A stretch of DNA of 58,121 nt, the filler included, from Sphacelaria rigidula (Eukaryota): assembly GCA_964200075.2 (NCBI GenBank). It is 5 parts of 5 records of this genome, joined end to end, with 100 filler letters (N's around TTAATTAATTAA, not from the genome) between each part and the next. Parts side by side here need not be neighbours in the genome. Positions count along the whole stretch, not along the records: positions 46,579 to 58,121 come from CAXNAA020004809.1; 4 more parts are not named here. The stretch is one strand, 5' to 3'. The notes beneath the pieces were generated by a model. It did no database searches. It was not told where the DNA came from and saw nothing but the letters and a program-made list of their open reading frames with translations. The position numbers and the translations under genes were made by a program. The first letter of the stretch is position 1. The number at the start of each line of letters is the position of its first letter. Positions 1 through 58,121 of this stretch are shown here, piece by piece.

Positions 1-43
1 GCACTTTTTGGCCGGTTCGGGGGGTGGCTATCTCGGCAACAGT

Positions 44-1629
44 TAGTATCACCTGCATCCATCCCAGTTCCAACTACCTATAAACAGGCGTTATCTTCAC
101 CATTTGCGACAAAGTGGAAAGCTGCCATGTTAGATGAACTACAAAGCATATCGGACCACAAAGTGGCAGATACTATTCCGGCAAGTTCGATACCTTGGAA
201 CAACAACATAATTGGTACGCGTTGGGTGTACAAAGTTACAGCAGATGGAAGGTTCAAAGCTCGTTCAGTTGTCCAAGGTTGGGCACAGAAACATGGGTTT
301 GACTGTGGAAGTACCTTCGCGCCTGTATGTAGACTGGAGAGTCAGACAATTTCATTAGCAATAGATACAGCCGAAAACTGGCCTATGGTGGCTCTAGATG
401 TACAAATCGCATTTCTAAACGGCAGATTGGAAGACACTGTGTTCTGTCAACAGGCACCTGGATTCGAAACATCAGATCCAGGTACTGGTCAACGACATGT
501 AATGTGTCTTAGGCGTGCTTTACACGGCCTTCGGCAATGTCCCAATGTGTGGAATTTTACGATTGACATTGATATACATAATATGGGTTTCAAAGCACCT
601 GCAAGTGATCTGTGTGCTTATACAAGATGACAACAAGAACATGACGTCATGATCACTTTGTTCGTTGATGATATCCTAGTTACAGGACCACTATCAAACT
701 TTTAGAGAGTGTACAAGATACTCTCAAAACACATTTTTTAACATCAGAGTTAGGACCTGTTTCACTTATATTAGGTATGAAGGTCATCATAGATTCTGAA
801 ATAGGATTTCTACAACTTTCACAGCACAGCTATGTACTAACTTTGCCACAAAAGTTCGACATGGAATCCTGCAATACCGTACATACACCAGGTATAGCAA
901 ATAAATATACAGAAGAACTCAAAGAAATATTTAAAAACCAACAACAGACGAAATGATATCAAGCAATGGTAGATAGTCTGATTTTTCTAGCAAAAATGCC
1001 GGATTCGACATGGCTTTAAGTATTACTCAGACAGCTTGCCATAGGAGTCAACCAAGTGCCCATCATTGGGGTGCAGTGAAACGCGTGTTTCGGTACTTGA
1101 AAGGAATACCGGATTTATCCATCACGCACCGCTTCTCGAAGAATAACTTGAATCTACGAGAATATTGTGATTCTTCATACGGTAAGTCAGGTTTACAAGG
1201 TAAAATGATATCAACCATAGGAAATAAGTATTTTTTTTTGCTAACGGATTAGTTCACTTTTCTTCAAGTCTACAGAAAGTTACGGCTTCTTCAACTACTG
1301 AAGCAGAACTGATAGCCTTAGCCAGATGTGGAAAATTTGGGATGTGTTTATTGAATCTCCCACGTGAACTTGGCTCGTCATCGATGAAAACACCCACTAT
1401 TTTTCCAGATTCTCAAGGGGCACTAAATTTATCATCAAATTCTAATTATAGTACGAGTAGCAAACACCCAGCTATAAAGTTTTTTCATCTCAAAGATACG
1501 ATGAGAAACGATCAAATAATAACCAATCATGTGAAGTCAGAAAACCAACTGGCTGACATCCTCACAGAATATTGCGAGAAAGTAGTACACCAAAGGCTCT
1601 TGCAACAGGTGGAGGACTTTGGGAAATGA
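44..1629 (+). pseudogene. pol: Decayed Ty1/Copia LTR-retrotransposon pol (reverse transcriptase + RNase H)
   Basis: Copia RT motifs PTTYKQAL...WKAAMLDELQS, GTRWVYKV..GRFKAR, LDVQIAFLNG, and catalytic FVDD at 661-672 just past the TGA at 628-630. RNase H motifs YCDSSY, EAELIAL, DSQGAL and HVKSENQLADILT follow. Multiple stops and frameshifts. Confidence 0.93.
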
Positions 1630-2064
1630 TTACTCAAGTGGAGCATAGACTGACGACGAGAGGGGATCAGCATCGCTTCCAACATCGCAGGAAAAACAAG
1701 AAAAGTGAATGGGCGCATCGGCAACAACAACAATATCCACAACACCACGAGACGTCCTGGTCACCGCCGACGCTCAAATCGTCACCACGCAAGATACAAC
1801 GGAACATCATACCGACGATAAGGAGCTAGTAGCAGCATTTGGGAAGCAAGAAGTAATACAGTAGAGGGGATTCCAGTACCTGGGCAGTCAGTATTTGGAA
1901 GGAGGCAAATGGCTTATGATTTGAACATATTAGGATTTATGGATACTAGTATTTACCCCACCAGTTCTTAGTTTTCTCGTGAGTCTTCCTGCACTTCACC
2001 AAAATCGTGATTTACCTTTCGTCCTAGATTCAAAAGTATTCATTTTTTCATGTAAAGCATGGTG

Positions 2065-2284
2065 TGTGACGAAATTAAGTCGTTACGTTGAGTTGGTAGT
2101 GATGATCTGGATACTGACCGGGGACACTTGATTGATACCCTGGCATGTCTAGGTGGGTGCCTTGGAACGGCATTCCTGAATAATGAGGATGTTGTAAAGG
2201 CTGACAACTGAACCTGAGGCCAGTAAGACTGGGGAGTCCCTCAACAGTAGTGATCCATCAGTCCTTCTTCTGGCTGGCGTCACA
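2065..2284 (+). repeat. 5' LTR (220 bp)
   Basis: Direct repeat of 7120-7367 with 7-bp terminal inverted repeats; roughly 90% identical by eye. Confidence 0.95.
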
Positions 2285-2612
2285 ACATTGATACTAGTGC
2301 TGGTGTTAGTGCTAGAAACCTGCTGGGAAGGATGTTGGTAGAAGTCTGGTAACTGTGGAAGCCTGATAAACCACGGACGCGTGGAGAGGGGTCCAGCTGA
2401 GGCAGCTGCAGAAAGGCGGCTGGCCTGTGATTGATCCAGATTGGAGACTTGCTGAAGCTGCGTGTAGCGGGATTTCGGACGCTCCTACGACTGTGTGGTG
2501 CGGCGACGAAGCAAGGAAAGTGCAATTCGCGAAGGTCCTCTGACCTGCAAAGGTTCGCAGATGGCCGGTTACAGCTACGGCTACGGCTACTGGCTGACGT
2601 CGTACGTCCACC

Positions 2613-3600
2613 GTGACATCCGTGGTCATGCGGGAAGAGTTGCGACCTCCCCAATACGGGGATAGGTACTCAGAGAGCGCATCTCGCACTTTTTATACCA
2701 AGTATTTGGAGTACAAGCAGCGTGTGGAGCACGCTAATGCAGGGGGTGCTGTGCGGCATCAGGTGGTGTCAATGGTCCAACAAGTGCCAACTCATGTGGA
2801 GAGAGTGTTTGCTCGTCTGGAACAGAACGAGAGCACAATCACCCCGCCGCAATTGGTTGCGGCGATCAACACGCATACTGGGTATGCGGCGGGCGCCGAC
2901 GTGGAGCTGACCGAAGCGTCCGCGACCGTGGCGAAAGCTGTCGCCATGGATTTTCGGGGAACGACGATGTTGGAGCGGGTGGAGCCCATCCCGTCAAATT
3001 TGGAGAAGTACTTGACGGAAAATTCGAACGTGGAACTAGTATATCGTTCCCCCGATGGTGACTTCATTCCCGGCCCGGCTGCAGTAATCACTAAGGCTTT
3101 GGTGGAGGGGTTGGCACCAGAAAAGTTCAAGCAAGCTGTGCTTGTAAGGTTGCAGCACCAAACAGACTGGAAAGCCGACCCGTACCTGGTGATGGACACC
3201 GTCGTGGTCGAAGCTGAGGATGGCGGAAGATGGAGGTGTTCGGCCAGTCGTCCACCTCCTCGCCGAAATCTTTGTGCAAACATGGCTCGATATCGGCCGG
3301 TCGCGCCGCGAGTATTACTTGCCACCACTGCTGCCAGGTCGGCCATTGCGCGAGCGATTGCCCAACGTCTTTCGGTGGAGAGTCTGGGCAGTCTCATGCC
3401 GCACGCCATCAGCATCGTCAGCACAAGGGCGATAGACGAGGTAATCGCGGTGGTGGCGGCGGCGGATCCTCCGGCGATGGAGGATCGCAGTCGAGTCCTT
3501 AGCAGCAGCAGCGGGGGCAGCGGCGTCAGCATAAGCCTGATTCTGGGTCCGGCATAGCCGTAGGTGCTGCTGCTCGGCAACGGGCGGTGCAGGTGAGACC
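2613..3600 (+). pseudogene. gag: Gypsy gag (frameshifted)
   Basis: ORF 2613-3557 lies at the gag position. A frameshift near 3225 leads into ORF 3230-3502, which has a CCHC knuckle (CHHCCQVGHCASDCP) followed by a Gly/Arg-rich tract. Confidence 0.8.
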
Positions 3601-3833
3601 GATTTCTAGAGTGTCGAACACTGCGTCGGAGCCGGTGGTGGCGCAGGGGGCGACACCGGCAGCAGCGCCAGGCGCGACACCTGTTGATGCACTGGTCAGA
3701 AGTTCGCCTCAAATCTTGGTCTGATGGCTGAGAGTCATACCCGCCGGCAATGCCGTTTGAACCTTCCGGGGTGCCTTCGCCTTCGCGGTTCGCGCAGCCG
3801 TGGCGTCAAGTGGGATAAGCGGCGCATCGGTCG

Positions 3834-6800
3834 GTGGACGAAGTGCCGGTGGTGTTTGCGGACAGATACATTCCTGCGGAGTTGTGTCTTCCGAATCAAC
3901 GGCAGCGTGGAGCCATTGTGGTTCGGTTTGTGCTGGATTCTGGTGCCCATTTCACTTGTCTGCCGGTGCAGATGATGGAGATGCTGGAGCGTCTTCTCCC
4001 GGGTGTGCCGCTGCGCATCCCGTTTTCGCTCGGGGCGCGGCAGGTAGTCACCGCGTAGGGTCAGCATGTTGCCGTCACGGAGCGTACTGTTCCGTTGCAG
4101 CTACCTTTCAAGACTGCTTGGAGGCTGGCGCCGTTGCCTCCGATCTCGTTTGCGCTTATGCCGGGGTCGGATGGCGTTATTCTTCTGGGGTTGCTGATGC
4201 TTCAGGATCTAGGAGTCGACCCGTATGAGCGCTTGAAGGACCCCATCAAGACGCGGATGTCTCCGCCTGGTCCGCACGTGGAGACGCCCGCCTTTTTGGG
4301 CAGTCGTCACGTGAGCTTGTCGTTGGATGCTTTTCAGGAGGCTGCAGGGCAGGTGACCCAGGAGCGGGATACGGCGGTGGAACGCTTAGCAGAGCGCGGC
4401 CCGGACATGTTCATAGACCCGGCGGAAGAGGAGTCCGCTCGGAGGGTCGCGCTGGAGGAGAGCGTGACGGATGCTGTGGCCAAAGGCCTCAGTGTCCCCA
4501 AAGCGGAACGCCTGCGCGGCATCTTGCATCACCACGTCAACGCGATTCGTCGTGCGCTGCAGGGTGACCCCCCTGCGCGCGTGGAGCCCATGTGTGTTCA
4601 GCTGAAACCTGGGGCGTCCGCGGTGAAGGAGAAGCCGCGGCGGTACGATCCGGTGAAGTCGAGCTGGTTGGCGTCGTGCATGACGGCTCTTTTGGCGCTT
4701 GGGTTGGTAGTCCGGAATCTGCAGGCGGCATGGTCCAGTCCGGCGATGGCGGTTCGTTTTGCCTGGTAAGCTACTACAAGGCCGTAAATGATCAGGTTGA
4801 GAAGTCACCGGGTGTGATGCCCAATCAAGAGATGATCTCTTGAGTGCTCGTTTTTTTGGCAAGTTGGACCTCCTCCAAGGTTATTGGCAGATGCCGTTGA
4901 CGGAGGAGGCGCAGGAGATTTTCACAATGAAGACCCCGTTAGGCTTGTGTACCCCGAAGCGAGTGCCGCAAGGCGTGTTGAATGCCACGGCATATTTTCA
5001 AGGTATCATGACCGAACTGCTTGTCGGCTTGGAATGTAAGATATGGGTAGGTGATGCGTTTGTTTTGGCGGATACAGAAGACGAACTTTTAGATACGCTT
5101 CATGCCATCTTGGCTCGTTTAGAGAGTGCTGGTTTGTTCGCGGCGGCGCACAAATGCACTTTTTTCGCTAGTGAACTCATGTGGTGTGGGAAAGTGAACT
5201 CACACGGACGCGTATCTCATGACCCTGTCAGATTGCAAGGCTTGTCTGACATGCGGCGCCCGGAGACGGCCGCAGAACTCATGCAATTCCTGCCGGCCGC
5301 GAATTGGCTGCGTACCTCGTTGCCGCTTATGGCAGAAACCGTAGCTCCCTTGCGTTTTTTCCCCGATGAACTCATGGCGGGAGCTGCGAGGCGGACGAAG
5401 CGGGTTGCAAAAAACCGCGCTATTTCGCCTGCATCGTGGACGGAGGGTAGGTTGAAGGCGTGGGCGGCAGCAAAGGATCTGGTAGCTCACACCGTGACGC
5501 TGTTCCACCCTCGTGCTGATTGTCAGGTGCTAATGTTTCCAGATGCATGTGAGTGTCATTGGGGTAGTTTAGTTACGCAGGTGCATCAAGCTGATATGCA
5601 AAGGCGCCTGCCGGTGAAGGATATGACCCATGAACCACTGGCTTTCCTCAGTGATAATTCCAAGGGTTCGCAGTCGCGATGGGCCATAATTCATAAGGAA
5701 GATTTTGCTGTCGGAAGCGCTTTTCGTCGTTTGGAGCATCTTTGGTGGGATGGCGTGCACATTTTCACGGATCACCGAAATCCCGTGTATATTTTCAACC
5801 CGGAAGCGTGCGTGACGTCAGTGTCAAAGGCATCGGCATAACCTTTGGAGGGTTGGAAAGCTGTTCTTGGCCAGTATCGTTACTCGATTTGCCAATTTCG
5901 GGTGACCGTAACGCGTGGGGTGACCTGCTTTCGCGTTGGGTGAATATTTCGGCTTTGGCTGTGCGCGCTGTGGCTGTGTATGGTCCGCGTGAGCCTGATG
6001 ACTCGATACCGTCCAAATCTGTTGTCCGCCAAGCGCAACGAAAAGACCTTGGGGCCGAAAAAGCGGATGTGCAATCGTTCGAGTCGGACGTTGGTACTAC
6101 TATGTTGGACAATGAAGATCTGTTTCGTCTGCATGTGCGTGGCCGAAACGGTGTGTGGATTCCGAGTTCTGACAAGCAATCGCAGGTACGTCTGATGATT
6201 TGCGCGCACATGCGCGACGCCGGGCATCGTGGTGTGGCTGCGATGCTCGTGCGCTTGAAAGACTTTTGTGTCTGACAGGGGATAGAAACTCATGTGCACG
6301 AATTTGTCCGGCAGAGTCTTCGCTGTGCCGACTCGAGAGCGGGTGGTGTTGTTCCCCGCCCGCTCGGCGAAACGATCGATGGGACCACGCCGAATGAAGT
6401 CGTTCATTTTGACTTCTTAAACGTTGGCGAGAATGACCCGCTGCTAGCTTCCCAAGGTTTGTCGGGGGATGCTGGGTTTCGATACATTTTGGTTATCATG
6501 AATGATTTGAGCAACTTCGTGGCTCTGAAACCAGTAGAAGTGTGTATTGCTGAATCGACTGCTACATCTTCGCTGAATTGGTGCAAAACTATGTCTTGTA
6601 TGCACGCGTGCGTCGTCCGGGCGTTACGCCCAAGTTGATGGCGACGTGGACTGGTCCATGGAGACTGGTTGGTGCTCACCACCCGCGCGTGTTTGCGATT
6701 CAGAACATTGTTTCGGGTGGTGTTCAGACCGCCCATGCAGCTCGTTGGCGTTTTTGTGCAGACTCGCCGCTTAATGCTACGGCTGACGTTAAGGACGTGT

Positions 6801-7045
6801 TCCAGGATGCGTTCAATCAGGGGCAATTTCAGATGGCTGGTATTGCCCGAGTGGCAGAAGCAGACGATCGTTCTTTGGTCGCGTTGGTCGATTGGGTTGG
6901 TTTCGAAGTTGAGGAGCGTACGTGGGAGCCTTTCAAGGGTACTTTTGAGGCCGCCCCAGAATTTCTCACGCATGAGTTGCGTGAATTGCGCGTGACTCGT
7001 GCCGTTACTGCTTGCATTATGAGTGGGTTTGGTATTCAGTTGTGA
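3834..7045 (+). pseudogene. pol: Gypsy pol: aspartic protease, RT, RNase H, partly deleted integrase, chromodomain
   Basis: Protease FVLDSGA. RT WSSPAM and FGKLDLLQGYWQ...VPQGVLNA..WVGD. RNase H MFPDAC...EPLAFLS...FTDHRN. Integrase HMRDAGHRG and VHFDF..YILVIMNDLS, then WTGPW. Chromodomain LVDWVGFEVEERTWEP. Many stops and frameshifts. Confidence 0.92.
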
Positions 7046-7119
7046 CTTACTCATCGTTTTGGCGTTTTCTATGTGTCAAGCTTGTTGATCGATTTTCGTC
7101 CAACGCGCGTTGGGGGTAC

Positions 7120-7367
7120 TGTGACGAAATTACGCCGTTACGTTGAGTTGGTAGTGATGATCTGGATAATGACCGTTGACAGTGATGATATGGATAATGA
7201 CCGGGGACGTAGGTTGATACCCTGGAGTGTCTAGGTGGGTGCCTTGGAACCGCACTCCTGAATAATGAGAATGTTGTAAACGGCTGACAATTAAAGCTGA
7301 GGCCAGTAAGACTGGGGAGCCCCTTAACAGCCGCGATCCACCAGTCCTTCTTCTGGCTGGCGTCACA
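7120..7367 (+). repeat. 3' LTR (248 bp, internal 28-bp tandem duplication)
   Basis: Matches 2065-2284. Units 7153-7180 and 7181-7208 are duplicated. Preceded by a short G-rich PPT-like tract at 7111-7119. Confidence 0.95.
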
Positions 7368-7492
7368 GGTGCAAGGAAAATGTCGATAAGTTTGATTATA
7401 TTTCACTGAAATGGATTCTCGGAGCTATAGTGTCTAGGGTCGATGCAAAAAGATTGAACACTCAACCTATATTTCATACAAGCATATATCAT

Positions 7493-7563
7493 AGGGGTGC
7501 GTGCTCAATGGTCACACGACTGAGGCAAGAAACAAATAAGTACGCCCCCCCGCCCGCCCCCCT
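7493..7563 (+). mobile_element. LINE extreme 3' fragment ending in C-run
   Basis: Matches the 3' end at 52050-52108 (tgcgtg.tcaatggtca.acgact.aggcaag.aacaaat.agtacgcccc). Confidence 0.75.
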
Positions 7564-7778
7564 CCCCCCCGAAACCCAGCTCGAAAGTGTCACGAAACAC
7601 ATGGTCATGTAGCGCCTGATGTTTAGGCTCAGGCTGCATGAAGCGCCTCATATGGGCGACATTGGCGAGAACGAACCGAAGCGTGGGAATTCCCAGCTGC
7701 TCGATGTGCTCGGTTTTTTTCATTTCGATTTAAATGAAGATTTCGCCTCCCCAAACCAGGCACTTTTTGGAGAGGGGG
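7564..7778. mobile_element. MITE-like element with C-run/G-run termini
   Basis: Starts cccccccgaaa and ends gcactttttggagaggggg. A reverse copy lies at 11646-11809 and a terminal remnant at 1-24. Confidence 0.55.
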
Positions 7779-8082
7779 TCTCGAAGAAAGTGTCCACATC
7801 GTGGTCACTCTCCATTTTCCCCCACTCAATCAAGCCCATCAGCTTGTTATTGGTTTCTGCGTTAGTAAGGAACCAAATGTGTTTGTGTGCTCATTCGGCC
7901 GGATAAAGCGCCAACCTTGAAACATATTTTCTTCTTCAACTGCACGAGCAACTGTTTAACAACACTGTGCAGCCTCTGCGAGCTCTCTTGTCAGAGCTGG
8001 ATTCACGTGATGAATCGTTTGCCTGTCAAATTGAAAGTCGAACGTTGTGTGTTGTACACAAGCCACAGCCATACTTTTAACA

Positions 8083-8556
8083 GACTTCGGGTGGTGGACC
8101 TGGATCTGCCAGGAAGAAGAAAAATGTATTTCATGAGTCGGGTGGAAGAGGAAGCAGATGCACAGAACTGCCCCTGTGGCGAAGCAATCGACTATATAAC
8201 TCATATAGTGCCAGAATGTGAACTATACAACGAAGGACGGGACGTGTTACAGGAGGAAGTGCGCGACGTAAATCGAAGGTGGCATGACCTCGTTCGGTAC
8301 AGTAGACAGTAGCGAGATGATAACGGTCACTATACTACGAGATAGATACTGATCACAGATGGTGAATTAGGGAGGAGATATAATATGTGCAACATTTATG
8401 CATAATGCATGGAAGAAAAGCGATGAGCGCCCGAATATTGTAGGTGTATCTTTTCAGAGTAAACGCGGTGCTCCGGCCCGGCTTTGTAAGGATGCGCGGT
8501 CAATCGTCGAATATCTAAGGCGAGCAACCAATGGGTACACCCCCCCTTCCTCTCCC
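8083..8556 (+). mobile_element. 5'-truncated LINE 3' fragment (ORF2 C-terminal CCHC + 3' end)
   Basis: Encodes LRVVDLDLPGRRK...QNCPCGEAIDYITHIVPECELY. Colinear with 51238-51445 joined to 51861-52108. Ends in a C-run. Confidence 0.85.
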
Positions 8557-8689
8557 GCGCGCTTCAGGCTACGAGCCCGTGTTGGAGGCATTACTCAGTG
8601 TCTATGGGTCAGCACACTAAAATACACCAGATCCAAGCACCTGGATTGGATTATCCCAGTACCTTGACTACATCCCACTCCAATACTTA

Positions 8690-11545
8690 CACCGAAGAAG
8701 TGGAGATACTCCCGGAAGAAATCGAGAGAGACGGTAAGAAAGGGTGGAACAAAAAGTGGACGGGTGACGTACTGATTGTGTTCGTATTGGGAGTCCGTTC
8801 ATGACGAGAACAGACTTGAAATAAAAGGAAACGAAACGAAGTAAGACCATACTGTTTGGCAACGGGAAAAGTGAAGAGGAAGGGAGAACACTTCCGAGTC
8901 ACTCTACAACAGACAGCGAGCAAGGAGTGGGGAAGAGCAGAGACAAACAAGGTGTCGGCATGGGTTGTTAGGACAAGATGGAGAGTATTCGTAGACAATG
9001 TAACAACGGATGCAAGACGTATCCCTTGGGAAAACAGAGGAAAGGGGAAGCAGGAGCAAGTAAATGCCCGGAGGGGAAAGGGAAGGGGAAATAGCGGTCC
9101 TAAGCAAGCATGTCATGACCAAAAGGAAACGAGAAGGAAAATCAAAGGAGTAGAGTAGAAGTAAAAACAGCGGAGAAATAGCAATTGACGAAAAGAGAGT
9201 GGAAATAGGATGCAACTCCATGAAAAAGGAGGCGGAAATAGGATGCAAAGTTGAAGAGTGCGCATGGATAGGGAAAAGGCGGAAGCGGTAGAAAGAAAAG
9301 AAGCGGGGGGCGGCGGGGAGAACAAAAATTAGACGAGGAACATATCTATGTGACATCATAGAGGTGATCAGAAACGCAAAATTCGACGACGAGAGCATAT
9401 GGATCAGGGTATCAGGAGAGCGGGGAACAAAATATGTACTCGTAAGGAACATGTATATGCCCCAAGAATCGAAGAGTACTGTGAACGCTACACAGAGGAA
9501 GTTTGGAGAGATAGCAGCAGGGACACAGAAGCATAAAAGGCAAGGAAAAGTAATGTTGGTGGGATATATGAATACAAGGATTGGAGAAGCAAATCAACCG
9601 GACGGTATCATTGGGCAATAGGGGGAAACGAAGAATAAGAATGGGGTATAGGTGTTGAAGCCTCTCGAGAATAATGCGACGAACGCCGTGAACGACAGAG
9701 TACAAAAGTCAGATCCGTAATTGAGATGGACTAGAAAATACAAAGATAAGGGAGAAGGCTGCATTCTTGACCATTTAGTGGGGGGATCTGGAAATAGTAG
9801 GGGGATGGAAGTACATGTATGCACAGTGAACGTTGGAACTACAGGTCAGCGCCTAAAATGGACAGACAGCCGACAGACGAGAGCTAACAAAATAGGTGGG
9901 TTAGCAAGTTGTTCAAATGAAAAATAGATGAACCCGGACTCGAAGAAAGACAGCAAGAGCTCCGAAAAGGGATGCTTACAAATAAAAGTGATAGTTTCCG
10001 AGCTTTTGGAGAGCGTAGGTACAACAATGAATACCGAAATAGAGAGGGACCAGGCAGCAGCGAAGATTAAAGAAGGATGGCGGAAATTGGTCAAGATCAC
10101 AGCAAGTAACGTCACAAGGGAGGGAACTGTTCACATACGAACGGAGCAGTGAAATGGTGATGATGAAGAAGCATAAACGTCTATAAAAACAACAAGAAAG
10201 GTCCGCGGAAGTTATATCACTAGAGTTATCCTACGATCGCGGAGGGGGGTATTTGCACGAGAAAGGGGCTCATGAGTGTGTCAGACGACCCGCCAAACTC
10301 GTGGTGCGCTTGTATTTGGTTCAAAATGGTGTCGATGGGTTTGAATGGGCGTTAGTTATCTGTCACAAGCTCGTTCGAGCAACCTTTGGTGCTTTCAACG
10401 ACGATTCGACTTGAAAGTTCTCGCAAAAATTGGCCCAAAATACCCCCTCCCCCCTATTGTAGGATGACTCACGAGTGAAACTGCGGTAGGGTGGGGAGAG
10501 TTTGCCCAAGCCCGAAAGGAGGTTGAACAAGTGGTAGAGAGGAAACAGAAGTTGATATGGAAAAATTTAGGCAATGAAACAAAGTAACATTTCGATGGCG
10601 AGATGGAGCAATTATCGGTAGGGATAAGAGAGATGCTGGGGAACCAGCTAGAAGAGATAGAGAAGGGGATGACAAACTAAGATCACAGAACGGTAAAACG
10701 GCTTGTAGTCGAAAGGGGAAGACAGAAGTACTACCAGATACCTACCGAAGATTTGGGACACCAGCAATGAACAAGAGGTTCGACGCTGACTTCGACAACA
10801 AATGAAAGCGTGGGCATAGGCAAGTGTAGAGGTATCAAAACGGGAAAATGGTGGCTCAAAGGAACTTCAGAGAGAGTCCGTCCACAAGAAAAGGGTGAAG
10901 GATTGTGTAGCTATACTGAAGAAGAGAAAGGCAGCAGGGGCGGAAGAGATAATGAATGGATTCCTGAAGCACGGGGGAGAGGGAACGATTGCAGTGATGG
11001 TCATGCTGTACAATTGGATATGGGGAAGCGATGACACACCCAAGAGCTGGAGAGAAGGGGTAGTAGCAAACCGTTTCTAGGAAAGTTACAATGCTGACCC
11101 AGGGAATTATTAAGGGATAACGCTACCGAGCACCGTAGGGAGAAAAATCACGAAGATTCTGAATGATAGAGTGCCAACGATGCTAGAAAAGGAGGAAGAA
11201 ATCAATAAGGGGCAACCAGGTTTAAGACCAAACCGTAGTTGCATAGAACATGTGTGCACATGAGGTACGATTACTCAAGGTAGGAAAAACGCCGGACTAA
11301 CAGGGTAGTGTTCCCTTCTAGACGCATAAAAGATCTGTGCCACTGTATAGAGAAATTAACTGTGGGGAAAGATGTGGGAAACTACGAACAGAGGAAAGAT
11401 GTGGAGAATGGTAGAGAAGATTACATAACGTGCGAGAAGAGCTGTAATGCTAGACGAGGAAATATAGAAATATTTCACACCTCGGATAACGTAGTACCTA
11501 GCAATTTGTGTTGAGTTGCTTTCAAGTCAGACCCTAGCTATAACA
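8690..11545 (+). pseudogene. Decayed non-LTR retrotransposon (LINE): APE endonuclease + RT, cut by contig end
   Basis: APE-like ESIWIRV..NMYMP..VMLVGYMNTRIG at 9364-9621. RT N-terminal motifs LKKRKAAGAEEI, PKSWREG, DPGNY*GITLPS and QPGLRPNRSC at about 10900-11260. Strongly A/G-rich sense strand. The 5' boundary is approximate. Confidence 0.88.
10223..10470. mobile_element. MITE inserted in the LINE
   Basis: TIRs gagttatcctac..ggaggggggtattt / aaataccccctcc..gtaggatgactc, flanked by acta/acga. A related copy lies at about 12628-12850. Confidence 0.8.
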
Positions 11546-11645
11546 NNNNNNNNNNNNNNNNNNNNNNNNNNNNNNNNNNNNNNNNNNNNTTAATTAATTA
11601 ANNNNNNNNNNNNNNNNNNNNNNNNNNNNNNNNNNNNNNNNNNNN
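11546..11645. other. Assembly linker (N44-TTAATTAATTAA-N44)
   Basis: The same 100-bp artificial spacer occurs four times in the window. Confidence 0.98.
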
Positions 11646-11809
11646 ATGGGAAAAGCCGAGCACAACGAGCAGCTGAGAATTCCCACGCTTGGGTTCGTTC
11701 TCGCCAATGTTGCCAATATGAGGCGCCTCATGCAGCCTGAACCCAAACATCAGGCGCTGTATGGTCATTTTTTGCATGACACTTTTGGGCTGTTTTTTTG
11801 GGGGGGGGG
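11646..11809 (-). mobile_element. Reverse copy of the 7564-7778 MITE (truncated by contig start)
   Basis: Reverse complement of about 7564-7723. Confidence 0.75.
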
Positions 11810-12627
11810 ACTATCGTAGAAAGTGTCTTCTCGAGAATGCACTGTTGTATGTGGTCCTTATGAGTCACGCGTAGGGAACGAGAACTGATCTGCGCTCTTA
11901 TGAGAATCGGACGATTTGATTCGTACGACGGGGGAAATGGATTCACTCTGCGTATGTTACAGGCCTTTTGTAACTCATGCGCCCAACGGTGCTCTGTTGA
12001 CTATGCAATGGCGGATTTTGAATTGGACATCTCAAACAACATGCATTCATGTATGGTGGGCGCTTGTTCCCTCAAGGCGTTTTCAGTGTTGTTACAAATG
12101 CTGACCGCACAGGGCTGGCACGCCACGCAACCCGCAAAACTTATCCCGTACACTGTTATTTCGTACGCTTGTTTTCTCTGCATCAAGACAAGTGCCTGTT
12201 GCCACCGTCATTCGATGCGATGCAATCATCAACCAACCACAGACAACAGCTCACCCTGTTACGCACGTTTGCTGCATGTTGCACTAAACAGCCAGAAATA
12301 GATTGTCTTTCGAAAACAAGGTTACACATATCATCAGTTTCAACTCCAAAGCAATACTTTCTCTAACCTGAAGAAAGTGATGGTGCCACAAACGTCAGTT
12401 TGATTTCGTCGATACGAGTCACGTGTGGGAAGCATGTACGAATATTCATGCCGTGTGAATTTCAGGTGGAAGGGGTACGCGCTTGTTTCAGCTGCATGGA
12501 ATACAGATGAGGCATGGATGCGCTTGATTGATACCGTATGGATTGCACGCAAGACACGTGTATCTGTGCTTCCACGCCGTGTGAATCACAGGTGAAAAAT
12601 ATGCACGCTTGATTCATGCAGCGTGGA

Positions 12628-12850
12628 GAGTCCTGCTACGGAAGGGGGAGGTATTCTACTCCACAAAAAATGGTCTTATAGATGCGTCAGACGACCCAAC
12701 ACACTCGCGGTGCGCTTGTATTTGGGTAAAAGTGGTCTCCAGCAGGATGGATGGCCGTCATTTATCGGGAATAAGCGCGCTCGAACAACCGTTGCTTCTT
12801 TCCACGACAAGTGAAATAGTGTGCGTGGAAGAAAACCGCCCAAATCCCCC
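12628..12850. mobile_element. Second copy of the 10223-10470 MITE family
   Basis: Shares gtcagacgaccc...actcg.ggtgcgcttgtatttgg and a TIR-like start. The right end runs into poly-C. Confidence 0.65.
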
Positions 12851-13025
12851 CCCCCCCCCCCCCCCACACCGCCCAACCGCCCACAGAAGGAACAAAAGGA
12901 AAAAGGCCCCCACCCCCCCTCCACAACNNNNNNNNNNCACCTCCCCCTCCTCCCCCCCGCTCCTTCACCAAACAGCAAGGCACGGCACAACTTGTTCAGG
13001 TCCCCCCCCCCCCCAACTACCGCTA

Positions 13026-13570
13026 GCCTGGTCCGCCGAGAAACCGGCGTGCTCCGTCCCGGCTTTATAGGGGCGAACTCCCGATGGGGTTGGCGTCGGT
13101 TGGCAATTACGCTACAAAACACGCCACTCACTGCGTAAGGTAGGCGACCAGTTTACTGATTTGTGTTGCGCGCTCGCGATTTTTTTTTGCGGTTGCCATG
13201 ATTGCAGTCGAGCTAGATCATGTTGTGCAGCGTGGGAGAACCTCAACTCCGTACAATGAAGATGATCGTACTACGTAGTGTTTGAATGGTGAGACACTCA
13301 TGAGGCTGTGTATTAGCCGTGGCTGTCTCTGAAAGTGGCGATACCAGAAAATGAAGCAACTCATTGGAGACTGTCATCCAGATGCAAGATAATCACCACG
13401 CTTTGGGACGAATAATCTCAGCAGGATGCAGCTCACGCCACATGCGACTCGCCGAAAAGACCACGGAGCTCCGCGATTGGTGATTGAGTGCGAGCCTGGT
13501 CCGGCGAAAACCCGGCGTGCTCCGTCCCGCTTTGCAGGGATGCGAAGTCAATGTTTTCTTCGCCAATGAT
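13026..13570 (+). repeat. Dispersed ~540-bp repeat with ~45-bp terminal direct repeat
   Basis: gcctggtccg..ccggcgtgctccgtccc.gcttt occurs at 13026 and 13494. The whole unit recurs reversed at about 28368-28930. Confidence 0.8.
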
Positions 13571-14542
13571 ACTGGCTCTCTACAAACCATGCCTTCATGA
13601 GCGCTTTACTGATTGTGCAACACTAGATTTCGTTTCGAACAATCATAACCAAGTCATGTCTTCCATCGAAGGGCTTCCAAAGCTGGGAGTTACAGAAGAG
13701 CATAGGTCTGAACATTCCCGTCTGAAAATTCATTCAAGGATTCCCTAGCCGATTGGAATGTCAATCGTGGCGTGATCTCACATATTTTACGAGTAGTGGT
13801 TTTTGGAGGATGAAGTGTCCTTCCAATTCAAACGTGAGTGGTATCTTGTGCACCCCTACCGTGGTATGGCTCGCCCCAGACAACACAACATGCCCATGAA
13901 TTGGTACGTATTTACTCCACCACGCGGCTATTTTTAGCCCAAAAATAGCTGAACAAATGCTGAACACATGGAGCTGACAAACTGAGATGCCGCGCACCCC
14001 CGCGAAATTTGTTTCGCACCCTTGGTACCTCTGTATCTACACAAGTACACATTATAGCCATCATCTAAGCCGATGCACGCATGAATCAACCACGATTGAC
14101 AACCGATCCCTCCTGGTTCACACAGAGGGCGATGCATCCGGAAAACTCCAGATTTTAGCTGCTGCTATTGAAATACTTGAAATCGTTGAATGTTCACCGG
14201 AAAGCGTACGGGAGCATAACAAGGTATCGATCTTCGACTCATAACTATTATTTTCCCAGGCTGTGTATCGAGTCGTCAGAACCTGCCGACGCAAGACTAC
14301 AAGATGTACCTACAAATTAGAACAGGTCATACTCTGCGCTGTGTGCTGTAGCATTGCATTACATTTACTTTGCTGTGACAGCTACACAGCCCCTATCGAG
14401 ATATGCGATAGCCCACGGTGTAAGCCTTGGGCATGCCGTTGCGTCGTGCTTTGCTTCCTATTCTTTCAAGTGATGATAGAGTGATGGAGAGACACGACTT
14501 TTCGTGCCTTTATTGACTGGAAGAAATACCGAAGCTAGCAAT

Positions 14543-14704
14543 AAACAGCCGATTCTCGAAAATGGGGTTGAAAAAAATGAGGTCAGGAGGGATGGGGTGG
14601 GGTGGTCCATATGAAAGTCATTTGTCATGAATTTTGGTCAGGGAAAGCACGGCTTTTGAGTTGAACCTCATTTTTTTCAACCCCATTTTCGAAAATCGGC
14701 TGTT
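14543..14704. mobile_element. Internally deleted foldback MITE (family of 52888-53314)
   Basis: ~40-bp TIRs aacagccgattctcgaaaatggggttgaaaaaaatgaggt / acctcatttttttcaaccccattttcgaaaatcggctgtt, with AAT on both flanks. Confidence 0.85.
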
Positions 14705-14827
14705 AATACCCCCACAACAGTTTCTGAGAGCCATCCAATCGCTACCACTCCCTCAACAGTTGATAATTTCCCGTCAAACGAAGCACATCCTTTCCATAGC
14801 TCTGCGCATTGTTGAATTCCGCATACG

Positions 14828-15124
14828 ACAATGTTTTCGTGAGATTGAGAGTAGAGGATGCGATTGAGAGTGAGAAGCGATCAATTAGTGAATAAATAGT
14901 TTCGGTTCCGAAATACCCCTCCACGAGGCCCGATGTGCTTTCTGGAGTAGCTTGCCACACCGAAGCCCTCGATATCCCCCAGTAGGACGTTTTGCTGTAA
15001 GCACACGCCGGTGATACAGACAAAGAAAAGCACACGGAATGAAAAGTCGACCAAGTTGAAGCGAATGATGAAACCCACTCTCAACCAGCGCTCTACTCTC
15101 ACCCTCACTCACGAAAAAATTGTT
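14828..15124. mobile_element. ~300-bp MITE family B, copy 1
   Basis: Imperfect TIR acaatgttttcgtgagattgagagtagag. Other copies at 18848-19148 and, reversed, 48947-49470. Confidence 0.8.
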
Positions 15125-15372
15125 ATACGTCCTATAATAGTATAGTGAGCGGCGGTGCAGCCTTTTCAAATCCGCCACCACATTGCACTGCATGCCGTAT
15201 CTCCTCAAAAGGAGTCACTAACACGCATATATATGATCTTAACCAAATGCATCTGCTCTCTATACGCCGATATCTATCCAATTTATCATGTCCACACACC
15301 TGAAATGTATCACATATTATATCAAGTAAAAAAGCAGTAGTGTGGACAAATGAATGTGTGAAGGAGACAGTA

Positions 15373-15614
15373 CGTGCAATGCGTGAGAGGACCGCGTGCT
15401 TAGGGGACCGCGCCGTTGTTAAAACACCTCAGGATCGACGTTTTTCAAACCCAATCAGGCCAGTCCCTGAAGGTACCACGCCCCTGATCCTAACCCCAAC
15501 ACTAACCCTAACCCTAACCCCAACACTAACCCTAACCCTAACTCTAACCATAGGGGGGTTGTTCAAATTCCGATGCGGTCCTCTAAGCACGCGCGGTCCT
15601 CTCACGCATTACAG
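15373..15614. mobile_element. TA-flanked MITE carrying telomeric (CCCTAA)n repeats
   Basis: TIRs aatgcgtgagaggaccgcgtgcttag.ggaccgc / gcggtcctctaagcacgcgcggtcctctcacgcatt. TA on both sides. CCCTAA-like array at 15489-15549. Confidence 0.8.
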
Positions 15615-16712
15615 TATGTATGCGCATGATGAACACCTGTATACACATGTACACAGGATTAGGCGAGAAGTCCCAGAAACGTTTGCATCATCAGCAACAT
15701 GATGAGTGAGCAGCCCCGAGGCCTGTACGGACGAGTCTCCGGTACCTGAAGTCATAGATGAGGTTCGGCAGTAACCGCTCAAGATAGCGGAGCCACCTCA
15801 CCTTCGGGAAATACCTTGTACTACTGTGTATTTACTTAGCACCTGGGCTCACGGCCAAACCTTGTTTTGCGTATCAAGCCAGAAGCACCCCGAAATATGA
15901 AGAACCGTTGGCAGTAGGACTACTGCAGTGACCTTCGTCAAGAGGAACGCGGAAGTCACCTTCTTCGACCGCAACACTTGGTTGTACCGCAGAGCCCCGG
16001 TGAAGACGTTTTCACATTGGCGATGCCCCGTCTCCGGTTGCAACACGTGGTGGTGCCGTAAGACGTCAGCGAAAACGTATTTATAAATGAAACATCGAGC
16101 ACATTCATACGTTTTATCATACTACGGTATAACTGTTTACTCTTCTCGGGAATAAAGCCGTTGTACTTAGTCTCCTGAGGTGCCCTACATATTCGAAAAA
16201 GCTTGTTTGCTACCTTTCTGTGCCCAAGGCAGCGTACATCGAGTGATGCCGCAGGAGCTCAGCCTGTGAATACTGTTGTATCCCTGAGCATCTTCAACGT
16301 TGCTGAGCAAAATGTCGAGCGCCGCCTGGACAGCCATGGTCTCGCCTGCACTAGCATCATCAAGTGACTCAGCCCGGGAACCATTCGGGCTTACCTTTTT
16401 GTACCTCGATCTTCATACCTACTCCGAGTTAATAATGTTAATATACTGCTGTGGTCTCTGGGCGTCGGGTCACTTGATGTCAGCACGGGTCATCGCACTG
16501 CGCGGTCCTCTGCGCACACAAACTTGCAGCGCCGTACGTACCAGCGAATGCGATCTACGCGTCACCAGCACAGGAAGGGTGGAGCCCTGCTGCCCGAGGA
16601 TTCACGGGCTTTTTTCGTTGAGCCGGTGTGACAGTCACAATCGAAGTTGGGCTGGCTTGACTTGTGGTGGAATGACTGAACAGGATCTGCCAAAATACGC
16701 CCGACACGTTAA

Positions 16713-16831
16713 CCCTTTTGGAACCCACTGACGATTTTTATTTTCGTGTATCGGCATCATTTTGACTTGAAAATGATTGAAAATGATGCCGATTCGCAAA
16801 AAACAAAAATCGTCAATGAGTTCCTAAAGGG
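16713..16831. mobile_element. piggyBac-type MITE
   Basis: TTAA at 16709-16712 and 16832-16835, CCC...GGG termini, near-palindromic body. Confidence 0.85.
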
Positions 16832-17459
16832 TTAAAGGGGTCTCTTGCATGTTGCTGGTGTGCGCGTACACTGCCAAACGTTTTGATATGCTTGGAAAAT
16901 AATCGATTCAGTTCTCGTATCCACGATGATTGTCATCTTAGACTTCCATGTAGGACCTCGCACTCATCTATCTGAAGTATTCGTTTCTAGACACCCACCT
17001 CCGCGCGTGCACAACGCCGTTCCGAATCAAGACGCGCCACTAAAAAAATGTGCTCTGCTAGTATACCCTACCTAACGCGCACTACATACCAGCGTATGTT
17101 ATCTCCCGCGCACGTTGCACTCGCCACCACCACACCCCGACTCATGTGCATGCCCTACTAGTGCGCACTACACTGCACTCTACCATGACTAGCATAGGCG
17201 CCTGCCCTATCTGCACACACTACGGGGAGTCTTCCCGCGCATGCCGACCCAGGTGTTTGGTCACCAGCGTACCAATTCATCCTCGAGTCCGGATCGGGGT
17301 TGGTGTTAAGGTTTGGGTTCGACGTTCGTTTCGGTTCTCGGCGGGATCCTTAACCCCGATATATCCGCCCAGTTCGAAAAGTAGTCTCAGCATGAAAATG
17401 TTGTAGGTGGATCCCAACATCCTAGTGTGATGTCGGTCTGAGACATTCGAGTGATGCTT

Positions 17460-17693
17460 CGGCAGGGGTGCACAAATATTTTCTGAGGTTAAAATTGTCA
17501 GGAGCCCTTTATCTCATCCAGAACACGACTTATGGAATATGTGAGAGTACGCCAGGGTTACTATTCTAATGTGCTCGGGATATCCCGAATAAATTTGCAA
17601 ACGAGGATGCCCTGGCCCATATTCTTGTGCATCTACAATCGTCAGGAGCCCCTGAACCAGACAAGAATTCGCGCAAAATGTGCACCCCTACCG
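17460..17693. mobile_element. Tc1/mariner-pogo-type MITE, copy 1
   Basis: TIR cgg(c/t)aggggtgcac / gtgcacccctaccg followed by TA. Second copy at 19833-20067. The same terminus appears at about 13848-13861. Confidence 0.85.
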
Positions 17694-18847
17694 TAGGGTT
17701 GGACATGTCAGGTGATGGACGTTTACCCTCCAAATGTACGTCCCATGTAGAGTGCCCAAAAGGATATATCCATATATATGGCAAAATACCGAGCAAGCCC
17801 GAGTCCACTGAGCAGAGCAGCTGACGACCCTCACGGTTGGAATTGTCTTGGGTTATGTCACCCATATGAGTCGCTTCGATCAGTCCGAAACCAGCTTTTA
17901 TACGCTGTATGGTTAATCTCTCCGTGGCAGTTATTATGGGGCTCGTTTTTTGGGGGGGGTACTTATGGCCGTGGCGGCGCAATCACGAAGCGAAGCGAGT
18001 GCTTTTGGCACGATCCCCAACCGAAACGGCGATCTTCGGCTGGCGAGCGGGTCCCGCTGAGGGTGTCAGGAATACACGCTTTTGGCTTCATCGCTTTTGA
18101 ATACCGAGTTCATTACTGAGCATCCAATCCACACGTAGCGCTTTGAGTGCACAAAACTTACCTTCGCGGAGAAAAATGCGAGAACTAAACGGTTGCACGG
18201 GCGGTGTGTGAAGGGCTTTCTGCCTAGGTACACAGTCTTGACTTCGTCAGAAATATATAACATTTCTCATTTCCCGCGCGGGACAAGCCGATACCGCTGT
18301 GGGTAGCAGATCCAAGCGCCACAACTTGATAGACTCGATCTATTGATTATTGCACATGAAATGATCCACTACGATTCTAGCTGTGGTCACCAGAGAACAC
18401 ATATATAAGGATAAGTAGAAGAAAGCACTTGCCAGAGGACAGTACTGCAGTGGGACCCCCTCTGGATATGAAAAACCGTTGTAGGAACTCTCTTTGACTG
18501 AGCGGCACAGCTTGAATAGGCCCGTACTCACAATCTCCGTCCCCTCAATCCTGTGTACGCTCACGCCTCGCTAGAGCGCAACACTCGGAAGCAGCGCATA
18601 AAAATCGCAGATATCATCCCCCGAACCAGTCACGTCCCACCCAAATTCGCCGCATTTCCACTGCATACACTATTATTATAGGGGTCTGCATGAAAGTTGG
18701 AACACGGACACCCCTGAGGGAAAACGTAGATGTTACCGTACCAACATTTATTTCTCACTACATAATGCTATAAATGACAGTAACTGCTTGCAGTAAGTAG
18801 CTTTACACCCGCGCAGCGTTGAACTACCTGCAGTATCAACCGTATTC

Positions 18848-19148
18848 AACAATGTTTTCGTGAGATTGAGAGTGGAGGGTACGATTGAGAGTAAGAATCG
18901 GTGAAAAAATGAATAGATAGTTTCAATTCCGAAATGCCCCTCCACGAGGCCCGATACGCTTTCTGTAGTAGCTTGCCACTGAAGCCCTTGAAACCCCTGA
19001 GTAGGACATCGATGTCTAGCTGTAAGCACACGTACAGGTGATGAAGAAAACACACACAGAAAGTGAAACTTGTCACGTGAAAGCGAATGATGAAAGCCAT
19101 CCTCAATCAACGCTTTACTACTCCTAATAATCTCGCGAAAACAGTGTT
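18848..19148. mobile_element. MITE family B, copy 2
   Basis: Colinear with 14828-15124. Confidence 0.8.
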
Positions 19149-19832
19149 ACCAACGAATTTGTATACATACAGCTATCGTCGCAGAAAGTTTACTGAATCA
19201 ATCGGAGCTACCAATTACAAAGCAAATCGATTGGTGCAGTGACGTAGTACGTCAGCTTGGGCTCAGATCTCAAGACTGTCATATTTGTACGAACACGAAT
19301 CAGTTACACGGTTATTTCAAACCAAATGTAATCAACCCAGGCATGTCAGTACACATGATTAAGAATTAAATGCTGTTGTATATTATTGATTTATTCGCTC
19401 ATGATGAGATGTCGCACTCTGACTGATCCATCAGGGATGCAGTCGTGTTCAAACGGTAGACCTACTCGAGACAAAAATACAACTAAAACATTCGTTGACG
19501 AAAAGTATAAAGGCATAGTAGACCAGGAGAATAGAAGCAAACATACAACAGAAACAAGAAAAAGTAAAGAAACCTGGTCAAAAAGGGAGAACAGACGAGA
19601 AGGTCTTGCGCAGAGAGCATACTCATGCCCAATCGAAGATATCAAAATGCCGCGGGAAAATTTGCGGCTCATCTACTACGACCGCATTATTTTGGGTATG
19701 AAAGCTCTCATCTATGAAACCTACAGAACCGAGGCACCAAACTGCTCTGGTATACACCTGCAGAAAAGGACACACACAACATGGAGAAAGGGAGAGCAGA
19801 GAAAACAACTACAACAGCAGAGAGCGATGATG

Positions 19833-20067
19833 CGGTAGGGGTGCGTAAATAATGTCTGAGGTTAGAATTGTCAGGAGCCCTCTATCTCATGCAAAACACG
19901 ACTCATGGACATATGTGAGAGTACGCCAGGATTACTACTCCAATGTTCTGGGGATATCCCGAATGAATTTGCAAACGGGGGTGCCCTGACTCATGTTCTT
20001 GCGCATCCAGAATCGTTAGGAGCCCCTTAACTAGACAAGATTTTGCACAAAAAGTGCACCCCTACCG
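19833..20067. mobile_element. Tc1/mariner-pogo-type MITE, copy 2
   Basis: Colinear with 17460-17693, with the same TIRs and TA on the right. Confidence 0.85.
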
Positions 20068-20551
20068 TAGCATTGCTCCAGTAGTGGTGAAACCCAAAGG
20101 ATTTGAAGCGATGAAGCGGGTACACACACACACCAGGGGGCACCGCAGAACCACCGAACAAGGACATAATCAACAACCGATAGGAACGGACAGGATCCTC
20201 CGTTTGGCGGCTCTCGACGCTGCAGCCTCTCGTTCGTGACGGCGATCCGGTTCTCGTTTGTCTTCGCGTCGCTACGTGTTCTCAAACTCTTCCGCCCCTT
20301 TCTCGACTCCAAGATGCCATTTTCCGATGCTCTTCGCCGCAGTGACCCAGTTGTGTGTACCGTTAAACTCTTTGAAGCTTAGACCGTGATGTCTTACCGG
20401 GCAATCTGTAGAGGCGAACACAGCCATCGATTCAGTCGTAACGGCTCGTACGTGGTATCTCAAACCGGACCGTCAATTCTCCTTCCTTGCTTGCTGTTTC
20501 CTTCACGCTCGTCTGCTGTTTCATTTAAATCAGTGTAAGCCAAGGCAACGC

Positions 20552-20953
20552 ATGATGAACGGCGATCATCATTCCAGGGCGATCCACTATTCCGTGGAGA
20601 TCGATTGCCCGTCTTGCCCACCGCAAGCATCGGAGCGCTCTCGGAAGAGAAGGCTCACGGGCGAGACTGCTAACAACGAACCGCCGTCGTGGAAAAATGC
20701 CCTAGTGTCGAATACGCGAGCCACTCAGGAGAGCGACTGGATAACTACCCAATACAAGGCCTTCCGGGACCATTACCGGCGGTTCCACTCCTCGGATGGC
20801 AAGTATCCGGTTTCTAAGAGAGAGTTCGACAGGAACATGGCGGACATCCCCCAATTCCGGCGGAAAGCGAGCAACGCCAACGAGAGTGCAGAGCTCAAGA
20901 GGCAACGTGATAAGCGGTACAGCGAGAGGAAGAAGGAGCGACGACGGCTAGCG
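20552..20953 (+). CDS. Possible coding exon of unknown basic/charged protein
   Basis: ATG-initiated open frame with NLS-like RKRR and a KRQRDKRYSERKKERRR tract. Strong donor-like GTGAGT at 20954. No recognisable domain. Confidence 0.35.
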
Positions 20954-22499
20954 GTGAGTCAGAAAACGGGCCGTCTTTCTGTCACGCGTGCCGTTGATTG
21001 AGCCCCGATGTCATCCTGAGAGAAGTGGTTCAACTTGTCGTGCAGTGCAGTATCGTATGAAGAAAGCAAACAGGGATCGAATATCGACGGGGGTCTCTTG
21101 GGCATATAAACAGTATGTAGCTGCACCGTTACGGGGTTTTGAGTCACCCGAAAGCAAGAAGCTCTACTGGCTGCAGTAATTAACAGCTCGTTCGAGCATC
21201 ATCCCTTGCGTAGTTACGATATATATTCTCTGTAGTAAGTATCCACGGCCGTGTGAGTATCTAGAAGGCCCTTGGAAGCAGTTTGCAAAACGCCTTCTGT
21301 CACCTACTCTTTCAGGGCAGTGGCAAGGCATCGAACAGTGCATTAGCCAGCACTTTGTGATGAGGTCAGCCCAGTCCTTTGAAAAGTATACAAAAAGATT
21401 CAACGTTTGGCCGTCAGGGCAAGTTGTCTCTGCAGCATCACTCGAAAATAACTGCGATGAGACCCACACGACTCACCCTCGCGACCAAAGGAATAAACGT
21501 CGGAGCTGGTAACAGGTCGCGGGTCGCGCTCTACAGCGAGTTGGTGTTGTCTGATGCTCGCGGATATGTACAGACATGTCAATGGTGGAGCACGTGGCTT
21601 ACTGTTGGACAGATGATAATGCCACGTATGTCGCACTGACTACATGTCTCAGTTGCGCCTCGTTTTCCCATGATGTGATGTGTTCACTACCATCTACACA
21701 AAGTCGTCGGCTTTGATTTCCGAAAATCAAACGATACGCGATAGCTTTCATCTACAGTGCAACAGGAAAACATAAGTAGAGCACGCGGTGTGTACTGAGA
21801 CAGAAAACAAACATCATCGTGGCTATGACATTGAACTGCAACGTATCGTACCGTGCTGTACTGTACTGCACAGTTCCTAACACGAGGTTGCTGTGCTCAC
21901 CTATCCATACCGGCATGTGTGCCAAGCAGTGTGTGGAGCTAACATTCACTGAGACAATTTATTGCTGCTTCAGATTCACCTTATATAGTTCTTGTATTTT
22001 TCGGAACACCCGCCTGACGTCCACACTCTCATTCTTTCCTCTTTCTTGATGGACAACGGAAAAAAGAACTTGCGGTCGTCACTGCCCTGTTCGATATCTA
22101 CGAATCTACCTAGTCACATGAGCCTCCTTGAAAAGCTGATCATCACTCCTACAACATGTTTGTTTTTTACCATAAACTCTGTTTCCAGCGACTACTCTGG
22201 TTAGATAGTGAAACCTTTCAAGCTGTGATATTGTATCGTGCTTCAATCAGTTTGGGGCGCCGTATTCCGTACTCAAGAGCTATAAAGATAAATAGTGGCC
22301 CCAAGATGGAGGCGAGAGGGGGGCGTTCTGAGTATCCATAGGTAGTTCATGAGAGTGAATATGTAAGTGGTGGTGGGAACGTTGTTACCCATTATGAAAA
22401 AGTGTTGCGTAAATACCGAGAGGACGATTCAAGTGAAATATGTCGCGTGCATGGATGATATAAGTTAGCGTGCGAGTAATGATCCCCCCCCTCCCCGAA

Positions 22500-22572
22500 T
22501 GCTCCGTTTCGGAAGTGATGCGTGGTCAATGGTCAAACGAATGAGGCAGGCAACGAATGAATACAACCCTCC
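22500..22572 (+). mobile_element. Short LINE 3' fragment preceded by a C-run
   Basis: Matches about 52035-52100. Upstream C8TC4 at 22484-22496 and downstream ccctcc. Confidence 0.7.
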
Positions 22573-22935
22573 ACATTAGGGTGGAAAGGAAGCGGGATTG
22601 GTTGCCGCGACACGTGCACATGGTTGAGTTTTCCCTTCCAGCTATCTGATTTCTGCCGGTGAAAGCGTAAGAGTGTGAGAAGCAAAATGAGTTTGTCTGA
22701 CTTGAGTGGTTTTGACGACAGTCACCGGCGCGGTGTACCGGTGGAGATGCGTTGATCCCGTGAGAGCAAAACTCGTCCCCATGGAGGGGTTGGAAGTATG
22801 ACGAGAAAGAAAGCAATCGTTCGAATTGCATATCATTTCCCTTACACACATGCATTGTCTGGGGGGACAGCTGCAAGACGTTATTTATCGAAGCGATTTT
22901 CACGCGAGCTGCGCAACACAGACTAACCCCTTTAA

Positions 22936-23033
22936 CCCCTAGACCGCGAGATTAGTCTTTCTGGATCATGCATACTTTTTTCCCTTTGAAATTGATGCCG
23001 ATTCAACAGAAGACTAACCTCGCGGTCTAAGGG
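22936..23033. mobile_element. piggyBac-type MITE
   Basis: TTAA left and TCAA right. TIR cccctagaccgcgag.ttagtctt / aagactaa.ctcgcggtctaaggg. Confidence 0.75.
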
Positions 23034-23190
23034 TCAAGATATATTTCTCCCGCATCTTGAATCTCATTCCGATCATGTTTTGCCTCTAGATTTTTCATGA
23101 GTCCGCTACCACAACTGTGCTGTGTACTTCTAACAACAAATTGTGCGAATTGAGGTTTAACTTTGAGATGAGGTTCAAGCCTAAAACAGT

Positions 23191-23290
23191 NNNNNNNNNN
23201 NNNNNNNNNNNNNNNNNNNNNNNNNNNNNNNNNNTTAATTAATTAANNNNNNNNNNNNNNNNNNNNNNNNNNNNNNNNNNNNNNNNNNNN
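23191..23290. other. Assembly linker
   Basis: N-run with TTAATTAATTAA. Confidence 0.98.
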
Positions 23291-23374
23291 ACTCCAAGCC
23301 CTCCCCAAAGACCAACCCCCCCCCCCCCCCCCCCCCCCCCCCTCCCCCTCCCCCTCCCCCTACACACGTCACTC

Positions 23375-23990
23375 ATGGATATCTTCGCCGTAGATGTTAC
23401 TCCGCAAGGGACGACGGCGTCGAAGGTCATCACCAAGAAAGGAGAAAATATCGTCAGCGCGGACCGTTCCAACTCCCGCCGGTAATGGTTTTTCAAGGGC
23501 AACGAGTGCAGCCGGGGTAGGCTATTGGCGGGGGTTCATCGAATGCGTGATACGCTTCACCGAATCGTCATTCATGCAGGGGTCGCCGTCCATTAGCTAC
23601 ATAAAGGCGGTCCACGAGCACATTCCTGACACCGGGAAGGCTGACGGGAAGCCGCACGTGCTAGTTGCTCGATAGCCACGCCTCCCACCTCACCTTCGGA
23701 GTGGTTAAGTTGGCGATATCGCTCATGACTGAATAGTTTCAGCTTCCGTCGCACTCATCACACATCACGCAGCCCTCAGACGTCGCCGCGTTTTGGATCT
23801 TCGAGAGGAAGATCACATCAATATTGCAGTCGTTCCAACGCCCAAACGGTGAGCAAGATTCCGGTAAAGTCGGACACGGCCAACGTGATCGGAGATGCAT
23901 TTCAGCTGAGCTTCACGCCGTCACAGGTCAAGGCGTCTTTTCAGGGAGCAAGTCTGACGCCTGCGGACATGCACGGGGCTCTGAACAGGC
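23375..23990 (+). pseudogene. pogo/Fot-like DDD transposase pseudogene (DDE_1-type catalytic domain)
   Basis: IFAVDVT..KVITKKG, TESSFMQ, LDSHASHL (D at 23671), LPSHSSHITQPSDVAAF (D at 23779, 35 residues between) and AFQLSFTPSQVKASF. Frameshifts and stops. Confidence 0.85.
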
Positions 23991-26900
23991 GACGCGGGCG
24001 TGTTGCACCAGCTACACAAGTTAGCCACGGTGCACTCGCTACAGAAGGTGAACGTGGACGCGGTACGTCCACAAGAGGAACTACTCCGGATGGCCGGACA
24101 AATCAGCGCGTACGTGAGGGTGGCCCGCCGTCGCCACCTTCAAAACGTACCCGGGGAGCGACCGCTACTGCTGCATCATTCACATGAGCTGCGCGTCAGC
24201 GTCAACAAGCTTTCGATATTTTACAATGCCGCCGGCGTTAGAATTGGCGAAATTTCTGTGCTTCGTTTGCTCTGTTTCGTGCTCGATGCTGTCTGCGAGC
24301 TGCGTCTGCCGTTCTCGTAGTGATCGTCGATTTTGATGAAATGTCTGTGTGGGGGTTGGGGGTGGGGCCAGCGAACATGCCTCATTGTAACTCAGTCACA
24401 TCCGTCAAACACCAACTTTTGCGAGAACTATGTTGCAACTAGTTGCAATTGATCGGGTAGCTCTAGAGCTCTAAACAAACGAAAAGCATAAAGCTCGACC
24501 AACGTGTTCGTCGAGTTCGGCGTTGCCAAACACTGAAAGGAATGCCCAGATTCATTCCGACGATCCGGGGATGGGCATATTTTATCCCCCACTTCACTCT
24601 TCTCCCCCTTTGGTACCGTGAAGTGGTGCATTGTAATGCATGAAGGTTTGTGCCGGAGGAAAAGATCTGGAACGTCCCAGGTGTGCCATCTTCGTAGTCA
24701 TTGTTGATTTCTGGTGATGATTGGTCAGGGGATATCACTCAACGTGCGTCAGAGTACCTTCACCGTAACCCATGAACACCAACTTTTGAGAGATTGCTGC
24801 CAAAAAGTATTGTAATGGGCAAAAACAAAAAGGTTCCCGTCGAGTACGGCGTTGCCAAACACAGAGGTAATGGCTAAATTTGTTCCGAGAACCAGGGGAT
24901 AAGTCGTTTTCACCCTCGCATTGAACTTTGTTTTCCTACAAAACTGACGGCACTGGTCTCATGAACATTTGTACCAAAAGAAAAGGTCTGAAACGTCCCA
25001 GATCGCGACGCATCAACTGTCACGCACGTGTATCTTAATTGGAACAGAGGGTATCATGGTTGCATTTTTTTTGTCAACAGAGCCATACTCCACTGCTACT
25101 CCTGCCACTTGGTTTGTATTATTTTTTCATTTTGCAACTGTTGGGTAATTGGGGATAAAATTGTCTCTCTCCGGGTAGACCGGGCATTGTTCTACGTACC
25201 ATGGTTTCCACGAAACAGAGTTTTTCCCGTCAGGTACCTTGACCATATTTTCATCGGGACATTTTCCTCTATACAGTTTGAGTCACCACGTAACCTGCAA
25301 GCCGGTATTCATCGTTTGTGGAACCAGTTTTACACAAGAATTCGGGTACTGCTCGTACCGTGTCTACACGATGCGCATGGTGATTACATGCTTCTCTTCG
25401 CCAGGCCAAAGTGTCACGTCAGCGAAGCGCCCAAAGTTAAGCGGGACACTTGATGGGTGAGGGACACAAACACTTTCATGACAGAATATTTCAAACCTGG
25501 TGGATGGACACACCACTGCTGTACACGATAGGTACGAACACTCCGGATAGCGTGAAAACGCAGATGATCGTCGCTGTAGACATCGTTCTTTCTAGAACCG
25601 TTCTGGAAAAAACATGTTCAAGAAGATTGCTCCAGGCTGGAAGATGTTCAACAGCGTACAGGAAAGTTGTTCCAAGGTCGACGATATCTTACGAAGTTGG
25701 AGAAGCGCGTTCTGAGGTGGTCGGTATCTGACCATGTTCCAAAAAAGGTGTTCTAAACTGAGAGAATAGCTGCACATATTCGAGGAAATCCTTCTAGAGT
25801 GAACAGGTACTCTACGCGTGTTGGACACGAACGTCTCAACGGAAATCGTTTTTCTATATTTGTCGGACATATACCTACTGGAGTGAGCATGTCATAAACA
25901 TTCTGATATTCCCACGCGTTGTGTACTGTGCTGGCAGCGGGTTCAACACCAGCACAGGGGCATGATGAGAAATGATGGAGACCGCGCCCACAGGGCTTGA
26001 GAGGTCGGCAGCTTAGGTGCCGTAACTGTGTTCTCCGATTCCATGGTATCGTAATGTCTCCCCCATCATCTTGGCTGGACGAGAAATCCGTCGCCCCTGA
26101 ACCACCCCTTTACTGTGCTCCCGCCATGTTACGTGCAAAGATGCGCACGGAATCATTGGACAGCACAGCGGCAGACGCCCATCAATGGGCTGAATCTCCC
26201 ATGAAGAATCACAAATCTCGATCCACGGTCAGTCAAGACGCCAACTTCCACCGTTCCATTTCTCTCGTTTGTTTGCCCCCCTGTACACTGTGCCTCTCAG
26301 CGAAACCGACAAAAAAAGGTACCGTATCATGCTTCATTTTCCAAAACCCGTAATGGAGGACATCCTTGCAATATTTTTCTCATTTCGGACCAATATATTC
26401 GAGCCATAACGTTTCCGGGTAGGAACGTGCCTGCTCATGCCGGGACTATCGCCAACCTATGTGCAGTCCAAGAAAATTGACATTTTACTACCAGATCACA
26501 ACTCTACGGTCACAGTGTAGACCTCCAGGGCGAATCCTGCAGCTGTGGAGTTTTGCGCTGTAATGACACCCACACTAAGCCCCACTGTTGCAGAGTCTTC
26601 ATCCAAAGTTAGAGGTGTATAAATATGGCCGAAATATAACGACCACCAGCACACCCAGTACATGACGCTGGAGGACCTTGATTCGCAGAGGGGAAGGCGT
26701 TACGGATACGTTTGAAATCTAAGACGGTGTGAACACGTGAGGCTACTTGAGCAAGATACGGCCGTTTGCACGGATGCTCGCCAACGATTCTTTGCGTAGG
26801 CTGACTGGGAGCGGTGCTGGATCATTGCCAGTTATCAAGCGTGCTTTGCCCCCTGAGTAACATTCAGCCCAGCGAGTCTCGGGCTAGCTGAATGAAACCT

Positions 26901-27175
26901 TGGGAAGCATTGAACCCAGCAAGATTCTTTTATGTGCACGGCATGCTCTCACCTGACCATCTCAACCCGACACAGGGGTCACATGATCATCGGTGAAGGA
27001 GACGGCAAAAGTGAACATTTCACGTGATCATCTCCCATGACTATGATAGAACCGCTTCCGGAAGATTGACAAGTAGGAGAGACGCGAAAGTACATACTCT
27101 GCTCGACCTGCCCTTGACATACATCGCCACCCTATACCGTACTGTGCCGTACCGCACCGCACCTCACCACTCACT

Positions 27176-27386
27176 GAAGGTATCTCAATCTCGGTTCCCG
27201 GTTTCCTGGTTTATTCGCTGGCTCTAGGTTGTGTGCTATTTCTTCAAGTGAAAGTGATAGCGATTCATTAGAGGACCTGACCTGGCGGTCAAAGGGTCTC
27301 ATCATCTGATGGATCGCCATCACTTTCATGTGAAAAAAATAGAACGAAGCAAACCAGGAAACCGGGCACCGGTTTGAGATACCTCT
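27176..27386. mobile_element. Hairpin MITE with ACT target duplication
   Basis: Near-complete foldback: aggtatctcaa...gtgaaagtgatagcgat / atcgccatcactttcat...ttgagatacct. ACT on both flanks. Shares termini with 35362-35448. Confidence 0.8.
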
Positions 27387-28367
27387 ACTAAGGTGACTAC
27401 CTCCAGGGACCCACGTGCACGAGTGGCTCCTTCTCGCAAAGGACTTGCTGCAGAAACACGTGAAGCGGTCAACGACGCGCTCGATTGAGACACACTGCGG
27501 CGAAGAACATCGGCAAGTGGCATCTTGGAGTCACGGAGCGGCGGAAGACTTCGAAGACAAGTGTCGACGCAGAGACAAACGAGAATCGGACCGCCGCCAC
27601 AATCCACAGGCTGCTCGTCGAAAGCCGCTAATCGGAGAACTGCCCTCCCCAGCATAACAACGGCAACAGCTCGCGAGGAGGCCAAGATGGACATGACCGA
27701 GGAAATAGCCCGCTTTGTACGCGGACAGGGACAAATGTGAGAAGCTGGGTTAATATGGGAAACTCATGTACGCTGTACTTCCCCATCGGTTGTTTGTCCT
27801 CAGTCAATGGTCTAGCGATGTGCCCTGGTGCGCGTTTCTACCCGCTGTAGTGTACTGCGTCCTTTGAGTTTCACCATTTCTCTAGTCTCCTTTTCTGTTC
27901 TGTGCCCCTCTCCCCCATTTTTGCCTTTGCTTGGGTTCTTTACTCCCGGTGTGTACAATGAGAAGTTTGGCGCCTTTCTTCTGCAGGGTTCATAGATGGG
28001 AGCTTCATACCCAAAATAGTGCTATCGGGATGGGTGAGCCACAATCTGTTCCAACGGCGTTCTGCTTTTAGATTGGGTGCGAGTGTATACTTTGTGCGAA
28101 AGACCTTCTCCCTCCAAGCCGTATTGCAGAGACCGGCAATCTCTAGCTTCTCTCGTTCAAAATTATATCTTGATCTACTCTGTTGTCTGTTCTACCGTTC
28201 TGCTTTTTTTTACAGCAGCAAGCGTTCCCGTTTTTATTTTATTCGGGAAAGTCCATCATATGGCCACGGCTGGATCTCTAGGGCATCAGTTCATATGGGA
28301 TAAGCAATCCATCAGATCAATCAAAATCAAGTCTGTACACATGGGGGGTGTACTCATCTTCTCGCGT

Positions 28368-28930
28368 GCCATAGTCATGAGACCGTTGACCTCGCGTCCC
28401 TTCAAAGCTGGGACGGAACACGCCGAGGTTTCGACGGACAAGGCTCGCAATCAATCACCAAGCGCGAAGCGCCATGGTGTGCTCGACTAGTCGCATGAAG
28501 GGTGAGCTGCATCCTGGTAAGATTGTCCGGCCCACAACGTACTGATTATCTTGCATTTGGATGACAGCCCCCAATGAGTTGCTTCATTTTCTGGTGTCGC
28601 CAGTTCCAGGGACAGTCACAGCTTATACACTGCCTCATGGGTGTCTCACGATATCAACACCACCTAGCACGATCGTTTCTTTTGCGCACAGTATGACCTA
28701 GCTCATGGAGCTGAGGGTCTCCTACCCCGCACAATATGATCTAGCTCGACCGCCATCATGGTTACCGAAAAAAAAAACGCAAGCGCGCAGAACAAATCGG
28801 TCACCGGGTTGCCTAGCTCACGTAGCGAGTGGCGTTTTTTAGAGTGTCGTAGCCAACCGACGCCAACCCCATAGGGGGTCCGCCCCTACAAAGCCGGGGC
28901 GGAGCACGCCGGAGTTTCGCCGGACCAGCC
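28368..28930 (-). repeat. Reverse copy of the 13026-13570 repeat
   Basis: Colinear reverse complement with a small internal duplication. Confidence 0.8.
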
Positions 28931-31900
28931 GAAGAAGAAGGAGCGACAGTTTTAAAGCGGTGGTGGTGGGGTGGTCTGCGACGAGGAAAGTCGGAGTCTG
29001 TCGCTGAATCGCTGTTGATTACTCCCCTGGACGGACCAGCTCCGTGGTGTTGACTGAGGCTGCTGCTTTCATAGTACACCTCTTCCTGACTGCACGCAGC
29101 AACGCGCGTAGCTTCGGAATCCTCAGAGCTATGTTGCAAGAGATTTGGTCGGTGCCTACGAAGTCCGTCAGTCGAACAGACAATCCAACAACGTATCAGA
29201 CATAATTGGCGTGAAATTGGACTTGAATTGCCATTAGTCAAACGTGTGCCTCCACAGCTACGGTCTGGACAACGTCGAAACCTCGAGCGTTACGAAGTAC
29301 CCTGGAACCAGAAATATGTTCACGTGATGTACTGGCCAGGGAGATTATATTGCAAAAGGTTTGACGGGATACCATGCACGCCGCAAATTCAACGACGCGG
29401 CAGCACTTGGACAGCCTCATGAATACCGGGACGCCAACATACTTAACTCACCTCTGGTGCATAGCCCGCGTCCAACAATGATTGCAGAGTGTCGTACTGG
29501 CTTCAAAACAGGCTTACCTCCACAGACAGGGTAACTCAAAGTGAATGAAAAGAATTCAGAGCGGAGCGCGAATCGTGGCCAAGCGTTCAAAATCAGCACT
29601 GGGCGAAAATTGAGGGCCCTTCCCAACTCGGGGAAAAAGTAACACATGGGGCATGTGCTATTTTACTGGTCGGGGTGCGAATCGCTCAAAAGAAATAAAG
29701 GAAGGAAAATACAAACGTGTCCCGGCCCTTCATGATAAAGCGATCAAGCTAGCCAGTCAGAAGCATAAGATTTGCCTAGTCGTTTACAATACAATCGCAG
29801 AAGATACGCAGAACGCTTTTGGTACTTCAGTACATTCGCGCCGTTGGCTCGAAATAGTGTTTGCACCCGACAGAGCGCACTGAGGATTCGTTCGTTGAAT
29901 CGGCGCTGTTACCTGACTTTTTTCAAGTGAAAATGATGCCGATGCCAGATATGGACATCCAAGAGGTACAAGGCGTCGAGTGGTGTGGCATGCGGAGTTT
30001 GTAAGAATAAGGGATGGTGTGGACTTTTGGTGCAGAGAGACGCAGCGGACATCGACGCGCGGCATGCCGTGATCGAGGTGTGCCCTGCTGCAACCGCTTG
30101 TCTCTACCTTTTGCACGATCTCTGCGCCAAAAACAAAATGTGCTTACACTTGTGATGTCCACAAGTTCAGACAATCCGCTGATCGGAGAGTCTAGGGGTT
30201 TGCGGCCTATGGAGACATGAAGAAAAAAAAAAAACAGTTCGGCAGCTTTCATTTTTTCTTCAATTTGTGTTCCTCTGCGAGAATGTCTTGTCCACCACGA
30301 GGCTGCAGCTCTGCTTGCTGCACAAAGATGTAGAGGACAACGGTGCGCGGGCTGCTGCGATGCAATTGCGCATGTCTAGTGCAATCACGTGTTGCTATCG
30401 TTTTGAACAATCTCTGCGCAAACGAAACGCGCTGCCCGCGTAACGTTGCGGCCAACTGTAATGTACCCAATTCGGTAGACATCACTCGGTAAAGTGATAC
30501 TTGAAAAGAATCGTTTTACGCGATTTGAGTATGAACAGGGGAATTCGGATCTTTGGAGGGGCTTGTAGTCCCAAGTGCTCTCAGCGTGCGTAGGAATGTG
30601 TGTTTGTCTACATCGGCGCCGATATGAGAAGATTGAGGCCTATCAACGCCGTACGTTTACTACGAAAAACTTTGCAGTCTCCTTGTCCGAGAGTTTCCAT
30701 GTGTTTTGGTTGGAGTAGGTTTAGGGTCAGGTTCGAGGTTATCTCAAAATCATCCTTTGAAAAGCCTCCCTACCAAGTGGTAACATCATCTCCTTTCATG
30801 TTCCGACAGCCGGTGTGTCGGAGAGTCATGGGGTCTTGTCTGTGTCTTCTGCGGAACCGGCATCATCTCCACTCGAATATTGACCGTGAGACGAAGGGTG
30901 TCCACCCCGGCGATCAAAGGGTTACAGGCATTCACTTGGACACAAGAGGTGTGAGTCCATGCTGTCAGGGGCGCGGAGGTGTACATTGCCCACAGAGTTT
31001 CTGGATCCCAACACCGTTGTGCCCAAGTATTGTACAACGTTATACAGTTCAATGACATGAGTTATTTCCTCTTCCTGCTTTCCCCTGTGTTTCTTGCCTT
31101 CGCTAGTGAGTACCGGCGAGAGTAACACTATACCAAGCGTTGGGAGAGCATGACACCATCCCACCGGCATCGAAATAAAGGAAGCATTTCGACCGGCAGC
31201 GTGCGGTACCTGGATCTTGCATCCATTTTTCAAGTGAAACGTATAACCATGCAACATCTGATGGGCCCGGCGGGTGTTACTTGCTATAATATGGTATCCC
31301 AATAAACGAATAAGTTGAGTTTTTGTAGCGGATGGGTGCTGTACAGACGGCACGTCCCAACACGGCGGTACCGACAGACCTAGCACAACTTACATGAGAG
31401 CAAAACAGAGTCACGCCGGTGTCGTTAACTCGTGTACACAGCCAGGCCCTCCTGCATGGGTGAGCTGTGTCGCTCGAAATACAAGCGCAACCGCTTTTTT
31501 TGTGGGAAGTTCTCAGAGCGCATTACACATCGACACACGAACGTAGCGAGACGAAGTTACTCCGGCTCGATCGTATCGTGCAACGTTTCCCCGAGTCCCC
31601 TATCGTCTGTGGCTTCCTTCATTTGGTTTCAGTCATGTTCCGCTTTATGATGTGAGCGCGTGCCGTGCCGTGACAAGGAGGTTAGGCCCCTAAAGTGGGA
31701 TATGAAGCAAATAACGCACAAAAATTCGCACGAATCGCACACGCCGCCGAGGAGCGTTGGTTAGGCAAGATCGACACCTCGCAGGAGGCTCGCACCCATC
31801 CCATCCGGCCTCAAACATTTGCAGGATCCGTAGTTTTGAAATTTATACTGAAAAATGTACCAAGCGCGTGATTTCGCCGCTTTTTTTCTCATTTTTCAGC

Positions 31901-33622
31901 CATCACGTGCATGTCAGCAACGATGTCAGATGGTATAGTGCTCCCCCTGCGTGAAGAAAGATATCGTGTGAACCACCGTCTTGTGGAGAAGCCGAATATC
32001 CGCATATAAAAGGGCTGATTGCCGCGCATGTTAAACACGGTGGGTGAGAAGAACCCCCACAAATCAGCAGGTACGCTGCGGACTTCAACATGAGGGTCGT
32101 CAGGGAACACACTGAAAGCGCTGCATGTAACGTCTACTACACCAGAGAAAAAAAGAGTTGCACAGGGTCTCCAGAGAGCACACGAAGGCTGTAAAAAATC
32201 CGTTTCGGAAACAGAGCCCTATCGACGTCAAACGACGGAGGTGAGCATCACCGCTGCAGGACGATTTTTAGGCCCTTACGGACCGTGCTGTCGGGGTCTT
32301 ACGGCATCAACATGGACAAATCTCTATACCCACATCTTTCACAGACCCTCCTGGGGTCATCATAGCGTCTTCAGAGCTGCGGTCGCCGGCGGTGGAACAT
32401 TCAATACGGTAGGTGTGACCGAATTAGCAAAAAATAACAGCTTGATTGGTCTTACGGCTGCTTCTGCCGAGGTTTGGCACGTTGACAGGAAGGTCTGCAG
32501 AAGACCTGCACGAAGCTGAGGCCGTATAAGGTGAAGCTCCATAACACACAGCCTGTACAGTCTGTGCATCTGCATGTACAACTCCATCATGCAGCCTCCC
32601 CACCCCAAACTGGCGTAAAGGCGACGGTATATCATGAGGGAATGGGAACACCCGTTGGCACGGGCGAAGAAGTGCCTTTGAGGGCTAAAACTCCCTCGCT
32701 TGATGGCTCTCGGACTGAGCAGAGGGGCTGAAATGCTGCAAGCGACCTCGCACTGGCTCTGAATACCCGCGGACCAGTACAGGCTGCACAGGCGAAGAAC
32801 GTACGGACAGATCGCTATCCAACCACTACAACCGACCGCAGACTCGACTGTTTGTGTCATGTGCTCTTCCCGCGCGCAGGAGTTTAGCTCCAGTACACCG
32901 CCCGCATCCACCACTGACTGCACGGTGTTGTGCGGGCTTTAAATCACGAACAAAATTCTGACCGACAGAACGTGAAAAATGATGTGACTACTGCCCTGAG
33001 TACGACACACAGCAAACCACGAACCACGAGTGCAGTACGAAGCCCAGAGAGCATGGAATACCCAGCAAGAACAATGTGTGGCGACACTACCGCGCTCAGC
33101 ATGCTGCTTCTAGTGACCATTTTGACCGCGTGTTCCACACGCAAACATCGTGCATGTAGCTGAAGGTATCTTCACCCACATGTGACCAACTGAGACAGTT
33201 TCACTTGTACTGAAGAGCCAAAATACAAAGCTGCCGATGAATTCATAGTCTGAGGTGAAGTGGAAAGCACCATCAGCGAATGTCATACTATTTACTGAGG
33301 TCAGGGGTACAAATTTGACCTCAAATGACGGCTCTCACCTTGTGCTACTCGCATGTGCAAAGAGGCATCTTGCCGAGTTTCTTACGGCGAGAGGAGTATG
33401 CGATCGCGTCTAGGCGGCCAGAATACAACGTGACCTCAAGGCTTGAACAAATATCGACATCTGGTATTCGAGCTTCCCAAGAGATATATATCCGTGATAT
33501 CTTCACCCCAGTGGGTAGCGCTGAGCCGGCGTTGTTGGAGGACGTAGCTATCGATACGGTGAAAAGTTGAAGGCGAACACGACTTCTCTTTCATGCTCCA
33601 TGGGGTCTGCTCACTATGTGAG

Positions 33623-33623
33623 G

Positions 33624-33678
<55 letters not shown>
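33623..33678. repeat. (GTT)n microsatellite, ~18 units
   Basis: Perfect trinucleotide run. Confidence 0.97.
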
Positions 33679-34308
33679 CTCCACATTAAAAACCGTCGCG
33701 ATATCTGCGCGGTACGTTCGTGCTGGGCATCTGATGCGGACGCGTTCCGTGGTCACAGGCTAGCTACCTACCTAAATAAGGTATCGGGGAATAAAAATAA
33801 AAATAAACATAGACCTAGACCTAGATTCAACCTCACAAAATGCGATACAAGCGAAACAGGGATATATAATAAAGAAGAATACATATGGCTGACCTCAAGA
33901 GATCCGGTGCCGCAGGTGTGCACTCGAACTTCAGGGGGTGGTACCCGGCTTTCCAGGCCAAGGAGAAATGAACATGGGGTCCGACTGCGAGCGAGACTCA
34001 AAGACCCAAATACCACCAACCAAAGAACTAAGAATCGCAAGGTTCCATCGTTTGACCTCTCAAGGGACAGCCAAACGTACAAGCATACCAGGTGTATCAA
34101 GACAAGCACTGCATGATATAACGACACCCCTCATGTGAGGTGTGTGAGGGAAAGGGATAACACGTGAAACACCGGTTGTGGGCACGGCCAATTTGCCGGT
34201 AGTAAGCAAACGAGAGCGTGTTGGTCGCGAATGCCCCCGGAACCAAGTTCACAACAAACCCCAGTTTTCAAATATTCAGATACAAAGCAACAGTCGCATC
34301 GCTATCTA

Positions 34309-34640
34309 CCCGGATACACTGTTGACTTCCGTAAGACTTGAATACCGATACCAGACAGACCGTTCTGTACACTCCGGAAGACTTTCATCCTATCATCCGA
34401 CAGTTCTGTGAGTCCCGTAAGCCTCCCGTACCGTTACCGGGTGCACAGATATGCTCTTGACGAAATACCCGGTTACGCGTACGGTTTCCTGTGCTATCTC
34501 CATACCCTACCCGACAGTTCCTGTGAGTTCTGTAAGCCTCTCATACCCTTACCCGACAAATCTGTGACTTCTGTACATAATGAATACCTGTACCCGACCC
34601 GGAGCGTGGGTATGCCCATAGAGAAATACCCGATGGCTGG
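34309..34640. repeat. Degenerate minisatellite (~38-40-bp units)
   Basis: The motif atacc(c/g)tacccgaca..tctgtgagttctgtaag recurs at about 34390-34435, 34501-34541 and 34542-34600. Confidence 0.7.
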
Positions 34641-34834
34641 TACGAGCTGGGCCAGCCTAGAGGGGGATTTGAAGTTCGCAGGCCCATGCTCTTTTATACA
34701 TTTAGAGTTGGGCCCTGAAAGTTGGTATGGACAGTGCATAGGGCATGAGAAAAAAAATGACTGAAGTACCAAAAGAGTTTTTTTTTTTTTCATGAGTTCA
34801 GGGCATTTTGGTAATACCTTAAAACCGATTATTG

Positions 34835-34934
34835 NNNNNNNNNNNNNNNNNNNNNNNNNNNNNNNNNNNNNNNNNNNNTTAATTAATTAANNNNNNNNNN
34901 NNNNNNNNNNNNNNNNNNNNNNNNNNNNNNNNNN
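34835..34934. other. Assembly linker
   Basis: N-run with TTAATTAATTAA. Confidence 0.98.
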
Positions 34935-35147
34935 GGGGCGGCGGGGGGGGGCGGCGTTGTACTCATGATCATGCCTGCCATAGTCATTAGATCATTGACC
35001 TCGCAAGGGCGCAAGGTGAAGACCGTTTTGTTGGCGTGCTTGCTTGAGGGGAGCAGTATCGGTGCGCGACATGAACGCTCACAGCTTTTCCTGCTGTTAT
35101 TTTTGTCGGTTTGGTTTTCGAAACCTTGCAACTCTGTCGTCCGACAG

Positions 35148-38100
35148 GGGTGGAAACAACGACGGGTAATCCTAAGGAGGAGTTGCAGCGGAAGGCGGCG
35201 TTGGACAGGGAGAGAAGGGAAGCGAAGGAGCAGGCCGATGCCCGCGCTGAGGAGAGAGGTCACGTGAGAACATCATGAACTACATGAAGACATGGCAACG
35301 AGCATCACATTCGAATACTTGCGAGAGCTTTGTCAGAATTAAATTCTTTATGTAGTTCACTAGAGGTATCTCGAACTCGAGGTTCCCGATATATTCAACT
35401 GTAAATCACTGTGAAATATACCGGGTATCTCGAGTTTTAGATACCTCTACTAATGAGCTAGCTCTTCGTCCCGTTCCGGACCCCATTATACTGAGGCCAT
35501 CTGACTATGCAAATCATGTAATAATTTCCCAAAAGTGAAATCTCGTGTCTGTGCCCATTTGGAAACATGGGAGCATGATTTTCACACTGTCAGTTGGTAT
35601 CAGTATCATGAGGACGGGATGAAGACCTGACTACTACAGTAGAGCTTACGTATTTGTCGTGAAAATGGTTGATTACTTGATTTTAGAGTGAACGCCGATA
35701 TTCGGATTTTCATAGAGGCCGACAGTTCCGAGTGCTCTTCTTGATAGCTTGCCCAGAACGCGTTTTTGTCAACATCGGCGCCTCCCGATTTGAGATCTGA
35801 CAACGCACATCTTGTCTACCTAGAGCACCCGTCGTAACCCCCTTTCCCGAGGTTTCTCATATACCTGGGGTTGGAGTTAAGTATAGGGTTGGAGTCATTC
35901 AAAATCGTAAATTTCCGAGAACATGATGTCAACCATAATTACGGCAACTCGTGAGCACCCCTCGTCATACATGGGATATAAATGATCTGGGAGTGCTGGA
36001 CAGTGTGAAGTTCCTCCGGCCAGTGGTGCGACTACAGTACAGGCACTCTCGGGAGGTGGGATTGTGTGTTTCAAGTAAGCCCGCGAGGTATCTTCGACTG
36101 CCGACGAGTTAGTTGCTGGATAATCTTTATCACGCCGGCGTTTTCGTATCGTCAACCTCGAACCCGACCGCGGTTTATTCCGAAAAATCGAAATAAACAC
36201 TACCAAAAGCTCGAACTTGCCGACACACAGGAGGCGTTAACATTGGAACGGGATCTCCGGGGGGCTGCGGGTTTGGAGGAGGAGTTGAGGCGTCTGCAAG
36301 AGCTGGACCGCTGGAGGCGCCAAGGCCCTGGAGCCGCGGATGCTAACCTCGCCGCTCTGCGAGAGAGGGTGAGCTAGTGCAGGGACGCACCGATATGTGG
36401 CCTTGAGCTCGAAGCGGTTGAATGGGTCGAGTTTGGTGCCTTATCCGCCCGCCACTACTATCCATTTTGTTCTTGGCAAAACGGTGGGAAAAAAATTGAA
36501 AGACGTCTGGAGCAAAAATTGCGGCCGAGGAGGAGCAACCGAGATGATGTGGAGCGATCTATTCGCAAATGTGACAAAACAGTTTTTGATTATTTCCATG
36601 TACGTTTTTTTGTGTTTGTGTCCCGCAGGAGATGCGCCGACACAAGCTCGGCGACGCCCATGCAGATGCCCGGCTGCCCTTACAACAGAGAGCGCGGAAA
36701 CGTTCTGGAAGGGCGTCCACCGAAGCTAGGGACGGGGAGGGGGCAGGACGGCCCGTCACTTTGTCGGGACAAAAGGTGGGCTTGTTTTGATCGATTGGCA
36801 AACACGCTGCAGTGTGCTCGTAGGACTTCCCTGTCGTGCAGCAGGGTGTTTTCGTCGTGATAAACATTTGCCCTGAACGTGTTCTCTTCCTATTATGCAG
36901 GAGCGATTGTGCAGAAGTCACGTTGACTTGAGCCATTCTTGTTCTGTACTTGACACTTTTTGACTCGTAACATTTCGGACGTGACGATTTATACCTCCTC
37001 ATGTCGCTCCACATCACGATGCTTCCTACTCGTGCTTACCCCGAACACGACAAAGGTGGACGACACAAAGTGGCGCCAATGGCCCGGATGGTGGCCGACA
37101 CCCCAGCCCCAACCCGCCCGCAGCCCCGCCACCGCAACTGCTGCTGCCGCGGCCGCCGCCGCGAAGGCGACAGCATCGCACCCCTCACCTCCCCGCACCG
37201 CCGTAACAGGGCGCGAACGCGTGCGTCTTATCGAACAAACGCGTCGTGGACTGTTGGACTCCGCTTTGCGCGCCGAAGACCAAGGGCACGGCCGCGCTCG
37301 CGCCGATGCCTCTGTACCCGCCGTCCCCGCCGTCCCCGCTGCCGCTGCTGCCGCTGCTGCCGCTGCTGCCGCTGCTGCCGCTGCTACTACTCCTGCTGCG
37401 GACAACGCAGATGTTGGGCTTCAAGGTGGGGAGTTGGGGAAAGGGCATCGAGAAGGCGCAGGGGCTGGTGATGTGACAGTCGCGGGGGTCAATCGCGGGC
37501 ATTTCACCACCCCGGCTGCTTTTGCCGGCAGGGCGGGGGCTTCGGCCGCGAGTGAGTCGACGGCCGCGGCGGCTGCTGCTACGTCCGGAGGATTCAGGAG
37601 ACCACTATCCTCGACCAATGCTGCAGTGTCAAGTGCGCGTCCTCCTGGCCAAGCTGCGCATGTCGGTGCTTCGGATCGTGCTGCTGATGATCACCTGGGG
37701 GGAACGGGACGAATTAAAAGCGACGCCGGCCCCGGCGGCCGTGGTGGAAATGACCGAGGCGAACGTACGTACTTCGAAGATGAGCAGGGTGCTGACCTAA
37801 GTCGGGATTCATTGACACCATTACGACCATCAACGCCACCGTCACCTGAAAGTTTACTTGCGGCTGCGGCGACCGAGGAGGCGGCGGCGGGGGCGGCGGC
37901 GGCGGCAGGAGCCACAGCTCCATCGCGCCCTCAAACTCCTCACATTGCTGCCGAGACACCTTCGAGGGCGACGGCTTCTACTACCTCGCGTGGCACCGAG
38001 GACGGTGGTGGTCGCGGTGACGATCGAGCGACGACTGGACAACAGGATGGTCCGGAGGGGCTGCGGCAGAGGGGAGGAGGGAAACGGCCACGTGAACGTA

Positions 38101-41100
38101 TAGATGATCGAGGCAACGCGAGGAGGGGGCAGCTGGCGAGACGTTCTGAAGTAGAGGTCCGCGTGCCGCACACGCAGCAGGTGCGCCTTGGCTGTTTTGA
38201 GGGGAGTTCCCTACGGAGAATCGGGTCCGGGGTGGACGTGTACGTTCGGTGGCGTGGTTAGTAGATGTGCTGAGGGTGCATGGCTAACGTGTCGTCAAGA
38301 ATGGCGATCTCGCGATACAGGAGGGGTAGTTGCCCGCTTTATTCTATTTTTCGATTCGGAAAGGCACGTGCTGACGTCTAGTTTGCCATTGATATTTTTC
38401 TCGCCACGTGAGAATACATTACTCTGTCGTAACTTAACCGGTGCCGCCTGAATCTTGAGGTTATGCACTTCTTGCCTGCTCTACATTCATGTACAGCTAC
38501 GGCATTGCAGTGAACCACAAATGAGTACGCCTCCCCCCCCCCCCTTCCTCCCGTCTCGCCTCCAGCTCCCCAAGGAGGCTGATGTTGGGTGGGATGCGGA
38601 CTCCGAAAGATCGCCACAGTCCGCCAACGTGCCTGTCGGTAGGACCGGCGGCCATCCCGATCAATACCCACCGGATAGTGCCCTGCAAGATCCTCGACGG
38701 ACGGGGATGAACCAGCGAGTTCCAGATGGAGTGGTATCGAGCGCTGGCGCGTGGCGAGGCGGTGATGAACACGGTGATGTGGGTAGCGTGGGACGGACAG
38801 TGTCACCGCACACGGTGGCACCAGTTGAGCGGAAATCCACCACCGCTGTTGCTGCTGTAGCCGGTGATGCGTCGGCAGCCGGCTCTGCGAGGATGATGCA
38901 AGACGAAGAGGGGGGGAGGCATGAACGGAATCCTAGCGTGACGTCAGCATTAAGGAAGATATCGGCGACTAAACCGATGATGGTTGACGCGGCCACTTGG
39001 ACGGAACCAACAACGATGGGAGAATCCGGAGAACGCGCTCAGCGGGAGGGGACGGCAGCGCCGGCGCCGGTCGAGGCTGTGGTCGCGGAGGGTCCACAAG
39101 CCGAGGCACCAATGAAGGCAGGGGCTACCTTTGAAACCGAACCTTCTTTATCGTCTGTGTCGGTCGCCGCTAGTGGGGTGCCCTCCGAGGCTGCGGAATC
39201 ACGACCACAAGCTGACGACGCCGGGTTGGAGAAAAAAACGCACGAGGTTAACTGGCAGGGTTCGCAAGAAACGCCCAACGTGAGCAATGCCGCCGCCGCC
39301 CCGTACGCAGGTGCTACAGTTACAGGCCATGCCGGCAGCGACCTCGCTGAGATGAGCCCGCACTCGGGGGGCGCGGCTGTATTGCTCCCCGACAGCACGC
39401 ACGAGCCTCCTCAAAAATCAAACACCGAGGCCGAACAAAAGGTAGGCGGAGAGCACAGCGTGCACGATGATGACGCCGATTACCCCACAATGGAAGAGCT
39501 AGGCTTCCGACAGAGCAGCGACAGCGATTATACACGAATTTTCGTCCAGCAGGGGGAGCGAGCGCGGGGAAAATCCCGCGATGAAGCCGGAACAACAGAG
39601 TCCGCGGCGGTCTCCACTTTGCCGCTACAGGCAACCCGCGTGGAGGGGGACTCTTTTTCCCGACCGCCGATGTCCGATTTGCGAAGTGGTGATGGTCACC
39701 CCGCCGAGCGGCCTGATCGATATAGTTTGGCAGCGGGAACGGGGATGGATCGTGGTGGTGACAGCGGTGGCGCAGGAGGAGACTGGGGGACGGGGGAACA
39801 CGTAGAAGATGCCAGCGTTTCGGTTGTCACAAGTAGCTCGTCAACTTTGCCGCCGCTAGACCAAGAGCTCGCGGAGTTGCTGCAAAGGTGCGGTGTTGCA
39901 AAATCACATTCTAGGGTGATATTCACGGTTTCGGTCTCGATTTCCTTTGCTCTCAAGCTCCCCCCTCAACTGGTTAACAGGGGATGTGAGCAGTGCTGAA
40001 GCCGTCGGTTTTTCTTATCCCAACCATTTTTACGTCTCCTGTTGCCCGCTTAACTTCGGGGATTTTGTTTTCGACGTGTTGGTGGCAACCTGGGCTTCAG
40101 CCCGGGACCTTCCGCTCATGAAGCGTGCAGAGTTATCTCGTGGTTTCGCCAATGTGAAAGGGTGGTTCCTCGACGGACACTTGTGAGAAAATTACCCTCC
40201 TATCATGGGATATCCACACTTGCGTACGTGTCAAGTTTTCTTTTTTTGTTCCATCTTCCTTCTAAATTTAATATCGGCTAGCATATCGCTACTCTCTCGC
40301 GCGCCCCTGCCCCCCCTCCCCACTCTCCGCCCTATATCCAGGACGCGCGGTTAACTACCTAGTGACTTGAGAACGGCAAAACATGAGGTACCCTCCCCTC
40401 CTCCCTCCTCCTTCCCCGTCCTGCCCGCCCGCACCGACCCCATCTGATATTCACAGACATCGGCGCCTCGACAAGGAGGCGGAGAAGCTTACTCGCCGTG
40501 CCGAGGCGGACGCGTTCGAATGGGGCTTCAACACTTCGGCGCCATCCTCCCCAGACGGGCATGGCAACAGCTTCTCATCGCCACGACGGGACCACGCTGT
40601 TGGCGACCACCGACTTTCCCCCGCTTCTCCGGCGGCGGCGGCGGCAGCGTTCGGGGCGAGGGTAACAGCGACGGCGGCAAGCGCGTGTGGAGAACACCGT
40701 GGTAGAAGATATTCGAGGGCTCGAGGTGTGATGGATGCGTTACCGGAAGAGCTCGAATTGCGGGACAGGATGGGCGTGGGGAGTAGTAGCGGTGGAGACG
40801 GAGGGGGGTCGTCAAGTGCCACGCCGACGTCAGTGTCATCTCCGTCTGTTGCGGGACGTGATCGCACGGGTGAGGGGGAACACAGTAGCGGCGGCGGCGG
40901 CGGGGGCGGGTGGGGCGGCCGTGGTGAGTGTTTCTTGTGTTGTAAGCGCTTGTGAAGAGATCACGGTGTTGCAGAGACGGTAGCTTCGCGACAAAACGGT
41001 CGCTCTTTTTCCAAGCTTGCACCGCACCTAACACTGCGTATTTTCGACCTTGGCCGTTGGAAGCCAACCCAGTTTTGTCGTCCCGTCGATGGAAACAGCG

Positions 41101-44100
41101 CAGGGACAGTCACCGCGGGAAGAGGAGACTCCTTCTCGAGAGCGTTTCGCCGTATTCAGGCGACGTATAGCGGGTTTCTGTATCTTGAGATGATGGTGCT
41201 GTAGAAGCAGTATCGGCATGGTAAAGATGCTGTAGATTGCACCTAACTTGTTCGCCGTATAAGCACGAGGACACGTATTTTGCGGCCTTCGTCACATGTG
41301 AACGCAAAACTCCGCTGAACTTTATTCTCTAAAGCAATATCTATGTGACTTCTGCCGATGTTCTGATCTGAATCGCACGGGAACAGTATCATGGGACGAT
41401 GAAATAGCAAAGGCATTCTCGAGGCAAGGGCCGGCGGTGCCCGGGTGGCGAGATAGGTGGCGGCGACCTGATGGCGACGCGATTGCCGGGTCGCGCGCAG
41501 CGCTTGGAGTATGGGAAGACGCGGCATCATTGCCGGATGAGGAGGCGAAGCGCGGGACTGGAGATATGCAGCCCCAGGGAAATATGGATACTGCCCAGGA
41601 GGTACGGCCAAAGGCCCGATCCTAAGCATCCTTGTTCAAAGCATAAGGCTGGGTTGACGTGTACCTTTTCCGGTCTCACGGTTGAACTGAACGATCGACT
41701 GTCCTTAGGCGGTGTCGGGGTGGGACATTCACAAGCTGAAGAATTCGGTCGATCACGAACTACTGATCCACAGCAGATTTAATCTTATGGGTATCGTTTC
41801 GGAATCCGTGCGCTAAACCGACCGTCCTGCTGAATTTATTTTGGAAGGTTGGCGCCCTCCGTGACCACAAATAGGGTGCTCTGAATCCTAGTTGTGGTAA
41901 AGTACAGTTGAACCTCGTTTCAGCCCAGAGGAAGACAGCTCGCGATGATCTGCTTCCTCTTTTTGGTGGCCGTCGACCAAATCAGCGAGGGCAGGGATTT
42001 TGGCGATGGAAAGCCCTGACCAGCAGCTTTTGAAGAAGCGTACCAGTAGGACAGAGGGTAACATGAAGTTGATGATGCTACGTGTGAAATTACCAGATTC
42101 GAATCATGGGTTGAATGTCGTAGTTCAGCTTAGTGTGCAGCCATTTTAAGTCAACGCAGATCACACTACACACCAACGCGAACCTAACGTAACCGGACTT
42201 GACCCTATCAAATGAAAACGAAAACCGCCAAATAGGTAACGGAGTGGGCGAGGCGCATACAAGCCTCCATAGAGAGCATGAACAAGCTGGTGGACGGGTT
42301 CCAGATGGCTACCGCCGTTGCCGGCGCTGGAGCCAACAGTACCCACGGCAGCAGTGGCAGCGGCTCAACCCCTTTCAGGTCAGCCGAGTCATCCTCTTCC
42401 CCAACCGACACCGCGGCAACTGGCACTTCTCGTCTTGGCGATGCCGGTTTCAAGGGCTCATCCACTTCGCGTAAATCATCCCATGGGGGCGGCATTGGAG
42501 GAGGAGTGGACATAACACCCTCCTTCGCCCCCGGCGCCCAAAACTTCGCCACGGCACAGCTGGGCTTCCGTCGCGGCTTAGAAGGACTCTTGGCGGACAG
42601 GTCGCGCGGGAAGGGGGCCGCGGCGGCGGTGGCAGCGGTAGGGACGGCCGCTTCGGCGCAATCATCATCAGCGAGCGAGGGAGCGGGGGCGCATCATAAT
42701 TCTCCCCTCGTTGACGCATCTCGCCGCCAATATACCGGGTCAGCGGCGAGCAGTACGACAAAGGATGAACCAAGAACAATGGAAGTGGCTGCATCGCCTT
42801 TGCTGGATGATTCAATTGATAAAACAAGCGGACGTGCCTGCGGAGCTGCCAACTTGTCTGTCTCGACCCCTGGAGGTATCAGTGACGTTGAATCTTCCAG
42901 CGGTGTCGTCAGCCGGCGTGGGGGTAGTGATGAAAGTGACCATGGTCGTGGTAGTCTTGAGGGTGGGGTCGGATTCACGGCTATTGTCGACAGGATGGAA
43001 TCCTTCAACGCAGCCGACGCTAGCGCCGACACGCTGGAGGAGCTGGGAGAACGGCTTCTGGGGTCACGCTTACCCGGCAAAACCGGCCTGCGACGTCGGC
43101 CGTTTCACCGGTCCACAATCGCCGAGGACGACAGCGATGGCGATCGTGCGAGAAGGTTATCGTCATCCTTGTCTATGTCGGTCAGTGAGTCCCCCGCCGC
43201 CTCCGCTGAGGCGCTTAACCCCGCATCCAACCCATCGGTTTCGACCTCTTATGAAAACGAAAGTACCGGTTGGGAAGAAACGAAGGGTGGAGAATATGAG
43301 GTAAGGTCTAGCGGACGGTTTTCGGCGACGGCAGGGGCAGCCGGTGGCGGCAGTGACGGCGATCAGAAGAGGGATGCGGGAATAGCTCGGGGTGTATCCG
43401 GTGTTCGTGGATGGAGGGAGGGATCTGTGACGTCGTGGAGCAGCAATTCGTTCGGGCCAGACCTGGAGGCAGAGATCGCGAGCTTGGAGGCGCTTGCGGC
43501 GTCTTTACAGCGACGGAATATGCGCTCGGACACTGGGGTAAATAAGTGGCGCCTGTTGCAAGTAGGCTATTGTTTTTTGCGTTCGTGGATTGTGAGTTGG
43601 AAAGTTCAGTAAAACTTGATAACTTTGTGAGATTACTTTCGAGTCGAATCGTTATTTCGTTCATGACTAAATATCTGTTCAGTCGCTCTCCGCGTGTATG
43701 TGTTCCCGCTGTTCGGTACCGACAATCTATTTGACGGACCTACAGGTATGTAGAATCCAGTGGCGGAAGCTCAAAAAGCGTCGTGCTCCTACTGCGGCGT
43801 TACCTCACTCCCCCCTATTCCCACAAACCCTGTTCCCTGACCCTGTGACGGCCAATCCAACCTGCGCAATTCCATGCAAACGTTAGCCAACATCACCCGT
43901 CCAGCAGCAACAAGGCTTGGAGGATCACCATCGCGCCATTCGAACAGCGTCTTTCGCGGCATCCTCGTTATCCTCGCTGGCCGATGATCTCGGACAACGC
44001 TTAGGCCTAGGAGGTCAAGCCTTCGCTGACGGCGATGCGACAGCAGCGGTGACGGCGACGGCGAGAACGGATGCTCACGATTCTGCCATCGCAATAGCAA

Positions 44101-46478
44101 CAGCAACAGCAACAGCAGTAGCAGCATCAGGAGTGAGGCAGGGAGCAGTAACGACAGCAAAGTCTACCACATCCGCCGGGCTGCAAAGTGTCATGGATTC
44201 TGTTACGCAGCGGCCACGACCCGCCGGGGACGAACCAATTCCATCCGGCGGGGCGCGAGCCGCCGTCGATGGGCAGCAGACGCCGCCACATGACTCGTCC
44301 ACTTCATCTATGGACTCCTACGAAAACATTATTCATGAACTGCATAAGCTGAAAGCAACAGTCGCTGACCTTGCGCCGGGACCGCCTTCCCGACTGTCGT
44401 CTACCCCAATACCGTCGGTATTTCCTCCATCCACAACCGCACCAGGCGCGACAAGCACGACGGATCCCGCGTTGCCAATGGGAAGAACGCCTGCCGTTAG
44501 TCCTGGCCTATCGGCAGCTGCAGCTGGGGTGGGGCCGGCTGCAGGGGTCCGAAATAGGGCGTTCGCAACCAGTGTAGAGCAAGGAACCCGCGTCGAAACT
44601 GCCGAGCAAGTTACGATTCCCAGCGGCGACGGTGGATCGGAATGGTGGCGGCGGCGGGATAATGACGTGGGAAGCTCGATTGAACGGATGGAGTCCGAAA
44701 GGCGGGAGGCACATGCGGCGCGGGAACCGCTTTCGTCCTCGCGTGGGCTGCGCTGGTCGGATTCGGCGGGAGGGACTGATGAGAACGAGCGGACTTTTGA
44801 GAGCGGCAGAGAGGAAGAAAAGGGCATTGCTGATGAGGGACACCGGTTGCGGGTGCAAGGAGAGGGTGGTCTGGTTGGTCGAGCAAGATTGACATCGCCA
44901 GTTGCCTCTGCGGCTGAGGCTGGCGACGTAAATGACGAGTACCGAGGCAGCGACTTGGACGTCACGTACGCTGACCAAAGTCACGATCGGTTTCGTGCAC
45001 CCAGTCTTACCCACTCCGTGATTGAAGTTGTTACCGGTGGTTCATCATCCGCCGAAATCTCACCGCTGCTGGCAACACCCCGAGAAGCAGGCGGTGTCGG
45101 CGCTGGTACCGGATTCCATGGAGGCCACGGCAGAGCTAGCAGTGCGCCTAGAGTTAGCGGGGGACTCGACGCGAGCAATTGGGAAGATGAAGAGGCCGAA
45201 TCGGCTAACGATGAGGCATTCGTTACTTCTCCCTTCTCCGTCAACGCTGTCCGGTCGCCCGTCGACGGTAATGTCCAAGTTGGTTCCGACAGCGCTGCAG
45301 GCGGTACCGGTGGCGCCGGGGGGGAAAACTCTCACGGACGCGGTGCTGTTCGTGCGGGTGGCCGCGGAGACGACGGAACGGGGCGTGTGGGTCGCGCGAG
45401 GAGGACTAGGGTCTGGGGTGTCATCCCTCGTCGCCGCGATCGCGGGGCGACCGACAGCGCCTTGGTGGTGAACACCGATAGTGCGTCCTCGGAGAGTTTC
45501 GATGACAGTAACAGCGGCAGTAGCGTGGGGTACCTCGGAAGTCGTGTTCGCGAGAGGAATATATTTGGAGTCAGAGAAGGCGACAGCGGCGGGGACAGTG
45601 AGATTGACACTCGTGCGGCTTCACAACCTGCCGCCGCCGCCACCGCCGCCGCCGCCGTCGCTGCTGCTACTGCTGACTCTGCGGCCGTAGAGGAAGCGAC
45701 GATTGACCGAGTACGCAACAGTGACGATCGAGGCGAACAAGGGGCTAGCGGGGAGCGCCTGGCTGACCATGCAGTGCGGAGCGAACACAGCGACACCATG
45801 AGTAGGAAATACCGAGATCGTGGGAGAGCTTCCGGAGGCAGCGATGATGGTAGCGTGAGAGGCGGAAGCGGGAATCCAAACCTGTCCATCGACGCTGACC
45901 TCGCGCAGAAAGAGTCTTCCTACACCAGCAGTAAGCAACAGCTCCCTCTCGAGGAGCTCTCGCCACTCGAGGCCCCGGGCTGGGGATCCCTGGCGGAATA
46001 TATCGAAGGGGATTCGAAAACCTCCAGCGATGGGTCGGGGCTTGACTGCAAAGACAACGATATTCTTGGCCAGCAGTCGCAGCACGAGCAGGCATCTGTG
46101 GAGGCTGCCAGCTCAGACGGTGTTTGCGAACGTAAGGGGAGTGACGAAAGTGGCGGGGGCAGATGGGACGGCGCGCAGGTACAAGAACCCGATACTTTTG
46201 ACGCAGGTAGGCAAGAAGTTGCGCTTGGTGATGATGAGGAAGGACGAGGACGTGGCGCCGCTGTTCAGTTCGAGGACGGTTGCAGCTCCCGAAAGGAAGG
46301 ACGCGATAGTGCCGCAGGTGTGGAGACAGCGACACAGGGTGCGGGGGATGCCAGAGAGGAGCAGAGGTCGACGGTGAATGAGTCGGGTCAGCGTGATGCA
46401 AAAAAAAACGAGGACCGCGGAAGGCGGGGGGGCGGGAGCGGGGGGGGGGAGGGGGGGGGGGGGGGGGGGGGGGCGGGG
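35148..46478 (+). CDS. Partial multi-exon host gene, >2,400 aa, Ala/Gly/Ser/Glu/Arg-rich, predicted disordered with short coiled-coil segments; function unknown
   Basis: Phase-compatible AG/GT exons with no stops: 35148-35263, 36231-36368, 36629-36775, 37056-38180, 38566-39887, 40457-40923, 41387-41601, 42236-43537 (alternative end 43561) and 43905->46478. Start and stop lie outside the contig. Confidence 0.8.
35362..35448. mobile_element. Tiny hairpin MITE in intron, ACT TSD
   Basis: act|agaggtatctcgaactcgag ... ctcgagttttagatacctct|act. Confidence 0.75.
37056..38180 (+). CDS. Large exon of the contig-4 gene (poly-Ala rich)
   Basis: aag|GTG acceptor and CAG|gtgcgc donor; 375 codons within ORF 36960-38261. 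A (GCCGCTGCT)n repeat at about 37335-37385 encodes poly-Ala. Confidence 0.8.
38566..39887 (+). CDS. Large exon of the contig-4 gene
   Basis: Pyrimidine tract plus ccag acceptor, AG|gtgcgg donor (phase 2). Joins 40457 to give LAELLQRHRRLDKEAEKL. Confidence 0.82.
42236..43537 (+). CDS. Large exon of the contig-4 gene (Ser/Gly rich)
   Basis: tag|GTA acceptor in frame with ORF 42278-43612. Ends with the coil-like DLEAEIASLEALAASLQRR. Confidence 0.8.
43905..46478 (+). CDS. Largest exon of the contig-4 gene, truncated by contig end
   Basis: >850 open codons (ORF 43917-46526) after a ccag acceptor. Confidence 0.85.
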
Positions 46479-46578
46479 NNNNNNNNNNNNNNNNNNNNNN
46501 NNNNNNNNNNNNNNNNNNNNNNTTAATTAATTAANNNNNNNNNNNNNNNNNNNNNNNNNNNNNNNNNNNNNNNNNNNN
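46479..46578. other. Assembly linker
   Basis: N-run with TTAATTAATTAA. Confidence 0.98.
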
Positions 46579-46793
46579 CCCCCAGGTCTCTTCGGTGGTT
46601 TTGCGGGGGCGGCGGGGGGGGGGGTTTACACCCCCCCCCCCCCCCCCCCCCGGCTCGTGAGGGGGCCCCGCCGGGGGCGCCGCCGGAGGCAAGAAAATTA
46701 CGCCATTTGGCTTCACATCTCTTCAAAATCGCGGTAAACTCTAGCCGCCTAGCGCCAGCAATTCGCGAGCACGTTATCGGTGCACGAAAATAT

Positions 46794-47192
46794 CACACGC
46801 GGTCATTTGGCTACCCTCATAAAAATCCTCTACCGCGGTTTTCATCCTCTCGAGGGTAAAATACCCTCTCGAGGGTAAAATACCCTCTCGAGGGTATGTC
46901 ATCTCCAGGTGCGGTCATGAACGAATCCTCTGGAGGGCATCTGATGCTCCAGTGACTCCTGAGGTCTGAATCCCTCGAAAGTAACAATGAAGATGGTGCT
47001 CTGGAGGGCCGCGAATCCTTAAAATTCCTCTGGAGGATGCGCGGCCCTCCAGAGGCAAAACTAGCCGTTGGGGGCGTTTGATCCCACCCCTCTGGACGGC
47101 CGTGCACCCTCTGGAGGCATTCAATTCCTCTGGAGGCTGGAATAGTTGACCGGAACAGAGTAGTTTTGGGGTTAGCCGAATGGCCGCGTTTG
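46794..47192. mobile_element. CAC-ended non-autonomous DNA transposon (CMC/CACTA-like), TSD AT
   Basis: TIR cacacgcggtcatttggctaccc / gggttagccgaatggccgcgtttg. Internal triple (c)cctctcgagggta(aaata) repeat. Confidence 0.8.
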
Positions 47193-48115
47193 ATACATGT
47201 GCGAGCTGGGTTGGCCTAGATGCGGATTCAAGCTCTCAAAGCAATATCTTATTGACACAGACGAGTTGGGCCATGATCTGCACATCGTATTAATCGCCTG
47301 ATCATTATGGGGAAGGTGCCCATATGCTCAAAAGTCTGGGCCAATTTTGTCTCGTTGATTAAATCCGAAGTCTAGTAATCCCTATACTGTACAGAGATAG
47401 CGCCTATACTAAAGTCTACTGAAACCCCGAACGATAGATATACAGCGGATGGTCACGATTTTTGTTGTGGACATTCCCTGAAGCACGGGAAAACGATCGA
47501 TATACCTCCACTTTTGCCTAACTCATTATCTGTCTCGAGATATGGCGCACATAAGATTCTTCACTAAAACCGATGTATTTCGAGCAGGAGCACTTGATGC
47601 ACTAAATCTGGATATTGCGTCTCAGTTTTTGAGAGTTGTGCTTTGAAATTTCGTATGGAGAATCGCTATTATAGTGCATGATGAAGAATGAAATCATCGT
47701 TTTCGATTTTCTTCATTTTATTTTTCATTCCTTTCATTTTTTGTTTTTTCCAGGAGAGTTTAAGAAAAATGGATAGTGCTCCCGAACCTCATCTCAATTT
47801 TTCAGCTCAATTCATAGAATTGAGATTTTGAACTTATCATGCATGGTGAATTGCAAAGGCATGCCGAAAAAAAAAATGGGCATTCATTGTTTTTAGAGGT
47901 ACGGGCCTCCTCGTGGAAATATGGTATTTCCTATACTATACTAAAGCGTTCTAAGCAAGTGAAAATATATATACATGTATATATCAACTTTTCCCACTTT
48001 TTTTGGTTGGTTATGGCCTAGCGAGATCTCACGCAAAGATTGAAAACACTAGCACCAAACCTGGACCAGTAAATTGAGTGGGAAATATTATTGTTCCGAA
48101 TTTCACCCAGCCCAT

Positions 48116-48400
48116 TTTGTAGAACGCCCCGTCTAACCTTGATTTTGCGAGTTGGACTTTGAAATTTGGTACGGCAGGAGAACAGGGCATACTCAAAAGC
48201 TGTCGATGGGGACGTGCAGCGTTCTATTTCTTGAATTGACGGTGTTTTTTTAGTATGTCGGTACTTATTATTGCCCTTAAATCAAGGGGGGGGGGGAATC
48301 TGCACGTCCCGAGCGACAGCTTTTTAGCATGCTCTATTCTTCCTCCGTGCCAAATTCCAAAATCCAACTCGCAAAACCAAGGTGAGACGAGGTCTGCAAA
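48116..48400. mobile_element. Foldback MITE
   Basis: ~100-bp inverted arms: 48116-48219 versus 48300-48400. Confidence 0.75.
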
Positions 48401-48946
48401 CCACAAATTCGCGTCTAGGCCGGCCCAGCTCGCATGCGGGAAAAGGAAATATCGCTGCGAACTTTGCGACGTGAATAAAAAACACGAAGCGGTGAGACAA
48501 AAGTGCAAGTCCGCGTGCACCACCCAAGCGCCAGGAACTACTAGTGGCACAACTTGGTATAACGCTTTTGAGTGTGACTTCATCAGCCAGGAAAAATTAC
48601 CAGAAATCTCGGCTCTTCCTCATGCTTCGGTATCACATTGACCAGCCACCACTGAACGCTTAACGCTTGATGCCGACAGAACAAAGCAAAGCACACACAA
48701 CAACGCTACGAAACGCAGTCTTGCTTCACATTTCATATCCGCTCAATCTATAACTCTCCGCGCCTAATCTCCATTTTGTTTTATATTAGGATATATTTTC
48801 TGCGATATTCGTGTCTACGTCTAGGTATGTGCGCTGTGTGCGGTCATGTACTCGCCTCTGTAACAGCGTCCCCACGGTCATTGTAGTACGACAATACTTC
48901 AGAAATATAATAACTGGTTCAACTGAGTACAAAAACGATCAGTTAA

Positions 48947-49470
48947 AACACCGTTTTCGTGAGATTGAAAGTAAAGCATTGATCGAGAGTGGGTTTCATC
49001 AGTCGCTTCAACGTGACCAACTTTACATTCTGTGCGTGTTTTCTTTCCCTGTATCACTGCCGTGTGCTTACAGCTACATACCAATATCCTACTCTGGGGT
49101 GTCAAGCACACGCGGCCATTTGGCTACCCACCAAAATGCCCCCGGAGGGATGCGCGGCCCTTCCGAGGCAAAAACCAGCCTCCGGAGGCGTTCAATCCCT
49201 CTGGAGGAAACCATAAAATCTCCTCTGGAAAGCCGCGCACCCCTCCGGAGGCGTTTAATTCCTCTGGAGGCTCAAAGAGTTGACCGACTCGGAGGAAGTT
49301 TGGGGGTAGCCAGATGGCCGCGTGTGAGGGCTTCAGTGGCAAGCTACTACAGGAAGCGTATCGGGTCTTGTGGAGGGGCATTTTGGGACTGAAACTGGTC
49401 ATTCATCAATTGACCGCTTCTCACTTTCAATCGTATCCTCTCCTACTCTCAATCACACAAAAACGTTGTT
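48947..49470 (-). mobile_element. MITE family B, copy 3 (interrupted by the CAC element)
   Basis: Reverse complement of 18848-19148 once 49107-49328 is removed. Confidence 0.82.
49107..49326. mobile_element. CAC-ended element, TSD AG
   Basis: TIR cacacgcggccatttggctaccc / gggtagccagatggccgcgtgtg. The empty site is visible in the family-B copy at about 18983-18992. Confidence 0.9.
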
Positions 49471-49717
49471 TCAACCGGTTGTACCAGTCAACTTGTACCA
49501 GTTAACTGGGACTGGTCAGTTAAACTGGCAGCCAGTTTCCAACTCAACTGATTAATGTATGGGATTTCCCCCCGGCCATCGATATACTGTGAACCGAATA
49601 TTTCGGCTGTATCGCCAGGCCCTCTAATGGAAACAACCTACTCTTATTAATTTTCATAATCTATCACTATTTCCGATCGCGCGACTATACGAGCTGCTGG
49701 ATCAGCCGAGAAACGGG

Positions 49718-50096
49718 CACACGCGATCACTTGTCTACCCCCAAAATTCCTCCAGGGCGGTCGACTTTTCGAGCCTCCAGAGGAAATAAACGCTTCCGGA
49801 GGAGTGCGCGGCACTTTAGAGGGGTACACGGCCTTCCAGAGGAGTACTTCTTGTTTCGCCCAGAGTGACTAAACGCCTCCGGAGGAGACTTGCTTTGCCT
49901 CCGAAGGGCCCCGCATCTCTCCGGGGGCATTTTTCTACCCCCGAATTCCTCCGGAGGGGTGCGCGGCCGTCTAGGGCGGCGGTGTTTGGTTACCTCCAGA
50001 GGGATTTGAAGGCCTCCGGAGGAGGCTTGCCTTGCCTCTGGAGGGCCGCACATCCCTCCGGCGGCATTTTGGGGGGTAGCCAAATGGCCGCGTGTG
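49718..50096. mobile_element. CAC-ended element, TSD GG
   Basis: Same TIRs and cc(t/g)c(c/t)ggagg subterminal motifs. Confidence 0.85.
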
Positions 50097-50714
50097 GGGC
50101 GCTGTATGTCGTTAGATCATCACGGGGAATGATAACGCTGTTATCAGGGCCGGTAACATGAGCGCGGACGTCATAACTCAAGCGTGTATGATTGTGGTCG
50201 AATTCAGTAAACGGTATAGCACGGATGAACCGCAAGATCGCGGGCCAGCAAGGAGAAAGAAAAATGTGCACAAGTTGACAAGGGGCATTTCGTGAGCTTT
50301 TTCTGTGGATGTGCCTGGAATTTCGGTCCAGGGGTTATTGAGATGTGACATGCCACATCTCCGGCGTGTTGACGCCGAATTCTACAAACAACAGCTCGGA
50401 TGAACCGTAAGGTCCACGCGATCACCGGTCATAGGAGAAAAACAGAAACAAAAGGTACACGTGAAGGTGAAGGACATTTCGTGAATTTCAACAGGCAATT
50501 CTATAAAATGATGTTAGTATGCTAAAATGAGGTTCAAGCCCAAAACAGTGTTTTCTCCACACTTACAGCGATAGTTCCAAATGATCTTTTTGCGAGCCTA
50601 ATGCTCCTCGATCGCGCAGATACTTCTTCAGCGCATTTTACCGGCTCTGTGAGCTTACAGCGCTGACTGAAACCGGCGTTTTCCCTGATATCGCCCCAAC
50701 CCCCCCTCAAGAGA

Positions 50715-50835
50715 ACGCTGGAATGTTGAAGTTGTCTATATCAGGAGTAGGAACGGTGCTCCGTCTAGAAAGGGATGCGTGGTCGATGGTCAAACGACTA
50801 AGGCAAGCAGCAAATGAGTACGCCGCTCCTCCCCT
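50715..50835 (+). mobile_element. Short LINE 3' insertion with 14-bp TSD CCCCCCTCAAGAGA
   Basis: TSD at 50701-50714 and 50836-50849. The body matches about 51993-52102. Confidence 0.85.
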
Positions 50836-50845
50836 CCCCCCTCAA

Positions 50846-52108
50846 GAGAGCAGAGTTGGGGACGTACGCACTTAAAACAGAGAAGGAGGGAATCGAGGTC
50901 GCAATATAGCATAAGGAACATGCAGAGAAAGAGATTGTCAGCTATAGTTAATAGGGCTGTATGGAAGAAAAGCATGAAAGGTAAGGCTGGAATAAGGTGG
51001 GAGAAAGAAGTCGAGAGTATGGAAGAAGGGAGAAACCAAGACGAAATACTGTCCAGAGGTGAAAGCGCGGGGGAAAAGACAAAAGTAAGGGACATGATGG
51101 AAATAAGGGGGAAAGGAGCGCTCAGACGCAAAGTAGACGAGGAAGAGCACCTGAAGATATACGGGGGGTTGAAAGAGGGGATCGGGATGGAAACATATCA
51201 GCATGACCCAATGGACGCGGCGAAAAATTGAAACTGCGACTTCGGGTGGGGGACCTGGACCTGCCAGAAAGAAGAAAGAGATATACCAGTAGTCGTGTGG
51301 AGGAGGAAGCAGATGCACAGAACTGCCCCTGTGGCAAAGTAATAGAGAGCAGAAGTCATAAAGTGGCAGAGTGTGAACTATACAAGGAGGAACGGGACGT
51401 GCTGAAGGGGGAAATGCGGGATGCGAAAGAAGGTGGTATGGAATCTGTGCAGATTATGTGTTGAACATGGATATCATACGTCGATTCTCAGGCATGTAGT
51501 CAACCAGCCTGGTAGGAGCCAGTGCGGTTCAGTACAAGGTACCGACAGGAACGGTCCGGGAACCAGTACTGTAGCCAGTGTTCAGTCGAGCCAGAACGGC
51601 TCCGCGGCTCTATATTGTAAGCTCTATAGTTGGGATTTAGGGCTGAGATTCAGAGAGAGAAGGTTCAAATAGAGCTGTACACCAGCGGGTGACGTCTGAA
51701 TGAATAATGAAAAGCACGGCGATGCAGCACCCCATTCGGGTACGTCGTCTGCTCAACCCATCAAGATCTCTAGTGACAATTGCCTTGCTCCGCTATAAAA
51801 CGGTGCACTGCGAGGAAGCGCGCCACGGCCACACCAAACACCTCACAAGTGCACAGAATCGTTTGATGCATTAGACAGTAGCGAGAAAACGATGGCTATA
51901 CTAGGAGACAGATGGTGGCCACAGACGGCGAAACAGAGCCGGGATCAAATATGTACAAGGTTTTTGTGTAATGTATGGGAGAAACGTGATGAGCGCCGGA
52001 ACGTTGAAGGTGGCTCTATTAGGAGTTGGAGCGGTGCTCCGTCTCGAAAGGGATGCGTGGTCAATGGTCAAACGACTAAGGCAAGCAACAAATGAGTACG
52101 CCCCCCCC
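50846..52108 (+). mobile_element. 5'-truncated LINE (ORF2 C-terminus + 3' end + C8), interrupted by solo LTR
   Basis: Encodes RAELG.., KLRLRVGDLDLPERRK..NCPCGKVIESRSHKVAECELY and AILGDRWWPQ. Ends gagtacg-C8. Confidence 0.88.
51446..51855. mobile_element. Solo LTR (410 bp)
   Basis: TGTGCA...TGCACA termini and a 5-bp TSD GAATC at 51441-51445 and 51856-51860. The LINE copy at about 8280-8310 shows the empty site. Confidence 0.9.
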
Positions 52109-52612
52109 AAAAAAAAAAGTCAGGGAAAATGACGGTTTCGGTCAGCGCTATAAGCTCACAGAGTGGGCAAAATGCGCTGAAGAAGTATCCACGCGATCGA
52201 GGGGTATTAAGCCGAGAAAACTCATCGGGCGCCATCGCTGTAGGTGTGGGGAAAGCACTGTTTTGGGCTTGATCCTCATTTTAGCATACAGCCTCATTTT
52301 ATAGAATTGTCTGCTTTTCCCTGTTGGCGTCCCTCCGATCCCTGCTCAGGGGCCGAGATTTGACATGCCATGTTTCCGGTGTTTTGACGTCAGATTCAAT
52401 GAACGATATCTCGGATAAATCGCAAGGTCCACGCGAGCACCACGGCGATCTGCGAGATAAAAACAAAAAACAGAATGCACTCAAGAAGATGACGGAAATT
52501 TCGTGAACGTTTCCTGTTGCTGTCACTCTGATCTTGGGTAACAGGGGGCAGAAGATATGTATGTGTGTGTATGTTGTTATCCCATCTATTCTGAACGCCA
52601 GTCTACACCGTT

Positions 52613-53395
52613 CACACGCGGCCATTTGGCTACCCCCAAATTTCCTTCTGGGCGATCAACGTTTCGAGCCTCCAGAGGAATTAAACGCCTCCGGACGGGT
52701 GCGCGGCCCTCCAGAGGGATATTGTTTGGTTTAGTCCAGAGGGATTAAACGTCTCCGGAGGCTTGTTTTTGCCTCTGGAGGGCCCCGCATGCCTCAGGAG
52801 GCATTTTGCTACCCCCAAATTCTTCCGGAGGGGTGCGCGGCCCTTCAGGGCGGTAGTGTTTGGCATCTTCCAGAGGGATTGAAGACCGAACGACGGATTC
52901 TCAAAAATGGGGTTGAACAAAATAATTAGGATCAACCCGAAAGCAGTGCTTTCTCGGACCTAAAGTAATGACAAATGACTTTCATATGGATGAACTCATC
53001 CCTCGCGACCTCCCTAAAACTATTTCGGGGGATTTCTAGCCTTCCGTTCCCGCAAAGGATATGTATGAAAGCATACTTTTGCCTCGATTTCGGAGTGAAA
53101 AAGGGATGCCTTTTGGCCAAAACATCTTGCTTTCGCACATACTCTTTGGGGGAACGGAAGGTTAGCGATCCCCCGAAATATTTGTAGGGAGTTCGGGAGG
53201 GACGCGGTCGTTCATATGATAGTCATTCGTCATGACGTTTAGGTCAGGGGAAGCACTGCTTTTGAGTTGAACCTCATGTTTTTGTTCAACTCCATTTTCG
53301 AGAATCCACTGTTCACTTCCGGAGTTTTTTTTGCCTGTGGAGGACCACGCATCCCTCCGAAGGCGTTTTGGCAGGTGGCCAAATGGCTGCTTGTG
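52613..53395. mobile_element. CAC-ended element, TSD TT, with nested foldback MITE
   Basis: tt|cacacgcggccatttggctacc ... gtggccaaatggctgcttgtg|tt. Confidence 0.85.
52888..53314. mobile_element. Foldback MITE (long imperfect palindrome), flanks ACC/ACT
   Basis: The arms pair over ~180 bp. Related to 14543-14704 and 54167-54614. Confidence 0.85.
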
Positions 53396-53399
53396 TTTG

Positions 53400-53736
53400 G
53401 TATATATGCGGGCGCATCAGCCGGGTCCACACAGGAAGAAGCGGTAGGCCAACACAGGAGCTATGTATTTTCCTCCTTCTGTTCTAGTACTCCACTGCCC
53501 TTTTGCGGTGCTTGCCTTATAATTTTTATCGCGACAGAGGAATCCGGCGGCCCCTTTCCCTTGTCGACCGTGAAGAAGTCGAATGTTGTGTGTCCACTGC
53601 ATAGTCGCTCTCTCCACTGTTGGACATGGTGTGAGAAAAAATCCCAGATCGTGTGATTGCACCGAGATTCGAACCCACGACGCAACCGTACGGCAAAAGG
53701 TTTCGAGGTTACAACCGAGCCACCGGGGCGACCGGC
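53400..53736 (-). mobile_element. tRNA-derived SINE
   Basis: The minus-strand head gccggtcgccccggTGGCTCGGTTG...GGTTCGAATCtc has Pol III A- and B-box motifs but no acceptor stem. The 3' boundary is approximate. Confidence 0.75.
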
Positions 53737-53954
53737 TCGATATTATGGCATAGATCTACCATATCTCCGGCGTGTTAGCGTCAAATTCAACAAACGACAA
53801 CTCGGATGAACCGGAAGGGCCATGCAACCACTGGGGTCGGCAGAAAAAACGGCAGAATGATAATGGCAAACAAGTGGTGAGTCTCTTGATTGAACATGCA
53901 CCAAAGCCATAATATCCGACATTTTTAGACCATAGTGTATGCGTCCTAAATGAT

Positions 53955-54890
53955 AATCTGTACTACTTGGGGCACAAATCTGAGAATTTGAACCCGTCTG
54001 GTCTGTAGAAGCGATTTTCTCTCGTGGGGTGACTTTTCGGACCCCTGTCCGTCAAGCAACATTTCTCGGCTAGCTGTGAGAAAACCAGTAGATCAAAATC
54101 CGACTCTCTGGACGTTGACTTTTGGTGTTATTGTATGCCACCTCTCTGCTCTCAAATCGAGACACTTGAGAGAGTCTCCTGGGGAATGAAGTTAAACAAA
54201 AAAGGTGAGCTTCTCCGAAACAACAGTGCTTATTTTCACGACCTAAAAACATGACAAAGGACTTTCATATGGACGACCTCATGCCCCCCGACTTCCCTAG
54301 AACTCTTTAGGGAGTTTCCCGCCTTTGGTTTCGCTCCAAAAGGTATGTGCCAATGCATCCTTTTGCCTCGATTTCGGGGTGAAAAGGAAAGGGACGCTTG
54401 CAGCTCGAAAGTGGCGGTGCTTTCGCATATATGTACCCTTCGAGGGAATGGAAGATGGACGGCAAACCCTTAAAAATAGGTTCAGCGAGGTCGGGGGGCA
54501 TGAGTTTGTTCATATAAAAATCATTTGTCATAACTTCAGGTCAGGGAAGACACTGTTGTTTTGGAGTTGAACGTCATTTTACTGTTCAACCCCATTTTCG
54601 AAGAGACGCCCTTCACTCCTCCCGAGTATATGTGTGCGCGAGGGACAGACTTTGGGCGCAGATCTATTTTGATTCACGTATATTCGTGAGTGTCTCGATT
54701 TGAGCAGCAAGGTGACACACTGCCAAAAGGCAACGTCCAGAGAATCGAAGAATTGATCTTTTGGTTACATCACAGCTAGCCAAGAGACATTGCCCAACGG
54801 ACTGGGGTCTGAAAAATCAATCCAGGGCGAGAAATCGCCTGTTGTTGCAGACGGGCTGAAATCCTCAGATTCGCACAACAAGTACAGATT
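53955..54890. mobile_element. Foldback element with ~210-bp arms containing a nested MITE
   Basis: 53955-54166 pairs with about 54688-54890. GAT on both flanks. Confidence 0.8.
54167..54614. mobile_element. Foldback MITE (family of 52888-53314), TSD ACT
   Basis: Colinear with 52888-53314. ACT at 54164-54166 and 54615-54617. Confidence 0.78.
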
Positions 54891-55039
54891 GATCCCCGTA
54901 AAAAACGGTCTTACACCTCTACCTGCGCTCTCATTATCACCTTCTTTATGTAAATATAAAATCCGCTGAATATGTACATATATGTTCATATATATACATA
55001 TCTGTGAAATCCGGGCACCCTTCAGACCTCTTACACAGA

Positions 55040-57450
55040 AGTAATAATTTTGAGCACGTTGTTTACCCCCATACTCTACGTTATAGTCGCGCTACGCTGT
55101 CTCACGAATGCAACTGTACTACGCCCGAGTTGGGAGGTGGTACTATCTTCTGGGTGATCAAACGCCTCCGGAAAACATTTGCTCCTTGTCTCGTTTGAAA
55201 GTACGGACCACCAGTGCCTGGAACAGCTCCCTGAAGTTTCTGAACACCGTCCACCTGTTCAACGCCGGTCGGGATTCCTGACGGCGTATCAGTCCAATGT
55301 CATACACCGCCTGGGCACATCTAACGGCAACGTATTTCTCTCCCGTCTACCCTTACCTCCGACAAAAGTTGGTGTCAGAACAGCAGGCCGGCTCACTGAA
55401 GCCGACGAGTCTGGTATTTACAGCATCTGTCGCTGTTTCACGAAGATTCACGCTCGCGATTTTCAGTGTCCCGAAACCGGCATACACATGCCTCTCACAT
55501 GTGACACTACCTTCGCTGAAATGACGCCCGCACAGGACGACTTCGCTTTCTTTCGCGCATCCGGAACTCGTGCAAATGCATTCGTGGAGAAAACTGCGCG
55601 GCCCACTTCATCTCTAAAATCACGCGTTGCAAGATTAATACCGCGCACATGGCTATCGGCGATCGGCTCCACCTCCCATGCCTCACTCCACGTAAAACTT
55701 CACGACTCCTGCTTCAACAATTCTTGTGCACATTACGAGGCCGACGCGACCTCCAGTAGCGTCAATACCTACCTCTCCACCTTCTCGCCCTGGCGCGGAC
55801 GACGCCGATCCCCACTCCGATCCGGATATCGGCGTCGAAACTCCTGTCCTCTCGTTCATTCCACCGTTTCGCGCTCCGCTTTTTTTGGTCGTATCACCAT
55901 CGGCACAACAACTCCAAGAATATTTCGTGAGTTACTTCCATTGAGATTAGGCTAATGAACAACTAGCAAAGTTGAGTACAAACAATTAGAGTGAACGGTC
56001 CCGATCGCGTCAGATATGCTAACCCCGATTTGTACCCTCCCTGTACGTCCAGCTGACGAAGTCTACGGACTAGTGCGGAAAGTCGAACGCTTTACGACGG
56101 ATATTAACGATATGTTGCTTGTCCGCCGCGCCACGCCTCCGCCCGTTACACGCTCAGCTATGAGCATCGGCCACCGTGTGAGGTTTTCTCGGTGATAAGT
56201 CCACCCGCATTTACTGTATGTTCCTTTGCTATTACGCCCATCGGCCGTGAAGGATCGAACTGATTTGTTTCGCCACAATGCCCCTAGCGACACTAGAATG
56301 ACTTTACACGAAAATCGATATGGGAACCTCCACTTGTTTCAGGGTGCGGCCATGTTTCATGTACTAAGCACGAGAGACATCCCGACACACAGTAGATTGG
56401 GTTTTCAGTTCTGTGGCACTACCAAACAAACGCCGCCATCTTGTGCTCTTCGACCATTTCCACCAGTCACGGATCGCGGCAACACCTACATTTTCCTGCT
56501 CACTTATCTTTTTGACCTCCTCGCGGCTATGAAATCGATCGCAGTCGGTGGTTTCGCGGTGGTTGGCCCGGCCGACATCCCTGTCCATGACTACTGTAAA
56601 GATTCTGGCCGCCCGAAACGGCTACTCTCTATAAATGGTCAGCAGTTCTGCGCCGCCCTCTTTGCAGAACCGTATGGACATACGCAGGATCCCCACTAGC
56701 GCTCACCATTCTAGCGGTGAATTTACAAGAGGGTCAGTCATACTATAGCCCAAATGTCGCCGATAGCCGTGCATGACCGTCAAAACGGTCGGGACCTTCA
56801 TACCCCCCCATGTCATGCTGGCATCCAAAACTCTGATTAATGCCGCCACTTCACTCGCTCCCGATGAACTCCGCATTGGATGTTTTTTTGGACTACCACT
56901 GTCACCGTTTCCGAACATGATACGTTCGATGACCATCAAGTTTTGGAGCAGGATTAGATACCCTGCCACAACCTAGTGCTCTCTCGGCAACGCAAAGCTT
57001 ACACGTGAGTACGTGAGCGAAACAGGATCGATGATTCGCGCATCCCAATATCGAACGACGCTCTTCACAAGATCATGCTCAAGCATCCAACTTGAAGTGT
57101 TGACAATCGGGTATGGATCTACAACAGCTTGGTGATCACCCTTCGAAGGACCAGAAGGCACACCAATGATACCGTCCTTGAGACAAAGTATTCACTGATT
57201 CAACACATTCGTGTATTCCAGATCGTAATCTTTTCCCAAGTGGTGAACCATACATCCCAGCGTCCTACATTTTCGACCTTAACAACGAACCCTTCAGTCG
57301 ATACACTCTACGCAAAGGTCGGAGTCTTGGCTCTTGGGAACAGTATATCATGTATCTTTCCTCGAGGAAATCGCATCAAGCCAGAACAACCTTTTCGCCA
57401 GATTGAGTGACCAGCATTTGATTGAGTATACTTCTAATAGGAAGACGTTG
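55040..57450 (+). pseudogene. pol: Heavily decayed Ty3/Gypsy pol (RNase H + integrase), distinct from the contig-1 element
   Basis: RNase H SRATL..E.N.T..EL..GTIFWVIKRLR, TDHQCLE..VQRR..FL.AY and NGN..FLSRLPLP. Integrase GNTYIFLLT, GRPKRLLSINGQQFCA and PHVMLA..INAATSLAPDE, with C-terminal VWIYN..KYSL. Confidence 0.85.
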
Positions 57451-58121
57451 TTTCCATGTGTTCCATCGACGGGTTGGAACAATTAAGTGTCTGAACGCCC
57501 CTTGTAAATTATGCCAATTCAACAAATCATCTGCTCCGCTAGCGTTCAAAGGGTTGAGAGGAGTGACGTTGCAAAACACTTTTAAATGTGAGGTCGTTGA
57601 CTATACGATTACTAACAGGGAACGGCACGCTTTGTTGGACGAACACTAACAGAAGATGGATGACCATGTAACGCATCGGAGCACTCATCCACGTAACGCA
57701 CCATCGTACATTCAAATCTTCCCCATTATTTTGCAAGTGAAAATGGGCTGAAAAGCGCACACTCGATGTAATGCTAGACAGTCAATCTGGCGAAACGGAT
57801 GTTCGACGTTATACGTAGGGTTGAATCAAATACCCATGGTGGGCGAGTAAGAACAAGGAGCCGATTTCGTCAAAGTGTTGCATTTGAAGAGATTGCTGTA
57901 TCTTCGCTGTATGTTGTGGGATCGGCAACCTAAAGACGGTATGATGTTGCCGTGAGCAAGGGCGTCAACCTTCGTTCGGGTTGCATCGGCTGTACAGTGT
58001 GATATAGATGGAGGTAGACACAGGGTCCACGCCTTCCTAGCTATGATCAGTGTGCTGCAGGCTTGAGTAGGTGCACAAACGCACCAGGTGTCCGAGTAAA
58101 GCAAGCTGCAAATGCACACGT

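Follow-up and report, generated by a model that had tools for sequence, protein, structure and literature searches.

An abundant LINE with oligo(C) 3' tails in the brown alga Sphacelaria rigidula, probably of the RTE-X kind, and its association with C-runs

Several LINE 3' ends in the S. rigidula genome run into stretches of C rather than into poly(A), which raises the question of whether these C-runs belong to the element, to its insertion sites or to both. The window analysed here is a stretch of 58,121 nucleotides made of five ~11.5-kb pieces joined via N44-TTAATTAATTAA-N44 spacers; it is not contiguous, and its copies of the LINE are distributed over four separate pieces. Contigs retrieved with a trimmed family alignment supplied five loci outside the window (L001-L005), whose copies were added to the 7 window copies; a sixth, L006, only 330 nt long and lacking a 3' end, was left out of the counts. 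Logan contigs from four public runs (X1, X3, X4 and X5), among which the sample that gave the window may itself be present, were taken at 80% likeness and gave a consensus agreement of 0.38-0.46. Pfam hits among the 109 window ORFs were confined to Copia and Gypsy RT; a degraded LINE RT at 8781-11473 was missed and was recovered by tblastn with P0045. Relatives of the family were not found in a scan of viral contigs. In our assessment the copies are likely to be 5'-truncated and to belong to a brown-algal LINE of the RTE-X kind that is very abundant, with an oligo(C) tail and insertion primed from G-runs.

The six 3' ends cited in an earlier note on this DNA are all found in the sequence, reading caaataagtacg at 7544, ccaatgggtaca at 8539 and cgaatgaataca at 22565/6, and sharing the exact 12-mer caaatgagtacg at 38529, 50822 and 52100 (chance expectation 0.007 in the window vs 3 observed). 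A seventh window copy, at 34958-35003 (minus strand), was absent from that list. The note's statement that such ends are followed by C-rich sequence extends to all 12 copies, including the five outside the window: the shared end ..AAATGAGTACG is followed by C-rich sequence in 12/12 and directly by poly(A) in 0/12. Within the 15 nt past the terminus C makes up 137/180 bases, where the background is 0.244 (12 copies; binomial P = 6e-48), with 6-14 C per copy, and a C-run of at least 6 follows the terminus in 11/12, the exception being the copy at 22565 (longest run 3). Copies L001-L005 terminate in gtacg plus C8-13, with L004 reading CCTC7TCCTCCC, and their 3' flanks past the tail are varied. 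The Logan contigs extend this to thousands of copies. Loose ends behind 52105-52108 (records X1, 462+436+1885; X3, 437+487+1667; X4, 388+381+969; X5, 286) have a consensus of C15-20 followed by variable sequence; tail length ranges from C3 to >C20. Copies and contig loose ends alike mark the family as a LINE whose tail is oligo(C) of variable length, without poly(A).

The element encodes a single ORF of ~1330 aa with the order APE-RT-CCHC, and only 5 nt separate the stop codon from the 3' terminus. In P0045 (1328 aa), PF03372 covers 142-383 and PF00078 covers 710-959; an uninterrupted frame of 1343 aa in L001 (961-4989) spans aa 1-1328 in tblastn with P0045, and the RT matches human ORF2p in PDB (E = 1e-25). 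A CCHC in the longer copies, also claimed earlier, is present as the motif CPCGKVIESRSHKVAEC at ~51320-51370. In L005 and L001 element sequence continues up to the contig end, for at least 5.15 kb and at least 5.0 kb respectively; both contigs end inside the 5'UTR, and no copy in hand carries the full length with both junctions. In L001 the APE-RT ORF begins 244 nt past a homology boundary at ~717, and ~700-900 nt of element sequence lie upstream in L001 and L005; this boundary was considered as the 5' end of the element and rejected, as ~650 nt upstream of it are common to L005 and the boundary is internal. The last ~50 nt are near-invariant across 11 copies. No conserved RNA structure was found in the last 90-100 nt (L001 z = -0.32 vs shuffles; 0/11 pairs of the hairpin covary).

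Ectocarpus sp. proteins are close relatives of the family (P0054, 92% identity over 62%; P0053, 58% over 99%; P0055, 47%) and terminate ..APSSRGRVVNGLTAK, as does this LINE. The Ectocarpus TE library lists RTEX-1/2_Ec32 as 'single EN-RT ORF; (C)n 3'' with a 'C-rich' TSD, and the non-autonomous RTEX-N1/N2_Ec32 with possible tandem occurrence and a '60 bp 3' end 83%' (Genome Biol 2025;26:320, PMC12477816, supplementary table MOESM3); the main text of that paper discusses neither tail nor mechanism. The suggestion that the family was novel therefore fails, since (C)n 3' RTE-X LINEs with C-rich TSDs are already annotated there. On the basis of the protein homology and the matching library descriptions, the S. 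rigidula LINE is probably the same kind of element as RTEX-1/2_Ec32. The likeness to these, compared by table description, comprises the single EN-RT ORF, the (C)n terminus and the C-rich TSD. Further shared traits are a conserved last ~60 bp common to short non-autonomous copies, tandem occurrence, a length above 5 kb (catalogued ~5.5-5.9 kb; here at least 5.15 kb with the 5' end beyond the contig) and first rank in abundance among a brown alga's LINE groups. The differences are the host, which is another brown-algal genome, and the short forms: RTEX-N1/N2_Ec32 comprise bodies of 188 and 607 bp whose heads are unknown, whereas here a ~72-nt unit between C-runs dominates.

The features of the window that bear on insertion are collected in Table 1.

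Table 1. Copies of the LINE in the window, with their tails, duplications and neighbouring repeats.
Feature	Position	Strand	Evidence
Copy 1, ~51-nt 3' end (to 7544) with 26-nt tail C7GC3GC6TC7	7494..7570	+	blastn; sequence
Copy 2, ~464-nt 3' end with CCHC (to 8539) and tail CCCCCCCTTCCTCTCCCGCGCG	8076..8560	+	blastn, tblastn
Long 5'-truncated copy, part of 5'UTR and ORF aa 1-837	8561..11479	+	tblastn, blastn
Copy 3, ~66-nt 'mini' copy from tgctccg	22500..22566	+	blastn; 5' boundary same as abundant ~72-nt contig class
Extra copy, ~46-nt 3' end (35003 to 34958) and tail ACGCCGC9GCCGCCCC	34935..35003	-	runs into spacer
Copy 4, 12-14 nt terminus homology only, and tail CCTC12TTCCTCCC	38516..38550	+	exact 12-mer; sequence
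Left arm of repeated inverted-repeat element, centre hit by copies 5 and 6	50517..50690	+	repeat pairs I15, I24
Left copy of 14-bp TSD CCCCCCTCAAGAGA	50701..50714	+	sequence; its terminal GAGA repeats the 4-nt start of copy 6
Copy 5, 108-nt 5'-truncated 3' end, ends caaatgagtacg	50715..50822	+	blastn L001 4899-5007, 89%; tblastn P0045 aa 1298-1328
C-rich tail of copy 5, CCGCTCCTCCCCT	50823..50835	+	sequence
Right copy of 14-bp TSD CCCCCCTCAAGAGA, C6 adjoining copy 5 tail	50836..50849	+	sequence
Copy 6 first segment, ORF2 aa ~1070-1243 with CCHC	50846..51445	+	blastn L001 4149-4757, 83%; tblastn; translations
Unrelated ~410-bp insertion splitting copy 6	51446..51856	+	gap in blastn/tblastn alignments; missing in copy 2 and L001
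Copy 6 last segment, ORF2 C-terminus ..GCVVNGQTTKASNK	51857..52100	+	blastn, tblastn; stop TGA 52093-52095, terminus GTACG
C8 tail of copy 6	52101..52108	+	sequence; contig alignments stop here, other copies continue as C15-20
A10 run, most likely target (inverted-repeat centre), not LINE	52109..52118	+
Right arm of inverted-repeat element	52120..52290	+	repeat pairs I15, I24; covered by many contigs

The locus of copies 5 and 6 gives the clearest view of an insertion. The exact 14-bp TSD reported for copy 5 is present, with its right copy one base away from the coordinate first given, and is a true duplication because 4 nt of the older copy 6 were duplicated too; the tail of copy 5, being absent from the 5' flank, was brought in by the element. 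Copy 6, whose first segment is decayed by frameshifts and stops, has an ambiguous TSD of its own. The centres of LINE-free inverted-repeat paralogues have the consensus ..GATATCACCCCCC(G/T)CAAAAAAGGG (Logan loose ends at 52120 and 52123), and family contigs end at 52105-52108, before the A10 run, which most likely belongs to the inverted-repeat target rather than to the LINE. The letters TCAA at the 5' junction of copy 6 were considered as untemplated filler, a reading rejected since the paralogue consensus assigns TC and the A's to the target. Comparison with the paralogues suggests that copy 6 entered 4 nt past the C-run, inside the A-run; given this entry point its C8 may be pure tail, and how its insertion was primed is uncertain.

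A connection between insertion and C-runs emerges from several sides: the leading C6 of the TSD of copy 5, the 5' flanks and an upstream poly-C consensus across thousands of contigs. C-runs do precede the copies at 22500 (C8TC4) and 50846, as the earlier note held. Copy 3, at the former site, is flanked by C8TC4GAA before and ACCCTCC after, with a possible imperfect 8-bp TSD, CCCTCC(C/A)C; this candidate and the exact 14-bp TSD are the only two readable TSDs, both C-rich. A C-run of at least 6 lies within 25 nt upstream at 4/8 5' junctions against a background of 0.0091 (P = 5e-7), the junctions without one being those at 7494, 8076, 38516 and 35003(-). With half of the junctions free of a C-run within 25 nt, the specificity looks like a preference and is not strict. 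At loose ends before 52034/52035 the consensus is all C in the four runs (records 281+518, 465, 413 and 127). The centres of the LINE-free inverted-repeat paralogues (..CCCCCC(G/T)CAAAAAA..) carry a pre-existing C6 at the same spot.

Copies are also stacked on one another. In the window the tail of copy 2 leads directly into the long copy at 8561..11479, which holds a ~230-nt insertion at ~10230-10455 and runs into the spacer at 11546, and the tail of copy 5 leads into copy 6. In the Logan contigs many ~72-nt copies have upstream C-runs and head-to-tail placement. Numerous contigs contain joints that go back 70-77 nt, from 52105-8 to 52032-9 (56 in X1 for 52108 to 52035), with varying letters between (TCGCC, GCCC, TCC, A), and units of the ~72-nt class start at a sharply defined position, 52035. 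Summed contig depth is highest over 52037-52096, depth not being equal to copy number. At 17959(-), a very short stretch that may be another copy carries C8A6. Part of the C-run signal in the 5' flanks comes from targeting of older tails, and template jumping in one step would leave an identical pattern.

These features are compatible with a plausible mechanism in which the endonuclease would nick a C/G homopolymer tract on its G-run strand, and the freed G-run 3' end would pair with the C-rich 3' end of the element RNA, probably non-polyadenylated or a read-through transcript, and prime reverse transcription. Such pairing would mirror that of the T-rich primer of L1 with poly(A). The proposal of a G/C mirror image of TPRT thus stands as far as geometry goes, a G-run bottom-strand primer fitting a C-rich RNA 3' end, and falls as the claim of a new system. 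Non-polyadenylated, tail-specific RNA recognition is usual in RTE-type and other 'stringent' LINEs, and such an RNA is therefore no mark of one. A G-quadruplex preference of the APE, also raised in the note, would be speculative. Each insertion would deposit a new C-run, so that old tails could serve as targets, giving tandem arrangements of 3' end, C-run and next copy and more long poly(C/G) tracts. The ~72-nt unit, which comprises the last 20 codons and the terminus, may represent the smallest module that the RT recognises and behave as a miniature retroposon. As a full scheme, homopolymer-(C/G) targeting by a G-run-preferring APE, with C-tail/G-run priming, self-retargeted arrays, the role of main poly(C/G) source and a ~72-nt miniature retroposon, is a tentative proposal to which we give somewhat less than an even chance.

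An unlikely alternative is that the C-runs are made by the RT, through reiterative slippage over a short C/G stretch or through non-templated addition, that arrays arise in a single event by template jumping, from the end of one short RNA to the C-rich 3' end of the next, and that the 5' C-runs are by-products rather than targets. The variation in tail length, the heterogeneous array joints and the 4/8 junctions without C-runs would agree with this, and a sharp start at 52035 is what a stop or jump point of the RT would give. However, the TSD of copy 5 begins inside a pre-existing C7 and duplicates host and older-copy sequence, which points to a separate, later staggered-nick event; the C6 is already there in LINE-free paralogues; and copies 5 and 6, only 88% alike over their common 3' end (repeat pair D10), do not come from one event. 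Capture of cDNA at breaks in structure-forming G/C tracts, with no sequence-specific nick, we regard as improbable. It would explain an association with C/G runs only, and a search of L001 found no TSD between the ~717 boundary and the 3' flank, but that boundary lies inside the element. Break capture is opposed by the exact 14-bp TSD, a usual footprint of two staggered nicks, by the intact APE domain of P0045, P0052 and L001, and by the huge abundance of the family. About as improbable is that the short C-run units are a satellite of LINE 3' end origin spread by unequal crossing-over or replication slippage, as the many backward joints and tandem units of ~72-74 nt might indicate; yet joint offsets and spacer letters vary between contigs, single units are dispersed with different flanks (22500-22566, 34958-35003), and curators class the short Ectocarpus equivalents as non-autonomous retroposons (PMC12477816). 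That the C-run is internal 3'UTR, with the true poly(A) or microsatellite tail further downstream, is very improbable and, RNA aside, refuted by the present sequence data: copy 6 has C8 then A10 and the possible copy at 17959(-) an A-run as well, but an A-run behind the C-run is absent in the other 11/12 copies, that of copy 6 recurs in LINE-free target paralogues, and the loose-end consensus past the C-run is variable sequence.

With mammalian L1 the present LINE shares APE-type TPRT, frequent 5' truncation, a C-terminal CCHC and a homopolymer tail that merges with a TSD starting in the same base. It differs in having a C tail instead of poly(A), almost no 3'UTR and apparently no separate ORF1. 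Specific conservation of the last ~70 nt suggests stringent 3' end recognition rather than recognition of the tail alone, unlike L1. RTE elements are reported by Malik and Eickbush (1998) to have very short 3'UTRs closing in short repeats. The present LINE resembles the RTE clade in its single EN-RT ORF, minimal 3'UTR and non-A repeat tail able to pair with the target, but departs from it in its homopolymer tail, CCHC knuckle and conserved C-terminal extension. Repeat-targeting LINEs have reportedly been described by Kojima and Fujiwara (Tx1-group Kibi/Koshi, Dong, Waldo, Mino). As in microsatellite-targeting LINEs, tail and target consist of the same repeat and the copies stack up in arrays inside the target, whereas here the target is a mononucleotide run and the preference is not strict. 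RTE-1/2_Ec32 of the Ectocarpus library carry (CAA)n tails (PMC12477816).

Oligo(C)-tailed LINEs are rare; our literature search for poly-C or C-tailed non-LTR elements found only annotation notes, and nothing relevant in brown-alga preprints, and what is on record of such behaviour is so far confined to the supplementary annotation table of the Ectocarpus library (PMC12477816). For annotation, units of this type should be masked as RTE-X-derived retroposons and not as satellites or genes, as several predicted public 'proteins' are array read-throughs, e.g., P0007, which reads through the 3' end, the tail and a truncated copy. If true, C-tail/G-run TPRT would be a natural test of how tail-primer pairing sets the integration sites of LINEs, and it could account for the long C/G homopolymer tracts and the tandem 3'-end arrays in the S. 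rigidula genome.

The C-tails reported for the LINE copies in the window are confirmed and generalised. All six 3' ends named in the earlier note are present, five of them falling in one repeat family in a repeat search of the window, and the minus strand holds one more copy, the seventh. The exact 12-mer of the terminus (the last shared nucleotides before the tail), caaatgagtacg, occurs three times in the window against 0.007 expected by chance. Across 12 copies, seven from the window and five from outside, C accounts for 137 of the 180 bases in the 15 nt past the terminus (background 0.244; P = 6e-48), a C-run of at least six follows it in 11, and A follows it immediately in none. The window consists of five ~11.5-kb pieces with N44-TTAATTAATTAA-N44 spacers between them rather than one contiguous stretch, and its LINE copies therefore come from four separate places. 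Repeat families D1 and I5-I9 of the window were rejected as artefacts of the spacer N-runs. Scans with the C-terminal alignment A2 found four loci in metagenomes and two in a collection of prokaryote genomes; these two are presumably contigs of algal origin that were binned or assembled together with bacteria. In all five outside loci that reach the 3' end (L001-L005), gtacg or ctacg is followed by a C-run, and the sequence past the tail is unrelated in each.

Positions of features in the window and tails of the LINE loci outside it
Feature	Position	Detail
LINE copy 1 (3' end)	to 7544	
LINE copy 2	8076-8539	
Long LINE copy	8561-11479	2.9 kb
LINE copy 3	22500-22566	
Seventh LINE copy	34958-35003	minus strand
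LINE copy 4 (3' end)	38529	
LINE copy 5	50715-50822	
LINE copy 6	50846-52100	
Insert in copy 6	51446-51856	~410 bp
TSD of copy 5	50701-50714 and 50836-50849	14 bp
Inverted-repeat element arms	50517-50690 and 52120-52290	repeat search
Four identical spacers	11546-11645, 23191-23290, 34835-34934, 46479-46578	steps of 11,644-11,645 nt
~230-nt repeats	10230-10455 and 12640-12865	74% alike
Repeat X	7571-7723 and 11646-11809 (inverted)	84% alike
Copia- and Gypsy-type fragments	1-953 and 4801-5838	
Other repeats	2065-2284 and 7120-7367	89-93% alike
GC-rich region	36954-46526	~60% GC
Longest C/G runs	23316, 46451, 46631, 12846	C27, G23, C21, C20
L001 tail		C10
L002 tail		C8
L003 tail		C11GC5
L004 tail		CCTC7TCCTCCC
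L005 tail		C13

No LINE RT was detected by Pfam in the window's ORFs. The C-terminal peptide P0002, which carries the CCHC motif, matched 48 longer proteins, three of which name the brown alga Sphacelaria rigidula as their source. One of the 48, P0045 (1328 aa), has APE (PF03372) and RT (PF00078) domains; its top PDB matches, human L1 ORF2p (E = 1e-25) and R2 proteins, show no more than that the RT is of LINE type. P0045, the protein P0052 and the window LINE share the C-terminus ..APSRKG.VVNGQ.TKASNK. The frame stops at the TGA within ..AAA TGA GTACG, so that the 3'UTR amounts to 5 nt plus the tail. A tblastn search with P0045 located the further, long copy (aa 1-837) directly against copy 2, whose C-rich tail it abuts. 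L001 holds an unbroken frame of 1343 aa, and ~650 nt common to L001 and L005 lie upstream of the start of the long copy, which is therefore 5'-truncated; the true 5' end was captured in none of the window copies, L001 or L005. Two public gene models are annotation artefacts due to this family: P0007 reads through a LINE 3' end, its tail and a truncated copy, and P0010 joins a lipase-like N-terminal part (PF01764) to the C-terminus of the LINE.

The exact TSD claimed for copy 5, CCCCCCTCAAGAGA, holds. Since LINE homology of the next copy begins at 50846, its last four bases are the first four of the older copy 6, duplicated upstream, and copy 5 is therefore a real staggered-cut insertion later than copy 6. 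Insertion began within a pre-existing C7, and the 13 nt between terminus and TSD, CCGCTCCTCCCCT, are missing from the 5' flank, so the tail was carried in by the element. The copies at 50.7-52.1 kb are located centrally in a repeated inverted-repeat element, whose centre in LINE-free paralogue contigs reads ..GATATCACCCCCC(G/T)CAAAAAAGGG.. (10 and 47 records); thus the C6 and the A-run pre-exist, and the A10 after copy 6 is target and not LINE. The TSD of copy 6 is ambiguous and could be AA, or C7TCAA minus one base. A C-run of at least six lies within 25 nt upstream at four of eight LINE 5' junctions, versus 0.9% of random positions (P = 5e-7), and at two of these four the run is the tail of an older copy; the other four junctions have none.

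The inverted-repeat family itself is covered by many of the run contigs and has a MITE- or foldback-like look. The piece that holds its arms is full of mutually related inverted and direct repeats (I11-I24, D7, D12-D14), also at 49100-50100 and 52600-53300. The insert in copy 6, between ..ggtatggaatc and gtttgatgcattagac.., is found in neither copy 2 nor L001.

The earlier note proposed a G/C mirror image of the TPRT of L1. This is plausible and partly supported. As in L1, the TSD starts with the base of which the tail is made, here C where L1 has A; the bottom-strand primer would therefore end in G's able to base-pair with an RNA whose 3' end is C-rich. The most likely mechanism is such tail-target pairing at G/C homopolymer tracts, with older C-tails being re-used as insertion targets. 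Re-use would lead to head-to-tail arrays, as from copy 2 to the long copy, from copy 5 to copy 6, in P0007 and in contigs. In other clades, LINEs without A-tails (UnaL2, R1Bm, RTE elements) are established to recognise their own 3' end, their tail repeats pairing with the target. The last 90-100 nt of the present LINE showed no conserved RNA structure. Alternatively, the RT could make the C-runs with one-step template jumping, or copies could be captured at fragile G/C tracts independently of the endonuclease; both are less likely than tail-target pairing, mainly given the dated, exact TSD and the C6 pre-existing in paralogues. The same evidence makes satellite amplification, and likewise a hidden poly(A), less likely.

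Several other repeats of the window adjoin C-runs. A second retroposon-like family of ~230 nt likewise has a terminal C-run (..ggcccaaaataCCCCCTCCCCCC in one copy, ..ccgcccaaatC20 in the other). The 3' end of this family differs from that of the LINE, and one of its copies is inserted in the long LINE copy; retroposition with C-tails is therefore not confined to one family in the window. Both copies of repeat X have a C-run just before them, which in one is the tail of LINE copy 1 and in the other a genomic C10 then A7, and the opposite strand has an ATG start and an open frame (MKKTEHIEQLGIPTLRF..). The first copy is followed by the LINE 3' part of copy 2, so that the two might form one chimeric retrotransposed unit. 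C/G runs of at least 10 nt are unusually common (ten versus five such A/T runs), and most of the longest have no LINE terminus before them. On the minus strand at 17951-17975, ..ccataagtaCCCCCCCCaaaaaac.. may be a 7-nt terminus remnant with C8 then A6, too short to be distinguished from chance. The window also holds fragments of Copia-type RT (PF07727, E = 3e-31) and of Gypsy-type RT/RNase H (PF00078, PF17917), along with a repeat pair that may represent the LTRs of the Gypsy element or its flanks. Long open frames in the GC-rich region (879, 515, 458 and 435 aa), with no Pfam match, may represent either host genes of low complexity or frames that arise spuriously at high GC content.

The closest match to the LINE family is in the curated Ectocarpus TE library (PMC12477816). 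Its entry for RTEX-1_Ec32 (5867 bp; supplementary table MOESM3) reads 'single EN-RT ORF; (C)n 3'', with a 'C-rich' TSD, and that for RTEX-2_Ec32 (5582 bp) '(C)n termini/TSD'; the non-autonomous RTEX-N1_Ec32 (607 bp) 'can be present in tandem' and has a '60 bp 3' end 83% RTEX-1/RTEX-2', and RTEX-N2_Ec32 measures 188 bp. RTE-X is the top LINE group by abundance in Ectocarpus (16,418 copies), and the main-text passages on RTE-X, tails and target sites hold no discussion of the tail (PMC12477816). Residues 560-1328 of P0045, used as query, match proteins named Ectocarpus sp. CCAP 1310/34 with identities of 92% (62% of the query covered), 58% (99% covered) and 47%; these proteins end ..APSSRGRVVNGLTAK. 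From the anatomy in the library descriptions and this homology, we infer that the family probably belongs to RTE-X. The suggestion that it is of an undescribed kind is thus unsupported, because the library entries already catalogue the (C)n trait for closely related Ectocarpus RTE-X families. A literature search that covered bioRxiv preprints apart from their supplements, which may hold TE notes, found no other poly-C or C-tailed non-LTR elements, nor were there relevant passages in two brown-alga preprints.

Logan contigs of four runs (X1, X3, X4 and X5) were aligned to window:51857-52300 at 80% likeness. At this low stringency, from runs that may include the window's own source and with summed depth that is not copy number, 99,328, 76,647, 41,220 and 12,902 contigs were placed. 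Alignments stop at 52105-52108, with an overhang consensus of C15-20 and then variable sequence (agreement 0.38-0.45; X1 462+436+1885, X3 437+487+1667, X4 388+381+969 and X5 286 records). A second class of ends, with an all-C overhang consensus (281+518, 465, 413 and 127 records), is found ahead of 52034/52035; tgctccg.. starts at this point, as does the 22500 copy. Back-joints that link 52105-8 to 52032-9 are seen in many contigs (52108 to 52035 in 56 X1 contigs), and the letters between the joined ends differ (TCGCC, GCCC, TCC, A). A ~72-nt terminal unit with C-run flanks, often in tandem, is thus common. It is in the unstudied mechanism, and in these abundant ~72-nt units, that the interest of the family remains.
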